Positions 1 through 64,000 of a stretch of 64,000 nt of DNA are shown in pieces. Where the stretch lies: contig NC_092377.1 of the NCBI RefSeq assembly GCF_030028105.1, positions 83,606,569-83,670,568 on the forward strand. Direction: 5' to 3'. Under the pieces are notes generated by a model, which worked only from the letters and a program-made list of their open reading frames with translations, made no database searches and was not told the DNA's origin. The stretch comes from Mobula birostris (Eukaryota). Numbering within the stretch: position 1 is the first letter of the stretch; the number at the start of each line of letters is the position of its first letter. The position numbers and the translations under genes are program-made.

Positions 1-2087
1 AATTACTAGATTACCCATAGCTCTCTATTTTTCTAAGCTCTGTGTACCTATCCAAAAGCCTCTTAAAATACCCTATCGTATCCACCTCCACCACCATCGC
101 CAGCAGCCCATTCCATGCACTCACCATTCTGAGTAAAAAAAATTACCCCTGACATCTCCTCTGCACCTACTCCCCAGCAACTTAAACCTGTGTCCTCTTG
201 TGGCAACCACTTCAGTCCTGGGGAAAAAGCCTCTGACTATCCATACGATCAATGCCTCTCATCAACTTATACACGTCTATCAGGTCACCCTCATCCTCTG
301 TCGCTCCAAGGAGAAGAGGCCGAGTTCACTCAACCGGTCTTCATATGGCATGTTCCCCAATCCAGGCAACATCCTTGTAAGTCTCTTCTGCGCTCTTTCT
401 ATTGCTTCCACACCCTTCCTGTAGTGAGGTGACCAGAACTGAGCACAGTACTCCAAGTGGGGTCTGACCAGGGTCCTATATAGCTGCAACATTACCTCTC
501 AGCTCCTAAATTCAATTCCATGATTGATGAAGGCCAATACACCATATGCCTTCTTAACCACAGAGTCCACCTGTGCAGCTGCTTTGAGTGTCCTATGGAC
601 TAGGACCCCAAGATCCCTCTGATTCTCCACACTGCCAAGAGACTGACATTTAATACTATATTCTGCCATTGTATTTGACCTACCAAAATGAACCACTTCA
701 CACTTATCTGGATTGAACTCCATCTACCACTTCTCAGCCCAGTTTTGCATCCTATCAATGTCCCGCTGTTACCTCTGACAGCCCTCCACACTATCCACAA
801 CACCTCCAAACTTTGTGTCATCAGCAAACTTACTAACCTCTCCCTCCACTTTCTCATCCAGGTCATTTATAAAAATCACGAAGAGTAAGGGTCCCAGAAC
901 AGATCCCTAAGGCACACCACTGGTCACCGACCTCCATGCAGAATATGACCCATCTACAACCACTCTTTGCCTTCTGTGGACAAGCCAGTTCTGGATCCAC
1001 AAAGCAACATCTCCTTGGATCCCATGCCTCGTTACTTTCTCAATAAGCATTTCATGGGGTACCTTATCAAATGCCTTGCTGAAATCTATATACACTACAT
1101 CTACTACTCTCCCTTCATCAATGTGTTTAGTCACATCCTCAAAAAATTCAATGAGGCTTGTAAGGCAGAACATGCCCTTGACAAAGCCATGCTGACTATT
1201 CCTAATCATATTATACCTCTCCAATCATTCATGATGTCCCCATTGATGATGATGATGATGATGATGCAAAGACCATCAGCATAGGTTCAGCAATCTCCTC
1301 TCTCGACTCCCACAGTAACCTGGGGTACATCTCATCCAGTCCCAGTGACTTATCCAAGTTGATGCTTTCCAAAAGCTCCAGCACATCCTCTTCCTTAATA
1401 TCTACATGCTCAAGCTTTTCAGTCTGCTGCAAGTCATCACTACAATTACCAAGATCCTTTTCCATAGTGAATACTGAAGTAAAGTATTCATTATGTACCT
1501 TGGCTATTTCCTCCGGTTCCATAGACACTTTCCCCCGTCACACTTGATAGATTCTATTCTTTCGGTCTTATCCCCTTGCTCTTCACAAACTTGTAGAATG
1601 CCTTGGGGTTTTCCTTAATCCTGCCTACCAAGGCCTTCTCATGGCCCCTTCTGGCTCTTCTAATTTCCTTCTTAAGCTCCTTCCTGCTAGCCTTATAGTC
1701 TTCTGGATCTCTAACATTACCTAGCTCTCTGAACCTTTTGTCAGCTTTTCTTTACTAGATTTATTACAGCCTTTGTACACCACGGTTCCTGTACCCTACC
1801 ATAACTTCCCTGTCTCGTTGGAATGTACTTATGATTAACTCCACACAAATATTCCCTGAACATAGGCCACATTTCTTCCGTACTTTTCCCTGAGAACATC
1901 TATTCCCCATTTAAGCTTCCAATTTACTGCCTGATAGCCTCATAATTCCCCTTACTCCAATTAAAAGCTTTTCTAACTTGTCTGTTCCTATCTCTCTCCA
2001 ATGCTATGGTAAAGGAGATAGAATTATGATCACTATCTCCAAAATGCTCTCCCACTGAGAGATCTGACACCTGACCAGGTTCATTTC
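1..2087 (-). mobile_element. CR1-clade LINE, 5'-truncated and degenerate ORF2 (EN C-terminus, RT, C-terminus); continues beyond window start
   Basis: Minus-strand peptides SDHNSI (EN), SQHGFVKG..CLTSLIEFFE..VDVVYIDFSKAFDKVPH..VTSGVP (RT), MEFNPDKCEVVHFG and LVRPHLEYCAQFWSPHYRK; broken by frameshifts and a deletion near 1229-1265. Confidence 0.92.
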
Positions 2088-2949
2088 CTGATGACAAAAG
2101 CTGAACTCCTCCTACCACACACAAGTGAAATTGACTGTACACAGCTACTTATCTGTTTCTCTATTTTCATTCTACCAACTTCCAAACAAATGGAATCTCA
2201 TTCCAACTTTTTATAGTATGTACCCTATTCAGTATGGAGAGGTATGTTGCATTGCCTGAGATATTCTCTCTCATGGGAACTAGAAAGCAGGACCCAACCA
2301 AGTGTAAAAAAAAATTTCCATAATATTGCATGGAAATTCATCAAGCTTTCCTGCTTGCTTACTCAACAACAACAACTAGACTTTAAAATAATTCATTGTC
2401 TGCAAAATATTTTAGAGATATCCTAAAAGGTAGAATTTAAATGAAAAATTTGCTTTTCTTTCTGAAGGAGCTGAAATTTTTGTCTGTGTGTGCAGAAAGA
2501 GATTGAAGTTATCCATGGGGAGGATGCAATGCATTTTCCCCTGTATCAAATACACTAATTCCTCTACTTTTCAATTTGCAGGAGATTCTGGTAAATGTGC
2601 CTTTCTGCATCTAAACTGGTCAGCAAACAAATACCTGTAACAAACCAATGGAAGTGATTTTGTTAAGATAAGTAAGTGAAAAGTATTTCAATTAATTAGT
2701 GGGCCAGCAACTAGAGGTGACAAATAGTGTGCCCTGCCTGCTGGCTTTAAGAGCCAACCTTTCAGTCAGCAAATAAACTTTTTTAGGATTGTGGTAAAAA
2801 GGATTTAAAATAAAATCAGAAAGAGCTGGAAACTCACAGCAACTCAGGCAGAATACGTAGAAAGATTTCAAGTAGCAGAGGGGAATACATCTAAAAGGGG
2901 AAGTGTGGGAACGGAGCGATTCTGAATTTGAGCACAATCATGTACTGCA

Positions 2950-4935
2950 TAAAATGATTAAAAAATCATCACAGTTATATGTAATTAAGAATTAGTGGAG
3001 CTTTATAGAGCAGCTTGTGGTTGAGCCCTATAGTGAAAATGCTATTCTGCATTGGTGTTGTGTAATATAACAGATTTGATTAGACAACTTAAAATAAAGG
3101 AACCCTTAGGAGATAGTGATCACAATACGATAGAATTTACCTTGCAGTTTGAAATGGAGAAGCTAAAATCAGATGCATCAGTAATATAGTGAAGTAAAGG
3201 GAATTATAGAGGCATGAGAGAGGAATTGACAAAAGTTAATTGCAAGGAAACACTAGCAGGGATGATGGCAGAACAGCAATGACTAGAGTTTCTGAGAGCA
3301 ATTTGCAAGGCACAGGACAGATACATTCCAAAGAAGAAACATTATAAAAGGAGAATGAAGCAATTGTGGCTGACAAGGGAACTCAAAGACAGCATAAAAG
3401 CAAAAGAGAGGGAATAAAATATAGCAAAAATTGGTGGGAAGCTAGAGATTTGAGAAGCTTTTAAAAAGCAACAGAAGGCAAGTAAAAATCAATAAGGAGG
3501 AAAAAGATAAAATATGAAGGTAAGCTAGCCAAAAGAGAATACCAGAAGTTTTTTTTTCAGATATGTAGAGTAAAAGAGATGGGAGAATGGATATCAGACC
3601 ACTGGAAAATGATGTTTGAGAGGTAGTAATTGGGGATAAAAAATGGCTGATGATCACAATAAGTATTTTACATCAGCCTTTACTGTGGAAAACATCAGCT
3701 GTAAGCCAGAAATTCAAGAATGTCAGGGGGCAGAAGTGAGTGTAGTTGCTATTACTAATGAGAAGGTGTTTGAGAAGCTGAAAGGTCTGAAGGTAGGTCA
3801 ATCACCTGGACAAGATCAATTACACCCAAGGGGTTTAAAAGGGCTTGCTGAAGAGATTGTGGAGGCATCAGTGAATCTTCCAAAAATCATTGAATTCTGG
3901 AATGCTTCTAGAGGACTGGAAATTTGCACTTGTCATTCCACACATTAAAAAAGAAGAGAAGCAAAAGACTGGAAATGATAGGCACCTTAGCCTGACTTAA
4001 GTAGTTGGTAAAATGTTGGAGTCCATTATTAAGGATGAGGTTTCAGAGTACTTGGAGGCACTTGATAAAGTAGGCCAAAGTCAGCATGGTTTCCTTAAGG
4101 GAAAACTTACTTAACAAATCTGTCAGAATTCTTTTAGGAAATAACTGGCAGGATAAAGAAAGGAGAGTCAGTGGATGTTGGCTACTTGGATTTTCAGAAA
4201 GTCTTCAACTGGATGCTGCACATGAGGCTGCTAAACAGGATAAGAGCCCATATTATTACAGGAACAATACCATTATGGATAGCAGATTGATTGACTGGCA
4301 GCAGGCAAGTAGTAGGAATAAAAGGGGGCTTTTTGGTTGGCTGCTGGTGACTTGTGGTGTTCCACAGGGGTCAGTTTTGGGAATTTTAGCACTGTGGTTT
4401 TTCACTATATATGTCAATGATTTGGATGATAGAATTGGTGGCTTTGAGGCTATGGTTACAGATTATACAAATTAGGTGGAGGACCAGATAATGTTGAGAA
4501 AGCAGGCAGTCTGCAAAAGGACTTGGACAGATCAGGAGAATGGGCAATGAAATGGCAGATGGAATATAGTGTAGGGAAGTATATGGTCATGCACCTTGGT
4601 AGAAAGAATAAAGGCATGGACCACTTTCTAAAAAGAGAACACATTGAGAAATCGGAAGTGGAATTGGGCTAGAGTGTTCCCGTGCATGGTTCCCTAAAGG
4701 TTAACCTGCGAGTTGAATCAGTGGTGAGAAAGGCAAATGCAATGTTAGCATCAATTTCATGTGGACTAGAATATAAAAACAAGGATTTAACGCTGAGGCT
4801 TTATAAGGCATTTGTAAGACAGCACTTGGAGTATTGTGAGCAGGGCCTCTTATTTGAGAAGGATTTGCTGGCATTGGAGAGTGTTCAAACGAGGTTCACA
4901 AGAATAATACCTGTAAAGAATGGATACATAAGGAG
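2950..4935 (+). mobile_element. CR1-clade LINE ORF2 fragment (host of nested insertions; continues at ~5478-5682 and 7225-7420)
   Basis: GDSDHNT, LKGLKVGQSPGQDQLHPR, VTCGVPQGSVLG, IYVNDLD, LYKAFVRQHLEYC; many stops and frameshifts. Confidence 0.88.
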
Positions 4936-4938
4936 CAT

Positions 4939-5470
4939 TCAGAATCAGAATCAAGTTTACTATCGCTGGCGTATGTTGTAAAATTTGTTGTTTTGCGGTA
5001 GCAGGACATTACAATACATGGTGATAGAAACTATAAATAATAATAAGTAATATATATATCAAATAAATTAAATACGAAATGCAATAAGAGTGGGAAAAAT
5101 ATTGAGGTGGTGTTCATGGGTTCATTGTCCATTTAGAAATCTAATGGTGGAGGGGAAGAAGTCATCCCTGAAACATTGAGTGTGTGTCTTCAGGCTCCTG
5201 CACCTCTCCTTGATGGTAGCAATGAGAAGACGGCACGTCCTGGGTTACGAGTGTCCTTGATGATGGATGCTGCCTTTCTGAGGCATCGCCTTTTGAAGGG
5301 GTCCTGGATGTTGGGGAGGCTAGTGCCCGTGTTGGAGCTGGCTGACTTTACAACTCTCTGCGGCTATTTCCTATTCTGTGCTGTGGCTTCTCCATACCAG
5401 ATGATGATGATGCAACCAATTCGGATGCTGTCCATGGTATATCTGTAGAAATTTGTGAGTTTCTTGGTGA
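4939..5470 (-). mobile_element. Rex1/L2-like LINE 3' fragment inserted in CR1
   Basis: (AGAATC)n tail at the left end; similar sequence recurs at 7604-7860, 39918-40130 and 41880-42420. Confidence 0.6.
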
Positions 5471-5788
5471 TATATTTGACGGTTCTGGGCCTGTAGTCGC
5501 TGGAGTTTAGAAGAATTTGGGCGGGAGGGGTGAGGTTGTCTCAGTGAAACCGATTGAATATTAGAAAGCCTAAATAGAGTGGATGCGGAGAGGATGTTTC
5601 CTACAGTGGGGGAGTATGGCAGCAGAGGGCAGAGTCTCAGAATACAAGGATATCCCTTTAGAACGGAGATGAGAAGGAATTTAAAAACGGAAACACGAGG
5701 AATTCTGCAGATGCTGGAAATTCAAGCAACACACACAAAAGTTGCTGGTGAATGCAGCAGGCCAGGCTGCATCTCTAGGAAGAGGTAC

Positions 5789-5824
5789 AGTCGACGTTTC
5801 AGGCCGAGACCCTTCGTCAGGACT
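5789..5824 (-). ncRNA. Minimal type I hammerhead ribozyme motif (Penelope-associated)
   Basis: Reverse strand reads AGTC-CTGACGA-AGGGTCTCGGCCT-GAAAC-GTC-GACT: conserved core, stem II, GTC cleavage triplet, stem I AGTC/GACT. Confidence 0.72.
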
Positions 5825-7121
5825 AACCGAAAGAAGAGCTAGGAAGAGATTTGAAAGTGGGAGGGGGAGGGGGAGATCCAAAATGATAGGAGAAGTCAGG
5901 AGGGGGAAGGATGGAGCCAAGAGCTGGACAGGTGATTGGGAAAAGGGATATGAGAGGATCATGGGACAGGTGGCCTAGGGAGAAAGAAAAGGGGGAGGGG
6001 GGAAAAACCCAGAGGATGGGCCAGGGGGATAGTCAGAGGGACAGAGGGAGAAAAAAGAGAGTGAGAGGAAGAATGTGTGTGTATATAAATAAATAACGGA
6101 TGGGGTACGAGGGGGAGGTGGGGCATTAGCAGAAGTTAGAGAAGTCAATGTTCATGCCATCAGGTTGGAGGCTACCCAGACGAAATATAAGGTGTTGTTC
6201 CTCCAACCCGAGTGTGGCTTCATCTTTACAGTCAAGGAGGCCGTGGATAGACATGTCAGAATGGGAATGGGATGTGGAATTAAAATGCGTGGCCACTGGG
6301 AGATCCTGCTTTCTCTGACAGTCCTTCCAGGTGAGGCGACACTTCACCTGTGAGGCGGCTGGGGTGATATACTGCGTCTGTTTCTCCCGATGCGGCCTTC
6401 TCTCCCTCCTGGCACTTATCCTTGTAAGCGGAACAAGTGCTACACATGCCCTTACACTTCCTCCCTTACCACCATTCAGGGCCCCAGACAGTCCTTCCAG
6501 ATGAGGCGACACTTCACCTGTGAGTTGGCTGGGGTGATATACTGCGTCCGGTGCTCCCGATGTGGCCTTCTTTATATTGGCGAGACCCGAAGCAGACTGG
6601 GAGATCGTTTTGCTGAACACCTACGCTCTGTCTGCCAGAGAAAGCAGGATCTCCCAGTGGCCAGGCATTTTAATTCCACATCCCATTCCCCTTCTGACAT
6701 ATCTATCCACGGCCTCCTCTACTGTAAAGATGAAGCCACACTCAGGTTGGAGGAACAACACCTTATATTTCATCTGGGTAGCCTCCAACCTGATGGCATG
6801 AACATTGACTTCTCTAACTTCCGCTAATGCCCCACCTCCCCCTCGTACCCCATCCGTTATTTATTTATATACACACATTCTTTCTCTCACTCTTTTTTCT
6901 CCCTCTGTCCCTCTGACTATACCCCTTGCCCATCCTCTGGGTTCCCCCCCTCCCCCTTTTCCTTCTCCCTGAGCCTCCTGTCCATGATCCTCTCAAACTC
7001 CTTTTGCCAATCACCTGTCCAGCTCTTGGCTCCATCCCTCCCCCTCCTGTCTCCTCCTATAATTTTGGATCTCCCCCTCCCCCTCCCACTTTCAAATCTC
7101 TTACTAGCTTTTCCTTCAGTT

Positions 7122-7157
7122 AGTCCTGACGAAGGGTCTCGGCCCGAAACGTCGACT
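7122..7157 (+). ncRNA. Minimal type I hammerhead ribozyme motif (Penelope-associated)
   Basis: AGTC-CTGACGA-AGGGTCTCGGCCC-GAAAC-GTC-GACT; intact CUGANGA and GAAA core, GGG/CCC stem II, palindromic ACGT stem III. Confidence 0.8.
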
Positions 7158-7224
7158 GTTCCTCTTCCTAGAGACGCTGCCTGGCCTGCTGGGTTCACCA
7201 GCAACATTGATGTGTGTTGCTTGA

Positions 7225-7420
7225 GATGGAATTTCTTTAACCAGGTGGAATTCATTGCTACAGATAGCTGTGGAAGCCATGACTTTGGGTATACTGAAAG
7301 TGAAGGTTAATGGCATCTTGATTAGCAAAGGTGTCAATGGTTACAGGGAGAAGGCAGGAGAACAGAGTAGAGAGGGATAATAAATCAGCCATGATGGAAT
7401 GGCAGAGCAAGCTTGTGGTA
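7225..7420 (+). mobile_element. CR1 3' end (continuation of the element at 2950-5682)
   Basis: ggttacagggagaaggcaggag...aaatcagccatgatggaatggcagagca, typical CR1 3' UTR; resumes directly after the Penelope insertion. Confidence 0.75.
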
Positions 7421-7479
7421 TGAATTTTGTATACCTTAACAAAGTTATATATGATTCTTTTAAAATGAAGAGGTTATGC

Positions 7480-8700
7480 ATTAATCTGATTAATTTCTCA
7501 TCCCTTGACAAAGCTACCACCCAAAGAATCAATCTGTGAACTTTTGCTCTGCTCCTTCAATTGCAAGTCCATGATTCCTCAGGAAAGGAGACTAAATCTG
7601 TACATCAGATTCAGGCTTTTATCATTGATATTGTCATGAAATTTGTTGTTTTGCACCAGCAGCACAATGCAAAACGTAATATCACCATCAGTTAGAAAAT
7701 TAAATAGATCGTTGAAAATACAAAAAATAAAATAGTGTTCATGTGTTCATAGACCATTCAGAAATTTGATGGTGGATGGGAACTAGCTGTTCTTAAAGCA
7801 TTGAGTGTATACCTTCAGGTTCCTTTACCTTCTCTGCTTTGGTAATAACGTGAAGAGGGAAATAATATTCCCGATGTAACCATACCAGGCCTCTACAGAA
7901 TTGGAAAAAAAAAGCTTCCCTGTTTATGTACTCAAATCCTCCATCCTAATTGCTTGATTTCAGTGATCTGTGTACGAGGGCACCAATGTCAACTCTAGTC
8001 AAATCAAGTTTATTGTCATATGCACTAGTATGTTGATGTACAGGTAACATATAGCTAGGGTGCAGAAGTACTGTGCAGTCTATATTTGAAAATGTGGAGC
8101 AGACAGCGAGTTTGTAAATCTGGCAGGAAAAAGGGATGTTAGAAATGGAGAGGATGGAGAACTGTGGGAGGGGTGGGGTCAGGTGACAGATAAGGAGTGC
8201 CAAGAGTGTGGTGTGGCACAGGCAGAGACACACCCAGCCCCGAGACACCAGGCAAGGTCACTTGATTCCATACAATTGGTTTATTTACCATTACAGAACG
8301 TCTTTGTGGTGCTTTGTGCTCCCTCCACTCTCCCTTCCCCTTTTTCCTGCCATGATTCCCCTCCCCCTGCTCCCTTCTCACTCTCAGTCCACAATAGAGA
8401 CCCATATCAGAATCAGGTTTATCTTCACTCACCTATGTCATGAAATTTTGCTTTACTTTGCAACGACAGCAGGTCAGTGCAATACTTAAAATTATCTCTC
8501 TGTCTGTCTGTCTGTGTCTCTCATACAGTATGCTTATGCTTCTTCACATAGTGCAGAGGGAACACGGAGACACAGGAGGCTGCAGCAACACAGGTGATGC
8601 TCAAGAACTCAGCAGGTCAGGCAGCATCTATGAAGGGAAATGCATAGTCAATATTTTGGGTCAAGGCCCTTCATCTGAACATGGGGAAGATTACTAAAAT
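7480..8700 (-). mobile_element. Cluster of old LINE/SINE fragments (CR1, Rex1/L2-like, Penelope-derived short repeat at ~8565-8690)
   Basis: Similarity to other repeats in the window, including a decayed hammerhead-containing segment at 8645-8680. Confidence 0.5.
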
Positions 8701-9144
8701 AGCTAAAAAGATAGGATTAGCAGCCTCATCTGCCCAAAGATACGAGGCTGAAATTCTGGGCTAACTAAAAGCTGTTGCATATTTATTTAGTGCAAAAGTA
8801 ATTCATTGTTTTTGAATCATTTTTCAGCCGTGGTTGAATGTGCAAGGTACCAACTCTTCTGAAGACATTTTTTTAGACAATGCAGATGCTAGTAGATTAA
8901 CCCAAGCTTCATTCTTAATCACTTAATAAATCACTGTAAATCACATCAAAGTTAATTTCCTTTCTTTATATGTTTGTGTTTGATGAATAATAAGAATAGA
9001 TTGTATATTTATTGTTAAGCAATTAGAAAATGCATGGTGAATTTAGGTGATAATCAGGTGGTGAGACTTGCATCAGCAGGTGTTCATTCCAAAATATAAG
9101 GCAATACTTTCCTTCCCACAGTAACCCCTCGACTCGCCTAAGTG

Positions 9145-9248
9145 TATGGGGTTGAGTGAGATCAAGATCCGCCATGGTGGAATGACAGAGCAGACTTGAT
9201 GGGTTGAATGGCTTAATTCTGCTCCTATGTCTTATGGTCTTATGGTCA
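9145..9248 (+). mobile_element. CR1 3' terminal fragment
   Basis: cagacttgatgggttgaatggcttaattctgctcctatgtcttatggtcttatgg, CR1 3' UTR plus tail. Confidence 0.7.
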
Positions 9249-9358
9249 TGTGGACCTGCTAAGTTATTCCAGCAGATTGTTTGAAATTCTGGAGGTGGTA
9301 AGTAGTGTGTACTGTCAATTGGCACAGAAACCAATATGCAAGTAAATTTATTTAGGTA

Positions 9359-10946
9359 CAGTGGCATGCAAAAGTTTGGGCACCCTTGATCAAAATTTCT
9401 GTTACTGTGAATAGCTGAGTGAGTAAAAGATGACCTGATTTCCAAAAGGTATAAAGTTAAAGATGATACATTTCTTTAATATTTTAAGCAAGATTAGTGC
9501 ATTATTTTTGTTTTGTACAATTTTAGAGTGAAAAAAAGGAAAAGAGCACCATGCAAAAGTTTGGGCACCCCAAGAGATTTGAGCTCTCAGATAACTTTTA
9601 ACAAGGTCTGAGATTAATTAGCTTGTTAGGGCTATGGCTTGTTCACAGTCATCATTAGGAAAGACCGGGTGATGCAAATTTCAAAGCTTTATAAATACCC
9701 GGACTCCTCAAACCTTGTCCCAGCAATCAGCAGCCATGGGTACCTCTAAGCAGCGGCCTAGCACTCTGAAAATTAAAATAAATGATGCCCACAAAGCAAG
9801 AGAAGGCTATAAGCAGATAGCAAAACGTTTTCAGGTAGCTGTTTCCTCAGTTTGTAATGTAATTAAGAAATGGCAGTTAACAGGAACGGTGAAGGTCAAG
9901 TTGAGGTTTGAAAGACCAAGAAAACTTTCCAAGAGAACTGCTGGTAGGATTGCTAGAAAGACAAATCAAAACCCATGTTTGACAGCAAAAAACCTTCAGG
10001 AAGATTTAGCAGACTCTGGAGTGACAACTGCACAAATATGACCTCCATGGAAGAGTCATCAGAAGAAAACCTTTCCTGCATCCTCACCACAAAATTCAGC
10101 ATCAGAAGTTTGCAAAGGAACATCTAAACAAGCCTGATGCATTTTGGAAACAAGCCCTGTGTTCTGATGAAGTTAAAATAGAACTTTTTGGCCGCAATGA
10201 GCAAAGGTATGTTTGGAGAAAAAAGGGTGCAGAATCTCATGAAAAGAACACCTCTCCAACTGTTAAGCATGGGGGTGGATCGATCATGCTTTGGGCTTCT
10301 GTTGCAGCCAGTAGCATGGGGAACATTTCACTGGTAGAGGGAAGAATGAATTCAGTTAAATACCAGCAAATTCTGGAAGCAAACATCACATCATCTGTAA
10401 AAAAGCTGAAAGTGAAAAGAGGATGGCTTTTACAACAGGATAGTGATCCTAAACACACCTCAAAATCCACAATGGACCACTTCAAGAGGAGCAAGTTGAA
10501 GGTTTTGCCATGGCCCTCACAGTGCCCCGACCTAAACATCATCGAAAATCTGTGGATAGACCTCAAAAGAGCAGTGCATGCAAGACGGCCCAAGAATCTC
10601 ACAAAACTAGAAGCCTTTTGCAAGGAAGAATGGGCGAAAATCCCCCAAACAAGAATGAAAGGTTCTTAGCTGGCTACAGACTGCATTTACAAGCTGTGAT
10701 ACTTACCAAAGGGGGTGTTACTAAGTACTGACCATGCAGGGTGCCCAAACTTTTGCTTCGGGCCCTTTTCCTTTGTTGTTATTTTGAAACTGTAGAACAT
10801 AGAAATAAAAAAGTTTTCTTAAAATATTAAAGGAATGTGCCATCTTTAACTTTCTGCCTTTTGGAAATCAGGTCACCTTTCACTTGCTTAGCTATTCACA
10901 GTAAAGGAAATTTTGACTGGGGTGCCCAAACTTTTGCATAGCACTG
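9359..10946 (+). mobile_element. Tc1-family DNA transposon, IR-DR type, with disrupted DD34E transposase (~9736-10731)
   Basis: TA|CAGTG...CACTG|TA ends; ~210 bp inverted repeats, each with two copies of GCAAAAGTTTGGGCACCC; transposase motifs SDEVKIELFG, TVKHGGGSIMLW, QQDSDPKH, PDLNIIENLW; frameshifts and a deletion. Confidence 0.95.
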
Positions 10947-11074
10947 TATATGGTAGAATGAATGTAAAATAGGACAGAAAATGCAATAAACCCTCAACAG
11001 GTCTCAAAAGCCCAAAATTCAGCAACCTCGTTGTAGAGTGTGGCTACTACATTAATCTAGGATTTTATTTTATT

Positions 11075-11735
11075 TTTTTTAGATTATGAGGACACACAGT
11101 CCTCTTTTATTGTCATTTAGTAATGCGTGCATTAAGAAATGATACAATGTTCCTCCAGTGTGATATCACAGCAACACAAGACAGACCATGACTGAAACAC
11201 TGACAAAAAACACATAATTTTAACATATTATTACAACAGTGCAAGCAATACCGTAATTTGATAAAGAACAGACCATGGGTACGGTAAAAGAAAAGTCTCA
11301 AAGTCTCTTGAAAGTCCCATCATCTCATCAGATGGTAGAAGGAAGAAAACTCTCCCTGCCATGAGCTTCCAGTGCCACAAGCTTGCCGATGCAGCATCCT
11401 GGAAGCACCCGACCACAGTCCGACTCTGAGTCCGTCCGAAAACTTCGAGCCTCCGACACCGAGCACCATCTCTGCCGAGTGCTTCGACCCCAGCCCTGGC
11501 CACCAACAACAGGCAAAGCTGAGGATTTGGGACCTTCCCTCCGGAGATTCTCGATCGCACAGTAGCAGCATCAGCGAAGCGGGCATTTCAGAAGTTTCTC
11601 CAGATGTTCCTCTGTGCTTCTCACGTCTGCCTCCATCAAATCAGAGTTGTGCACGGTCCCCTATTTAACAAATACAGATATCATTCACCGGAGAGGCCAC
11701 GCGCGCTGTATCGCACTGCCATCTTCCCCTCCCTC
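11075..11735 (-). mobile_element. Non-autonomous retroposon-like repeat (relatively CpG-rich)
   Basis: T-rich tail and ttttattgtcatt..aatgatacaatg 3' end at left, AAGATGGC-type start at right; no coherent ORF. Confidence 0.5.
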
Positions 11736-11976
11736 TTTTTGGTTCTGTTCTGCACACTCGTGGATAACCTGCTCACTTTGATTATCTGGGCTTACCTGTA
11801 AACAATAGAACAATTGTACAAGAAATGGTTGGGTTGCTAGGCCGAGAGTGGCCCCAGTGATTTAATACCATTCCAGTCAATCAGGTTTTTCTTTGAGCAA
11901 AGAATTTGTTGGGACAAAAAGACTCACATTTTGGTGATGACACTTCTAGCATAACTGCCTGAGATCACAATCACAA

Positions 11977-12007
<31 letters not shown>
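11977..12007. repeat. (CA)n microsatellite
   Basis: Direct sequence. Confidence 0.9.
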
Positions 12008-12010
<3 letters not shown>

Positions 12011-14589
12011 CTGACCCCAAACCCCACCATCTACATGGAAGGAATGAAGTTAATAACTGGCCAAAGTCTGATGATTTTCTTCTCAGCTTTAAATAAAATC
12101 TTTCCTGACATATTCTCAGAGGCGAATCAGTTTAATAAGGGACAAGTCCCTTGTGAAAGTTATTTGCTTTTAAAGAAAGTTAAATTAATTGTTCAATCTA
12201 AGTAAACCTATTTAAAATTAATTTTCATCTTACTACTTACAATTGTGTTTTAGTTTATAGCCGAAGACTAAGTCAATAGTTCCCACTTGACTACGCCAGC
12301 AGTGGAGATTCTCCACGTAAAAGGAGGAGCTGTTAACTTGCAATTTTGTAGACAATAGTCTCCTAACTCCTCTTGGAGTATGTTTGCTCTTTCTCAGTCA
12401 GTAGATGAATGTTCCAAAAGGCTGGTTAAATGCAATGACGTGAACACAAAGATAATCAATCTCTGTACCTTATAGTAATTGCAGTTGTATTAGTCTAGAA
12501 GGAAGGGGAATTCCTAAGTTATCCATGTTATAGTTACCAAGAACTTCTTATTTTGTTGATTTGAGACCAATTGACTTAAACTATCTTCACATAACAGATT
12601 AAAGGATGCTTTCTGTTTCCAAAATTATTTCAGAAGTCAACGACGTTAATTGTGAATGATACCATTGTGATTTACTTGTACAGTTATACAAATGGCTGAA
12701 ATCACTATACACAAATAGGTGTAAACTCTATGTATTAGGTCAATATTACCATCCATTAATATATTCATACTACTCTGATGAAATAACTACCAGGGAAAAC
12801 AGCTTGGACATCACTGATTCTGAATCCAGTATTTTCACTGACTTTGCCACTTTCTATGCAAAAGTAACTTTAAGATGTTTTACAGTATGTCATATGATGC
12901 AAATCATTTGAGATGAACTGTAAATCTGTGCCAGTTTTGGAAAAAGCTCCCTTTATCTTTCATCCATAGTTTAAGCATTACTTCCAGTTTTAACTGTGTT
13001 GATTCATTGCAGTGCAAGTCATTTTGCATCAAGGGTCTAGTTTTCACAGACAGTAGAAAGGTACTGCAAGTCATGGGGATACCCCTGTAATAAAAAGGAA
13101 AAGGGAGAACTTGACTCGAAAATGACAAAAAAAAACTGCTTTAAAAATAACCAACAGTAACAATGAAATTGCTTTGCTAGGTTAGGTGCAATTTTCTTGC
13201 TTTTGAAACCAGTAGTTGATTGACTTCCAAGAAACCACACCCACATTGCTGATCATTACATGGAACTTATAAATAGTAAATTTGACTTTTGACTAACAGG
13301 TTTATGCTCCTCATGAGTTTCTATCTAAGATACTTAATCTCATCTGACTAACATATTCTATTTCTTTCTCCCTAGTGTCTTATTTCCTATTAATGCATCC
13401 AACACATACTTTCATACTTACCAACGTCCCTCTTAGGCACAATATACTTCCCGGCATCCCCATAGTGTAAAAACATGTCTATCATATGCACACAAAGACA
13501 TATAAATGCACACAACAATTTGCTTAGATAAAACTACACACACACATACAAAATGTGTGCAAACAGAAAGAAACGAGAAAGAGACAGAATTAAGCACTCC
13601 TAGGATTTGTAGATCACAATTAAAGATATAAAAACATTAAACTCAGATGAACTCACCATAAAATCAGTATGTAAAGCTCAACTAATTATTGTAATACCAT
13701 GAGCAGTTTGTATACTCTAGGAATTCTGGGCTTACCTCATTCTGCATAAATGATACGATCGTTAGTTCATCAATAAGAATCACACTTGCATGCTAACCTT
13801 AATCAAGAAAAGCTTTACAATGTAATTCACCAATAAGTTTATAGAGCAACTAAGTTTAAATATTTCTTAGAAATTACTATAGACATCACAACTTTTTTAA
13901 AAATGCAAAACATTCTCAGTTGCAATAGGCAAGCATTCCTTGGTACGCTGTTTTCATGCTACCATACAGTATATACTGTGCATAGAAGGCATAGAGCAAT
14001 GACATTTAAATGACTTAAATGCTTTATTTAAACTTTTAATGTGAGAACAATAATATTTTAAAATAAAATGTCAGCATTACAGATGGAAGTGAAGTTTCAC
14101 AGTCCCACAGAAAATGAAGTAAAATGGTTGCTTACAATTTCCAGCTGTCAAATTATCCTGGTTGAGAAAACTTTGATTTATATTCCTCAGGTTCTAGGGC
14201 TATGGGCATTAATGAGATGCAAATGTCATTGCTGGACAAAGAAGGACCAAGGTCCACTGAGTTTGCCTTTTACTATCCTGCCAGATTCATGATAAGACAG
14301 TATTAGAGTTGTTGACAAACCATTGTAATCAATCTCTATAACACCGAGAAAGCTTAGCAAGTGTGTTTCCAACTTCTTGTCACTGGGAGAACCAGATCCG
14401 TGGGGTGTGTTTGTTATAATATCATCACTTTGTAGAATACCAGGCAACTTTTACAGATGTGCACAGCTGCTGTAACTGAAATGTGCACTAATACAAAAGC
14501 CATTCATGAAAATCTACTAAATGGGTTTAAGTGGTGAAATCCAAATCAGGTATAGTGAAATGAAAACTCTCAGCAATTAATTTCTGTTT

Positions 14590-15025
14590 CTAACAATGGA
14601 GTTATATGCAATAGAAAGAAATCTCTGGTCCTGTCATGCCTGCCCCTGTTCTTCCAAATTACAACTATATCCCACTGACATACAAGTTTCTCTTTGAGAT
14701 GATATATCCAACTGTCTTCTGAAAGTTGTGGTTGAATCTGTTCTGTCCAATCTTTCAGGCAGTGTATTCCAGATCGTAACAATCAGTTGGTTTACAAAAA
14801 TATTTCATCATCGCCCTAGTGGACTTCTGGCCAATAATCCTAAACCTGTGACTTTTGTTTATAATAAATAAATTTTACCATCTACTGTAAAGGACACCAC
14901 ATATTAGAGTCAAGAAGTTATACAGCGTGAAAACAGGTCCTCCAGCCAAACCCAACCAGGCAAACCAAGATATCTATCCAAACTAGATTCATGACCTGTA
15001 TATGGTCCATATCCCTCTAAAACAC
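14590..15025 (-). mobile_element. Old CR1 3' fragments
   Basis: Reverse-strand CR1 C-terminal and 3' UTR-like sequence (tggtccatatccctctaa, ttcaggcagtgtattccagatc). Confidence 0.5.
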
Positions 15026-15431
15026 GGATCCAAGTTTATGAGAATGCATGCACATTTTCTTACATTTGCGTGGAGGATCTCCGTGCTGATATCGTATCTT
15101 TTTAATCAATTTCCATTGTACAATTTTACCAGAAAAAGTCCTTGAGCAGCCAACTCATGATATATCCATTTTATTTCTTTAACCTTATGGATTCCTTGGA
15201 ATAGAAAGACAAAATTTAGCCCGGGGACCTTAATCATGAACCTGTGTGTCTGTGCAAAGCAGATAATTAGTCCTTGGGCAATGTCTATAATATAAAGATT
15301 TCTAAAAAAACACATCTGCACAGTGGAAGTAATTTCCCTGAAAACAGGGAGATGAAGCAGGGCTTTTTGGAGGTGAGATGGCGTTACAAACATCTTCAGC
15401 TGTGTATCAGTAGTCAGAAGCCACTCTAGAT

Positions 15432-15508
15432 CAGGGGTTATCAACCTTTTTTATGATGGACCCCTACAATTAACCAAGGGGTTTGTGGACCCCAGGCTGG
15501 GAACCTGG
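15432..15508. mobile_element. Small hAT-like MITE remnant
   Basis: CAGGGGTTATCAACCTTTTT ... CAGGCTGGGAACC terminal inverted pattern next to TCTAGA. Confidence 0.45.
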
Positions 15509-16439
15509 GAAAAACTGTTTTAGTGAAGGAAAGAAAATCTAATTAGTTGAATAGGTATGTTTTCTTGTGTGTGTGTGTGTGTGGACTAGATTGGAGCAAA
15601 CTGAAAAGGATTTTAAATGGTAAATTAAACATAAGTAATAATATTCATTTTTGCAGTATAAATGAAGAGGTTCTGAAAATGAAATAGCATGGTGGATTTT
15701 TCTATTTGTACTTGAAATGTAAAACCTTTGCTTACAACTGTTGTAAACAGTGTATTTCAACCCAGCAACATTTATAAATATTCATTGACCTTTGAATGCA
15801 TTTGATTTGGAGCCTGCCCTTTAAGCAAAGCCATCCCATTCTCATCGAGACAAACAGCTGTGGCCCAGTACTTAACCATTAAAGTAACTTGAAATCTTTA
15901 TTCCTGCTTTACGTTGACCCAGGTGCACTTTAGGCTCATGTGATCAAGATAGCGCAGCTTGGCCTAACACTCAGGGCACTTTGAAGCATGCGGATGAGGG
16001 GACAATGGATATTGAGCAAAGGTTTCTTGTCTCAGTTCAACTGGTAAAACATTCCCAAAAGTTATCAGCCTGTTACAAGTCAGTTTTTTTTAAAAGTCAA
16101 AGCCAATAGTTATCAAATTGAATGTTTGCTATAACTTGTAGGCAATGGTCAGCACAAGTTAGAACATTTCTATTTAGTTTTAGAATTCTTTTAATACCAT
16201 AAGCTTAATATGATAACTTAATGATTTTTAGCATAATGAGGGGAATAAAGAAGAAATCAACAAATGACCTATGCAGTCACAATTGCTTTCCTCTCCAAAC
16301 ACGTCACTGTAATACTTCCCCACTTGTCAGAATTCATCACTACTAGAATCTAACTTTTAGTCAAAACTTTTTTGAGGCACTGAAATCCATAAGTCTGTAC
16401 TTGAAAGACATCAACATTTTCTCCCAAGTATTTCTGCAG

Positions 16440-16910
16440 TTTTCCAGAAGTTTCTAGCACCTCCTTCATGTGAATCTTTCAAAAGAAGCTAGGCAGTTTG
16501 ATTCTGTATCCCTTACAATTTAAAAGAATGAGGGAGACCTGATTCAAACTACTATGATCCTAAGAGAGCTTAGAAGTGTAGATGTTGCAAAGTTTTCACT
16601 CATGAGAGTTACCGTCAAGAAGACATAGCAACAAAATAATGGGCTTGTGATATAAAATTGCGATACATAGAAATTCCTTCTCTCAGACGATAGTGAACCT
16701 CTGAAGTTCTCTGCCCCTAAAAGCAGTAGAGGATGGATCACTGGATATATTCAAGGTGAACAAAGATTGAGGATTTGAGAGTTATAGGGAATTCACAAAA
16801 AAAAAGAGAAGTTGGGGCCAGCCTAAATGAACTTTGATTGTACTGAATGGAGTACAGACTCAAGGGGCCTTGTGACCTACTCTCGCTCCTACTATCTTTT
16901 GTTCTTGTGT
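16440..16910 (+). mobile_element. Old CR1 3' fragment
   Basis: agaatgagggagacctgattcaa...ctcaaggggccttgtgacctactctcgctcctact. Confidence 0.6.
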
Positions 16911-18053
16911 AAACCTAGTTGGCACACTGACTGACTGTGGATTTCAACCTCCACCAAATATAGAATTTCCAGAAAACTTCAGAAGGCCAAGATGAAAATT
17001 ATTTTTTCCTTCCTAACCGAAGTCAATTTTATTCAACTGATCTCTACTCACCAGGAAAACCAAATCTGGAACTGTTTATGCGACTTATCAGGGTTCCATC
17101 ATCACTTCAAGTCATTGCATTGCAAGGAGTAGCCTGTGAATGTATTTGTGGGAAACTCATCTGAAGGCTATTTTAATAGTGAGATATAATTAAATGATTT
17201 TAAATGGATTAAAATACAACAAATAATATTACCCATTTGGACACCATATGTGCTATATTGCAACAGATTAAATATTGAATTTAATCTCTTGGTATCAGTG
17301 GATAAACCAGTAGCAGTTACCATTGTTTAGAAGTAAGAAAGGGTTCTGTGAGTCTAGTTAAATGTTTGCCATCCTCACACTTCAAATAATTTCTATTGTT
17401 TTCCTTTAAGGACAAGAAGCTTCACTTGTATCAGCCCTCAGCTCCAGTTCATCACCATGTCAACACTGGCAAAAAGACACAAAAAAATCTGTCATTTGCT
17501 GATCAAGTGGACCTCTGCACTGTGCGTTTACACTTATAGAAAGTGTTATAGTACAAATGCCGCACTGTATTGAAATGCTTTGACAATTTATTGTGTTTTA
17601 AAACAATAACAGATCTTCATTGCAATGGACACAGCGGAAAATATTTTGGATCCAAAGATTAATCTTGAGTCTAAATTTCTCTGTCAAATCCACTGAAATT
17701 TTTATTGAGGGCTTTCTTATAGAGCAAAAGGTTTTGACTTATTAGTGATAACCCTCCCAGCAATGAGTCTAACTGGATATCTTACAGTGGTGCACCTTGC
17801 AGCTATAGGTGAACACACAAACTTCAGTTTCCGATAGTTTCCCCAATTCAGAAGGCCAGCCTCTGTGGCTGAAAAACATCCAGACATAATTGATCAATAA
17901 TTAATTTTCCCTCCTTTTTGCCAGTTTTCAGCCTGCGAGCAAATATTATCATCCACTCTCTGTGTATAGGGTAGATGGCTGAACTAATACGGGATTTTGC
18001 CTTACTTAGGTATCTGTTTGCATCAGTAAAAAAAGATGGATAATTTCTCACTA

Positions 18054-18227
18054 CAAACAAGAGAAAATCTGCAGATGCTGGAAATCGGAGCAACGCACAC
18101 AAAATGCTGGAGGAACTCAGCAGGCCAGGCAGCATCTATGAAAAGAAGTACAGAAATGTCGACTACTTTTTTCGATTGCTGGTGTCTGGCCTGCTGAGTT
18201 CCTCCAGCATTTTGTGTATGTTGCTCA
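18054..18227. mobile_element. Miniature palindromic Penelope-derived insertion
   Basis: Arms gagcaacgcacacaaaatgctggaggaactcagcaggccag / ctggcctgctgagttcctccagcattttgtgtatgttgctc; TSD GATAATTTCTCACTA (18039-18053) / GATAATTTCTTATTA (18228-18242). Confidence 0.75.
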
Positions 18228-18409
18228 GATAATTTCTTATTATCTTTTTACTATCCCTAAGGGTTATCCCTTGGGATTGAAAATAACTTTCTTCCACTTC
18301 TATGGCTTCTAAATTAGACTTTGTGGAGAGGATGCAGCAGGTCTTTACTTACCGGTGCCAGAGATTTCTATTACTTATTTTATATTATATATTTTTTCTA
18401 ATATAAAAA

Positions 18410-18730
18410 GAGGTGGAATGGTAAAGCAGTGGTTAGAACAAGACTTTACAGTACCAGTGACCCATCCTGGACATCCTCTCTTCTTCCTTCAGTAGGAAAG
18501 AAGTTGTAAAGTCCCAGGTTAATTTCCTATCACTGCCTGTAAGGAATTTAAACATTCTCGCCGTGACCACATGGATTTCCTCTGGCTGCTCTGGTTTCCT
18601 CCCACATTCAAAAGGCGTACCAGTTTGTAGGTTAATTGGTCATTGTAAATTGTCCCGTGATTACGCTGGGGGGCACGGCTTGAAGGGCTAAAAGGGCCTA
18701 TTCCGTGCTGTATCTCAATAAATAAATAAA
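18410..18730 (+). mobile_element. tRNA-derived V-SINE (HE1-like) with CR1-type tail
   Basis: V-domain ggatttcctctggctgctctggtttcctcccacattc..aggttaattgg, tail gggcctattccgtgctgtatctc(AATA)n. Confidence 0.7.
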
Positions 18731-18750
18731 TGATTAAATAGATTGTCAGA

Positions 18751-18975
18751 TTAAGCCATTCTGGAGCCACAGACTGGGCAGGAGACGATTGGCATGGTGG
18801 ATATAGTTTTGGAGGTGATTCTGATTGCATTGGGCTGCTCGTGCTCCTGCTGTCTTGACCTGAGGTTCTCAGTGCCATCCCAAAATCTTCTTTTCCACAT
18901 TGAGTGGTCGTGAGCCAAGAATTCCCCGGATTTTTCAAGGAAGACGTCCTTGCACCTTTCCTTCTTTCTGCCTTG
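18751..18975 (-). mobile_element. RTE-clade LINE C-terminal fragment
   Basis: Peptide LAHDHSMWKRRFWDG...SCPVCGSRM resembles the RTE ORF end; a related copy lies at 57815-58250. Confidence 0.55.
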
Positions 18976-19151
18976 CAAACTCTTCCTATGATAGAAGTCA
19001 GAACATTGTTGTCTATTTCAGGAAAATTTTACAGTGCCTTTTATAACCTCAGGGCATATAAAAGACCCCATTCAGCCCACATTGTCTTTTTTCAGCTCTC
19101 AGAGCAAACTCATCAATCCTAGTGCCCTCTCCCCCACCCCCCATTACTTCC

Positions 19152-20288
19152 TGTCACGGTCCCAATCAGTTATTCCCTGGTTCCCTTTAAATTTCCTTTG
19201 TGTCACGATCAGGATTGTTGATTCCTTGTTTTCCTTTAATTCTTTGTTTCCCTGTGTTTCTTGGGTTTGGTAATTAAAGACACTTGATTCTCAGCTGAAC
19301 AGTCAGTATATAGTGTTGGGCTTATAGCTGCTCGGGGCTAGACTGTCAACAGATGTCATCGAAGCAAGTGCGAGCAAGTCACCTTGTCGGAGCTAGTCAA
19401 GTCTTCTCCCGGAAGCGAGTGCCAGTAAGTCGCCTCTCTCGCTGGAACCAGCCTGTCAAATTACCGTGCCTGAGCGAGCCTACTATGCTACCATGACGGA
19501 GCGGGTCCATCAAGTTAACCTGCCAGAGTGAGTCAAGAGCTGCTGTCTGTAGTTCCGGGGCCGAGTCAAGAGCTCGCCGCTACTTGGAGCCATTACGTGC
19601 TAAGATAAAAGAACTGTCTATCATTGTGTGGTTTTGATTCTTTGTGTTCTCGTGTCCGCTGGGTAGGTCCGGCTGTTTGCCACTACCCTGAGTTAGGAAT
19701 TATCTCTTTGTGTCCTCATCTCCGCTGGGTAGGTCTGGCCATTTGCCACTACCCTGAGTTGAGAACTGTCTCTTTGTGTCCTCATATCCGCTGGGTAGGT
19801 CCGGCTGTCTGACACTACCCTGAGTGGAGAACTATCTCTTTGTGTTCTGTGTTCTGTGTCCAAGAAGAGGCCCGGCTCTGCGTCCTGTATCCAAGGAAGA
19901 GTCCGGACTCGGTATCTGGATGTTCCGGGTTTCAAGTCCAGGCTCATGGTTCAAGTTCCGAGTCCAAGTCCAGGCTTCCCAGTCAAGACCCAGGTTCCGA
20001 GTCCCAAGTCCAAATCCGGGTCCCGAGTCCAAGTCCCAGTTCGGGTCCCGAGTCCCATGTCCCAATCCTAGTCCAAGTCCAGGTCTCAAGTCACAGTCTA
20101 AGTCCAGGGTCCAAGCCCAACTCCAGCTATGCATATTCCCGCTTCCACTTCATTCACTACTTGATGACTTTCTGTACAATCCTTGCTTCCCTGCTTTCCT
20201 AGTAACTATTAATAAACTATTTTTGTTAACGCTACAAAATGTGTTTGTATCCTGCATTTGGGTCCACTCATGCCCCGCACTTGTGACA
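19152..20288 (+). mobile_element. Solo LTR (Gypsy-type) with internal 66-bp tandem repeats
   Basis: TGTCAC...GTGACA termini; 5-bp TSD CTTCC (19147-19151 / 20289-20293); AATAAA at ~20211; 66-bp units start at 19639, 19705, 19771 and 19837. Confidence 0.88.
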
Positions 20289-20329
20289 CTTCCCTGCAAC
20301 CTATTCCTTCACACTCACCCATTATTGCC

Positions 20330-20990
20330 CTCTGAATGTCCCACCAACACTCCAGGGGCACCTTACAGTAGCCAATTAATGTGGCAAGAAAGTGGAGCAC
20401 CCGGAGGAAACCCATGCAATCATAGTGAGAAAATGTCATCTCCTAACAGACCACATTGTTCGCTGCACCAGTGAAGTCATTGCAGCATAAATCAGAAAAT
20501 GTACAGCAGGCCCCTAAATATTTAATGGGAGAGTTCCCTGTATTTGTTCTAAATTAGTACAAGGCTAGATTGGAGGGTTGGGCTATATCAAATGCTTATG
20601 CCTCTAAAACATTAATTGGTGTCATAAATCTTTGATACATATCAAAAACCCAACTAAGTAAGCGCTGGTTATTCTGGGTGGCACAGCGGTGTGGTGCTCT
20701 ACTGCGCCAGTGATTGAGGTTCAATTCCTGCGTCTGTCTGCAAGGAGTTTGCACGTTCTGCTCTGAGTACATAGGTTTTCTCTGGGTGCTCTGACTTCTT
20801 TCCATATTCCAAAGATGAATGGGTTAGGGTTAGTAAGTTGTGAGCAAGCTATATTGGTGCCGGAAGCATGGTGACAATGGCAGGCTGTCCCCAGCACAGT
20901 ATTTGACTGTGTTGGTCGTTAACACAAATGACAGATTTGACTTGATGTTTTAATGTTTCGATGTACACGTGACAAATAAAGCTAATCTCT
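20330..20990. mobile_element. Two V-SINE fragments (minus ~20330-20470, plus ~20676-20990)
   Basis: V-domain motifs ggagcacccggaggaaacccatgc and ggttttctctgggtgctctgacttctttccatattccaaag; B-box GGTTCAATTCC. Confidence 0.6.
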
Positions 20991-23091
20991 CATTAACCTC
21001 TCCTTCCACAGTTCCATTGCCAGGACCCATGACCTGAATTGAACTGTGACTCCATGACCTGAAGTGTTGACTTTCCTTACTGTAACAGATGCTGCTCGAC
21101 CTGTTCGGATCCTCTTACAGTCTTTTTTTACTTTTAACAGGAAGATTGCTCTGACCATCGTGGCCACAATTTATGGTCCACTTTCCACAGTAATCGTGTG
21201 GACAACTGAATGGAGTTCGAATGACTACATACTGAAAAGTAAGTTATTTAGCCCATTGCTAAACCCAAAAGAAAGGATGACAATAAATAGACACAGAAGG
21301 TAAAGCAGCCAAATGTATATTGTTGTTCCTCTTTATGCCTTGTAGCATTTGTCTGAATTTTATGAGGCTGAGTTACTAGCTTGATGCTCTACCCAGCACA
21401 AATTGAAAGCGTTCAAGGAGACAGCTGGATTCAAAACCTGGACCACTCACCTGGAATTCTGGTGGGGATGCCACTACATCAGCAGCTGGCTAAATGTATA
21501 TTGCTTTCATATAAAAATTCATCTCCTGTTAATACTGATATTAACCAACGTCAGTTAAAACCTTAAAATAACAGACCACGTCAACGAAATGTGCTAGGTA
21601 TCAGTAGTGGCTTCTGGGTTAAATTTATTTCTTTAAACCAAATGCAGTTCACTTTCAAATTAAAGTTTAAATTGGTTAGCTGCTCTCAGATTCTTTGTGA
21701 TGGATTTGAGGTAAAAATTTAGCCATTCAATGCTATTTTAGACAGGCTATCAAACCAAATTAATCCAATCAGAGAGATCTAAGGGATGCTAATCTTCCCA
21801 GTTTGTTAATAGGTTACACCATTTACAATCTTTACAAGATGTGTATTGAATAATCCAATTCCAACTGGTCTGAAGGGATTTAAAACGGTTCATTTCTGGA
21901 GCTGATTGCTTTAAGAAGCTACTTCCTTCCTGTTGCGGTTCTGATGTGCATCGACATGTGGATTATTCATCTACTGCTCTTTGTGTTTAACAGTGGAATT
22001 GGAGTAAATGAACACAGGCCTCATTTTAACAGTATGCAAGGAACGTAAAGGCTAAAATGTCCAAGCAATGGTTTTCTGCCCATTTTAGAATATGCATTCC
22101 CTGTTACAGCATAAGAGCCTCTTCGATCACCCTTGGTGCTGGGTGTGGATTGCAAGTTAGGTGCAAGTTACGGCACTGTAACAGAAAGACTTTGATAGTA
22201 AACAGATTAGCACCTCATTGGCTTTCTGCTGGCAACCCTAAATTTGACTTTCTTCAGCTAGGAAATGGCAGACTACTTGTGACAGAGCCCTTAGAGGGGG
22301 CACATGAAGCTTCATGGCTTTGGAATAGCACAGCTGTCTATTTCCTCCTCCAGTAAAAGGAGTCTATACTGTGGTCGTAACTAAGTCTCCAACACTTAGC
22401 ATTGGCTGCACAAAGCATCAGTGCATCCCTCAGAACGTACTCCTGTAGCCTGAAATGTGTCAGTCAGCAGCATCCCCTTGTGGACATCTCGCTGTGGTGG
22501 AAGACCAACAAGTTTCAGGCATGCTAAAGTGTGACTTTAACCAAGCTGATGATCTTTCAGCAGCACTTGATGTCTGCTTGGTATGTGTCCCTGGGAATAG
22601 CCCGTAGATCGGAGAGCCCTCTGCTACATAGCTGCTGGGGATACACCAGGACACGGACCCTTGCATCCATCTCCATACTCTCATTTGCAAATCCACAGTC
22701 TGCAAAGTTGTAGGTGACCATCTCTTCACCACAGCAACCATCCCAAGGATAGCGTACATGGTGGTGGGGTTTGGGGGGAGGGGGGTGCGACACATTGACT
22801 GCATAAGAAGGCTTTGACAGGGAGGGATCCCATTACAGCCAGGCAGGTGGGGTCTTGGTGCTAGTTGGTGAGATCTGGTCATGAAATGTTCTGCCATATG
22901 GTTTGGACAGTCTGCTTAGGGAAACACCCTATCACATCCTTCGTGTCTCTATTCTACAGTATCTGCTGGATGTAATGCACTGACAACTGCCTATTTGAAA
23001 CACAAAATAATCTGCAGATGCTGGGATCAAAGCAACACTCACAACACGCTGGAGGAACTCAGCAGGTCGGGCAGCATCCGTGGAAAAGATC

Positions 23092-23127
23092 GGTCAACGT
23101 TTCGGGCCGGAGCCCTTCGTCAGGACT
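23092..23127 (-). ncRNA. Minimal type I hammerhead ribozyme motif
   Basis: Reverse strand AGTC-CTGACGA-AGGGCTCCGGCCC-GAAAC-GTT-GACC. Confidence 0.72.
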
Positions 23128-24039
23128 GTAGAGGGAAGGGGCAGAGGCCCTATAAAGAAGGTGGGGGGAGGGTGGGAAGGAGAAGGCTGGTAGGTTCCAG
23201 GTGAAAAACCAGTTAGGGGAAAGATAATGGGCTGGGGGAAGGGAGGCAGGAGGTGATAGGCAGGAAAAGTGAAGAAGGAATAGGGGAAAACACAAGGGGT
23301 AGTAGAAGGAGGCAGAACCAAGAGGGAGGTGGTAGGCAGCTAGGGGAGGGGGCAGAGTGACATAGGGTTAGAGGAAGGGAGGGGGAGGAAATTACTGGAA
23401 GTTGGAGAATTCAATGTTCATACCAAGGGGCTGGAGACTACCTAGACGGTATATTAGGTGTTGCTCCTCCATCCCGAGTTTAGCCTCATCATGGCAGTAG
23501 AGGAGGCCATGTATGGATATATCTGGATAGGAGTGGGAAGCAGAGTTGAAGTTGGTGGCTACTGGGAGATCCTGTCTGTTTTGGCAGACGGAGCGGAGGT
23601 GCTCGACGAAGCGGTCCCCCAATCTGCGTCGGGTTTCAGTGATGTAGAGGAGGCCGCACAGGGAGCACCGGATGTAATAGGTGACCCCAACAGACTCACA
23701 AGTGAAATGTTGCCTCACTTGGAAGTACTGTTTGGGGCCCTGAATGGTGGCAAGAGAGGAGGTGTAGGGACAGGTGTAGCACTTGCACTTACAGGGATAA
23801 GTGCCAGGTGGGAGATCCGTGGGGAGAGACGTGTGGACCAGGTAGTCACGGAGGGTCGGATCCCTGCGGAAGGTGGAGAGGGACGGAGAGGGAAAAATGT
23901 GCTTAGTGGTGGGGTCCTGTTGAAGGTGGCGGAAGTTGCAGAGGATAATGTGTTGGATCCGGAGGCCTGGAACCTACCAGCCTTCTCCTTCCCACCCTCC
24001 CCCCACCTTCTTTATAGGGCCTCTGCCCCTTCCCCCTAC

Positions 24040-24075
24040 AGTCCTGACGAAGGGTACCGGCCCGAAACGTTGACC
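24040..24075 (+). ncRNA. Minimal type I hammerhead ribozyme motif
   Basis: AGTC-CTGACGA-AGGGTACCGGCCC-GAAAC-GTT-GACC. Confidence 0.72.
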
Positions 24076-26289
24076 GATCTTTTCCACGGATGCTGCCCGA
24101 CCTGCTGAGTTCCTCCAGTGTGTTGTGAGAACTGCCTATTGGAATTACGGTGAAAGGTATTAACTTGGAAATACTTTTCCAGAAATGTCAGGTAGAGCAA
24201 CAACGTCCAGCTGACTAGGACATTGCGCAGCAACAGTGTGAGGCTTATCTACTGCAACTCCAAGCACAGGTAGAATCTCAGGATATAGTGAAACTTAGTG
24301 CCCATGTACTTTGGATCCACATACTGCCTGTTACAATCATGTATGAACGTTGTCATCAGGATGAGAGCAATATTTTCCCCCATACTCTCGGGGAACTTGC
24401 ACATAATAACCCATCAGAATCACCCCATCACGGATCCCCAAATAAATTGGAAAACAAAGGATCCCTTGCAGCACACAGACAAACAACAGTGCCTGATTTC
24501 AGAATTAACAGGAAAGCTAGCTGACTCCCAAACATTAAATTGGACAGCACTGCGGATATCCACTTAGAGCAGTTGGATGTAGTTTCCGATTGCCTCCCCA
24601 ACATCTATCTTGGAGAGCACTTCCATCATGTACAAGGGTAATATACTGGTCTGAGATGACCAAGCAGGCATCCACACCTCTGTGCTGCACATAGGCATTG
24701 GTATCCCTGAGTAGCACATGGCTGTCAGAGACTACCCCACCTGGTTCAGCAGAGGTTTGCTCTGGATGCATTTACTGTCACAGAGTGGACTAAATCTAGT
24801 TTGTCAAGGCCTTGGATGGGACCTTATAGTGCACATTTAATAGTGGAATGCCCATCTCCAATACCTGATGTCTCCCTCTCCCTCTTCTGCCTATTGATGA
24901 AGGCTTCCTTGTGGGGTCTGACCAGCTGCCAGCCAGAAGCAGAGTATTGTATACGTCCAGCAGGTCTGGGTCATCCAGTCTGCCAGTGACCCATTGCTTC
25001 TGTCAGTTTCATTCATGCCAAGGGAACTAATAGGGCCAGTCAGCCCCTTCAGAGTCAGTGGTAGATCCAGTTTCCCCTGCTTGCTATTGTCTAACACCTC
25101 TGTGTTAGATAATCGCAGGACAGGAAGCTCTGGGAAGCTGTGTTGTCCGTGGTCTTTCTGTTGTAAAGATCAACATAGTAGGATCTGCAGATCCTCAGCT
25201 TTTGTGTCTGTGAGGATGTTACTGAGTTCAAGGCTGTAGATTACAGAGCTCCCCCTGTGAAACTTTAGGAAGGAGAAATGGGAGCACATCTTCTCCTGCT
25301 CCATAAAGACATGTCTAGCTTGAACTTTTCAGCATACAGCAAGGCATTAACACTATCGAGATGGTTGATCTTTCCTTTAGTCCTTGTCTCGGTCTCTGCT
25401 GGAGCCTCTAGACTGGTAGGGGATGTGTCTGCGTTCCTCTGGGGGTTGTTAGAGCCAGCTCTTTCTCAGATTGCCACGTGTAGGTACAAGCACATTTTGG
25501 GCAGGCTGTAGGGAACACAGGATGTAACTTTTTACTTTCTCGGAAGTGCTTGGTCTAGTGGCCTTCCAACTTATAGTTTTTTTCAGATGAGTGTACTGCA
25601 TTGGACAGACTCTTGTCCAGATTTGTTAGAGTTATGATACAGTCTGAGTCTGAGTTGTCCATGTACCCACATTTCCTTCAATAGCAAACACTGAGGGAGT
25701 GGGGATAATGACTTCACTTGCATCCATCCTTAGTCTGACCTTCACCCGGTGCTGGCTGTTCCAAAATCCAAACAGGTCCTTGAGGTCCACGTAGCTTCCT
25801 GTTCATTTGACATAATAAGCCAGGAAGGTGAGGACATCCACAACAGGCACATGTGAATTAGGCACTTCCTGAGTGGGGAGGGTGAAGAATAGTTTTACCT
25901 TCAACAGTGACAGTGGTGCTTTGTTGTCCTTCTTCCCAAAACTCCTATAAAACTTTCTATCATCCAACCCCCCCACCCCCCCAGTTGCTTGAAGTTCAAT
26001 ATATCCACAACCATGGCAAGTCCTGGAGGCAATAGAGATCCTTCAGATCCTTCCTCCCTCTAAAGGAACTGATGCTCATTCACAGCTCAATGATTCTAAT
26101 AGACATAGATAACCTATTCAAATATATATAAATTACTTTGAAAAAATCATTACAATTGGAAATAAAAGTTGATGAAAAATACTTCAAAACACTAACAAAA
26201 ACTGAAAGCATTAAAACCAAATAAATTAACTTGTTACCTTTTTCCACAGGGTAAATAGTTTGTTGGTACACCATCAAAGTTGAAGTGGC

Positions 26290-26940
26290 AAATAGAATAT
26301 GTGTAGCACGTTGAACAGTACACAATGTTGTGCCAAAATTTTATCCTACTCCAAGATCAATCTAACACTTCCCTCCCACATCTTGTTCCATTTCTCTTTT
26401 ATTTATATGCCTAAGATGCTCTTAAATGCCTCTAATGTATTTGCCTCTGCCACTACTCCTGGTATTGTTCCTTGCATCCATCACTCTCCGTGTAAAAAAA
26501 CTACCCCTGAAATCCTCTAATGGTTTCCTCTGATCACCATAAAATAATGCTGTATTTTATTATCCCTTTATGCCCTGGAAAAAAGATTCTGGCTGTTCAT
26601 TCTACCAGTGCCTCTTATTAGCTCATCCACTTCTCATGTGTTTTCACTCCAAAGAACAAAGTCGTAGCTCACTCAACCCCTCACTTAAGACATACTCTCC
26701 ACTCCAGGTAAATTTCCTTTGCACCCTCTCTTAAGCTTCCACATCCTTCCTACAATGAGGCAACCAGAACTAAACACAATATTGCAAGAGTGGTCTAACC
26801 AGGGTTCTATAGAACTGCAAAATTATGTCGCAGCTCTTGAACTCAATCACCCTACGAAGAAGGCCAACACACCACACACCTTCTAAATCCACCCTGTCAA
26901 CTTGTGTGGCAACTTTAATGTCTCTATGAGAGATCAAATA
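26290..26940 (-). mobile_element. CR1 3' fragment
   Basis: Peptide IEFKSCDIILQFYRTLVRPLLQYCV and 3' region similar to 1-600. Confidence 0.75.
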
Positions 26941-29900
26941 CACTGTGCACCCATGCCCTCTCTTTAGTGCTTCATTATTCTGTCTCCAGATCAATACTGG
27001 GTCCAGCTGGGGAGTGGACTTTCAGATTTTATTGGTATCTGACATCCTCTTCAGATTTGTGCCTCTCACTGCTTTCATACAGAAGCCCAAGAAATGTTGA
27101 GGTACAAACCGTTGGCTAGGACTGATATCACTCACAGTTCTGCCCAATATATTTTTAAAACTTTACAGCATCCTTCCTACATCTTAGGAGGCATTGATTG
27201 TGAAATATACCTTGCAGGAGCCTTTAGCTGACTGAGAAAAGGTCTTGTTTGAAGATCAAGGAATTGCTGGGCGAGGAGTTCATTCTATGGCACAGCAGTG
27301 ACTCTTCCTCTCTTATGTGCTTCTAAAACTTGGGTCACCTAGAGTAAACACCACAAGCACAGGAGAAATATCACAGATCCTCCAAATTCACTGCAATGAA
27401 AAGCAAACTGAAATAATTTTCTTACATTAGCCTCACCAAGTCCACAGAACCAGAGCAAAACAAATCATTTTCATTCCAAAGGAACTGCCAAACAAAAAGA
27501 AGATGATGGAGAAGATAAAGAACGAAACAAAATCCACAGCAGCTATACTACCAGTACAATCTTGGCATTCTCTGTCATGCTCAAAATATCCGTGTTCTTA
27601 AAAAGAAACGATAATTGTAGCTTATAGCTGCACACAGATCTTTGAAATCTGATGTCCAACCTTCTCTCAGTTTTTACTGGAATTAGCCGAGGAGAAGCTG
27701 TTCAATTTAAAAGAATACTTCAATGGTTCATAAATAAGTAGTTTCAATGTTCCTTGAAAATTAGGCATGTGGCAAAGTAATACACTGCACATTCTACATT
27801 CAGCTGACCATGTCAGAGACACAATCAAATGTGGAGACCAAATCCAGACTTTTAGGAAAGGTAAGGTTTAATTCTGAAAGCTTCAAATGGTTACAATGAC
27901 AAACTTTGATCAGGAAATTGCCTATTTTTTAAAATTTAATGTTGCTTCAATTCTGATTTTAAACATTACATTTTTTCACAAACCATAGAAAATGGTGATA
28001 CATCTTCATTCAGAAAGCAATCTAAGTGACTCATCAACAAAGCAGTACATCAGGCCTGCAAAGGCAGGCATCTTCCAGTCTCCGGCCAGCTAACAGGAAT
28101 TACCTGCCGCTCATCACCTGTAGCCTATTTAAACCCAGCTCTCATCCACAGCGATTGTTCACGAACCAGCCAGCTTCAACCAATTATTCAAGTTATCCTT
28201 CATTATAAATCACCTTCTCTGCTTTTGGGTCTACATTTCTACACTTTCTGACAGGATGAGTGAGCTATCATTTAATCCAGCAGTGTATGTTCGCCTGAAG
28301 GAAGTCATCTGTTGACGTAAGCACACAATGCAGAAACAGCAGGAAACCACCGACAATCTGCTCGCCACTCTCTTCCAACACTCTGCCTTAATACTGCAAC
28401 CTTGCTACAGTCAACATCTTCCCCCTCAGCCCCAGATTCTTGTGCCAGAATGCTTCGATGGATCCCCAACCCAATGCTGCAACTTCCTGCCCCAGTGCAC
28501 CTTACCCTTTGAGCTCCAGTCATCTCTGCATTCTAGGAACCAAGCCAAATTTGCCTTCATAATCTCTCTCTTGATTGGGCGAGCTCTAACCTGAGCCCCT
28601 CTAGCTTGAACAATAAAACCCCCATTAGCAATAAGTATGCTGAAATGTGCCAGGTTTTCAGGCATCTAGGAAGTGCAAGGGAGGCGGTGGATTGGATATT
28701 TCGCCTTTTCAAGGCTCATGCTCAGTGCAGGATTAAACTGTGGAATTCAGGACCCTCGCAGTGGAGTGTGGCTGGAATGCAGAGGCACGGCTGACCCATT
28801 GCAATCATGGCCTCTTGGAGCACTTGAAAGATGGGCTGTCTGCCTGGGGGATGCTCACCAATCTCAATCTCCTCATCACTCTGGCCCGCTATATCAACAA
28901 GCACCTTATAAACAACCATCCAGATCATCAGCCAGAGCCCTCCTTCCATTCCCAGAACCATTTCAGCCTGTGGTTCCCTTCTCAGAAACCTCTAATACCC
29001 AGGCAGCAATGGAGAGTTCCCATAACACACCAAGTGTGAACGTTGGTTGAGAAACAACTTGTATGCCTACTGTGGAGCAGCCGAACACTAAAGCTTCAAA
29101 AGGCCACTGGTGTCCGGGAAACAGCATCAGCATCACCAGGGTACAGATGAGGAGCCTTCAACCTGGTAAGCTTCCCTGGGCCCCTCATTCCAGCAGCATA
29201 GCCCAATTTACTCTCTCTGTCCTCCTCCATACCCTGACGGTTCTATGCCCACAGGAGGCCCTGGTGGACTCTGGCACAGCAGGCAACTTTCTGCACTGGA
29301 CTCTATGCAGCTTGGACTTCCTGTTAGAGCCTATCTCTCACCCTTTCTGCATCACACCCATTGGTGGATAACCTTTGGGTTCTGGGATGGTCAGAGCATG
29401 CATATGAGTATCAGAGAGTATTGAGAGTCCATTGAATTCGTCCTGGTCAACTTATCCAAGACTCCTCTCATTTTGGGTTACCCCTGGCTCTCCACTACAG
29501 CCTTGGTCATCCAGTTCATTGCTAAGTTAGGAATCCCCCTGCCTGCAGCCTCAGCTGACTTTACCCCATAAATTCGAGGAGGTTGTGGAAACTCTTGCCC
29601 TCACCAGACTGCCACAGGAATAGCATAACCTTGGCGCCACCTTCAGTAGAAGTGAAGTCAGCACCTTGCTGCCTCACAGACAACATGACCACGTGATTGA
29701 CCTCCTCCTGGGCACCACCCCTCCCTGAGGTCATCTGTGTTCTCCCTCTCCCCTCCGGAGACCCAAGCCATGAATGAGGACGTCACTATATTGCTGCAGC
29801 ATGGCTTCACTCAACTATCCCAGTTCCAGCCAGTGCAGGATACTTCTTTTTCAAAAAGAAAGATGGGGGTCTTCGTCCCTGCATCGACTACAGTGGACTC

Positions 29901-30255
29901 AGCAAAACTGACATTAAGAACTTCTGCCCTCTCCCCTTATGGTCTTATGGTCTATTTCCTTCCTGGATTACGTCCTTTCACCCCCAAGGCATAACCATGG
30001 GCACGGAGAAAGTGCGCTGTCCCTCATACAGCTACAGCACTTCCTGGGTTTCTCCATCTTGTACAGCTGTTTCATCTGAAACTACAGCCAAATTGCTGCA
30101 CCTCTCACCTCCCTCGCTAAGTTCCCTATCTCACAGATAACCTGGTCTGCTGCTGTAGACCAGGCCAGGCTTTCCAGGAGCTCAAGAGAGTCACCACCAC
30201 TCCCGTTCTCCTGCATTCAACCCCCTGAGGAGCTTTTGTGGTAGAGGTGGATGTA

Positions 30256-30875
30256 CAAGGGGTGATTGATAAGTTCGTGGCCTAAGGCAGAAGGAGTCAA
30301 TTTTAGAAAACCTAGCACATTTATTTTTCAACATAGTCCCCTCCTACATTTACACATTTAGTCCAGCAGTCGTGCAGCATACGGATCTTGGACCTCCAGA
30401 AAGTATCCACAGATGGGTGATTGGTAAGTTCATGGCCTAAGGTAGAAGGATATAAGTTATACAGCTGTCATTACGTGCACTTGCAATTCAACTCTTTGAG
30501 TGAAAATGCAGAAAGTTTGAAGTTAATAACTCATCTCCTTCTACCTCAGGCCACAAACTTATCAATCACCCCAGATGAGTTATTAACTTCAGACTTTCTG
30601 CATAATCACTCAAAGAGTTGAACTGCACATGCATGTAAGGAGAGCTGTATAACTCATCTCCTTCTGCCTTAGGCCATGAACTTATCAATCACTCCTGCTG
30701 TGGACAACCTTCTGGAGGTCCAAGATGCCGACTTCTACAAAGAAGGGATCTGTATGCTCCACGACCGCTGGACTAAGTGTGTAAATGTAGGAGGGGACTA
30801 TGTTAAAAAATACATGTGCTAAGCCTTCTAAAATTGACTCCTACCTTAGGCCACAAATATATCAATCACCCCTCG
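30256..30875. mobile_element. Mariner-derived palindromic MITE nested in the Gypsy RNase H
   Basis: TA|CAAGGGGTGATTGATAAG ... TATCAATCACCCCTCG ends; transposase C-terminal remnant QDADFYKEGICMLHDRWTKCVNVGGDYVKK at ~30721-30810. Confidence 0.88.
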
Positions 30876-32703
30876 AATCTGATATGGGCACTGGGGCCAT
30901 CCTTTCCCAGTGAGGACTAGACAGGAAGACACACCCTTGGGCCTTCTTCTCACACGAGTTCAACTCTATACAGCATTATTGTGGAGTTGGAGACAGGGAG
31001 CTATTCATCAATAAATGGGTCTTGGAGGGATGGAGACATTGCCTGATGGGAAACACCGAGCCCTTCCTGATCTAGACTGACCCATGAGAACCTTATATCC
31101 ACACAACAGACCCAACAACTCAACCCACAACAGGCTCACTGAGCAATTCACCTTCACCTTCTCCAACCAGCCTGGCCCAAGAACACTAAGGCGGACACCC
31201 TGACATGACAGTTTGACCCACCTGAAATGGAGATTGACCCTCAGCCCATCATTCCCTCCTCCCAGACCTTCACCCAATCTGCTGGGACATTGAGAACCAG
31301 ATCCGCCAGACCCCACAGCATAGGCTTACTACCACACTTACCAACTGCATGTGTGTGCCATCAGCTGTGTGCTCTGATGCACTCCAGTGGGCCCGTTCCT
31401 CAATCCTTTCTGACCATCCCGGCACACGCCGGACTCTGGATTTTCTGTGACGCTAGTTCTGGTTGCTCAGCATGATCACAGATATATGTCAGTTCATTGT
31501 TGCCTGTCCTCAAAGTGCCCAGTCCAACCAATGGCCCTCTAGGCTCCTGCAGCCCCTATCAGTCCCTCAATGCCCGTGGTCCCACATCACCTTGGATTTC
31601 TTCATGGGTTTTCCACCTTCTAGTGGGGCCACAGTGATATGACAGTGGTGGACCAGATCTCCAAAGCGGCCCACCTCCAAGCCCATCCCAATCTTTCTCT
31701 AGCTGCTTAGAGAGTGGGGCTTGTTCTCATGTAGTTAATCTCCACAGCTTCCCGCAGGACAATGGGTCAGACCAGAGCCCACAATTCATTTCCGGCTTCA
31801 GGTGAGCCTTCTGTTCCCTTCTCCACATCTCAGTGAAGTTTGTCCTCCGGCTAGCATCCACATTCCAAAGGGTAGTCAAAATGGAGACGTTTCTGCGAAG
31901 CTTTGCCGCCTCTAACCTTTCCACAAAGAAGAAGTATCTGCTTTGGGCCGAGGTGTCCCACAATTTACACACCACCTCTGTCATGGGTGTGTCACCCTTT
32001 GAAGTGTTGTTTAGCTACCGATCTCTGTTGTTCCCCACAGAGGAGCCAACGGTGGAGGTCCCATCTGCTAGTGCTCTGGTTCACCACTGCTGGAATACAT
32101 GGAAGATGGCACAGAGAGCCAACTGCACCTTCTACCACCTGGCTAACCACTGTCCGCACCCAGACAGACTAGACCGGCCTGGGTACCATATCTAGCTGTC
32201 CACCCGAGATTTGCCCCGTTCACTGACTCCCACAAGCTCTAGCCCTGGTTCTATAGTCCCTTCAAAATTACTCATCACACCAATCCAGTCACTTAACATT
32301 ACCAGCTGCTACCATCCCTCAGGATCACATCTACCTTCCACCTGTCCTGCCTCAAGCCCGTTGTCCACGGAACCAACATGAGCCTGCATCTCCGGAACCT
32401 AGGATCGTGGACAATGGACCCCGATACATAGTTTGCCTGTTGATGCATTCATGCCATCGTGGATGTGGTGTGCAGTTCCTGGTCAAAAATGAAGGGTATT
32501 GATAGGAGAAAAGGTGCCATCTGGTTTCATCTTGGATCCATCGCTCATCAAAAAGTTCCACCAAACCCATTCATATTGGCCTGGGCTATTGGATGCCTGC
32601 TGTGAGAAGGTGGCAGGGGGAGTACTGTCAGGCCTGCACAGGCATGAGCTCCCAGTCTCCACCCAGCTAACAGGAATCACCGGCCACTCATTTCCAACTC
32701 ATC

Positions 32704-33011
32704 TTTTTTTACAGACATCCATTAGTCTCATGAGACCATGGATTTGCGCCTTGGAGGGAATCCAGGGTGCAGGCCTGGACAAGGTTGTAGGGAAGACCGG
32801 CAGTTGCCCATGCTGCAAGTCTCCCCTCTCCACGCCACCGATGTTGTCCAAGGGAAGGGCATTAGGGCCGATACAGCTTGGCACCGGTGTTGTCGCAGAG
32901 CAATGTGTGGTTAAGTGCCTTGCTCAAGGACACAACATGCAGTCTCAGCTGAGGCTCGAATTAGCGACCTTCAGATCACTAGACGAAAGCCTTAACCACT
33001 TGGCCACACGC
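32704..33011 (-). mobile_element. tRNA-derived SINE inserted into the 3' LTR
   Basis: Reverse strand A-box TGGCCAAGTGG, B-box-like AATTCGAGCC, then GTGTCCTTGAGCAAGGCACTTAACC; T-run tail; LTR resumes with CCTATTTAAACCC. Confidence 0.8.
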
Positions 33012-33244
33012 CTATTTAAACCCTGTTCACTTTCACAGCCCTTGTTCAACCCACTGAACCAGCCATCCCCCTAGCCTTCAGTTACCTTGTTGCCTAGGGT
33101 GTTTAGTATCTGTTCTCTTATTTTGTGCCCCCTCATAGCTTGTTATTTTTGCATTCTGTTATTAAAGTTATCAATCATCACTGAACTGTCCCTGCTGCTC
33201 TGCTTTTAGGTTAAACCTGCTTGACATTTTCTGACACAGTATTG

Positions 33245-33560
33245 TATTGCATGATATATGTGAAACACTGAACTGATTCCACAACTTATTGACCCACTTT
33301 TAAGGACTCTACAACTCACATTCTTAGTGTTGTTTATTTACTGTTTATTATATTATTATTATTATTTTTAATTTGTTTTTATTTGCACCACTTGTCTTGT
33401 TTTGCATGTTATTTTTTTGTCAGTCCTTGTGCAGAGTTTTTATTGATTCTATTATATTTCTTTGTTTTACTGTGAGTGCCTGAAAGTAAATGAATCTCAG
33501 GGTAATACACAGTGACTTATGTGTACTTTGATAATAAATTTACTATAACTTTGAAACTTG
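33245..33560 (+). mobile_element. Rex1/L2-like LINE 3' tail
   Basis: atgaatctcagggt...tactttgataataaatt..actttgaaacttgaa, mirrored by the minus-strand copy at 41880-41960. Confidence 0.5.
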
Positions 33561-34082
33561 AATTTTGATATTAACACCTGAGCGTATACTATTATTTCAA
33601 CTGTAGAGATTGAAGGGATATATAACTGGTAGTAATTAAAGGAAAATGTGTACACTTTAATCATAGCTTGGAAATTCTGTGCAAGATACTTGTAAAGCTG
33701 TTTCCAGATGACATCGGAACTTAATAACTACAACTGAAAGATATGATTGAGGAAGCAATTATAACCTGATCCGTGTGTGATGTAGAGCCTCTCAGGATAT
33801 AGATATTTAAACCTACTGTTTGGATGCATCATGATTGATATAGTTTCTGCATTTTAACATGGAGTGTGGTGTTTCTTGACATCACAGGAGAGATGGACAG
33901 AATAGAGATAGATATTAAAAAGAAGAAGGAAAGCAATGAATTAGAAAGTTTTAAGGGCAAAAATTAATGCACCGTTTGGTATAACATTCAACAAAAACCC
34001 TTAGTTCTGGCTCTGGTTAAAACAAAATTGAAAATCCCTTGACCTGTTTGAAAGAGGACAGCTAATTATCCCACTACTGAAC

Positions 34083-37000
34083 TGTTACAACCTCGGACTC
34101 TGCTGGGGAGTCTGAACATCCTCGCAGGCAAGCAGCTGAAAGGGGGCCAACAAAACATGCTCATGAGTTTGCATGTTCCAGCCTATTGGAATTTATTTAG
34201 TTGTATTTACCTCCCTTCCTTTCATTTCACTCTTGTCGAGCCTTGGCTGAAACACAGTGATGGCAACACTCCCTGCTTGCCTTAGTCCTCGTTACGAGAA
34301 AGAAGACTTCAATTTTGATTAGCACTGTCAGGGAGCAGAATTAATTTAATTTTAAGTTACTGTTTCCAAGCTGCAGTGTTGGCATTGGCTTTTAGTTTGA
34401 GAGTTTAAATTATGGCCCTGTTGGCCTAGTGTTTATTATTTTCCTTTTGTTCTGCATAGTTCTTATTAAAATTCAGTGAACTATTCAACCTGCTTCAGTG
34501 TCTCTTCCTCTGCACTTGGGTCATCACCACACATCATGTCAGCAAGAGGCGACCATAAAAATGGACCAAGTAGAGAGAGCACAGCTGACCATGGCCCTGA
34601 CATTTGTTGGTCAGGTCAGAGTAAAGCTAAATCAGTGGAGGCTGAGCTGGCAGAAGTGGCTCGCGCTGTGCAACAACTATGTTCAGAGAGGCAAGCCCAG
34701 TCCAAGCAGGAAAAACAGGTGTCAGCTCTCGCAAGGACAATTCAGCAACTTACCACAGACGGTCAGATTCAGGTGGTAGCCATTACTGCTCTCGCTGCCG
34801 CTATGCAGCAGCCTTCTGCCAGGACAGATCCATACCCAGCATCAGCTCCCCCCCACATCATCCTCTGTAGAAGTTTCATCAGCCTCAGCCACCAATGTCC
34901 CAGTTCTCTTGGCAGTTTTCAGACCTGAACAGAGTATTCCTTCACTGGGCTGATCCTCTGGTGCCCCTTTCATGACCCAGTGTGAGCTGACTTTCCAAGC
35001 GCAGTCTGGACAATTCGGAGATGATGCACATAAACTGCCCTATATGGTGACTCTCTCAGAGAGAATCCCACTTAGCCTGTTCAATGGTCAAAGAAAACAA
35101 GGTTCCCATACAGCCTAGTCTTTCCAGCAATTTGTAATTGAGTTCAAGAGAGTACTGGGTCAGGAGGCTGCTTACTGACTCTTGGACCTGTGCCTAGGGA
35201 AATGGACAGTGAGGGATCATGCAATTAAGTTCTACATTCTCACAGTTGAGAAACGTGAGCTGAGCACAGGACTCCAGCATGAGGTCGCAGTGCAGGATGA
35301 GCAGGAAAGTCTTGATGACCTGATAAATCTGGCCACTTGAATGGAAAAATCGGGTAACTGAATGGTGCAGAGAGAGAATGCCCCAAGCCATCTACTCTTT
35401 GGATCACTGGCTGTCTTCACCCACCCTCCCACCACCCAGTATGCAGTCCGCAGTCGAGCCCATGCAGGTGGGGCACCCATGCCGATCTCAGGAGGAATGA
35501 AATTGGTGCAGGAGAACAGGTTGCTGCCTCTACTGTGGTGCTTCTGGACATTACTGGGCATCATGTCCCAGGTGCCCAGTCTCAGAGGATACCCTTCAGC
35601 AGGAGGAGGAATTTGAAAGGGTCGATCCTCCCTGCAAGCATTTTTCCCGAACTGAGTAATAATACCAGCTTCCCTGTAGTGAGGGTCCGGGACCCATGAG
35701 CGTCCGGCATTTATTGACAACACAGCATCCGGCAACCTCATGGATATCTCTTGGGCTCAAAGATGGGGAGTTCCCACTCAACAATTGAGAGGAGATGTTG
35801 ATGTCAAAGCTTTGGATGGTCTGCCTCTGGATCCATCGTTCCACAGTACCCTCCAACTTGTGCTATAAGGTAATCATAGGGAACTGCTCTCCTTCTGTCT
35901 TCTGGATTCACCTGAACTGCCATTGGTGCTTGGCCTTCCCTGGCTATCAAGACACAACCCATGGATTGATTGGTCCTTAAAGACACTCTAAGAGTGGGGT
36001 AGACATGCCTGCCTACTACCTGTTTGGGTCCAGCTCAAGCCGCTGTCAGCATATCCCCTCCTATGCCCTGAAAACTCCACAGAGACAGCACTGCACGTCA
36101 GGATTGAACTCAGATCATGGAAGGTCAAAACAACAACCTTGCACTGGATATCAGTAAGACCAAGGAACGGATTGTGGACTTCAGGAAGGGGGAAAGTCAA
36201 GGGAACACATATCAGTCCTCATTCAGGGGTCAGCAGTGGAAAGTGTGAGCACCTTGTGAAGGAGAAACTAAAAATCAGTAAAGTCTGGGTTGACTGAAAT
36301 GTCTCGTGCAGTGCAACAGCAGCTTTCACAGACACGAGACCAGTCCAAGCAGGAAGAAGAGGTGTCAGCCCTCACAGTGACAGTTCAGCAACTCATCGCA
36401 GACAGCTGGATTCAGGTGGTAGCATTTAATACTCTCACAGCCTAAGTTCATCAGCTCATGACTGACAGTCAGGATCAGGTGACAGCTCTTGCTGCTACAG
36501 TCCAGCCAGGTCGGTCTCCCTCCCAGCATCTCCTCTGTAACACTCTCATCAGCCTCAGCCACGACTGCCCTGACTCCCATGACCAGGCCAGAACTTGAGA
36601 ATTCCTCCACCAGTCAGATACTCCAGTGACCCCAGCAGCTGCTGGAATTTTATTACCTAGTCTGAGCTGACTTTCCAAGCCCAACTAGGTCAGTTTGGTT
36701 TTGAAGCACATTAACAGCCTTGCATGGTGAATCCCTCAGACTTCTCAACACTCTATGGGAACAAGGTTCCACCACGGCCCAATCATTCTAACAGTTTGTG
36801 GTCGAGATCAGAGAGTTTTTGACCTTCCAGTACGGGGATACGAGGCTGCCCACCGACTCCTCAACCTGTGGGAAGGAAAAGGGACAGTGAGGAACTACGC
36901 AGTAAAGTTCTGCACACTTGCGGGTGAAGCGGGGAGAAACGAGAGATCCCTCATCACTATCTTCCAACATGATAAATCTGGCCTTTTGATTCAACAACCA

Positions 37001-38474
37001 GGCAATGGAATAGCACAGAGAAAGAATGTCCCCAGCTTCCTACTCCTTAGATCACCGTCTGTCTTCACCCCATTCACATTACCCAGTACATTGTCTGCAG
37101 AAGGGCCTGTGCTGGTGGGACACAAGCACATACTTCAAGAGAAACAAGATTGCTGCAGGAGAAGAGGATCCTGCCTCTACAGTGGCAATGCAGGGCACTT
37201 CTGGGCATTATGTCCCTAGTGACCAATAAAAGAGGATTTCTGTCGGCAGGAGGGGAAATTCTGATGGGTGATTTCTTCCTGAAAGCATTTTTCCCTAATC
37301 ACATGATGCTCCCAGCTTCTTTGTCATTGGATCTCAGACCCATTAATTTCAGGCATTTATTGACTCTGGGGCAGATGGGAACTTCATGGATATCTCTCGA
37401 GTTCAAAGGTGGAAAATTCCAACTCAGCAATTTCAAGAGAATATCAATGTCAAGGGTTTGGATGGTCAACCTCTGGGCACCAGCAAAATCCATCTTTCCA
37501 CAAAACCCCTCCAACTTGCGCTAGAAGACAACAATAGGGAACAGCACTCCTTCTGTCTTGCTGATTCACTTGAACTGCTGCTGGTGCTTGGCCTTCCCTA
37601 CCTATCTCAACACGACCCATGGATCGATTGGTCCCTAAAGGTGCTCCAAACGTGGCTGTCAAATATCTGTGTGGGTCCAGCTCAAACCCCTGTCAGTGTC
37701 TCCCCTCCTGTGTCTGCTGCTAGTGCGGACCTGTGTGGCATGCTCCAGCTGAATATGTTGAACTTCTAGAGGTCTCCAATAAGAAAAAGGACACCTCCCT
37801 GCTGCTGGACAGTTGGTGCAACACTGCAAACTTCTCTGCTGTGCACTCGGACACAATATGACCAGTAGGCCTCTCAAACCAGGGGTTAAGTTCTGCCTGG
37901 CATCTGAAAATCTTCCTTTGAAAGTTGAGAGCTGCAAGTTAGCTCTATGCTATGCTCTATTCATTCGGAACTTCCAGCGTGCACAGGTCTCTGGTGCCTC
38001 AGGAGCTGTGCACAGGGAGGAGGGCCCTGTCACAACCACAGACTCTGCCGCAGAGCCTGGGTGCCCTACAGGTGGGCAGCTGAAAGGGATCAGCAATCAT
38101 ACTCATGAGTACGCTTGTTCCAGCCTATTAGGGTTTCTTCACGCTTGTATTTAACTCCCCTCCTTTCATTTCAGACTTGTCAAGTCCTGACTGAAGCACA
38201 TTAACAGCAACAGTCCCTGCTTACCTTAGTCCTTGTTCCAGGGAGGAAGACTACAGTTCAGATTGACACTGTAATTAATTTAGTTTGAAGGCACTGCTTC
38301 TGAGCTGCAGTGCTCGTGTTACCTTTTAGTTTGAGAGATTTAGTTATGGCGCTAGTAACCTAACATTTATTAATTTCCTTTGTTTTGGACAATTCTTATT
38401 AAAATCCAGTGAATTGTTCAATTCACTTCAGTGTCTATCCCTCTGCACTAGGGCCATTACAACACAGTATGCCA
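34083..38474 (+). mobile_element. Non-autonomous Gypsy LTR element with two decayed gag-protease cassettes; LTRs 34083-34540 and 38028-38474
   Basis: Paired ~450 bp LTRs; PPT CAGGGAGGAGGG before TGTCAC; gag motifs GTVRNYAVKFCTLA and CLYSGNAGHFWALCP; protease FIDSGA/FIDNTASGN and LVLGLPW/YLS.H.PWIDW twice; degenerate TSD TGAAC/TGGGC. Confidence 0.82.
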
Positions 38475-38644
38475 TGGGCACAACAGGTTTTTCAATCAGA
38501 GGGAGGATATCTGACCATTTCCTTATGAATGGGCTTCCCATCATCATTGTCTTCATGAATTGCCCACACATTGAGGGCTGTGTGCTTCTTTATTTAGAGC
38601 CTTACATTTAATTTTTTTTCTTTTCCATATTCAAGTTTTCTTTA

Positions 38645-38895
38645 ATCCTGACCCGGATCTGGGCCGTACCCTCCAAATATCCAGACCCGCCTCTCGTTTT
38701 TTTTGCATTACCTTACTTCACATTTTTCTATTTTCTATTTATGATTTATAATTTAATTTTTTAATATTTACTAATTTTAACTGTTTTTAATATTTAATAT
38801 TTGTAATCCAGGGAGTGTGAAGCGCAGGATCAAATATCGCTGTGTTGATTGTACGTTCTAGTACCAATTATTTGACAACAATAAAATATAAAGTA
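38645..38895 (+). mobile_element. LINE 3' end fragment
   Basis: tgacccggatctgggccgtaccctccaaatatcc, AT-rich tract, aataaaatataaagtata tail. Confidence 0.5.
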
Positions 38896-40159
38896 TATTT
38901 TATGAATTGAATGGCAGTTTTTAGTTCCTTCAAAAGACGTTCACGTGCCTGTGGTTGACACGCAGTTATAATTAATAAATCCTTTAGTTGCTAAATAGAG
39001 ATTACACATGAGTATTGTATTTAGCTGTGAGCTTGCATGCCTGCGTCATCAAAATGCTGCAGTCAGAGGTGAGGCATTGAAGTTTGATCGAGGGTGAAGC
39101 TAGGGGTATGAGTAGCAGAGGTGATGCTGAAGCATAAGTCTGAGTGTGGGTCACAGTCTAGAAAGCTTAGAGGAGAGGGAGGGCGACAGACTATTGACTT
39201 GAAAGATAGGAAGTCTTGTGACAGGACTGAAATGGGGGAAGGGGTGGATGGGCAAGATTTTTTGGAGCTGGTAATGTTAGTTTTCTGATCCGAGGAGTTT
39301 AATGAAAAATGGCATCTGGAGAAGGGTGAGTAATTTATAAGAAAACTAAGTGAAAATAGCAATGGAATAGAAAATCTGAGAGAGAGTCTACTGGTACAGT
39401 CGTGCTGTTGTCATTTTGATTTGGATACAGTGCAGGGCTAAACATATAGGTAATCAAACAGGACAATGGATCTACACTGGTGGTATGTCCATGGACATAT
39501 CAAAGCAAAGTTATCCTGCTCCAGATTTAAACTGATAGTTTGTCTTTGCTTCAGTTCCATGAATTCCTTTAAAAAGCTCCTCAACTACGTGAAGAGGGAA
39601 GGTGCATTTGTCCAAACATATTCCAGGAGTAAAAATACTTCTTTCAGCTTCATCAGGTTCTTGAAGGGTGGTTTAATTAAATGCATTCTAGTAAACCATA
39701 TGGAAACAATAAATACAGTAAAGGAATTTTTCATGTTTTAGTTTTGCTGCCCAAAGCAATGAGAAACTTTTCTCTCCTCCTAAAACTCCCACATTCATCA
39801 CACCATCTGCTCCACCTCTCCTGCTGCTTTGTGCACACGAACACACACACACACACACAATATGGGCACGTTGTTGTGTATCAGATGTCAGTTGCTTCAA
39901 AACTGGATAACAGCACATTCAAAGTCCAGTTTATTGTCACATGCACAAGTACATACATGCGTAGGTCAATGAAAATTTACTTGTGGCAGCAGCACAGGCA
40001 CATTCACAAGAAACCCATAAGTTAAATATACATTATACACAATTTTCCAAGAAATTACGCACAAATAGAATTTAAAAATTCCATTTTAGTGCAAAGTGGT
40101 CAAAGTGTCATAGCGTCTCTAAACCGTAGTAATTAAGATTAATAAACTGTAGTAATTTA

Positions 40160-40782
40160 CTGTGTCTGGTGCTCCCGGTGCCTCCTGTATATCGGTGATC
40201 CAACATAGATTGGGAGACCACCTTGCGGAGCACCTACACTCCATTCTCCAGAAGAAGCTGGTGGCCACCCATTTTAATTCCACTTCCCTTTCCCATTCTG
40301 ACATGTCAATCCCTGGTCTCCCCTACTGTCGTGATGAGGCCACACTCAAGTTGGAGGAACAACACCTTATATTACCTTTGGGTAGCCTCCAACCTGATGG
40401 TATGAGCAGCGATTTCTCAAACTTTCGGTAATGCCCCCCACCCCCCTTCATTATTCCCCATCCCGTTTTCCCTCTCACACTTCATCTGCTTTGTCTGCCC
40501 ACTGCCTCCCTCTGGTGTTCCCCCCCTCCCCCTTTCTTTCTCCCTAGGTCTCCTGTCCCATGATCCTCTCGTATCCCATTTGCCAATCACCTGTCTAGCT
40601 CTTGGCTCCATCCCTACCCCTCCTGTCTTCTCCTATCATTTTGGATCTCCCCCTCCCCATCCCACTTTCAAACTCTTATTATCTCTTCTTCCAGTTAGTC
40701 CTGACGAAGGGTCTTGGCCCAAAATGTCGACTGTACCTCTTCCTAGAGATGCTGCCTGGCCTGTTGCGTTCACCAGCAACTT
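40160..40782 (+). mobile_element. Penelope-like GIY-YIG fragment plus 3' region (hammerhead core mutated at 40697-40732)
   Basis: RLGDHLAEHLHS..VATHFNSTS..LEEQHLILPLGSLQPDGM; 3' region homologous to 6828-7205. Confidence 0.85.
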
Positions 40783-41080
40783 AAAAATGAGAGGACATAG
40801 TTTTAAGGTGCCTGGAAGTAGGTACAGAGGGGCTATCAGGGGTACAATTTTCACACAGAGAGTGGTGGATGCGTGGAATGCACTGCCGGCAACGGTGGTA
40901 GAGGTGGATACAATAGAGTCTTTTAAGAGATTCTTAGATAGGTACATGGAGCTTAGAAAATAGAAGACTATACGGTAGGGAAATTCTACACAGTTTCTAG
41001 AATAGGTTACATGATCGGCACAACATTGTGGGCAGAAGGGCCTGTAATGTGCTGTAGATTTCTATGTTCTATGTTCTATG
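40783..41080 (+). mobile_element. CR1 3' end with (TTCTATG)n tail
   Basis: RGHSFKV..FTQRVVDAWNALPATVVE..FKRFLDRYM; homologous to the reverse complement of 1-190. Confidence 0.85.
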
Positions 41081-41877
41081 ATTTCAATGTTCTAGGCAAG
41101 GAAGTTAATAAATCCATGTCCATGCCTAGTTTAAATGACTAATATTCATGATTAATCAAAAATAATGGCTGCCATACTTTGGGGATTCAACACTAGTGTT
41201 TCCCATCCTGTTGTGGGGTTTGCTCCTTGCTCCTTGCAAACAGCAATGCAGTTTCTGTAAGCTAGCTGAGCTGGTCACTTTAATGAGGCTATAGAGGGGA
41301 CCTGTGTCACTGACAACAGCAGCATTGGAGTCATAGATTTATACAGCAGGGAAACAGGCCTGACAGTGCAAATTATTCATGCTGAACTATTTTTCTGCCT
41401 GATCTAGTTTCATTTGCCCACATCCCACTAAATATTTCCTCTCCCTATATACTTGCTTAAAGCCATTCTTCTGATGAATACTCTTGGTATTACCCCAACC
41501 CCAAACTTTAATAACATTTTGTTTATGATTGAGCCCAATGGATAAAGAATACTACATCTCCAGCTGCATCATCATTGTTTGAAATACAGGTGAACACTGT
41601 CACGTTCTTCAAGAATGAAGAGCTTCACAGTGCTACTATGCATAGCTGAAGTCTTTCACTCACTTTCAGTGGTGGCAGTGAAGTTAACATTCTAGAGTGC
41701 TTCTCTACCCCTCTTTAGCTGGAATTGAGTCACCTCCACCCTAAGATCAATTAAATTAATAACTTCATGGAAGCAAAAATTGTAGCAGAAGATGTTGAGA
41801 AAATAATGTAGCACTTTGGCCTGATTATCGTTTCAAGACCTTAATCAGTTTTGAGCACTAACCAAGAGGCCAGCATG

Positions 41878-42420
41878 AAGTTCAAAGTTCAAAATTCAAA
41901 GTAAAGCTCTTGTCTGAGTATGTATATGTCACTATATACAGAACTACCTTGAGGTTCATTTTCTTGAAGGCATTTACAGCAAATAAAGAAATACAATAGA
42001 ATTTATGAAAAACCATACATAACAAAGACTGTCAAACAACCAATGTACAGGAGAAGACAAATTGTGCAAATAATAAATAAAATAAAAATAAATAAACAAT
42101 ATTTACTTGAGCACATGTACAGAGTCCTTGAAAGTGAGACTGTGGAGTCAGTTCAGTGTTGAGGTTAAGTGAAGTTATCCATGCTGGTTCAGGAATCTGA
42201 TGCTTTTATGGTAATAACTGCTTCAGAATGCATGGGACCCAAGGCTCTTTTACTTCCTGACCAAAGGTAATAGTGAGAACAGTGCATGTCCTGGGATGAG
42301 GGTGGTCCTTGATGATGGATTTTGCTATCTTGTGGCAGCACTCCTTGTAAATGTGCTCAATTATGGGGAGGATTTTTCCTGTGATGAACAGGGCTGGGCA
42401 TCGGTGTTTCCATACCAGGT
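41878..42420 (-). mobile_element. Rex1/L2-like LINE 3' fragment
   Basis: (TTCAAAG)n-like tail; peptide ITGKILPIIEHIYKECCHKIAKSIIKDHPHP. Confidence 0.65.
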
Positions 42421-42748
42421 TCGCAAGAACAATACAAAGGAGTGCCACACTGATAAAGCTGACATCTTTTGAATCAGTCATGAAACTGATCTTAAACCAT
42501 TTGCTCCTCAGATGGATGTAGAAGTTCCATTGAAATTATTCCAAAGAAGCCCAGCAGAAGTACGAATGATACCCTGGCTGATGTCAATCTGCATTCAAAA
42601 TAGCTAAAACCTATCCAGTAAAATCAATATTCTTTGTAAAAGCTTATTAGATACAAATTGGCTGTACATTTAGAAAATTGTAATAGTGATGGCATATCAA
42701 TAGAAGTACTTTAGATACCTTAAGTTCATTAACATTGATATATAAAAG

Positions 42749-43795
42749 TGTCATAATGGGGGTGCTAGTGGTGGACCCAAATGCAAGGCACAGACACTGA
42801 AGTACTAGGAACAGGACAAGGTGTGTCAAGAAAGCAAGGGAAGTGGGGAAGAAACGACGCTGGACAAGACACAGGCCCTGGACGAAACTAGGATACAGGA
42901 CCTGGGCTAGGACTAGACTAGGAAAGCGGGACCTGGACAAGGAACAAAGAACTTGGAACCTGGACAAGGGCTCGGAGCCAGAGACTGGACAGGGACCCGG
43001 AACCTGGGTCTTAACTCGGGCTTGGACTCCGGATCCAGGCAAGGACAAGACGTGGCAAGGCAGCAGGACTAGACATGGCGGCAGGACACGGGACTCTTGG
43101 GCAGGACGTGGGACCAGAACTGGATGAGGACTTGAAGCTAAGACTTGGACTTTGGGGACTGGAACACAGAGTCTTGGTCTTGGGAGACAGGAACACAGAA
43201 CACAGAGCCTTGGTAATCTTGGGAGGCAGGAACGCAGAACACAGAGCCTTGGTAATCTTGGGAGACAGGAATGCAGAACACAGAACCTTGGTAATCTTGG
43301 GAGACAGGGATGCAGAACACAGAGCCAGGACCTCTCATTGGGAACAGGATATAGGGCCGGGACTCATACACAGAACACTGAACACACAAGACAGTTCCCA
43401 ACACTAGGTAGCGGCAAACGGCTGGACCTACCTAACGAAGGCGTGGACACAGAGACAGTTCCCAACAACAAAAGACTGTTTCTTATCTAGACACAGCAAG
43501 GCTTCAGTCTTGCTCCAGCAGTAGAACTTGATACAGATGAGGATGCAGGCAAGGTTGCAGGCAAGTCTGCAGGCCAAGGCTTCAGGCAAAGGCTTCAGAA
43601 GGAAGGGGAAGGGAAGGGAACAGTCCAGCACCTGAAGCTGAACCCAGGAGCTATTTATGTAGCCAGCCCAAAATGAGAATCATGTGCCTCAATTAAGGCA
43701 CACAACTGGACAAGGGAAAACTGGAAACCCTGGAATATGGATCAATGGACCGGACCATGAACCGGAATGTGGACTTTATGGACCAGACCATGACA
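42749..43795 (-). mobile_element. Solo LTR related to 19152-20288, with 39-bp tandem repeats
   Basis: TGTCA...TGACA termini; TSD AAAAG (42744-42748 / 43796-43800); shared TGCATTTGGGTCCAC and GGTAGGTCC.GC.GTTTGCC.CTACC blocks. Confidence 0.85.
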
Positions 43796-43804
43796 AAAAG
43801 TCTA

Positions 43805-44330
43805 TAAAATGTGATATGCATACCTGCTTGGAATGGCAACTGAGCTCTGACTGTGATTGCAAAAATCTGCAGAAAGTTGTGGACACAGCTCAGCACATCA
43901 AGGGAACTAGCCTCCCCTCTATGGACCCTGCCTATACCTCACTGTCTCAGTAAAGCAGCCTCCATAATCAAAGACACCACACCTGGTATTCTCTCTTCTC
44001 CATGGTCCCATCAGGAAGACAATACAAAAGTCTGGAAGTATGTATCATCATGCTCAAGACCAGATTCTATCCTGCTGTTATCAGTCTCGTGAATGGACCT
44101 CTTGTATGATAAATTGGACTCTTAACCTCACAAATATCTTGTTACAAACTTGAACTTTATTGTTTACCTGCACTGCACTTTCTCTAGAGCTGTTACACTT
44201 TTTTCTGCATTGTTATTGTTTTACCTTGTTCCACCTCAATGCACTGTGATTTGATCTGCATGAATAGAATGCAAGACAAGCAATTCATTGTATCTTGGTA
44301 AATGTGACAATAATAAAACAATACCAATAC
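43805..44330 (+). mobile_element. Rex1/L2-like LINE 3' fragment
   Basis: DCKNLQKVVDTAQHIKGTSLPSM, KAASIIKD; tail gtgacaataataaaacaataccaatac. Confidence 0.65.
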
Positions 44331-45431
44331 ATAATGCTGACACGTGGGAAGATAGTAGAATTTTAAAGTATATTTAAATCAGATTTCATTTAGTTTAGTA
44401 TCCACCACATTTCATGAACGATCTCCTGGCCCCTAGAAAGGAAATGAAATGGGAAATAAGGAAACTTGGCAACACTAGAAGCTGGCAGGTTTCTCCCAGA
44501 GCAACTTACAGTGACTATAGAACTCATTGTCTGAAAGGTTGATAGAAAAGTATCAAAAGTAACTTTAGTAATAAGTTTTGCCTCTGCTATACATTTGAAA
44601 GTGAAAAGGGTTTCCAATAACTCTCTCCAGTGCCTAGCACATCAGTCAGTTAGGCTGGGTTGTTCGTTGAAACGACAAGAAAATACCGTAGTTGTCACAT
44701 TATACTGAAGCTAAAGTACATCAGGAAATTGGTTGATGCTGAAAACACCAACAAACAGGTGTAACACCCTGGGAATGGGAAAGGTTTCACAGCAAACGTA
44801 ATGGTGTTTATGTGCTTTCTAGCTGCTCTGTTCGCTAAATATTCCAAAAATGCTTCTTTAAAAGCCTCCAGTTGTTGAACCAATAAAGACCACCACATTC
44901 GTTAGGAATTTGTTAGGATTTATTTTGGGGGCCACAAGACACATTTTCCCTCTTATTTTGTTCACTTAAGCCCCACCGACTTTTAATTGTTTCTTTTAGT
45001 TGTTGGAACCCATTATACTGCAAAATTAGCCCCGGTTCTTCCCTAATGTGCCTAAATTGCGAAGTTCTAAATGAGAACGGCGCGTATTTACGGCTCTGAA
45101 CTGTCGTGGCGCATTCAGCAGCTCAGTGTCCGAATTAGCAGCAGCTAACCATCGGGGGGAGCCGTCGGCCAACTTTATTTATGTTTATTCCTTGATTGCG
45201 GTTAATACAGTAATTTACAGTAAGCGTACACAATCCGTATGAACGCAATTCGTACCGGGGTCATTTCTGTGACATTGTCTGAGGCTCTTTCTTTTCAATC
45301 CACCTTACATATGTGTGGAAAACGAAGTTAAAGCAAACCTCCAACATTTGTGACAAAGTGAGAGAGAATCAGCAAACAACCGAAGTAGTTTTTGCATAAA
45401 ACTTCTGTAAAAAAAAACGACTTCAGCAAAT

Positions 45432-45545
45432 GGAACATAAAATAGTACAGCACAGTACAGGCCCTTCGGCCCACAATGCTGTGCCGACCCTTAAACCCTG
45501 CCTCCCATATAACCCCCCACCTTAAATTCCTCCATATACCTGTAA
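45432..45545 (-). mobile_element. Short CR1 3' end
   Basis: acagcacagtacaggcccttcggcccacaatgctgtgccgacc. Confidence 0.65.
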
Positions 45546-46569
45546 AAGCTGGGTCGACAGAAATAAAGGAACAACAGTACACCCTTTACCCTGTACATCC
45601 ACACTAGGAGGGTTGTGCAGCTTTGGGACTACTCGGCTAAACGAGATAGTTCACAGTGAACATTCACCTTGCAGACTAACCGCTCCTCCTCCTCCTCACT
45701 TCTGGTCACGCTTGTTCAACCTGACCAGTTGGCCGCGATGACACACGGCAGAACTGGTAGAACTGACCTTTTAGATCTGTATACACTCCGTGTACCAAAG
45801 TTATTGGCCGTTTACAAGGAACAAAGAGCCATTTGTAAAGCAGGACTGGAAAAACCAGTACAAGATCACAAAAAAATGGTAAATTTAAACCAGTCACTTA
45901 AATTAGATCGGACGCTCAGGAGTTAATATCCCATCTTTGCCCCATCTTCCGACCCCACTTGCATTGAGTTTGGAAGCGACTTTGCAGGCAAAAAAGCTCA
46001 GATTATTGAATATTTGTATTTATTTCCAATATTAATTAGATTATATTGAGGATTGCGAGAGTTACGACTGACTGGGGTAAATTAACGTTATCTTGTTGGA
46101 GCTGTGGCCTTAGTGTCGAATATGAACATGAATGTATCACCTGGGCCCTCAGTTTGCCCCGCCATTCGATATGATCGAGGCTCATATTCATTCTGCGCTC
46201 GGCGGCACGTTAGAGCTATTTGCTGGGAAACGTTCTGTCGGAGACTGTCTCACACCCTTTGGATGGGTAGGGTGTAATTATAGTTATATAATGAAGCTTG
46301 GCTGACAAGTTGCTTCCAAGATCTTAAACATTGATTTTACTTGTTTTCGAATGTGAACCCCGAACTCTACTAATATTGCATATTCGGCCAAAAAGTAAAG
46401 AGAGATCCGCAGATGCAGGAATTCTGAAATAGAAATGCCGGAAGTATTTAAGACGGCATCTGCGGTGAGAGAAAAAGTCAGTGTATCAGGTCGCTGACCT
46501 TTCACCGCTTGGCTCTACTACAGATAAAGCCACTCTTATACAGATCTCCTCAGACAGAGCAAAAGTGGC

Positions 46570-46950
46570 AGCCTGCAGTATGACTCTCATTTTTCGCAGG
46601 AGTTGCACATTCTACAAATAATGCTCCTAAAGCCCTCTCCGTTGGTTGGGGTCGGCCATGGATGTTGCGTTCTAGCTGTTTTGCGTCGAAGTCAATGCGC
46701 AAGCCCGACGATATGGAGGGCAAGCCGTTGTCCACGAAGCGGACTCCCCCTCTTCACGCCGCTGATGAATCCAAAGGAACGGCAGTGACTGATACAGTTC
46801 GGGCGTCGCAGGTGCTGCCAGTTCGCGTTGAACTCAAAGTAGGGGCACCAGCTCCGGATTTTTCCTTGGGGTTTACTCCCGTAGCCTTCCGCATGAGTGG
46901 GTATAACCGCAAGGCAGCGGAGTTTTGAGATCAGAGTTTTCCTTTTCCAA
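46570..46950. mobile_element. SINE/RTE-related repeat sharing a central domain with the SINE at 32704-33011
   Basis: ctccccctcttcacgccgctgatgaatccaaaggaacggca..gatacagtt aligns by eye to ctcccctctccacgccaccgatgttgtccaagggaagggca..gatacagct. Confidence 0.55.
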
Positions 46951-48084
46951 GTAATGCTTCACACAGAAGCAAGATGCAACAACGGCCTTTGATGGCGAAA
47001 GGAAGCTCCCACCCCCAATCAAAATTGACTGAACTGCGATCGAAACGGTCAATAAACTGAGTGCTATTTTTGTTTATTGTTGTCTGCTAAAACCACGCGG
47101 TGATGTAGGATCGCCACAGAGCCCGCAGGCGGTGCATATACAGAGAGAAAAAAAATCAACTAATCCGGCCTCCAATAAAGTCATGTTTTGGGAGACTCTT
47201 TTGTGTTTAAGTTAGTAGATGCGTTAAACTTCTGTTGATAAACATACGCACGTGGAATTTATTCAATGTACAAATATTACCTGATTATACTGCAAGTAAC
47301 CAAATAATACAATAATTGAACAGCATAATGACTATATTTGTCATATAATAATTGAATATATAGTATGCGTGTGCGCGCGTGCGCAAAGTAGTTGAGTTAC
47401 TGAAGGTTTAACGCTGCAAGCTTTACTTAGTAAGTCACCGTTTTACCAGCATTTCTGCGGCAGTTTAGACCATGTCTGAATTTAGCGAGGAATGTTGGCC
47501 CGTGTTATAACGTTGTGTATTCTTGTATTAAGTCTTATTACGCAAAACCATCCCGCAGACAAACTAAGCCAATCCTTGGCCCAGGACAACATGTGTGAAC
47601 TTTAATTTTCTATCGAATTTCTTTACCTTTTCTTCCCTCCCCCCGGCCCAATGTTTGTTTGCTTTCCTTTCCTCGAAATCTAACGTTTTCTCCTTATGTT
47701 AGCTTGTAAGAGACCAAACTGAACACTGGCCTATCGCCAGGGCTGGTTAGAACAGACACTCTGAATTTAGTTGGACAGTGAGGTAACATTAGTCTGCTCA
47801 GACCTGTTTTGTTAACCAACAATTAAGTTTTCGTTCCCATATGACTAGACACAACTACACATGACAGCGATTGAACTCGGCTCAAAAATAAAACGTCCTC
47901 TCGATCCATAAATTAACACTTAGTCAATAATATCCCACTATGTGTTGGATAGTGCGGTTAATCAAACAAAAACAGTCTTGTAAAAGAAGTAACTTTGAAA
48001 TAGTTTTTTTTAAATTCTGCTATTAAAGGAACAAATCGGATTAAGGTTTAATGAATCTATTCAAACGTTGCCTTTTGATGCTGT

Positions 48085-48240
48085 TGGCAGGTGTACAATG
48101 GAGGGGCAGAATCGAATGCACTCACGCCTAGGTGTGAGATGATTATTCAAATAGGCTGCAAAGAAATTGGGATTGGAGGTTGGTGTGGCGCGCACACAGC
48201 TATATCACAGTTCACCGCCAGCCACCCACGTCACTTCAAG
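48085..48240 (+). promoter_or_regulatory. Candidate foxa2 proximal promoter
   Basis: T-box palindrome 48122-48137, two ATTGG (CCAAT) boxes ~48166-48176, TATA-like TATATC at 48201, CACGTCA at ~48227; FoxA-type TGTTTGTTT further upstream at 47652. Confidence 0.5.
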
Positions 48241-48365
48241 CCACTGTCATCACGAGCTGCCTCTGGATCGCTTTGGGCGGCAGTAAACCAGGAGCCAGCA
48301 CTTTTCAAATAACCTATTCCGCAATCCGACACAGGGGGTGATCCGTCGCCCAGAATCTTCTTTTA

Positions 48366-48614
48366 NNNNNNNNNNNNNNNNNNNNNNNNNNNNNNNNNNN
48401 NNNNNNNNNNNNNNNNNNNNNNNNNNNNNNNNNNNNNNNNNNNNNNNNNNNNNNNNNNNNNNNNNNNNNNNNNNNNNNNNNNNNNNNNNNNNNNNNNNNN
48501 NNNNNNNNNNNNNNNNNNNNNNNNNNNNNNNNNNNNNNNNNNNNNNNNNNNNNNNNNNNNNNNNNNNNNNNNNNNNNNNNNNNNNNNNNNNNNNNNNNNN
48601 NNNNNNNNNNNNNN
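48366..48614. other. Assembly gap (N run) immediately 5' of the foxa2 start codon
   Basis: Run of N. Confidence 1.
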
Positions 48615-48628
48615 GCTCCCGATCCCTA

Positions 48629-48715
48629 ATGCATTCTACCTCCAACATGCTGGGTGCAGTGAAAATGGAAGGACATGAACACACAGACTGGAGCTCCTAC
48701 TATGGAGAGCCCGAG
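48629..48715 (+). CDS. foxa2: Forkhead box protein A2 (HNF3-beta), first coding exon
   Basis: [29 protein letters not shown] followed by GAG|GTAGG donor (phase 0); second in-frame ATG at 48647. Confidence 0.93.
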
Positions 48716-49408
48716 GTAGGTTTCGGCACAAAAAGCAATCCTCTTTATGTACAAGATAATATTAGCCTTAAGATAATATTAACTTTGTGATCAAATATTG
48801 ACTTGCGGCGCCTCCAATTCCTCCTCGATTTGCACGCAATAGTCTTTAAACAAAGTTCTATTTGGCTAAAATAAAGTTTCAGTTGTGCATTTAAATACTT
48901 ATAAAGCGCAGGAGACATAACTGATTCGACTTTCCTCCTCACTTCGATATATTAATCGAAGTTTATTAACTACGCGGCGGCTTTTTATTTTTTTTCTTTA
49001 TCCTCCTCTGGGCTTTACGGTGTATACTTTTGCTGAAATCGCTTATGATAAATTGGCATCATAATATAGTAATCTTTTATTTTGTTTTAAAACAAACCCT
49101 TCTGATTATTCGAGAGGTTAAGATAAAAATTGTAAAAAGAATCAATATAATTCATAAAAAAGGATTGTCATTAGTTAGTCAGCAGATGAATGCCTCATTA
49201 GTAGAATTATTAGGACGATGGATGAATTGTTATTTCCAAGGAAAAAAAGAATCAATTCAACAAAGGTGCCCCTTTGATGATTATAAATACTGTTAATAGA
49301 GTAAAGGATATTTTACATCGGATATCAAAGTAGACTAAGATTAGTGATGAGTTTAACGCCTTGAGTCGTTCCATATTATTAATCCTGTTTTATTTTATTT
49401 CTATCAAG

Positions 49409-50608
49409 GGGTATACCTCAGTGAGCAACATGAATGCGGGGATTGGAATGAACAGCATGAACACTTACATGAGTATGTCTGCAATGGGTACCACAGCCAA
49501 CATGACAGCGGGATCCATGAACATGTCTTATGTGGGCACCGGCATGAGCCCGGCAATGACTGGCATGTCTCCTGGAGCAGGGGCAATGAACGGCATGGGA
49601 GCCGGGATGGCGGCCCTTAGCCCAAGCATGAGTCCAATAAGCGCTCAGGCCGGATCTATGAACGCCCTGACTTCTTACACCAATATGAGCATGAGCCCGA
49701 TATATGGTCAATCCAATCTTAACAGATCCAGGGACCCCAAGACCTACCGCCGTAGTTATACCCACGCAAAACCGCCTTACTCTTACATCTCCCTCATTAC
49801 CATGGCCATCCAGCAATCTCCCAGCAAGATGTTGACCCTGAGTGAAATCTATCAGTGGATAATGGATCTTTTCCCTTTCTACCGTCAGAACCAGCAGCGC
49901 TGGCAGAACTCCATCCGTCACTCTCTGTCCTTCAACGATTGCTTCCTTAAGGTGCCTAGGTCCCCGGACAAGCCGGGCAAGGGCTCATTCTGGACCCTGC
50001 ACCCCGACTCTGGCAATATGTTCGAGAATGGTTGCTACCTGCGGAGGCAGAAGCGCTTCAAGTGCGAGAAGAAGCAAGCGCTTAAAAACTCCCAGGATCC
50101 CAACAGGAAAACATCGGAGACGGGCTCCACTGGTAGTGGCGGCAGCAGCTCGGAGAGCAGTACCGGCAATGAATCCCCGCATTCAAGCGGCTCTCCGGGC
50201 AGCGAGCAGAAGAGGTCCATGATGGATCTGAAGCCAAGCTCGGCTCTCAGCCCGGAGCACACTCATGCCAGCAACGCGGTGTCGCAAGCTCAGCAACACT
50301 TGATGCACCACCAGCACCACTCGGTTCTGTCTCACATCCCTTCGGAAGCCCAGGGTCACCTTAAGGCGGATCACCACTACTCGTTCAACCACCCGTTCTC
50401 AATCAACAACTTAATGTCTTCCGAGCAACAGCACCACAAAATGGACTTGAAGGCTTACGAACAGGTGATGCATTATTCGAATTATAACTCCCCAATGTCC
50501 GCCAATCTACCAATGACCTCCAAATCGGTCCTAGACTCCTCGGCTATAGCGAGCGACACGTCCTACTACCAAGGTGTGTATTCAAGACCTATTATGAACT
50601 CCTCTTAA
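49409..50608 (+). CDS. foxa2: Forkhead box protein A2 (HNF3-beta), second coding exon
   Basis: Polypyrimidine-AG acceptor then [11 protein letters not shown]; forkhead domain [16 protein letters not shown]...[15 protein letters not shown]...[13 protein letters not shown]; region [14 protein letters not shown]; region [17 protein letters not shown]; RRSYTH and MLGAVK distinguish it from FoxA1. Confidence 0.97.
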
Positions 50609-51388
50609 AAATATTTCCACGCACATAAGGACTTTGCCAACTGTGTATATTTGTAATAATAATTAAAAAAAACATCGTTTGTGGCCAAGCATTCGAAAAA
50701 TATTTTTTATGTTTTCAACCTGTTAGATGTCAAGTTGTTTAGCGATATTTTTTTGTGAAGGGAGGGGACGAGTTGGATTGTATTGTGCGGGGAGCACCGG
50801 TTTAAATGTTTTGTTTTAAGTGCAGAGGGGTTCGGAATAAAGGCAACGTAACCATGATATTTCTGTGTACAGTTTTAAATGCACCGTGCAACTTTCCATT
50901 GACAAAACGTTTCCTTTTCAACAAAAAAAACCCTTCGAAGGAAGGTAGCTGCCATTTTAACAAAAAAAAGAATCTACAAGTAATTTATGGTTTGTGTATG
51001 CTTTATTTATGGCTTGTAAACGTCTGTTTTGGTAGTAGACTACCGAAGTTTCAGAATATATATTCGAAAGAAGTGTTAAGTGTTAGATGTACACAACTAA
51101 TTCTGTCAACTGCAGTGATAAGACTTCTCGCTGACCCGTTAGCTCCCTTAAGCGAAAAGTTTTAATTGTTCACAAATTGTTGCACTTTTGGTAATTTCCC
51201 GTGATCCTGGGAGCCGGCGACTTCATAATTCCCATTTTTGCTACACGACCTGAAAGTGACTTAATTTATTGTTAAAACTGTAGATTTTAGTACGGAGGAT
51301 TTTTTTTCTTCTGTTTTCCCTTGTAAGAAATTTTAAAAAAACTTTTCTCTTTCGCGTTGCAATGTTAACATTTTATAAAGACAAGTGT

Positions 51389-51408
51389 AATAAAAACACA
51401 CAAATAAA
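51389..51408 (+). terminator. Tandem polyadenylation signals, probable foxa2 3' end
   Basis: AATAAA at 51389 and 51403 after an AU-rich 3' UTR, with GT/T-rich sequence downstream. Confidence 0.55.
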
Positions 51409-53189
51409 CGAACATATTTTCCTCCGATATAACAATCTGTGATGCTTTTTTAAAGATTTGTTCGCACATTGTTCATACTATTCAATCCCATCTCATCAGG
51501 CGATGAAAACAAGATTTAAAAGGGATTTCCTTATCAATAAAACAACGTGGTTTCAATGCTCCAACGTTACGTACCAAAGAATTTGGCTCTCAAAAGTTAC
51601 TTTCAGCACTCAAATCGGATGTAAAAGTACGTTCGATGTTTCCTAATTTCATTTTTTCTTGTAAATCATACTGTCAGACGGTGCTAACCGGTTGATACCA
51701 GACCAAATAATCCCAGTTTTCGGGGTGACTGATGGAACCGCGTATCTTGCACTAAAAATGGACGGGGTCACCTCAATAGTCTGATGCCGAGAATTTTTGG
51801 TCGAATAACCTTGTGTTGTTCCATAGGTAAGAGGTTTTGTGTGGGTTTTTTTTGGAATTAGTGTTACAAGGGTTTTCTGTGTCGATCCTTATTTTTCCTG
51901 TCACGGTGCTGTTGCAACTAAGCAGTTTGGCGCCAGGTAAAGGGTTGGTCAGTCTGCTCTCTCTTGTCTTTGGTTCTGTTTTTTTAATGGCGAAGGTTTC
52001 CCAATCAGAGAAAGCGTTACCCCTCTTTCAGTGTAAAGGACATTTAAAAGGAATGTTTAACTTGCATAAATATAGAGAGCCAGTTAGTGTTGACTGACAG
52101 TTATGCTCCGTATTAATTCACGGCTAAATTTATATAAGCACGGTTTAACATTTGCTCTCCCAAGAAGCTACGCAATTGATACGCTACATCTGCTAATATT
52201 TTCATGCTTGCATGAGTGGAAATATGAAAAGCATATTAATGCTATTCCACCGCATTTAGAAAAGATGGTTATATTGGAATGAAAATCTTTATATTTTGGT
52301 ACACGCACAGTATCTGAACCTTTGAGATTCAGGTGATAATCGGGTTAGTTTCTATGGGCCTGATTGAATTCCCTACATCAGCTGAATGAGATCAGATATA
52401 ATTGCTTCATTAAATAGGGCCACTTAACCACAATGGACGTTCAAAAAACATAGCCGCAATTGAAAATGTTAACACAATATGCTGGATCTCGAAATCCCAT
52501 TATAATGTTGCTATTGTAGTCCCTATTAATTTAATTACGAAATGTTCGACTAATCTGGCAACTTTCTTATTTAAACTTGCTTTTTCCGTAATTCGGTAAC
52601 GTATCTTATGAGAGTGGGAGGCGTGAAATAATTTCAATTGTTAAAATTAAAATTACCTTTCCCGACATATCAAACAGCTTAAAATAAAGCTGCTAAATGG
52701 GTGATGGTTATCAATTTTGACCTCATGAAGTTCAGCTACATTAACTTAACTTGGGCTGCGCTTAATTAATATAGTTGTACTCCTATTAGGTAGAATTCTG
52801 GAGCTGGTATGAAATTCTAACTGAGGGACAGTCCTCTCTTATCTGTTTCATTCAATCTCTCGGCTGGCATCATTGTTGAGTAAGATATACGTTTGTCAGC
52901 TCGCGTCTTGATCTGCACTTATTTAGGCTGACGTGTAAATATGGTAGAAATGAAAACACCAAAGACTCAATTCATTTAAAAAAATGAAAATAAAGATTTG
53001 AATTACATCATCCGCAAATCCGGTGCTGGAAGCGAATATCCCATTTACGTCATCCTAGGCACCGTTCAAGATACAAATTGTATGGAATTGTATGATAGTA
53101 TATCAATGTTAATATATCAGTGTTTTGAACAAAACTGATGTCAGTTTGCAAAGCATCCAACAATTAGGTGGCATTACAAAAGTTTTTTT

Positions 53190-53290
53190 TTGCCCCGATG
53201 AAGGGTCTCAGCCCGAAACGTCGATTATTTATTCCTTTCCATAGGTGCTGCGTGACCTGCTGAGTTGCTCCAGCATTTTGTGTTTGATGT
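53190..53290 (+). mobile_element. Short Penelope-derived repeat with variant hammerhead motif
   Basis: ccgatgaagggtctcagcccgaaacgtcgat...gacctgctgagttgctccagcattttgtgt. Confidence 0.7.
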
Positions 53291-54542
53291 TATTTTTTAA
53301 TTTTACAGCATTTTGCACGAGCTTATCCGTCGTGCCTCCTGAAGATTGGGGACAAAGCATAATATCAATTTAAGAAGCTAAAACATGTATATTTTAACAA
53401 ACGCACCTGATTTGGTTGGGGCCTTCCAACATAACACAAATTTTAGAGCAAAGATTTTAACGAACGCATCTAATTGGATTGGGGCCTTGCAATTTAACTC
53501 AAATTTCAATGCAACGATACAAGATCCAGGTCTACAGCAAGCTTCAGGAGGTCGCCTTAATCTCCCGGTTATTTCTACATGTTCAGTCTGTTCACCAAAT
53601 AAACGCATCTCAACCCCAAAGAACAAGACCTCGATCGGTGACGGCTACGTTTTATGCAAAGAGTAGAAGTCATGCCACAATACGCCTCGCAGTTGTTTCA
53701 ACCAACCCTAATTTCCCCAGTGAGACATTGCAAGCATTTTAAGGATATTAGACCTGTGATAATCGATGACTAGCTGCACACTTCCTTAGTAGACACTGCG
53801 ATGAATTTAAAAGGCACATCCTACAGCATTTGCCCTCGAAAGACCATCAAGAGAAAGCTCGGAAAATTCCTACTTTCCAGTGTATTAGGATTAGGTTTCA
53901 GAACCTTGCGTAAACTTAAGAAGTGGAATTAACAGTGGCGAATCTCAAAACTAAACAGTGAAAATGCAATGTTTTTTTAAAAAAAAGGTACTGGGTTAGA
54001 TTGCTGTCATTTTCCAATTCCGGATATGCTTTCCCACGCGCCAACGAAGTGTATGGCGTTCTATTCGACCAAAAATAACAACATTAAATCCCCTTCTAAT
54101 TCCACATTGTTCCAACACACCGTTGCAACTGCAATCGCCTAGGAACAACTTGTATCTCGCTCCAAGGACACACACGTCGCGAACCAACCATGAAATTTGT
54201 TTCATTATCACATAAAGGCCTCCCGGAGCGAGAAAGAATACGGCTAGAAATGAGCCAACACCGGCGACAAAGACATGTGAATGCGATGCTCTAACCTGCA
54301 TGTTCCACATCACAGGACCATTGTCAGGGGGTCGTTTTTAAACTACTTAAAAATGTCTCTCACTTCAATGATCCAGCAAGATAAGTTGCCGTATTACATC
54401 GAACTCTGACGCTGAACGATATAATTACACAGTGGGCAAGCTCAATAATTATAGGAGCAATATATACATACCCACGTATCATTTTAAATGGAGAAACGTT
54501 AGTAAAACACAACCACGCACACATTTTCACAAGTCAAAAGTA

Positions 54543-54554
54543 CGCGCGCGCGCG

Positions 54555-54612
<58 letters not shown>
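54543..54612. repeat. (CG)10(CA)25 alternating purine-pyrimidine tract
   Basis: Direct sequence. Confidence 0.95.
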
Positions 54613-54614
<2 letters not shown>

Positions 54615-57524
54615 TATACACATACACAGGCGTGTTCATTTACAAGAACCCATGCGCTGCCATTTATCATAGGTTCCAATATTAAAGACTTTCAGTGTTT
54701 TCGATTCTGTTCTATCCACGTTCTGTTCATTATATGCTGATTTTAATAATCATATTAATAATCATGTTACATGTGGTCGGTAAATACATCGGTTAAAGTA
54801 AATACGAAAACCTACTTTCTACTGCACGTCACACTTCAATCAGTTTCCACAGGTATCCGTTATTTTCTAATTTTTCGTGCAATGTGTTTAAAGGAATTTT
54901 ATGACACCGATCAATATCTTAGTAAAATAATCATTTTGGTCCTAGACGGGCAGTGAAATCTTTGCTTTGTGCTAAAGTCAACACTGGCTGTGTTGAGCTC
55001 AAATAATCCAGCATTGCTTCGACTTCTTTACAGTCAGAACGCAGCTCCATGAGTTGGACTGTCGTCGTGGTTGGATCCACAAGTTCCAGGTACGTTATCT
55101 GCAAAATGCACGTTCATTTAAGGTTTTAAAAATATCCCAGCTAATATCGAATAAACTGATCCTAAATCTCTCTCGGCATTGTCAGCTATTCGAACGAACT
55201 ATTATTGCTGAAATTTATGTAGATTGTGAGTGGAAAGCGATATGATGGGTCTAGCTATTGAATTAAGATCGTAACTGAAAATAACATTTTCTATTTTATT
55301 CTGCTTTTTTGTTTGTTTTAATAGGATTTGTGATCAAATTGAAATCAAATGCAACGAACCATTCAATGTGCATTCAATAAACGTGTTCGCATCTTCGCTT
55401 GCAACACGATGCTTTCAATTTGATGGCAGCCAAGTATTACATTTGTCTGTGAGTCATGTAAATCAACTAAGTTACTTATTTTCGAAAGGAGTGCTATTCT
55501 CCTTTAATATGCTATTTGGGTCCCTAGTGCTTTTAAATAAAAATGAGCATACAATACTTCCATTGACATCTATAAATAGACAAACTTAATAACGAAAGGA
55601 TGCCCCTTTTAATTGGATTTAATAACTGAACAATGTTCACTCCTGAGAGTTAATGTTATCGAATTGAATCAAAAATAGACCCGGAATATATCAGGCAGAC
55701 ATAAAACTGTTAATGGAGGTCAGATAAATATATATAACGTTGGGTAGACAATTGGAATGAGATATATGGGTACAACTATTAGAAACAATGGAGATAGGAT
55801 GGATGCATAGATAATTGAAGATAACAGATTTTCAAGACATCCATCTTTTGGTGAATCGGCCAGTGATGCGAAATGCATTGTTTCAAGTAAGTGGCGCTCG
55901 GGGAATTGAAGATTGCTTTATCTGCGAACAATGCTCCGAGAATCATTTTAAAACCGATAAGGCAACTGTAGTTAGATAATGGTGAAGCAGAAAGCAACCC
56001 AGGAAGAGTATAGTAAAGATTGGGAAGACGGCTCCTGTTTGCCGATATGCGAGCGATATGGAGAGAACTTCAAATAACAAACAAATCGAATTTGTCTACT
56101 GCGTGATCGTCAGAGAAAACACGAGATCTAACTCTGACATCCCAAATCTTAAAATGCCGTTCCTTGACGAATGTATATTTTACGGCTGCATTTGAAAATA
56201 CAGACTCGAGAGTCTGGTGTCTCGCAGCGAAAACATAATAATCCGAAACGTCTGAATGTTTCTAATCCCCATTGTACTTCCGTTATTTATTCGCCGTTAA
56301 AGATGGTTTAAAATCTAGGAAGGAAATTAATTTGTTTGCTGGTGTACAGTGATTACAAAAGCTTTATTACAATGATTTATCAACATTGTTGGCTAATCAA
56401 TCCGTTGTTATCATGCACGGTTTCCATTTACTGCTTTGGGATAACAATATATTCGCTGCGATTACAATGCGAGCGCTAAAGTACGCTGTGTTTAATTTCT
56501 ACGTTGCAATATTGTTAGTCTGGAGTTTCTAAACAAAATTCGACAAGTTAGCCTCCAGGATGTTTGAACAGCCATCTCATTATTCACCGTTCTCTGAGAT
56601 ATCGTTTTGATTTATGTTTTTTAAAGTGATTAAAACGGCCGGTAGAATATAAAACTAATGTTTTCACCTGGAAAGCGCATGTAAACAGCGGCGTTGTCAC
56701 AGCAGGATTAAACATATATGGAAACCCATCAAACCAGAGTGAGATCCGTGGAAATCAATCCATACACAATAGGTCTGACCATATTAATCACACCAAAGCA
56801 ACGACACGGGCGCAAATGAAACCAACGGCATTCTCTTCCCTAAAATATTATCACTGCGCCACATTTTAATTTCTATAATGTTGCGTTGTCCGGTTGGAAG
56901 TAAATAAATGATAACGACAAGCGCGTTTACGTTATAACCATCTTGTAATAATATTGACAGTGGGTTCTCAAATGACGGATAAATAGGCAAATTTGCCTTT
57001 TAGTAATATATTACAGTACTTTATATTCGGAAACGAAACACACAGTTTATTTTAATGAGGCATTTTGGAACTTTGGTCAAGTATTCCCAAAAATCTAGAA
57101 TCAAATTTTATTTCAGTCAATCTAACGTTATAACAGGAATCCGGAACAGGGACAATAACCAGAACAAGATCCAACCAATCAGGGTGTTAGTTCTTCCACA
57201 AGCAAAACATTGCTTGTTCGCTTAATTACAGGATCGATTGAGATTGCACAGTTAAAGTTATCACAGGGTATGGGGTCGGAGCGAGCGGATTCAGGATACC
57301 TTTAAACACTGTCTCATTGGTGTTTAAGACAACAGGCCCACTCCTGTTCCCTAACAGCTGTTTACTGATATTTTGAGCATGGCAGTAGGCTCCTGGTCTA
57401 CCGGGCAGCAATGATCGCTATGCTCCTGCACGTTTCTGATACCGATTGCCACAGGCATCGAAGAGATGCCTCAATAATCGCCTCGCAAGTACCCTTCCCC
57501 TTTTCGCTAGAAAGCCTGCATCTA

Positions 57525-57800
57525 GCGTTTATTTATTTATCTATCTGCCGATTTATTTAGCGATAGAGCGCAGAGTAGACCCTTCCGGCGCTTCAACATA
57601 CGCTTCCCCAGCGTCCCCACAACCCCGATTAACCCTAAGCTAAACAGGGGCAATTTACAATGACCAATTAACCTACCGATACATCCTTAGACTGTGGGAG
57701 AAAACCGGAGCACCCGGGGAAAACCCAAGCATTCCACGGGGAGGACATGGAGACTCCATACAGATCGGCACCGGAATTGAACTCCGAACTCCGGAACGCC
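57525..57800 (-). mobile_element. V-SINE
   Basis: gaccaattaacctacc..gactgtgggagaaaaccggagcacccggggaaaaccc (reverse V-domain), ggaattgaact B-box, TTTA tail. Confidence 0.75.
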
Positions 57801-57814
57801 CTACCCCACCATTG

Positions 57815-58250
57815 GCTCCAATAGCTGCTTCCGATAAAACGGCCACATAGTTGGTATGACCAACATCAGATTACGGGAGCAAGCAACCCCGTTCTGAGCT
57901 TCGGCGACACTGAGAAAAATCACTAATGTTCTCAGAGTCTCCTTAAAAAGTGTGGATTTCCCCACGGACATTTCAGGGAATCCCTGGTACCCAAACACGA
58001 TCAAAATGGAAGAGGGGCATTCGAGACCACAGTTCCATTGATTGGGCACAAAGAAGCCCACAGTAAATGTCGGAAAGAGCCCCTGCATCTCCCAAACCGC
58101 CATATCGTCCGTTCTGCCGGTCATTTCCTGTCCTACTTGTTTCGTAGTCTGTGAATCCCGCATGGGCCTCATCAGTCAGTTCAGAACCCACAGAACCAGA
58201 ATCAGCCTAGGTCTCTAGGAAACCTCCCACATCTAGGAGGTCTGTCTACT
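57815..58250 (+). mobile_element. RTE-clade LINE 3' fragment
   Basis: Remnants LRVSLKKCGF, RSKWKRGIRD, SCPTCFVVCESRMGLISQFRTHRT. Confidence 0.6.
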
Positions 58251-59984
58251 TGGCTGTCTGTCTCTCTCTTAGTCTTTCTAAAAAAAAACTCCATATTCCA
58301 GCACCTACTGTTTCTTGTCTCTATGTCTGTCTGTCTATCTAAACATCTATCTCTCTATCGCCATTTGTAGCTATACTAGAATGCTATATGACATTTTCAA
58401 ACTTCCAGAGGGTGAATTTACGCCAGGAAACATATAATTAGTTTCTAAACCTCCGGCGGTATCGGACGACAGTAGAAATCTTGCCGTGTTTTCCCTCTCG
58501 TTTTCTATGGCACCCAAGTGTGATTTAACATGTCATATTTTTAATACATGACCACTTCTGTGCAGGACACGCTGAAAGGGTAATCGTTGTTAAATAATTA
58601 ATACAGTTCTATTCCTCTAGTAATGCGAGTCTTCGGATTTGTCAATTACTTGTCATTAAATGAGTGTATGCCCACGTACTTCATTTCACATCCTTTGACG
58701 GAGAATAACCTTTTGTGAAGCCCACTCCAGCTTTGAATTAAACACAACTGGCCTTTTGATATCTAAGTTCAAAGCAACCCGTTTTTCCACATTTAATAAC
58801 GCACCCACCCTCCGTTAACGTCGCAAATTTAACAGTAATATTTTGTGAGAACGGGGCGATTTAATTTTAAAACGATCTCCGATAATGAACAAAAGGTCAA
58901 TCGAATTTCGAAATAAATCTGGATAGAATCAAACACCGATCTTCTGAAGGAGGAACATATCTGATAGTGTAAAACTGCAGCAGTGAACTTGGGGTTCTAC
59001 TGAACAATTAACGTTACATTGTGTTTAACGTTGATAATATATATATTACGATTTTATTGGCCAAGCTTCTTTTCGGCCTAGGACCAAAGAACTTCTAATA
59101 CCTTTTGATGGGGATTGCATTAATTAGTCCAAAAGAAGAAAACAGAGGTAGTTCCCGGACAACGAAAAGAACAAAGTAATACCTTCAAAAGCAGAGTTAT
59201 TTCTTTTTTTAACCCTTCAATGCACTAAACAGAGAATTTCTGTCCAGACATATCTTGCAACCATGGTGCTAAGTGGAACAGAAAACGGGCTCTACGAAGA
59301 GCGGGTGTTTTTTTTTCCCTCTCTTTCGCGGAGAAGGGGTGGAGGAGTTTAATTAGGTTATAATGTGGCGGTATTTGTATCGGAGAGCAAATCCATTGGG
59401 GGCGGGGGAGGTGGAGCGCATTGTGAATCCCCATCCGATCCACAACATCAAATCTGCAGAGATTCTCACAGAAAGACTTGAAATGTCAGACGAGGCTCCA
59501 AAATGCCTTCGTTTAAGACTTGGTACATTATAGACGGTAAGCTCGGACGGTTTACTGTTGTCGTGGCAACACGACACAGCTACCGCCTATAATAGGGCCT
59601 GCTTGATCCGTTTACTTCTGCAGGGCAATTTAATTACATTTTGCACTAGTTACTTTATCTACATATAATTTGCAAATGTCGCAGCACATCTTTTTCTCTC
59701 TCACTTTCTCGCCTGGGTTCAAAGGCGTGAAATAGCAGCGACTTCAGTAAGAGGCCAAAACATTGAGACTCAATCTGTAAGTGTCTGCATCGGTATTATG
59801 GCCGGAGCTGCCTCATATCTTGCCCGCTCCAAACATTAAAGACTACAGAGCTAAAACTTAGTTTATTACCACTTTTAAAATCGCCCTTTGTGAAATTCAG
59901 AACAATCGATGGTCAATGGAGAGACAGGTTAAAAACAACATTTTACTGCCTTTTTTTTTCTACTACGGACGTCCAGTTTAAACC

Positions 59985-60220
59985 CGCTCCTCATAATTAA
60001 TTACAAATAAACGAGGAAATACAAGATCTTTGGAGGCTTTGCTCTCTTCTGCATGGTTATAAACAATTTTCTTCCACAACAATTTACAATGCTAAACTCG
60101 ACGTCAATAAAGTACTTCTGGTCTGTGAGCTTTGGAAGTTGGAACCAAGTTTGTAAAGTCGAATGGGTGATCTCGAATTTTAACTGGATAACCGTGCTCG
60201 GGAACACCCAAGTTGTGCAG
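59985..60220. promoter_or_regulatory. Candidate Shh/Gli-responsive foxa2 floor-plate enhancer
   Basis: GAACACCCA at 60202-60210, GATCACCCA (reverse) at 60164-60172, three ACAAT Sox cores, Fox sites, TAATTAATTA. Confidence 0.65.
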
Positions 60221-62479
60221 TCTCCCGGGAGACTGAGGGGAGACGAATCATACAAGCTGTAATTCCGCTTTAGCCTATTGCAGGGGTGGGGCAGTTCACA
60301 CTATACCGCATTAACTGGTCTTTCTTTTGAAATATTGCTAATCCTCTATCTGCTCAGCGGGAGCAGTCGTTAGTACACAGTACATTAAAACCGCGGCGAG
60401 GAAGCGGGACCTGCATTAGAACATCCAGCATTTTACATGCATTCTTCCCATTTTACACCCTTCACCATCCAGGAGGTTATCAGTCCACCACTTCCATTCG
60501 CCGCTGCGAAATTATGCATTTCTAATATCAATATCAATGAATTCTACAGTTACAACTTGGAGACACGCGTTAACGATGAAATGGCACCAGTTTCATTTCT
60601 CTTTTACTGTTTTAAAAATGCGTTTTTGTGTTTCAAAATAAAAAAACCTCGTTGATAATATTATCAATTACTTGATACATTTTTGTTTAATCGTAGCAGT
60701 TGACGCCGCTTTAAAATAGACTTATGGCCTTGTTTTGAGCATATCGAGCTTCAAATGCGCTTCGAATGCACCAGTGCATCGTGCCCCGCTAACTATACTT
60801 GACCTTTTGGTAATAAGGTAATTAAAGAGTAATTTTTTTGTGCAGAACGATAAATAGAACTATTAACGTCCTGACGACTTTAAAGAGAATCGTATAACAA
60901 AGGCGAGAAGGAAGAGAATGGAATTGAAAAAGAGAGTGCTTTAAATTAAAAATATTGAAATATTTCTTGTTTGTTTTAAACGCACCACAGTCTGAGATAG
61001 CGAAAATGTGGCCTGTAGCCTCAATGTGGGTGAAATGGGAATTGTTTAAAGAGTACTTCTAGTGATGAAAATTACAGTGAGATATCAATAGGCAGCACTT
61101 ATACAGATTCTGCACTGAACTCAACACACACTCTACATTGCTTTTTCTAAGTAATGATTACAATTTGCTTGTAGAGCGGCGGAATATGGCACAGCGCTAA
61201 TTTGTATATCTTATCTTCCTTTTAAGTTATGGCTTTTAATTGATAAGGTGGAAATAGGAACAGTTACATCTAAGTATTTATTGCTGCAGATATACAAAGA
61301 GCGACTGTTGCGATATTCTGCATATTGCAAATTTATAAGCTATGGTTTAACGGATGAAACCATAATTAAATGAATGAAACAATAACTATTTAAATACACT
61401 GTATTATTAACATTAAGGTGGACATTATTACCCCCTCCCCCACTATCACCGCCAATTTAAAAGACGATGGAAATACATATCACATGTGTTTTAGGTAAGC
61501 ATCATTACACCGATATCCAACGAAATTCCCCTTTTTTGGTTAAAGACCAAAGGATATTAGAAAGTGCTCGTTTCCATTTGCTGTGAGGGAGTTGATGGAT
61601 TATTTCGAGACCAGTTTATTGACCGTTTATTTCTGAGTTACTGGCGTTTGATTTGTCGCGGTTGCAGTCGGCCAGGGTAGCGGTGACGCCTCTGCTAGAA
61701 ATTGATAAAGAGAAATCAGCTTCACTCAACACTTCACTGCTAAACTGTATTCCTGACCAGCCACGTAACATCGTTTCCACGGGAAAATAATTGCAAGGCA
61801 TTTGATGGGTGGTGGTGGAGGGGGGTGGGGGGAGAGGAGGTTAGCGGCGTGTGTTAGGGATGCTCCTGGATGGTTTGAGAATTCAAGAATACTGTGCAGA
61901 TGCACTCTATTTTTAAGAACGGTATTACATGCAATTATTTCCATTCTTAACTTGGGAGTAATTCGTAAAACTTCACTGGTAATCTCACTTTCTCGGGTCT
62001 CCCTTCGATTTTGCGCTAATAGTTTATTTCGTTGTGGTGACGAAGCCCAGACTTGTGTACCATCAAACGTTTGCAATTAGGGATGGAATGGTTCATATTC
62101 ATTACTCTTATTTAACCGATTGGTCACGTTTTGGACGTGGTTTGTGTAAGCTTCTTAGAAATAATTTAATTTGCATGAGATACTAAATCTGAGCTCGGGT
62201 TTTGATACACTGTGCTGAGGATAAGAGCCTAGTAACGAACAGGTGGTGCGTTTGGCATGTGAATTCCTTTTGATATTTCTGCTTTTCTGGTGTGCAAAGC
62301 TTGGCTGCTGTTCAGTTTCGATGTTGCCACATTAAAACTGCACCATGCAAATAGTGTCACGATTAGATACAGATACACGCTGATGTAGACTGTGTTTGGG
62401 AGTGCGTGAACTAGTCCTGCGTTGGGGTGCATATTGTGTCAGGGACTATTGTCCCTCTGTTTAATTGTATTAATGCGTG

Positions 62480-64000: not shown

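What the first reader, a model, noticed from the sequence alone, without database searches (positions are those of the whole stretch)
7122..7157. Family of minimal hammerhead ribozymes carried by Penelope-like repeats
Seen: AGTC-CTGACGA-[AGGG-6nt loop-CCC]-GAAAC-GTC/GTT-GACT/C appears with an intact core at 5789-5824(-), 7122-7157(+), 23092-23127(-) and 24040-24075(+), and decayed at 8645-8680, 40697-40732 and 53193-53226. The loop II sequence varies (TCTCGG, CTCCGG, TACCGG) while the core and stem are kept, which suggests selection on the RNA structure. Established: Penelope-like elements carry minimal type I hammerheads with a very short palindromic stem III (here ACGT), reported to cleave mainly as dimers. 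Inference: this lineage has a high-copy self-cleaving RNA family in two subfamilies, with GUC versus GUU cleavage triplets.
Basis: partly seen in the sequence, partly recalled or inferred. Interest (0 to 1): 0.72.

Follow-up and report, generated by a model that had tools for sequence, protein, structure and literature searches.

The report
Penelope retrotransposon hammerheads, mostly decaying copies
The repeated motif is a real miniature hammerhead-type RNA sequence, of a kind already described, at the ends of a very abundant Penelope-like jumping gene; the inserted copies are decaying, and the motif likely cuts RNA only when two copies pair within a transcript of a rare complete element.

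Summary
The motif is real and sits at the stated coordinates. It is the published minimal type I hammerhead of Penelope-like element (PLE) pLTRs: bulge after A9, G10.1-C11.1 pair, ACGU palindrome in place of stem III. It follows a GIY-YIG endonuclease in 32 of 38 unbiased cases, and long copies show pLTR-ORF-pLTR with reverse transcriptase. The four 'intact' copies are the inverted arms of two insertions, each with a target-site duplication. About 670,000 element ends are estimated genome-wide (245 in 1.46 Mb). Conservation acts between families, not on inserted copies: catalytic G12 is lost in 45 of 137. The GUC/GUU 'subfamilies' and the loop II 'variation' are not supported. GUC leads in both families, GUU fits CpG decay, and both family-C loop variants are minority changes. 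One extra: 63 of 87 copies lacking the upstream UTR begin at hammerhead bases 1-3, and none of 14 strictly scored shorter copies begins at the cut site. This suggests uncut RNA starting at the ribozyme is what gets copied. Cleavage was not tested. The scan reported this family many times before, including in this genome.

The parts
7122..7157 (+). Minimal type I hammerhead, family A, all core letters intact, GUC triplet; predicted cut between 7153 and 7154
5789..5824 (-). Minimal hammerhead in the inverted arm of the same insertion; G10.1.U11.1 as in the EN-anchored family-A copies (18 of 19)
5683..7221 (.). One PLE insertion of two tail-outward, 5'-truncated inverted arms (family A), between 13-bp target-site duplications at 5670-5682 and 7222-7234 (1 mismatch)
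6411..6827 (+). C-terminal PLE ORF fragment: CX4CxxC linker and GIY-YIG endonuclease (Pfam PF01541 E 1.4e-4, 22.5 bits against a cut-off of 22.6); 93% identical to an 867-aa RT+EN ORF elsewhere in the genome
6828..7121 (+). Pyrimidine-rich 3' UTR / upstream part of the pLTR
7158..7221 (+). Linker and conserved tail behind the hammerhead; family 3' ends cluster at about +100 and +130-140 from the hammerhead start
23000..24129 (.). One PLE insertion of family C with two inverted arms, between 15-bp target-site duplications at 22985-22999 and 24130-24144 (1 mismatch); holds a decayed endonuclease frame at 23392-23973(-)
23092..23127 (-). Minimal hammerhead, family C, core intact, GUU triplet, 3-bp stem I
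24040..24075 (+). Minimal hammerhead in the inverted arm of the family-C insertion, GUU triplet
8583..8680 (-). Decayed short copy (U4 and G12 lost)
18051..18227 (.). Short fold-back pair of tails without the hammerhead core, with a 12-bp duplication at 18039-18050 and 18228-18239
21055..21114 (+). Old fragment: 3' half of the hammerhead and tail
40146..40783 (+). Older family-A-like copy with endonuclease remnant and decayed hammerhead at 40697-40732 (G12>A, C15.2>U)
53192..53292 (+). Decayed short copy starting at the front of the hammerhead (U4>C)

Best explanation
The motif is the minimal type I hammerhead in the pseudo-LTR of a very high-copy Penelope-like retrotransposon (RT plus C-terminal GIY-YIG, likely Neptune clade), and it likely cuts RNA only slowly, as a pair of ribozymes in a transcript of a complete element, while the dispersed copies, including those in this window, decay and are likely inert. 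Shown: the anatomy, the link to the endonuclease, the pLTR-ORF-pLTR layout, copy density, decay of inserted copies, and conservation between families. Inferred from literature: dimer- or protein-assisted cleavage after GUC. Inferred here: a lone copy folds into an inactive rod (core GACG paired with CGUC); the element's RNA starts at the hammerhead's first bases; reverse transcription starts about 100 or 135 nt behind the hammerhead start. Priming in the first pLTR would give the 100-135-nt stubs, and priming in the last pLTR the longer 5'-truncated arms, often joined as inverted pairs.
For: All published min-HHR marks are present (PMC4209133): unpaired base between 9 and 10.1 (A in 96 of 103), G10.1-C11.1, palindromic 15.2/16.2, short helix I. 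The motif lies in sense orientation behind 32 of 38 endonuclease C-termini found by protein in 1.46 Mb of random genome; reversed control 0. An 867-aa frame holds RT and GIY-YIG. Upstream pLTR with hammerhead runs into the ORF start in 5 of 14 copies with long 5' ends. For 15 copies under 80% protein identity to the young ORF, the 36-nt hammerhead is 0.82 identical to the window copy, against 0.60 for the 36 nt upstream (Wilcoxon p 6e-4). In related-species contigs loose ends pile up at 7122 and 7160, the motif's borders. Lineage-level changes go the tolerated way: N7 C>U 59 against G8>A 13; U11.1 in 18 of 19 EN-anchored family-A copies. Other hammerhead families in this genome keep core and ACGU with different, still paired stem I (A-U/C-G, G-C/U-A, U-A/C-G against C-G/U-A). 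Inverted arms, target-site duplications and bimodal 3' ends match known PLE insertions.
Against: No cleavage assay was possible. Rfam's hammerhead models do not hit. Monomer folds are no more stable than shuffles (z -0.96 to +0.64). The active dimer is computed 6-11 kcal/mol less stable than two inactive rods (tertiary contacts not modelled). The search for hammerheads behind endonucleases allowed up to 10 edits, and the identity comparison used only copies in which a motif was found, which inflates the 0.82. The tail is also conserved between families (0.73), so part of the constraint may be promoter or RT-binding sequence rather than catalysis. In family C alone, non-CpG core letters were better kept than flanks (1 of 261 against 184 of 7269, p 0.02), which family A (8 of 190) did not repeat. 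The clade was assigned by motif, not by a tree.
Confidence: 0.85

Rival explanations
1. The 36-nt island is kept as a promoter or protein-binding signal (initiator, downstream promoter element, RT docking), and its hammerhead activity is vestigial in these elements.
For: 63 of 87 UTR-less copies start at its first three bases. No strictly scored copy starts at the cut site (0 of 14). The monomer prefers an inactive rod. In the anole Poseidon element cleavage is not needed for insertion in vitro and no reads end at the cut site (PMC11167929). The Drosophila Penelope pLTR holds an internal TATA-less promoter (PMC2377424).
Against: Hammerhead families with unrelated stems keep exactly the catalytic letters and a paired stem I. 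Lineage-level changes fall on N7 and 11.1 rather than G8 or G12. The anole PLE hammerhead does cleave with protein, and core mutants abolish it.
Confidence: 0.1
2. The dispersed copies form a host-relevant family of self-cleaving RNAs under selection, in two functional subfamilies.
For: An estimated 38,000 copies keep core, stems and ACGU (14 in 1.46 Mb). Family C showed fewer non-CpG core changes than flanks.
Against: At the G12 CpG, lethal and tolerated decay are about equal (CA 36, TG 45; p 0.37), as at C15.2/G16.2 and C17/G1.1. Only 43 of 137 copies keep all core letters. GUU is a minority in both families. Window partners lie on opposite strands, so a read-through RNA would hold one sense copy inside a long hairpin; the nearest same-strand intact copies are 17 kb apart.
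Confidence: 0.04
3. A non-autonomous retrozyme or SINE-like family that amplifies as a short unit of its own.
For: Many copies are only hammerhead plus tail (87 UTR-less against 72 UTR-bearing). Non-LTR retrozymes derive from PLE pLTRs and were found in one chondrichthyan (10.64898/2026.07.22.740005).
Against: No head-to-tail array of the motif is seen in the window self-comparison. Short copies carry the linker and tail of the same families as the endonuclease-linked copies.
Confidence: 0.05

Closest known systems
Minimal hammerheads (min-HHR) of metazoan PLE pLTRs, including fish Xena, Poseidon and Neptune (Cervera and de la Pena 2014, PMC4209133; read parts 1-2 of 4)
   Same: Type I topology, conserved core, bulged base before 10.1, G10.1-C11.1, palindromic 15.2/16.2 without loop 3, 4-bp helix I, place in the pLTR, mostly single truncated copies, and pairs on opposite strands.
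   Different: Helix II is only 4 bp (7-8 bp in Schistosoma). Estimated motif number is about 74,000 with core and stems, against about 4,000 in coelacanth and 9,000 in Xenopus there (different descriptor). No cartilaginous fish is named in the parts read; supplements were not seen.
Canonical EN+ PLEs of the Neptune clade (Craig et al. 2021, PMC8557442; passages read)
   Same: Single RT plus C-terminal GIY-YIG ORF, CX2-5CxxC linker (here CX4CxxC), two cysteines between GIY and YIG, partial tandems forming pLTRs, adjacent inverted 5'-truncated copy, optional 30-40-bp tail.
   Different: Nematis shares the linker and no tree was built. Clear 12-15-bp target-site duplications are seen here.
Poseidon element of Anolis carolinensis (Frangieh et al. 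2024, PMC11167929; read parts 1-2 of 4)
   Same: Hammerhead at the pLTR-ORF junction; two RT start sites defining the tail (here 3' ends at about +100 and +130-140); uncut RNA as the main template.
   Different: There the ORF starts inside the hammerhead. Here a Met-initiated frame begins about 165 nt behind the hammerhead start, and the clade differs.
Non-LTR retrozymes (Li, Clavereau and Pollet 2026, 10.64898/2026.07.22.740005; part 1 of 5 and passages read)
   Same: Type I hammerhead derived from PLE pLTRs; present in a chondrichthyan.
   Different: Retrozymes are head-to-tail arrays; the copies here are dispersed or inverted pieces of a protein-coding element.

Membership tests
min-HHR of PLEs | Core C3 U4 G5 A6 N7 G8 A9 / G12 A13 A14 A15.1 / U16.1 H17 | tested here: met
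   4 of 7 listed window copies; majority letter at every core position in 103 random copies
min-HHR of PLEs | Unpaired base between 9 and 10.1; G10.1-C11.1 pair | tested here: met
   A in 96 of 103; G10.1 in 88 and C11.1 in 62 of 103, U11.1 in 36; the EN-anchored family-A copies have the G.U wobble (18 of 19)
min-HHR of PLEs | Palindromic 15.2/16.2 with no loop 3 | tested here: met
   ACGU in all four intact window copies; CG in 19 of 19 and 22 of 29 family copies
min-HHR of PLEs | Short helix I and helix II supported by covariation | tested here: inconclusive
   Helices form in folding. Stem I differs yet pairs in three other sequence groups (L185/L191/L199, L187/L193/L198, L119), but the search pattern fixed purine/pyrimidine at the first pair, 2 of the 8 divergent loci did not pair, and no double change was seen within families A and C
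min-HHR of PLEs | Self-cleavage as dimer or with protein help | not testable with these tools
   No assay; the sequencing runs found are contigs only and cannot show RNA ends
EN+ Penelope-like element | Single ORF with PLE RT and C-terminal GIY-YIG | tested here: met
   867- and 841-aa frames; RVT_1 E 3.6e-5 and GIY-YIG E 0.0026, both under Pfam's gathering scores; window fragment 93% identical
EN+ Penelope-like element | pLTR from partial tandems, hammerhead inside it | tested here: met
   5 of 14 long-5' copies have UTR, hammerhead and tail upstream of the ORF
EN+ Penelope-like element | Inverted 5'-truncated partner and optional 30-40-bp tail | tested here: met
   3' ends of 59 family-A copies peak at +100-105 (18) and +130-140 (27)
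Neptune clade | CX2-5CxxC linker before the endonuclease | tested here: met
   CKRNKCYTC in the translations; feature from PMC8557442; shared with Nematis
Neptune clade | Placement by RT phylogeny | not tested
   No reference PLE proteins were held; Neptune and Poseidon are the clades reported from vertebrates
Non-LTR retrozyme | Head-to-tail tandem units each with a hammerhead, no ORF | tested here: not met
   Window copies are dispersed or inverted and tied to ORF fragments

The most novel reading that the evidence does not exclude
The hundreds of thousands of stubs record the PLE replication cycle in vivo. Transcription starts at the first base of the hammerhead, so the ribozyme is a decapping-type switch that would cut a 32-nt capped leader off the mRNA. 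The commonest insertion is a 'strong-stop' cDNA running from the internal priming site to the cap of uncut RNA. Support: 63 of 87 UTR-less copies start at bases 1-3; none of 14 starts at the cut site; non-fold-back stubs have G as the first outside base in 12 of 21 (5.3 expected, p 0.002). The genome-wide G test is confounded.
Probability: 0.35. Interest if true: 0.5.

Novelty: new member of a known kind. Interest (0 to 1): 0.2.

Why it matters
As a finding it is ordinary: PLE minimal hammerheads are published, and this scan has met them in many shark- or ray-like windows. Its use is as a data set. With about 670,000 element ends, this genome gives enough junctions to ask where PLE RNA starts, where reverse transcription primes and whether cut RNA is ever the template. 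That bears on the open question of what PLE hammerheads do. The sample already says that inserted copies are not under detectable selection and that 5' ends mark the front of the ribozyme, not its cut site.

Tried and rejected
Rfam scan: no hammerhead hit. GUC/GUU subfamilies and loop-II selection: rejected. 5' ends made by self-cleavage: 0 of 14 strictly scored copies at position 33, where 42% would be expected; loose scoring gave 6 of 64 against 11.4 by chance; a small excess at 28-31 (9 copies) is unexplained. Splice-acceptor idea (polypyrimidine tract plus AG before TCC, as the D. virilis intron ends at helix I): disfavoured, since 32 of 63 front-starting copies keep the AG and share no upstream exon. 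No GT..AG joint to that place was among the joints shown (61 and 5 more not shown). Extra-G (cap) test genome-wide: G:A is 1.65 at the first outside base (3996:2420), 1.08 at the second and 0.74 in background; RG:RY is 1.08 against 0.42. But my hand count of the 200 listed rows gives about 37 GG:63 GA and 54 AG:46 AA, so there is little G excess after a purine. Fold-back microhomology or mutated UTRs can produce the skew, and inverted-arm copies show none (2 of 16): inconclusive. Exact search for a stem-I variant family GCU/AGC with intact ACGUC: 0 matches. Expression: no RNA holder listed; contigs laid cannot show ends. Lunse et al. 2017 (PMC5785218) was not held and is known here only through the review PMC6765202. 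The divergent hammerhead families had no hit to the PLE ORF within 1.5 kb, so their carrier is not identified.

Full report
Observation. The seven places are real. Four keep the 11 core letters; 5789-5824(-) closes stem II with G.U. The three decayed copies have lost U4 and/or G12. The core pattern occurs 5 times in the window against 1.09 expected. Core plus stems occurred 20 times in 870 kb of random genome and 0 times in 5 shuffles. Rfam has no model that hits it, so the identification rests on the published descriptor, not on a library match.

The four good copies are two events. 5722-6321 and 7224-6632 are 92.5% identical inverted arms; 23038-23201 and 24129-23966 are 97.6% identical. The pairs sit between 13-bp and 15-bp target-site duplications; a third fold-back at 18051-18227 has a 12-bp one; no convincing one was found for the other three copies tested. 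Differences between the two arms of one insertion therefore say nothing about selection among independent copies.

Carrier. The frame upstream of 7122 is a GIY-YIG endonuclease, 93% identical to the end of an 867-aa frame with reverse transcriptase elsewhere in the 4.0-Gb genome. It has a CX4CxxC linker of the Neptune/Nematis type (PMC8557442 passages). In 5 of 14 copies with long 5' ends, UTR, hammerhead and tail lie upstream and run into the ORF start: the pLTR-ORF-pLTR layout, which puts two same-strand hammerheads into one possible transcript. That the host is a shark or ray is my inference from recalled repeat types and from earlier scan notes; no call named it.

Copy number. I fetched 148 ten-kb stretches at fixed round coordinates of the large contigs (the six stretches chosen for long ORFs were left out). 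A profile of the tail alone found 245 hits in 1,459,800 bases and 0 in the reversed control: about 670,000 element ends genome-wide, counting arms rather than insertions. 27 places had core plus stems (about 74,000) and 14 also a strict ACGU (about 38,000).

Selection on inserted copies: none detected. Of the 245, 137 span the motif; 22 were dropped for a cut tail or a locus edge, 64 for no recognisable 3' part, and 22 for starting inside the motif or low identity. Among the 137, non-CpG core letters are changed in 112 of 1224 (9.2%) and stem/loop letters in 164 of 1487 (11.0%). G12 is changed in 45 of 137, and 43 of 137 keep the whole core. At three CpGs both decay directions are about equal (45:36, 40:32, 29:35); the loop CpG leans to CA (27:46). 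Only N7/G8 is strongly skewed, 59:13, towards the tolerated change, which points to lineages with U7. One result runs the other way: in 29 family-C copies non-CpG core changes were 1 of 261 against 2.5% in flanks (p 0.02); 19 family-A copies did not show this (8 of 190, p 0.55). Both sets were top-scoring hits, so they favour young copies.

Subfamilies. The two families in the window differ in UTR, linker and two stem II/loop letters, not in the triplet. Family C: GUC 16, GUU 6, other 7 of 29; family A: GUC 15, GUU 2, other 2 of 19. A small GUU sublineage inside family C is not excluded (C17>U 7 against G1.1>A 2).

Selection between families: present. 32 of 38 endonuclease C-termini found by protein search have the motif within 400 nt in sense orientation (up to 10 edits; reversed control 0). 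For the 15 with under 80% protein identity and a scorable tail, identity to the window copy is 0.60 upstream, 0.82 in the hammerhead and 0.73 in the tail. Contigs of related organisms leave the stretch at 7122 and 7160, the motif's borders. A pattern demanding other closing bases found 51 matches against 13 in the control. Of the 25 fetched, most are mutated copies of the main families; 8 are divergent, and 6 of these fall into two groups with different but paired stem I, an unpaired base after A9 and ACGU kept; a third variant came from the random sample.

Mechanism. A15.1-C-G-U16.1 cannot close a hairpin, so stem III needs a second ribozyme. Published min-HHRs do not cut as monomers and cut weakly as dimers (PMC4209133; review PMC6765202 passages). 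Folding predicts an inactive rod for the monomer and ranks the active dimer 6-11 kcal/mol above two rods, in keeping with a need for help. The anole PLE ribozyme cuts only with the element's protein, and cutting is not needed for insertion in vitro (PMC11167929). In this window the partner arms are antisense to each other, so a host read-through RNA would bury the motif in a long hairpin. All of this paragraph is inference.

Ends. 3' ends of 59 family-A copies are bimodal at about +100 and +135, like the two RT start sites described for the anole element. 5' ends: of 159 copies with a recognisable motif, 72 carry the UTR; of the other 87, 63 begin at positions 1-3. The scoring under-counts starts late in the motif, so the 64 remaining copies were tested apart: none of 14 strictly scorable ones begins at the cut site and 9 begin at 28-31. 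I noted the front-edge pattern before reading that earlier agents had seen it. Non-fold-back stubs have G as the first outside base in 12 of 21 (5.3 expected, p 0.002), as copying of an RNA cap would give (recalled from LINE work; no paper found). Genome-wide counts show a G excess but are confounded (see Tried and rejected). I therefore rate the 'RNA starts at the ribozyme' reading at about one in three.

What is in print. Searches: hammerhead + Penelope-like, 37 papers; hammerhead ribozyme + Chondrichthyes, 5 papers, one a 2026 preprint reporting retrozymes in one chondrichthyan; searches gave nothing on these elements' 5' ends. The library lacks most subscription papers, Lunse et al. was not held, and no supplements were read; those of PMC4209133 may list cartilaginous fish.

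Verdict. A new member of a known kind: real motif, right family, but the selection and subfamily claims do not hold. Interest 0.2.

Noticed in passing
window 49334-50608 (+): Intact forkhead exon of FOXA/HNF3 type (Pfam Forkhead_N, Forkhead, HNF_C); the host gene of this window.
   Followed up: partly
window 9673-10669 (+); inverted repeats 9357-9570 and 10739-10948: Tc1/mariner-type transposon remnant with DDE_3 transposase and about 210-bp inverted repeats.
   Followed up: partly
window about 34000-38500: Two tandem, decayed LTR-retrotransposon-like pieces (67% over 1.5 kb; weak gag and protease Pfam hits). Described only.
   Followed up: no
L185, L191, L199 and L187, L193, L198 (position 1501 on the matched strand): Two further minimal-hammerhead families in this genome with unrelated stems; L187/L193/L198 share over 1.1 kb at 87-93% but no PLE protein hit lies nearby.
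   Followed up: partly
family A, L046-L064 (18 of 19) and the family-A hammerheads of L065-L070: The copies with the longest open frames carry G10.1.U11.1 instead of the conserved G-C pair; the effect on cleavage is unknown.
   Followed up: partly
random loci such as L038, L086, L110, L139, L237, L243; window 18051-18227: Many very short head-to-head fold-back insertions joined in or at the hammerhead (41 of 159 copies have an inverted arm upstream); they would form double-stranded RNA if transcribed.
   Followed up: partly
L065 4501-4824, L066 4751-5171: The ORF's N-terminal part holds a duplicated Pro/Ser-rich block of about 210 bp.
   Followed up: no
window 5560-5682 and 7222-7400: Insertion A interrupts what looks like the 3' part of a CR1/L2-type LINE (recalled resemblance, not tested).
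   Followed up: no
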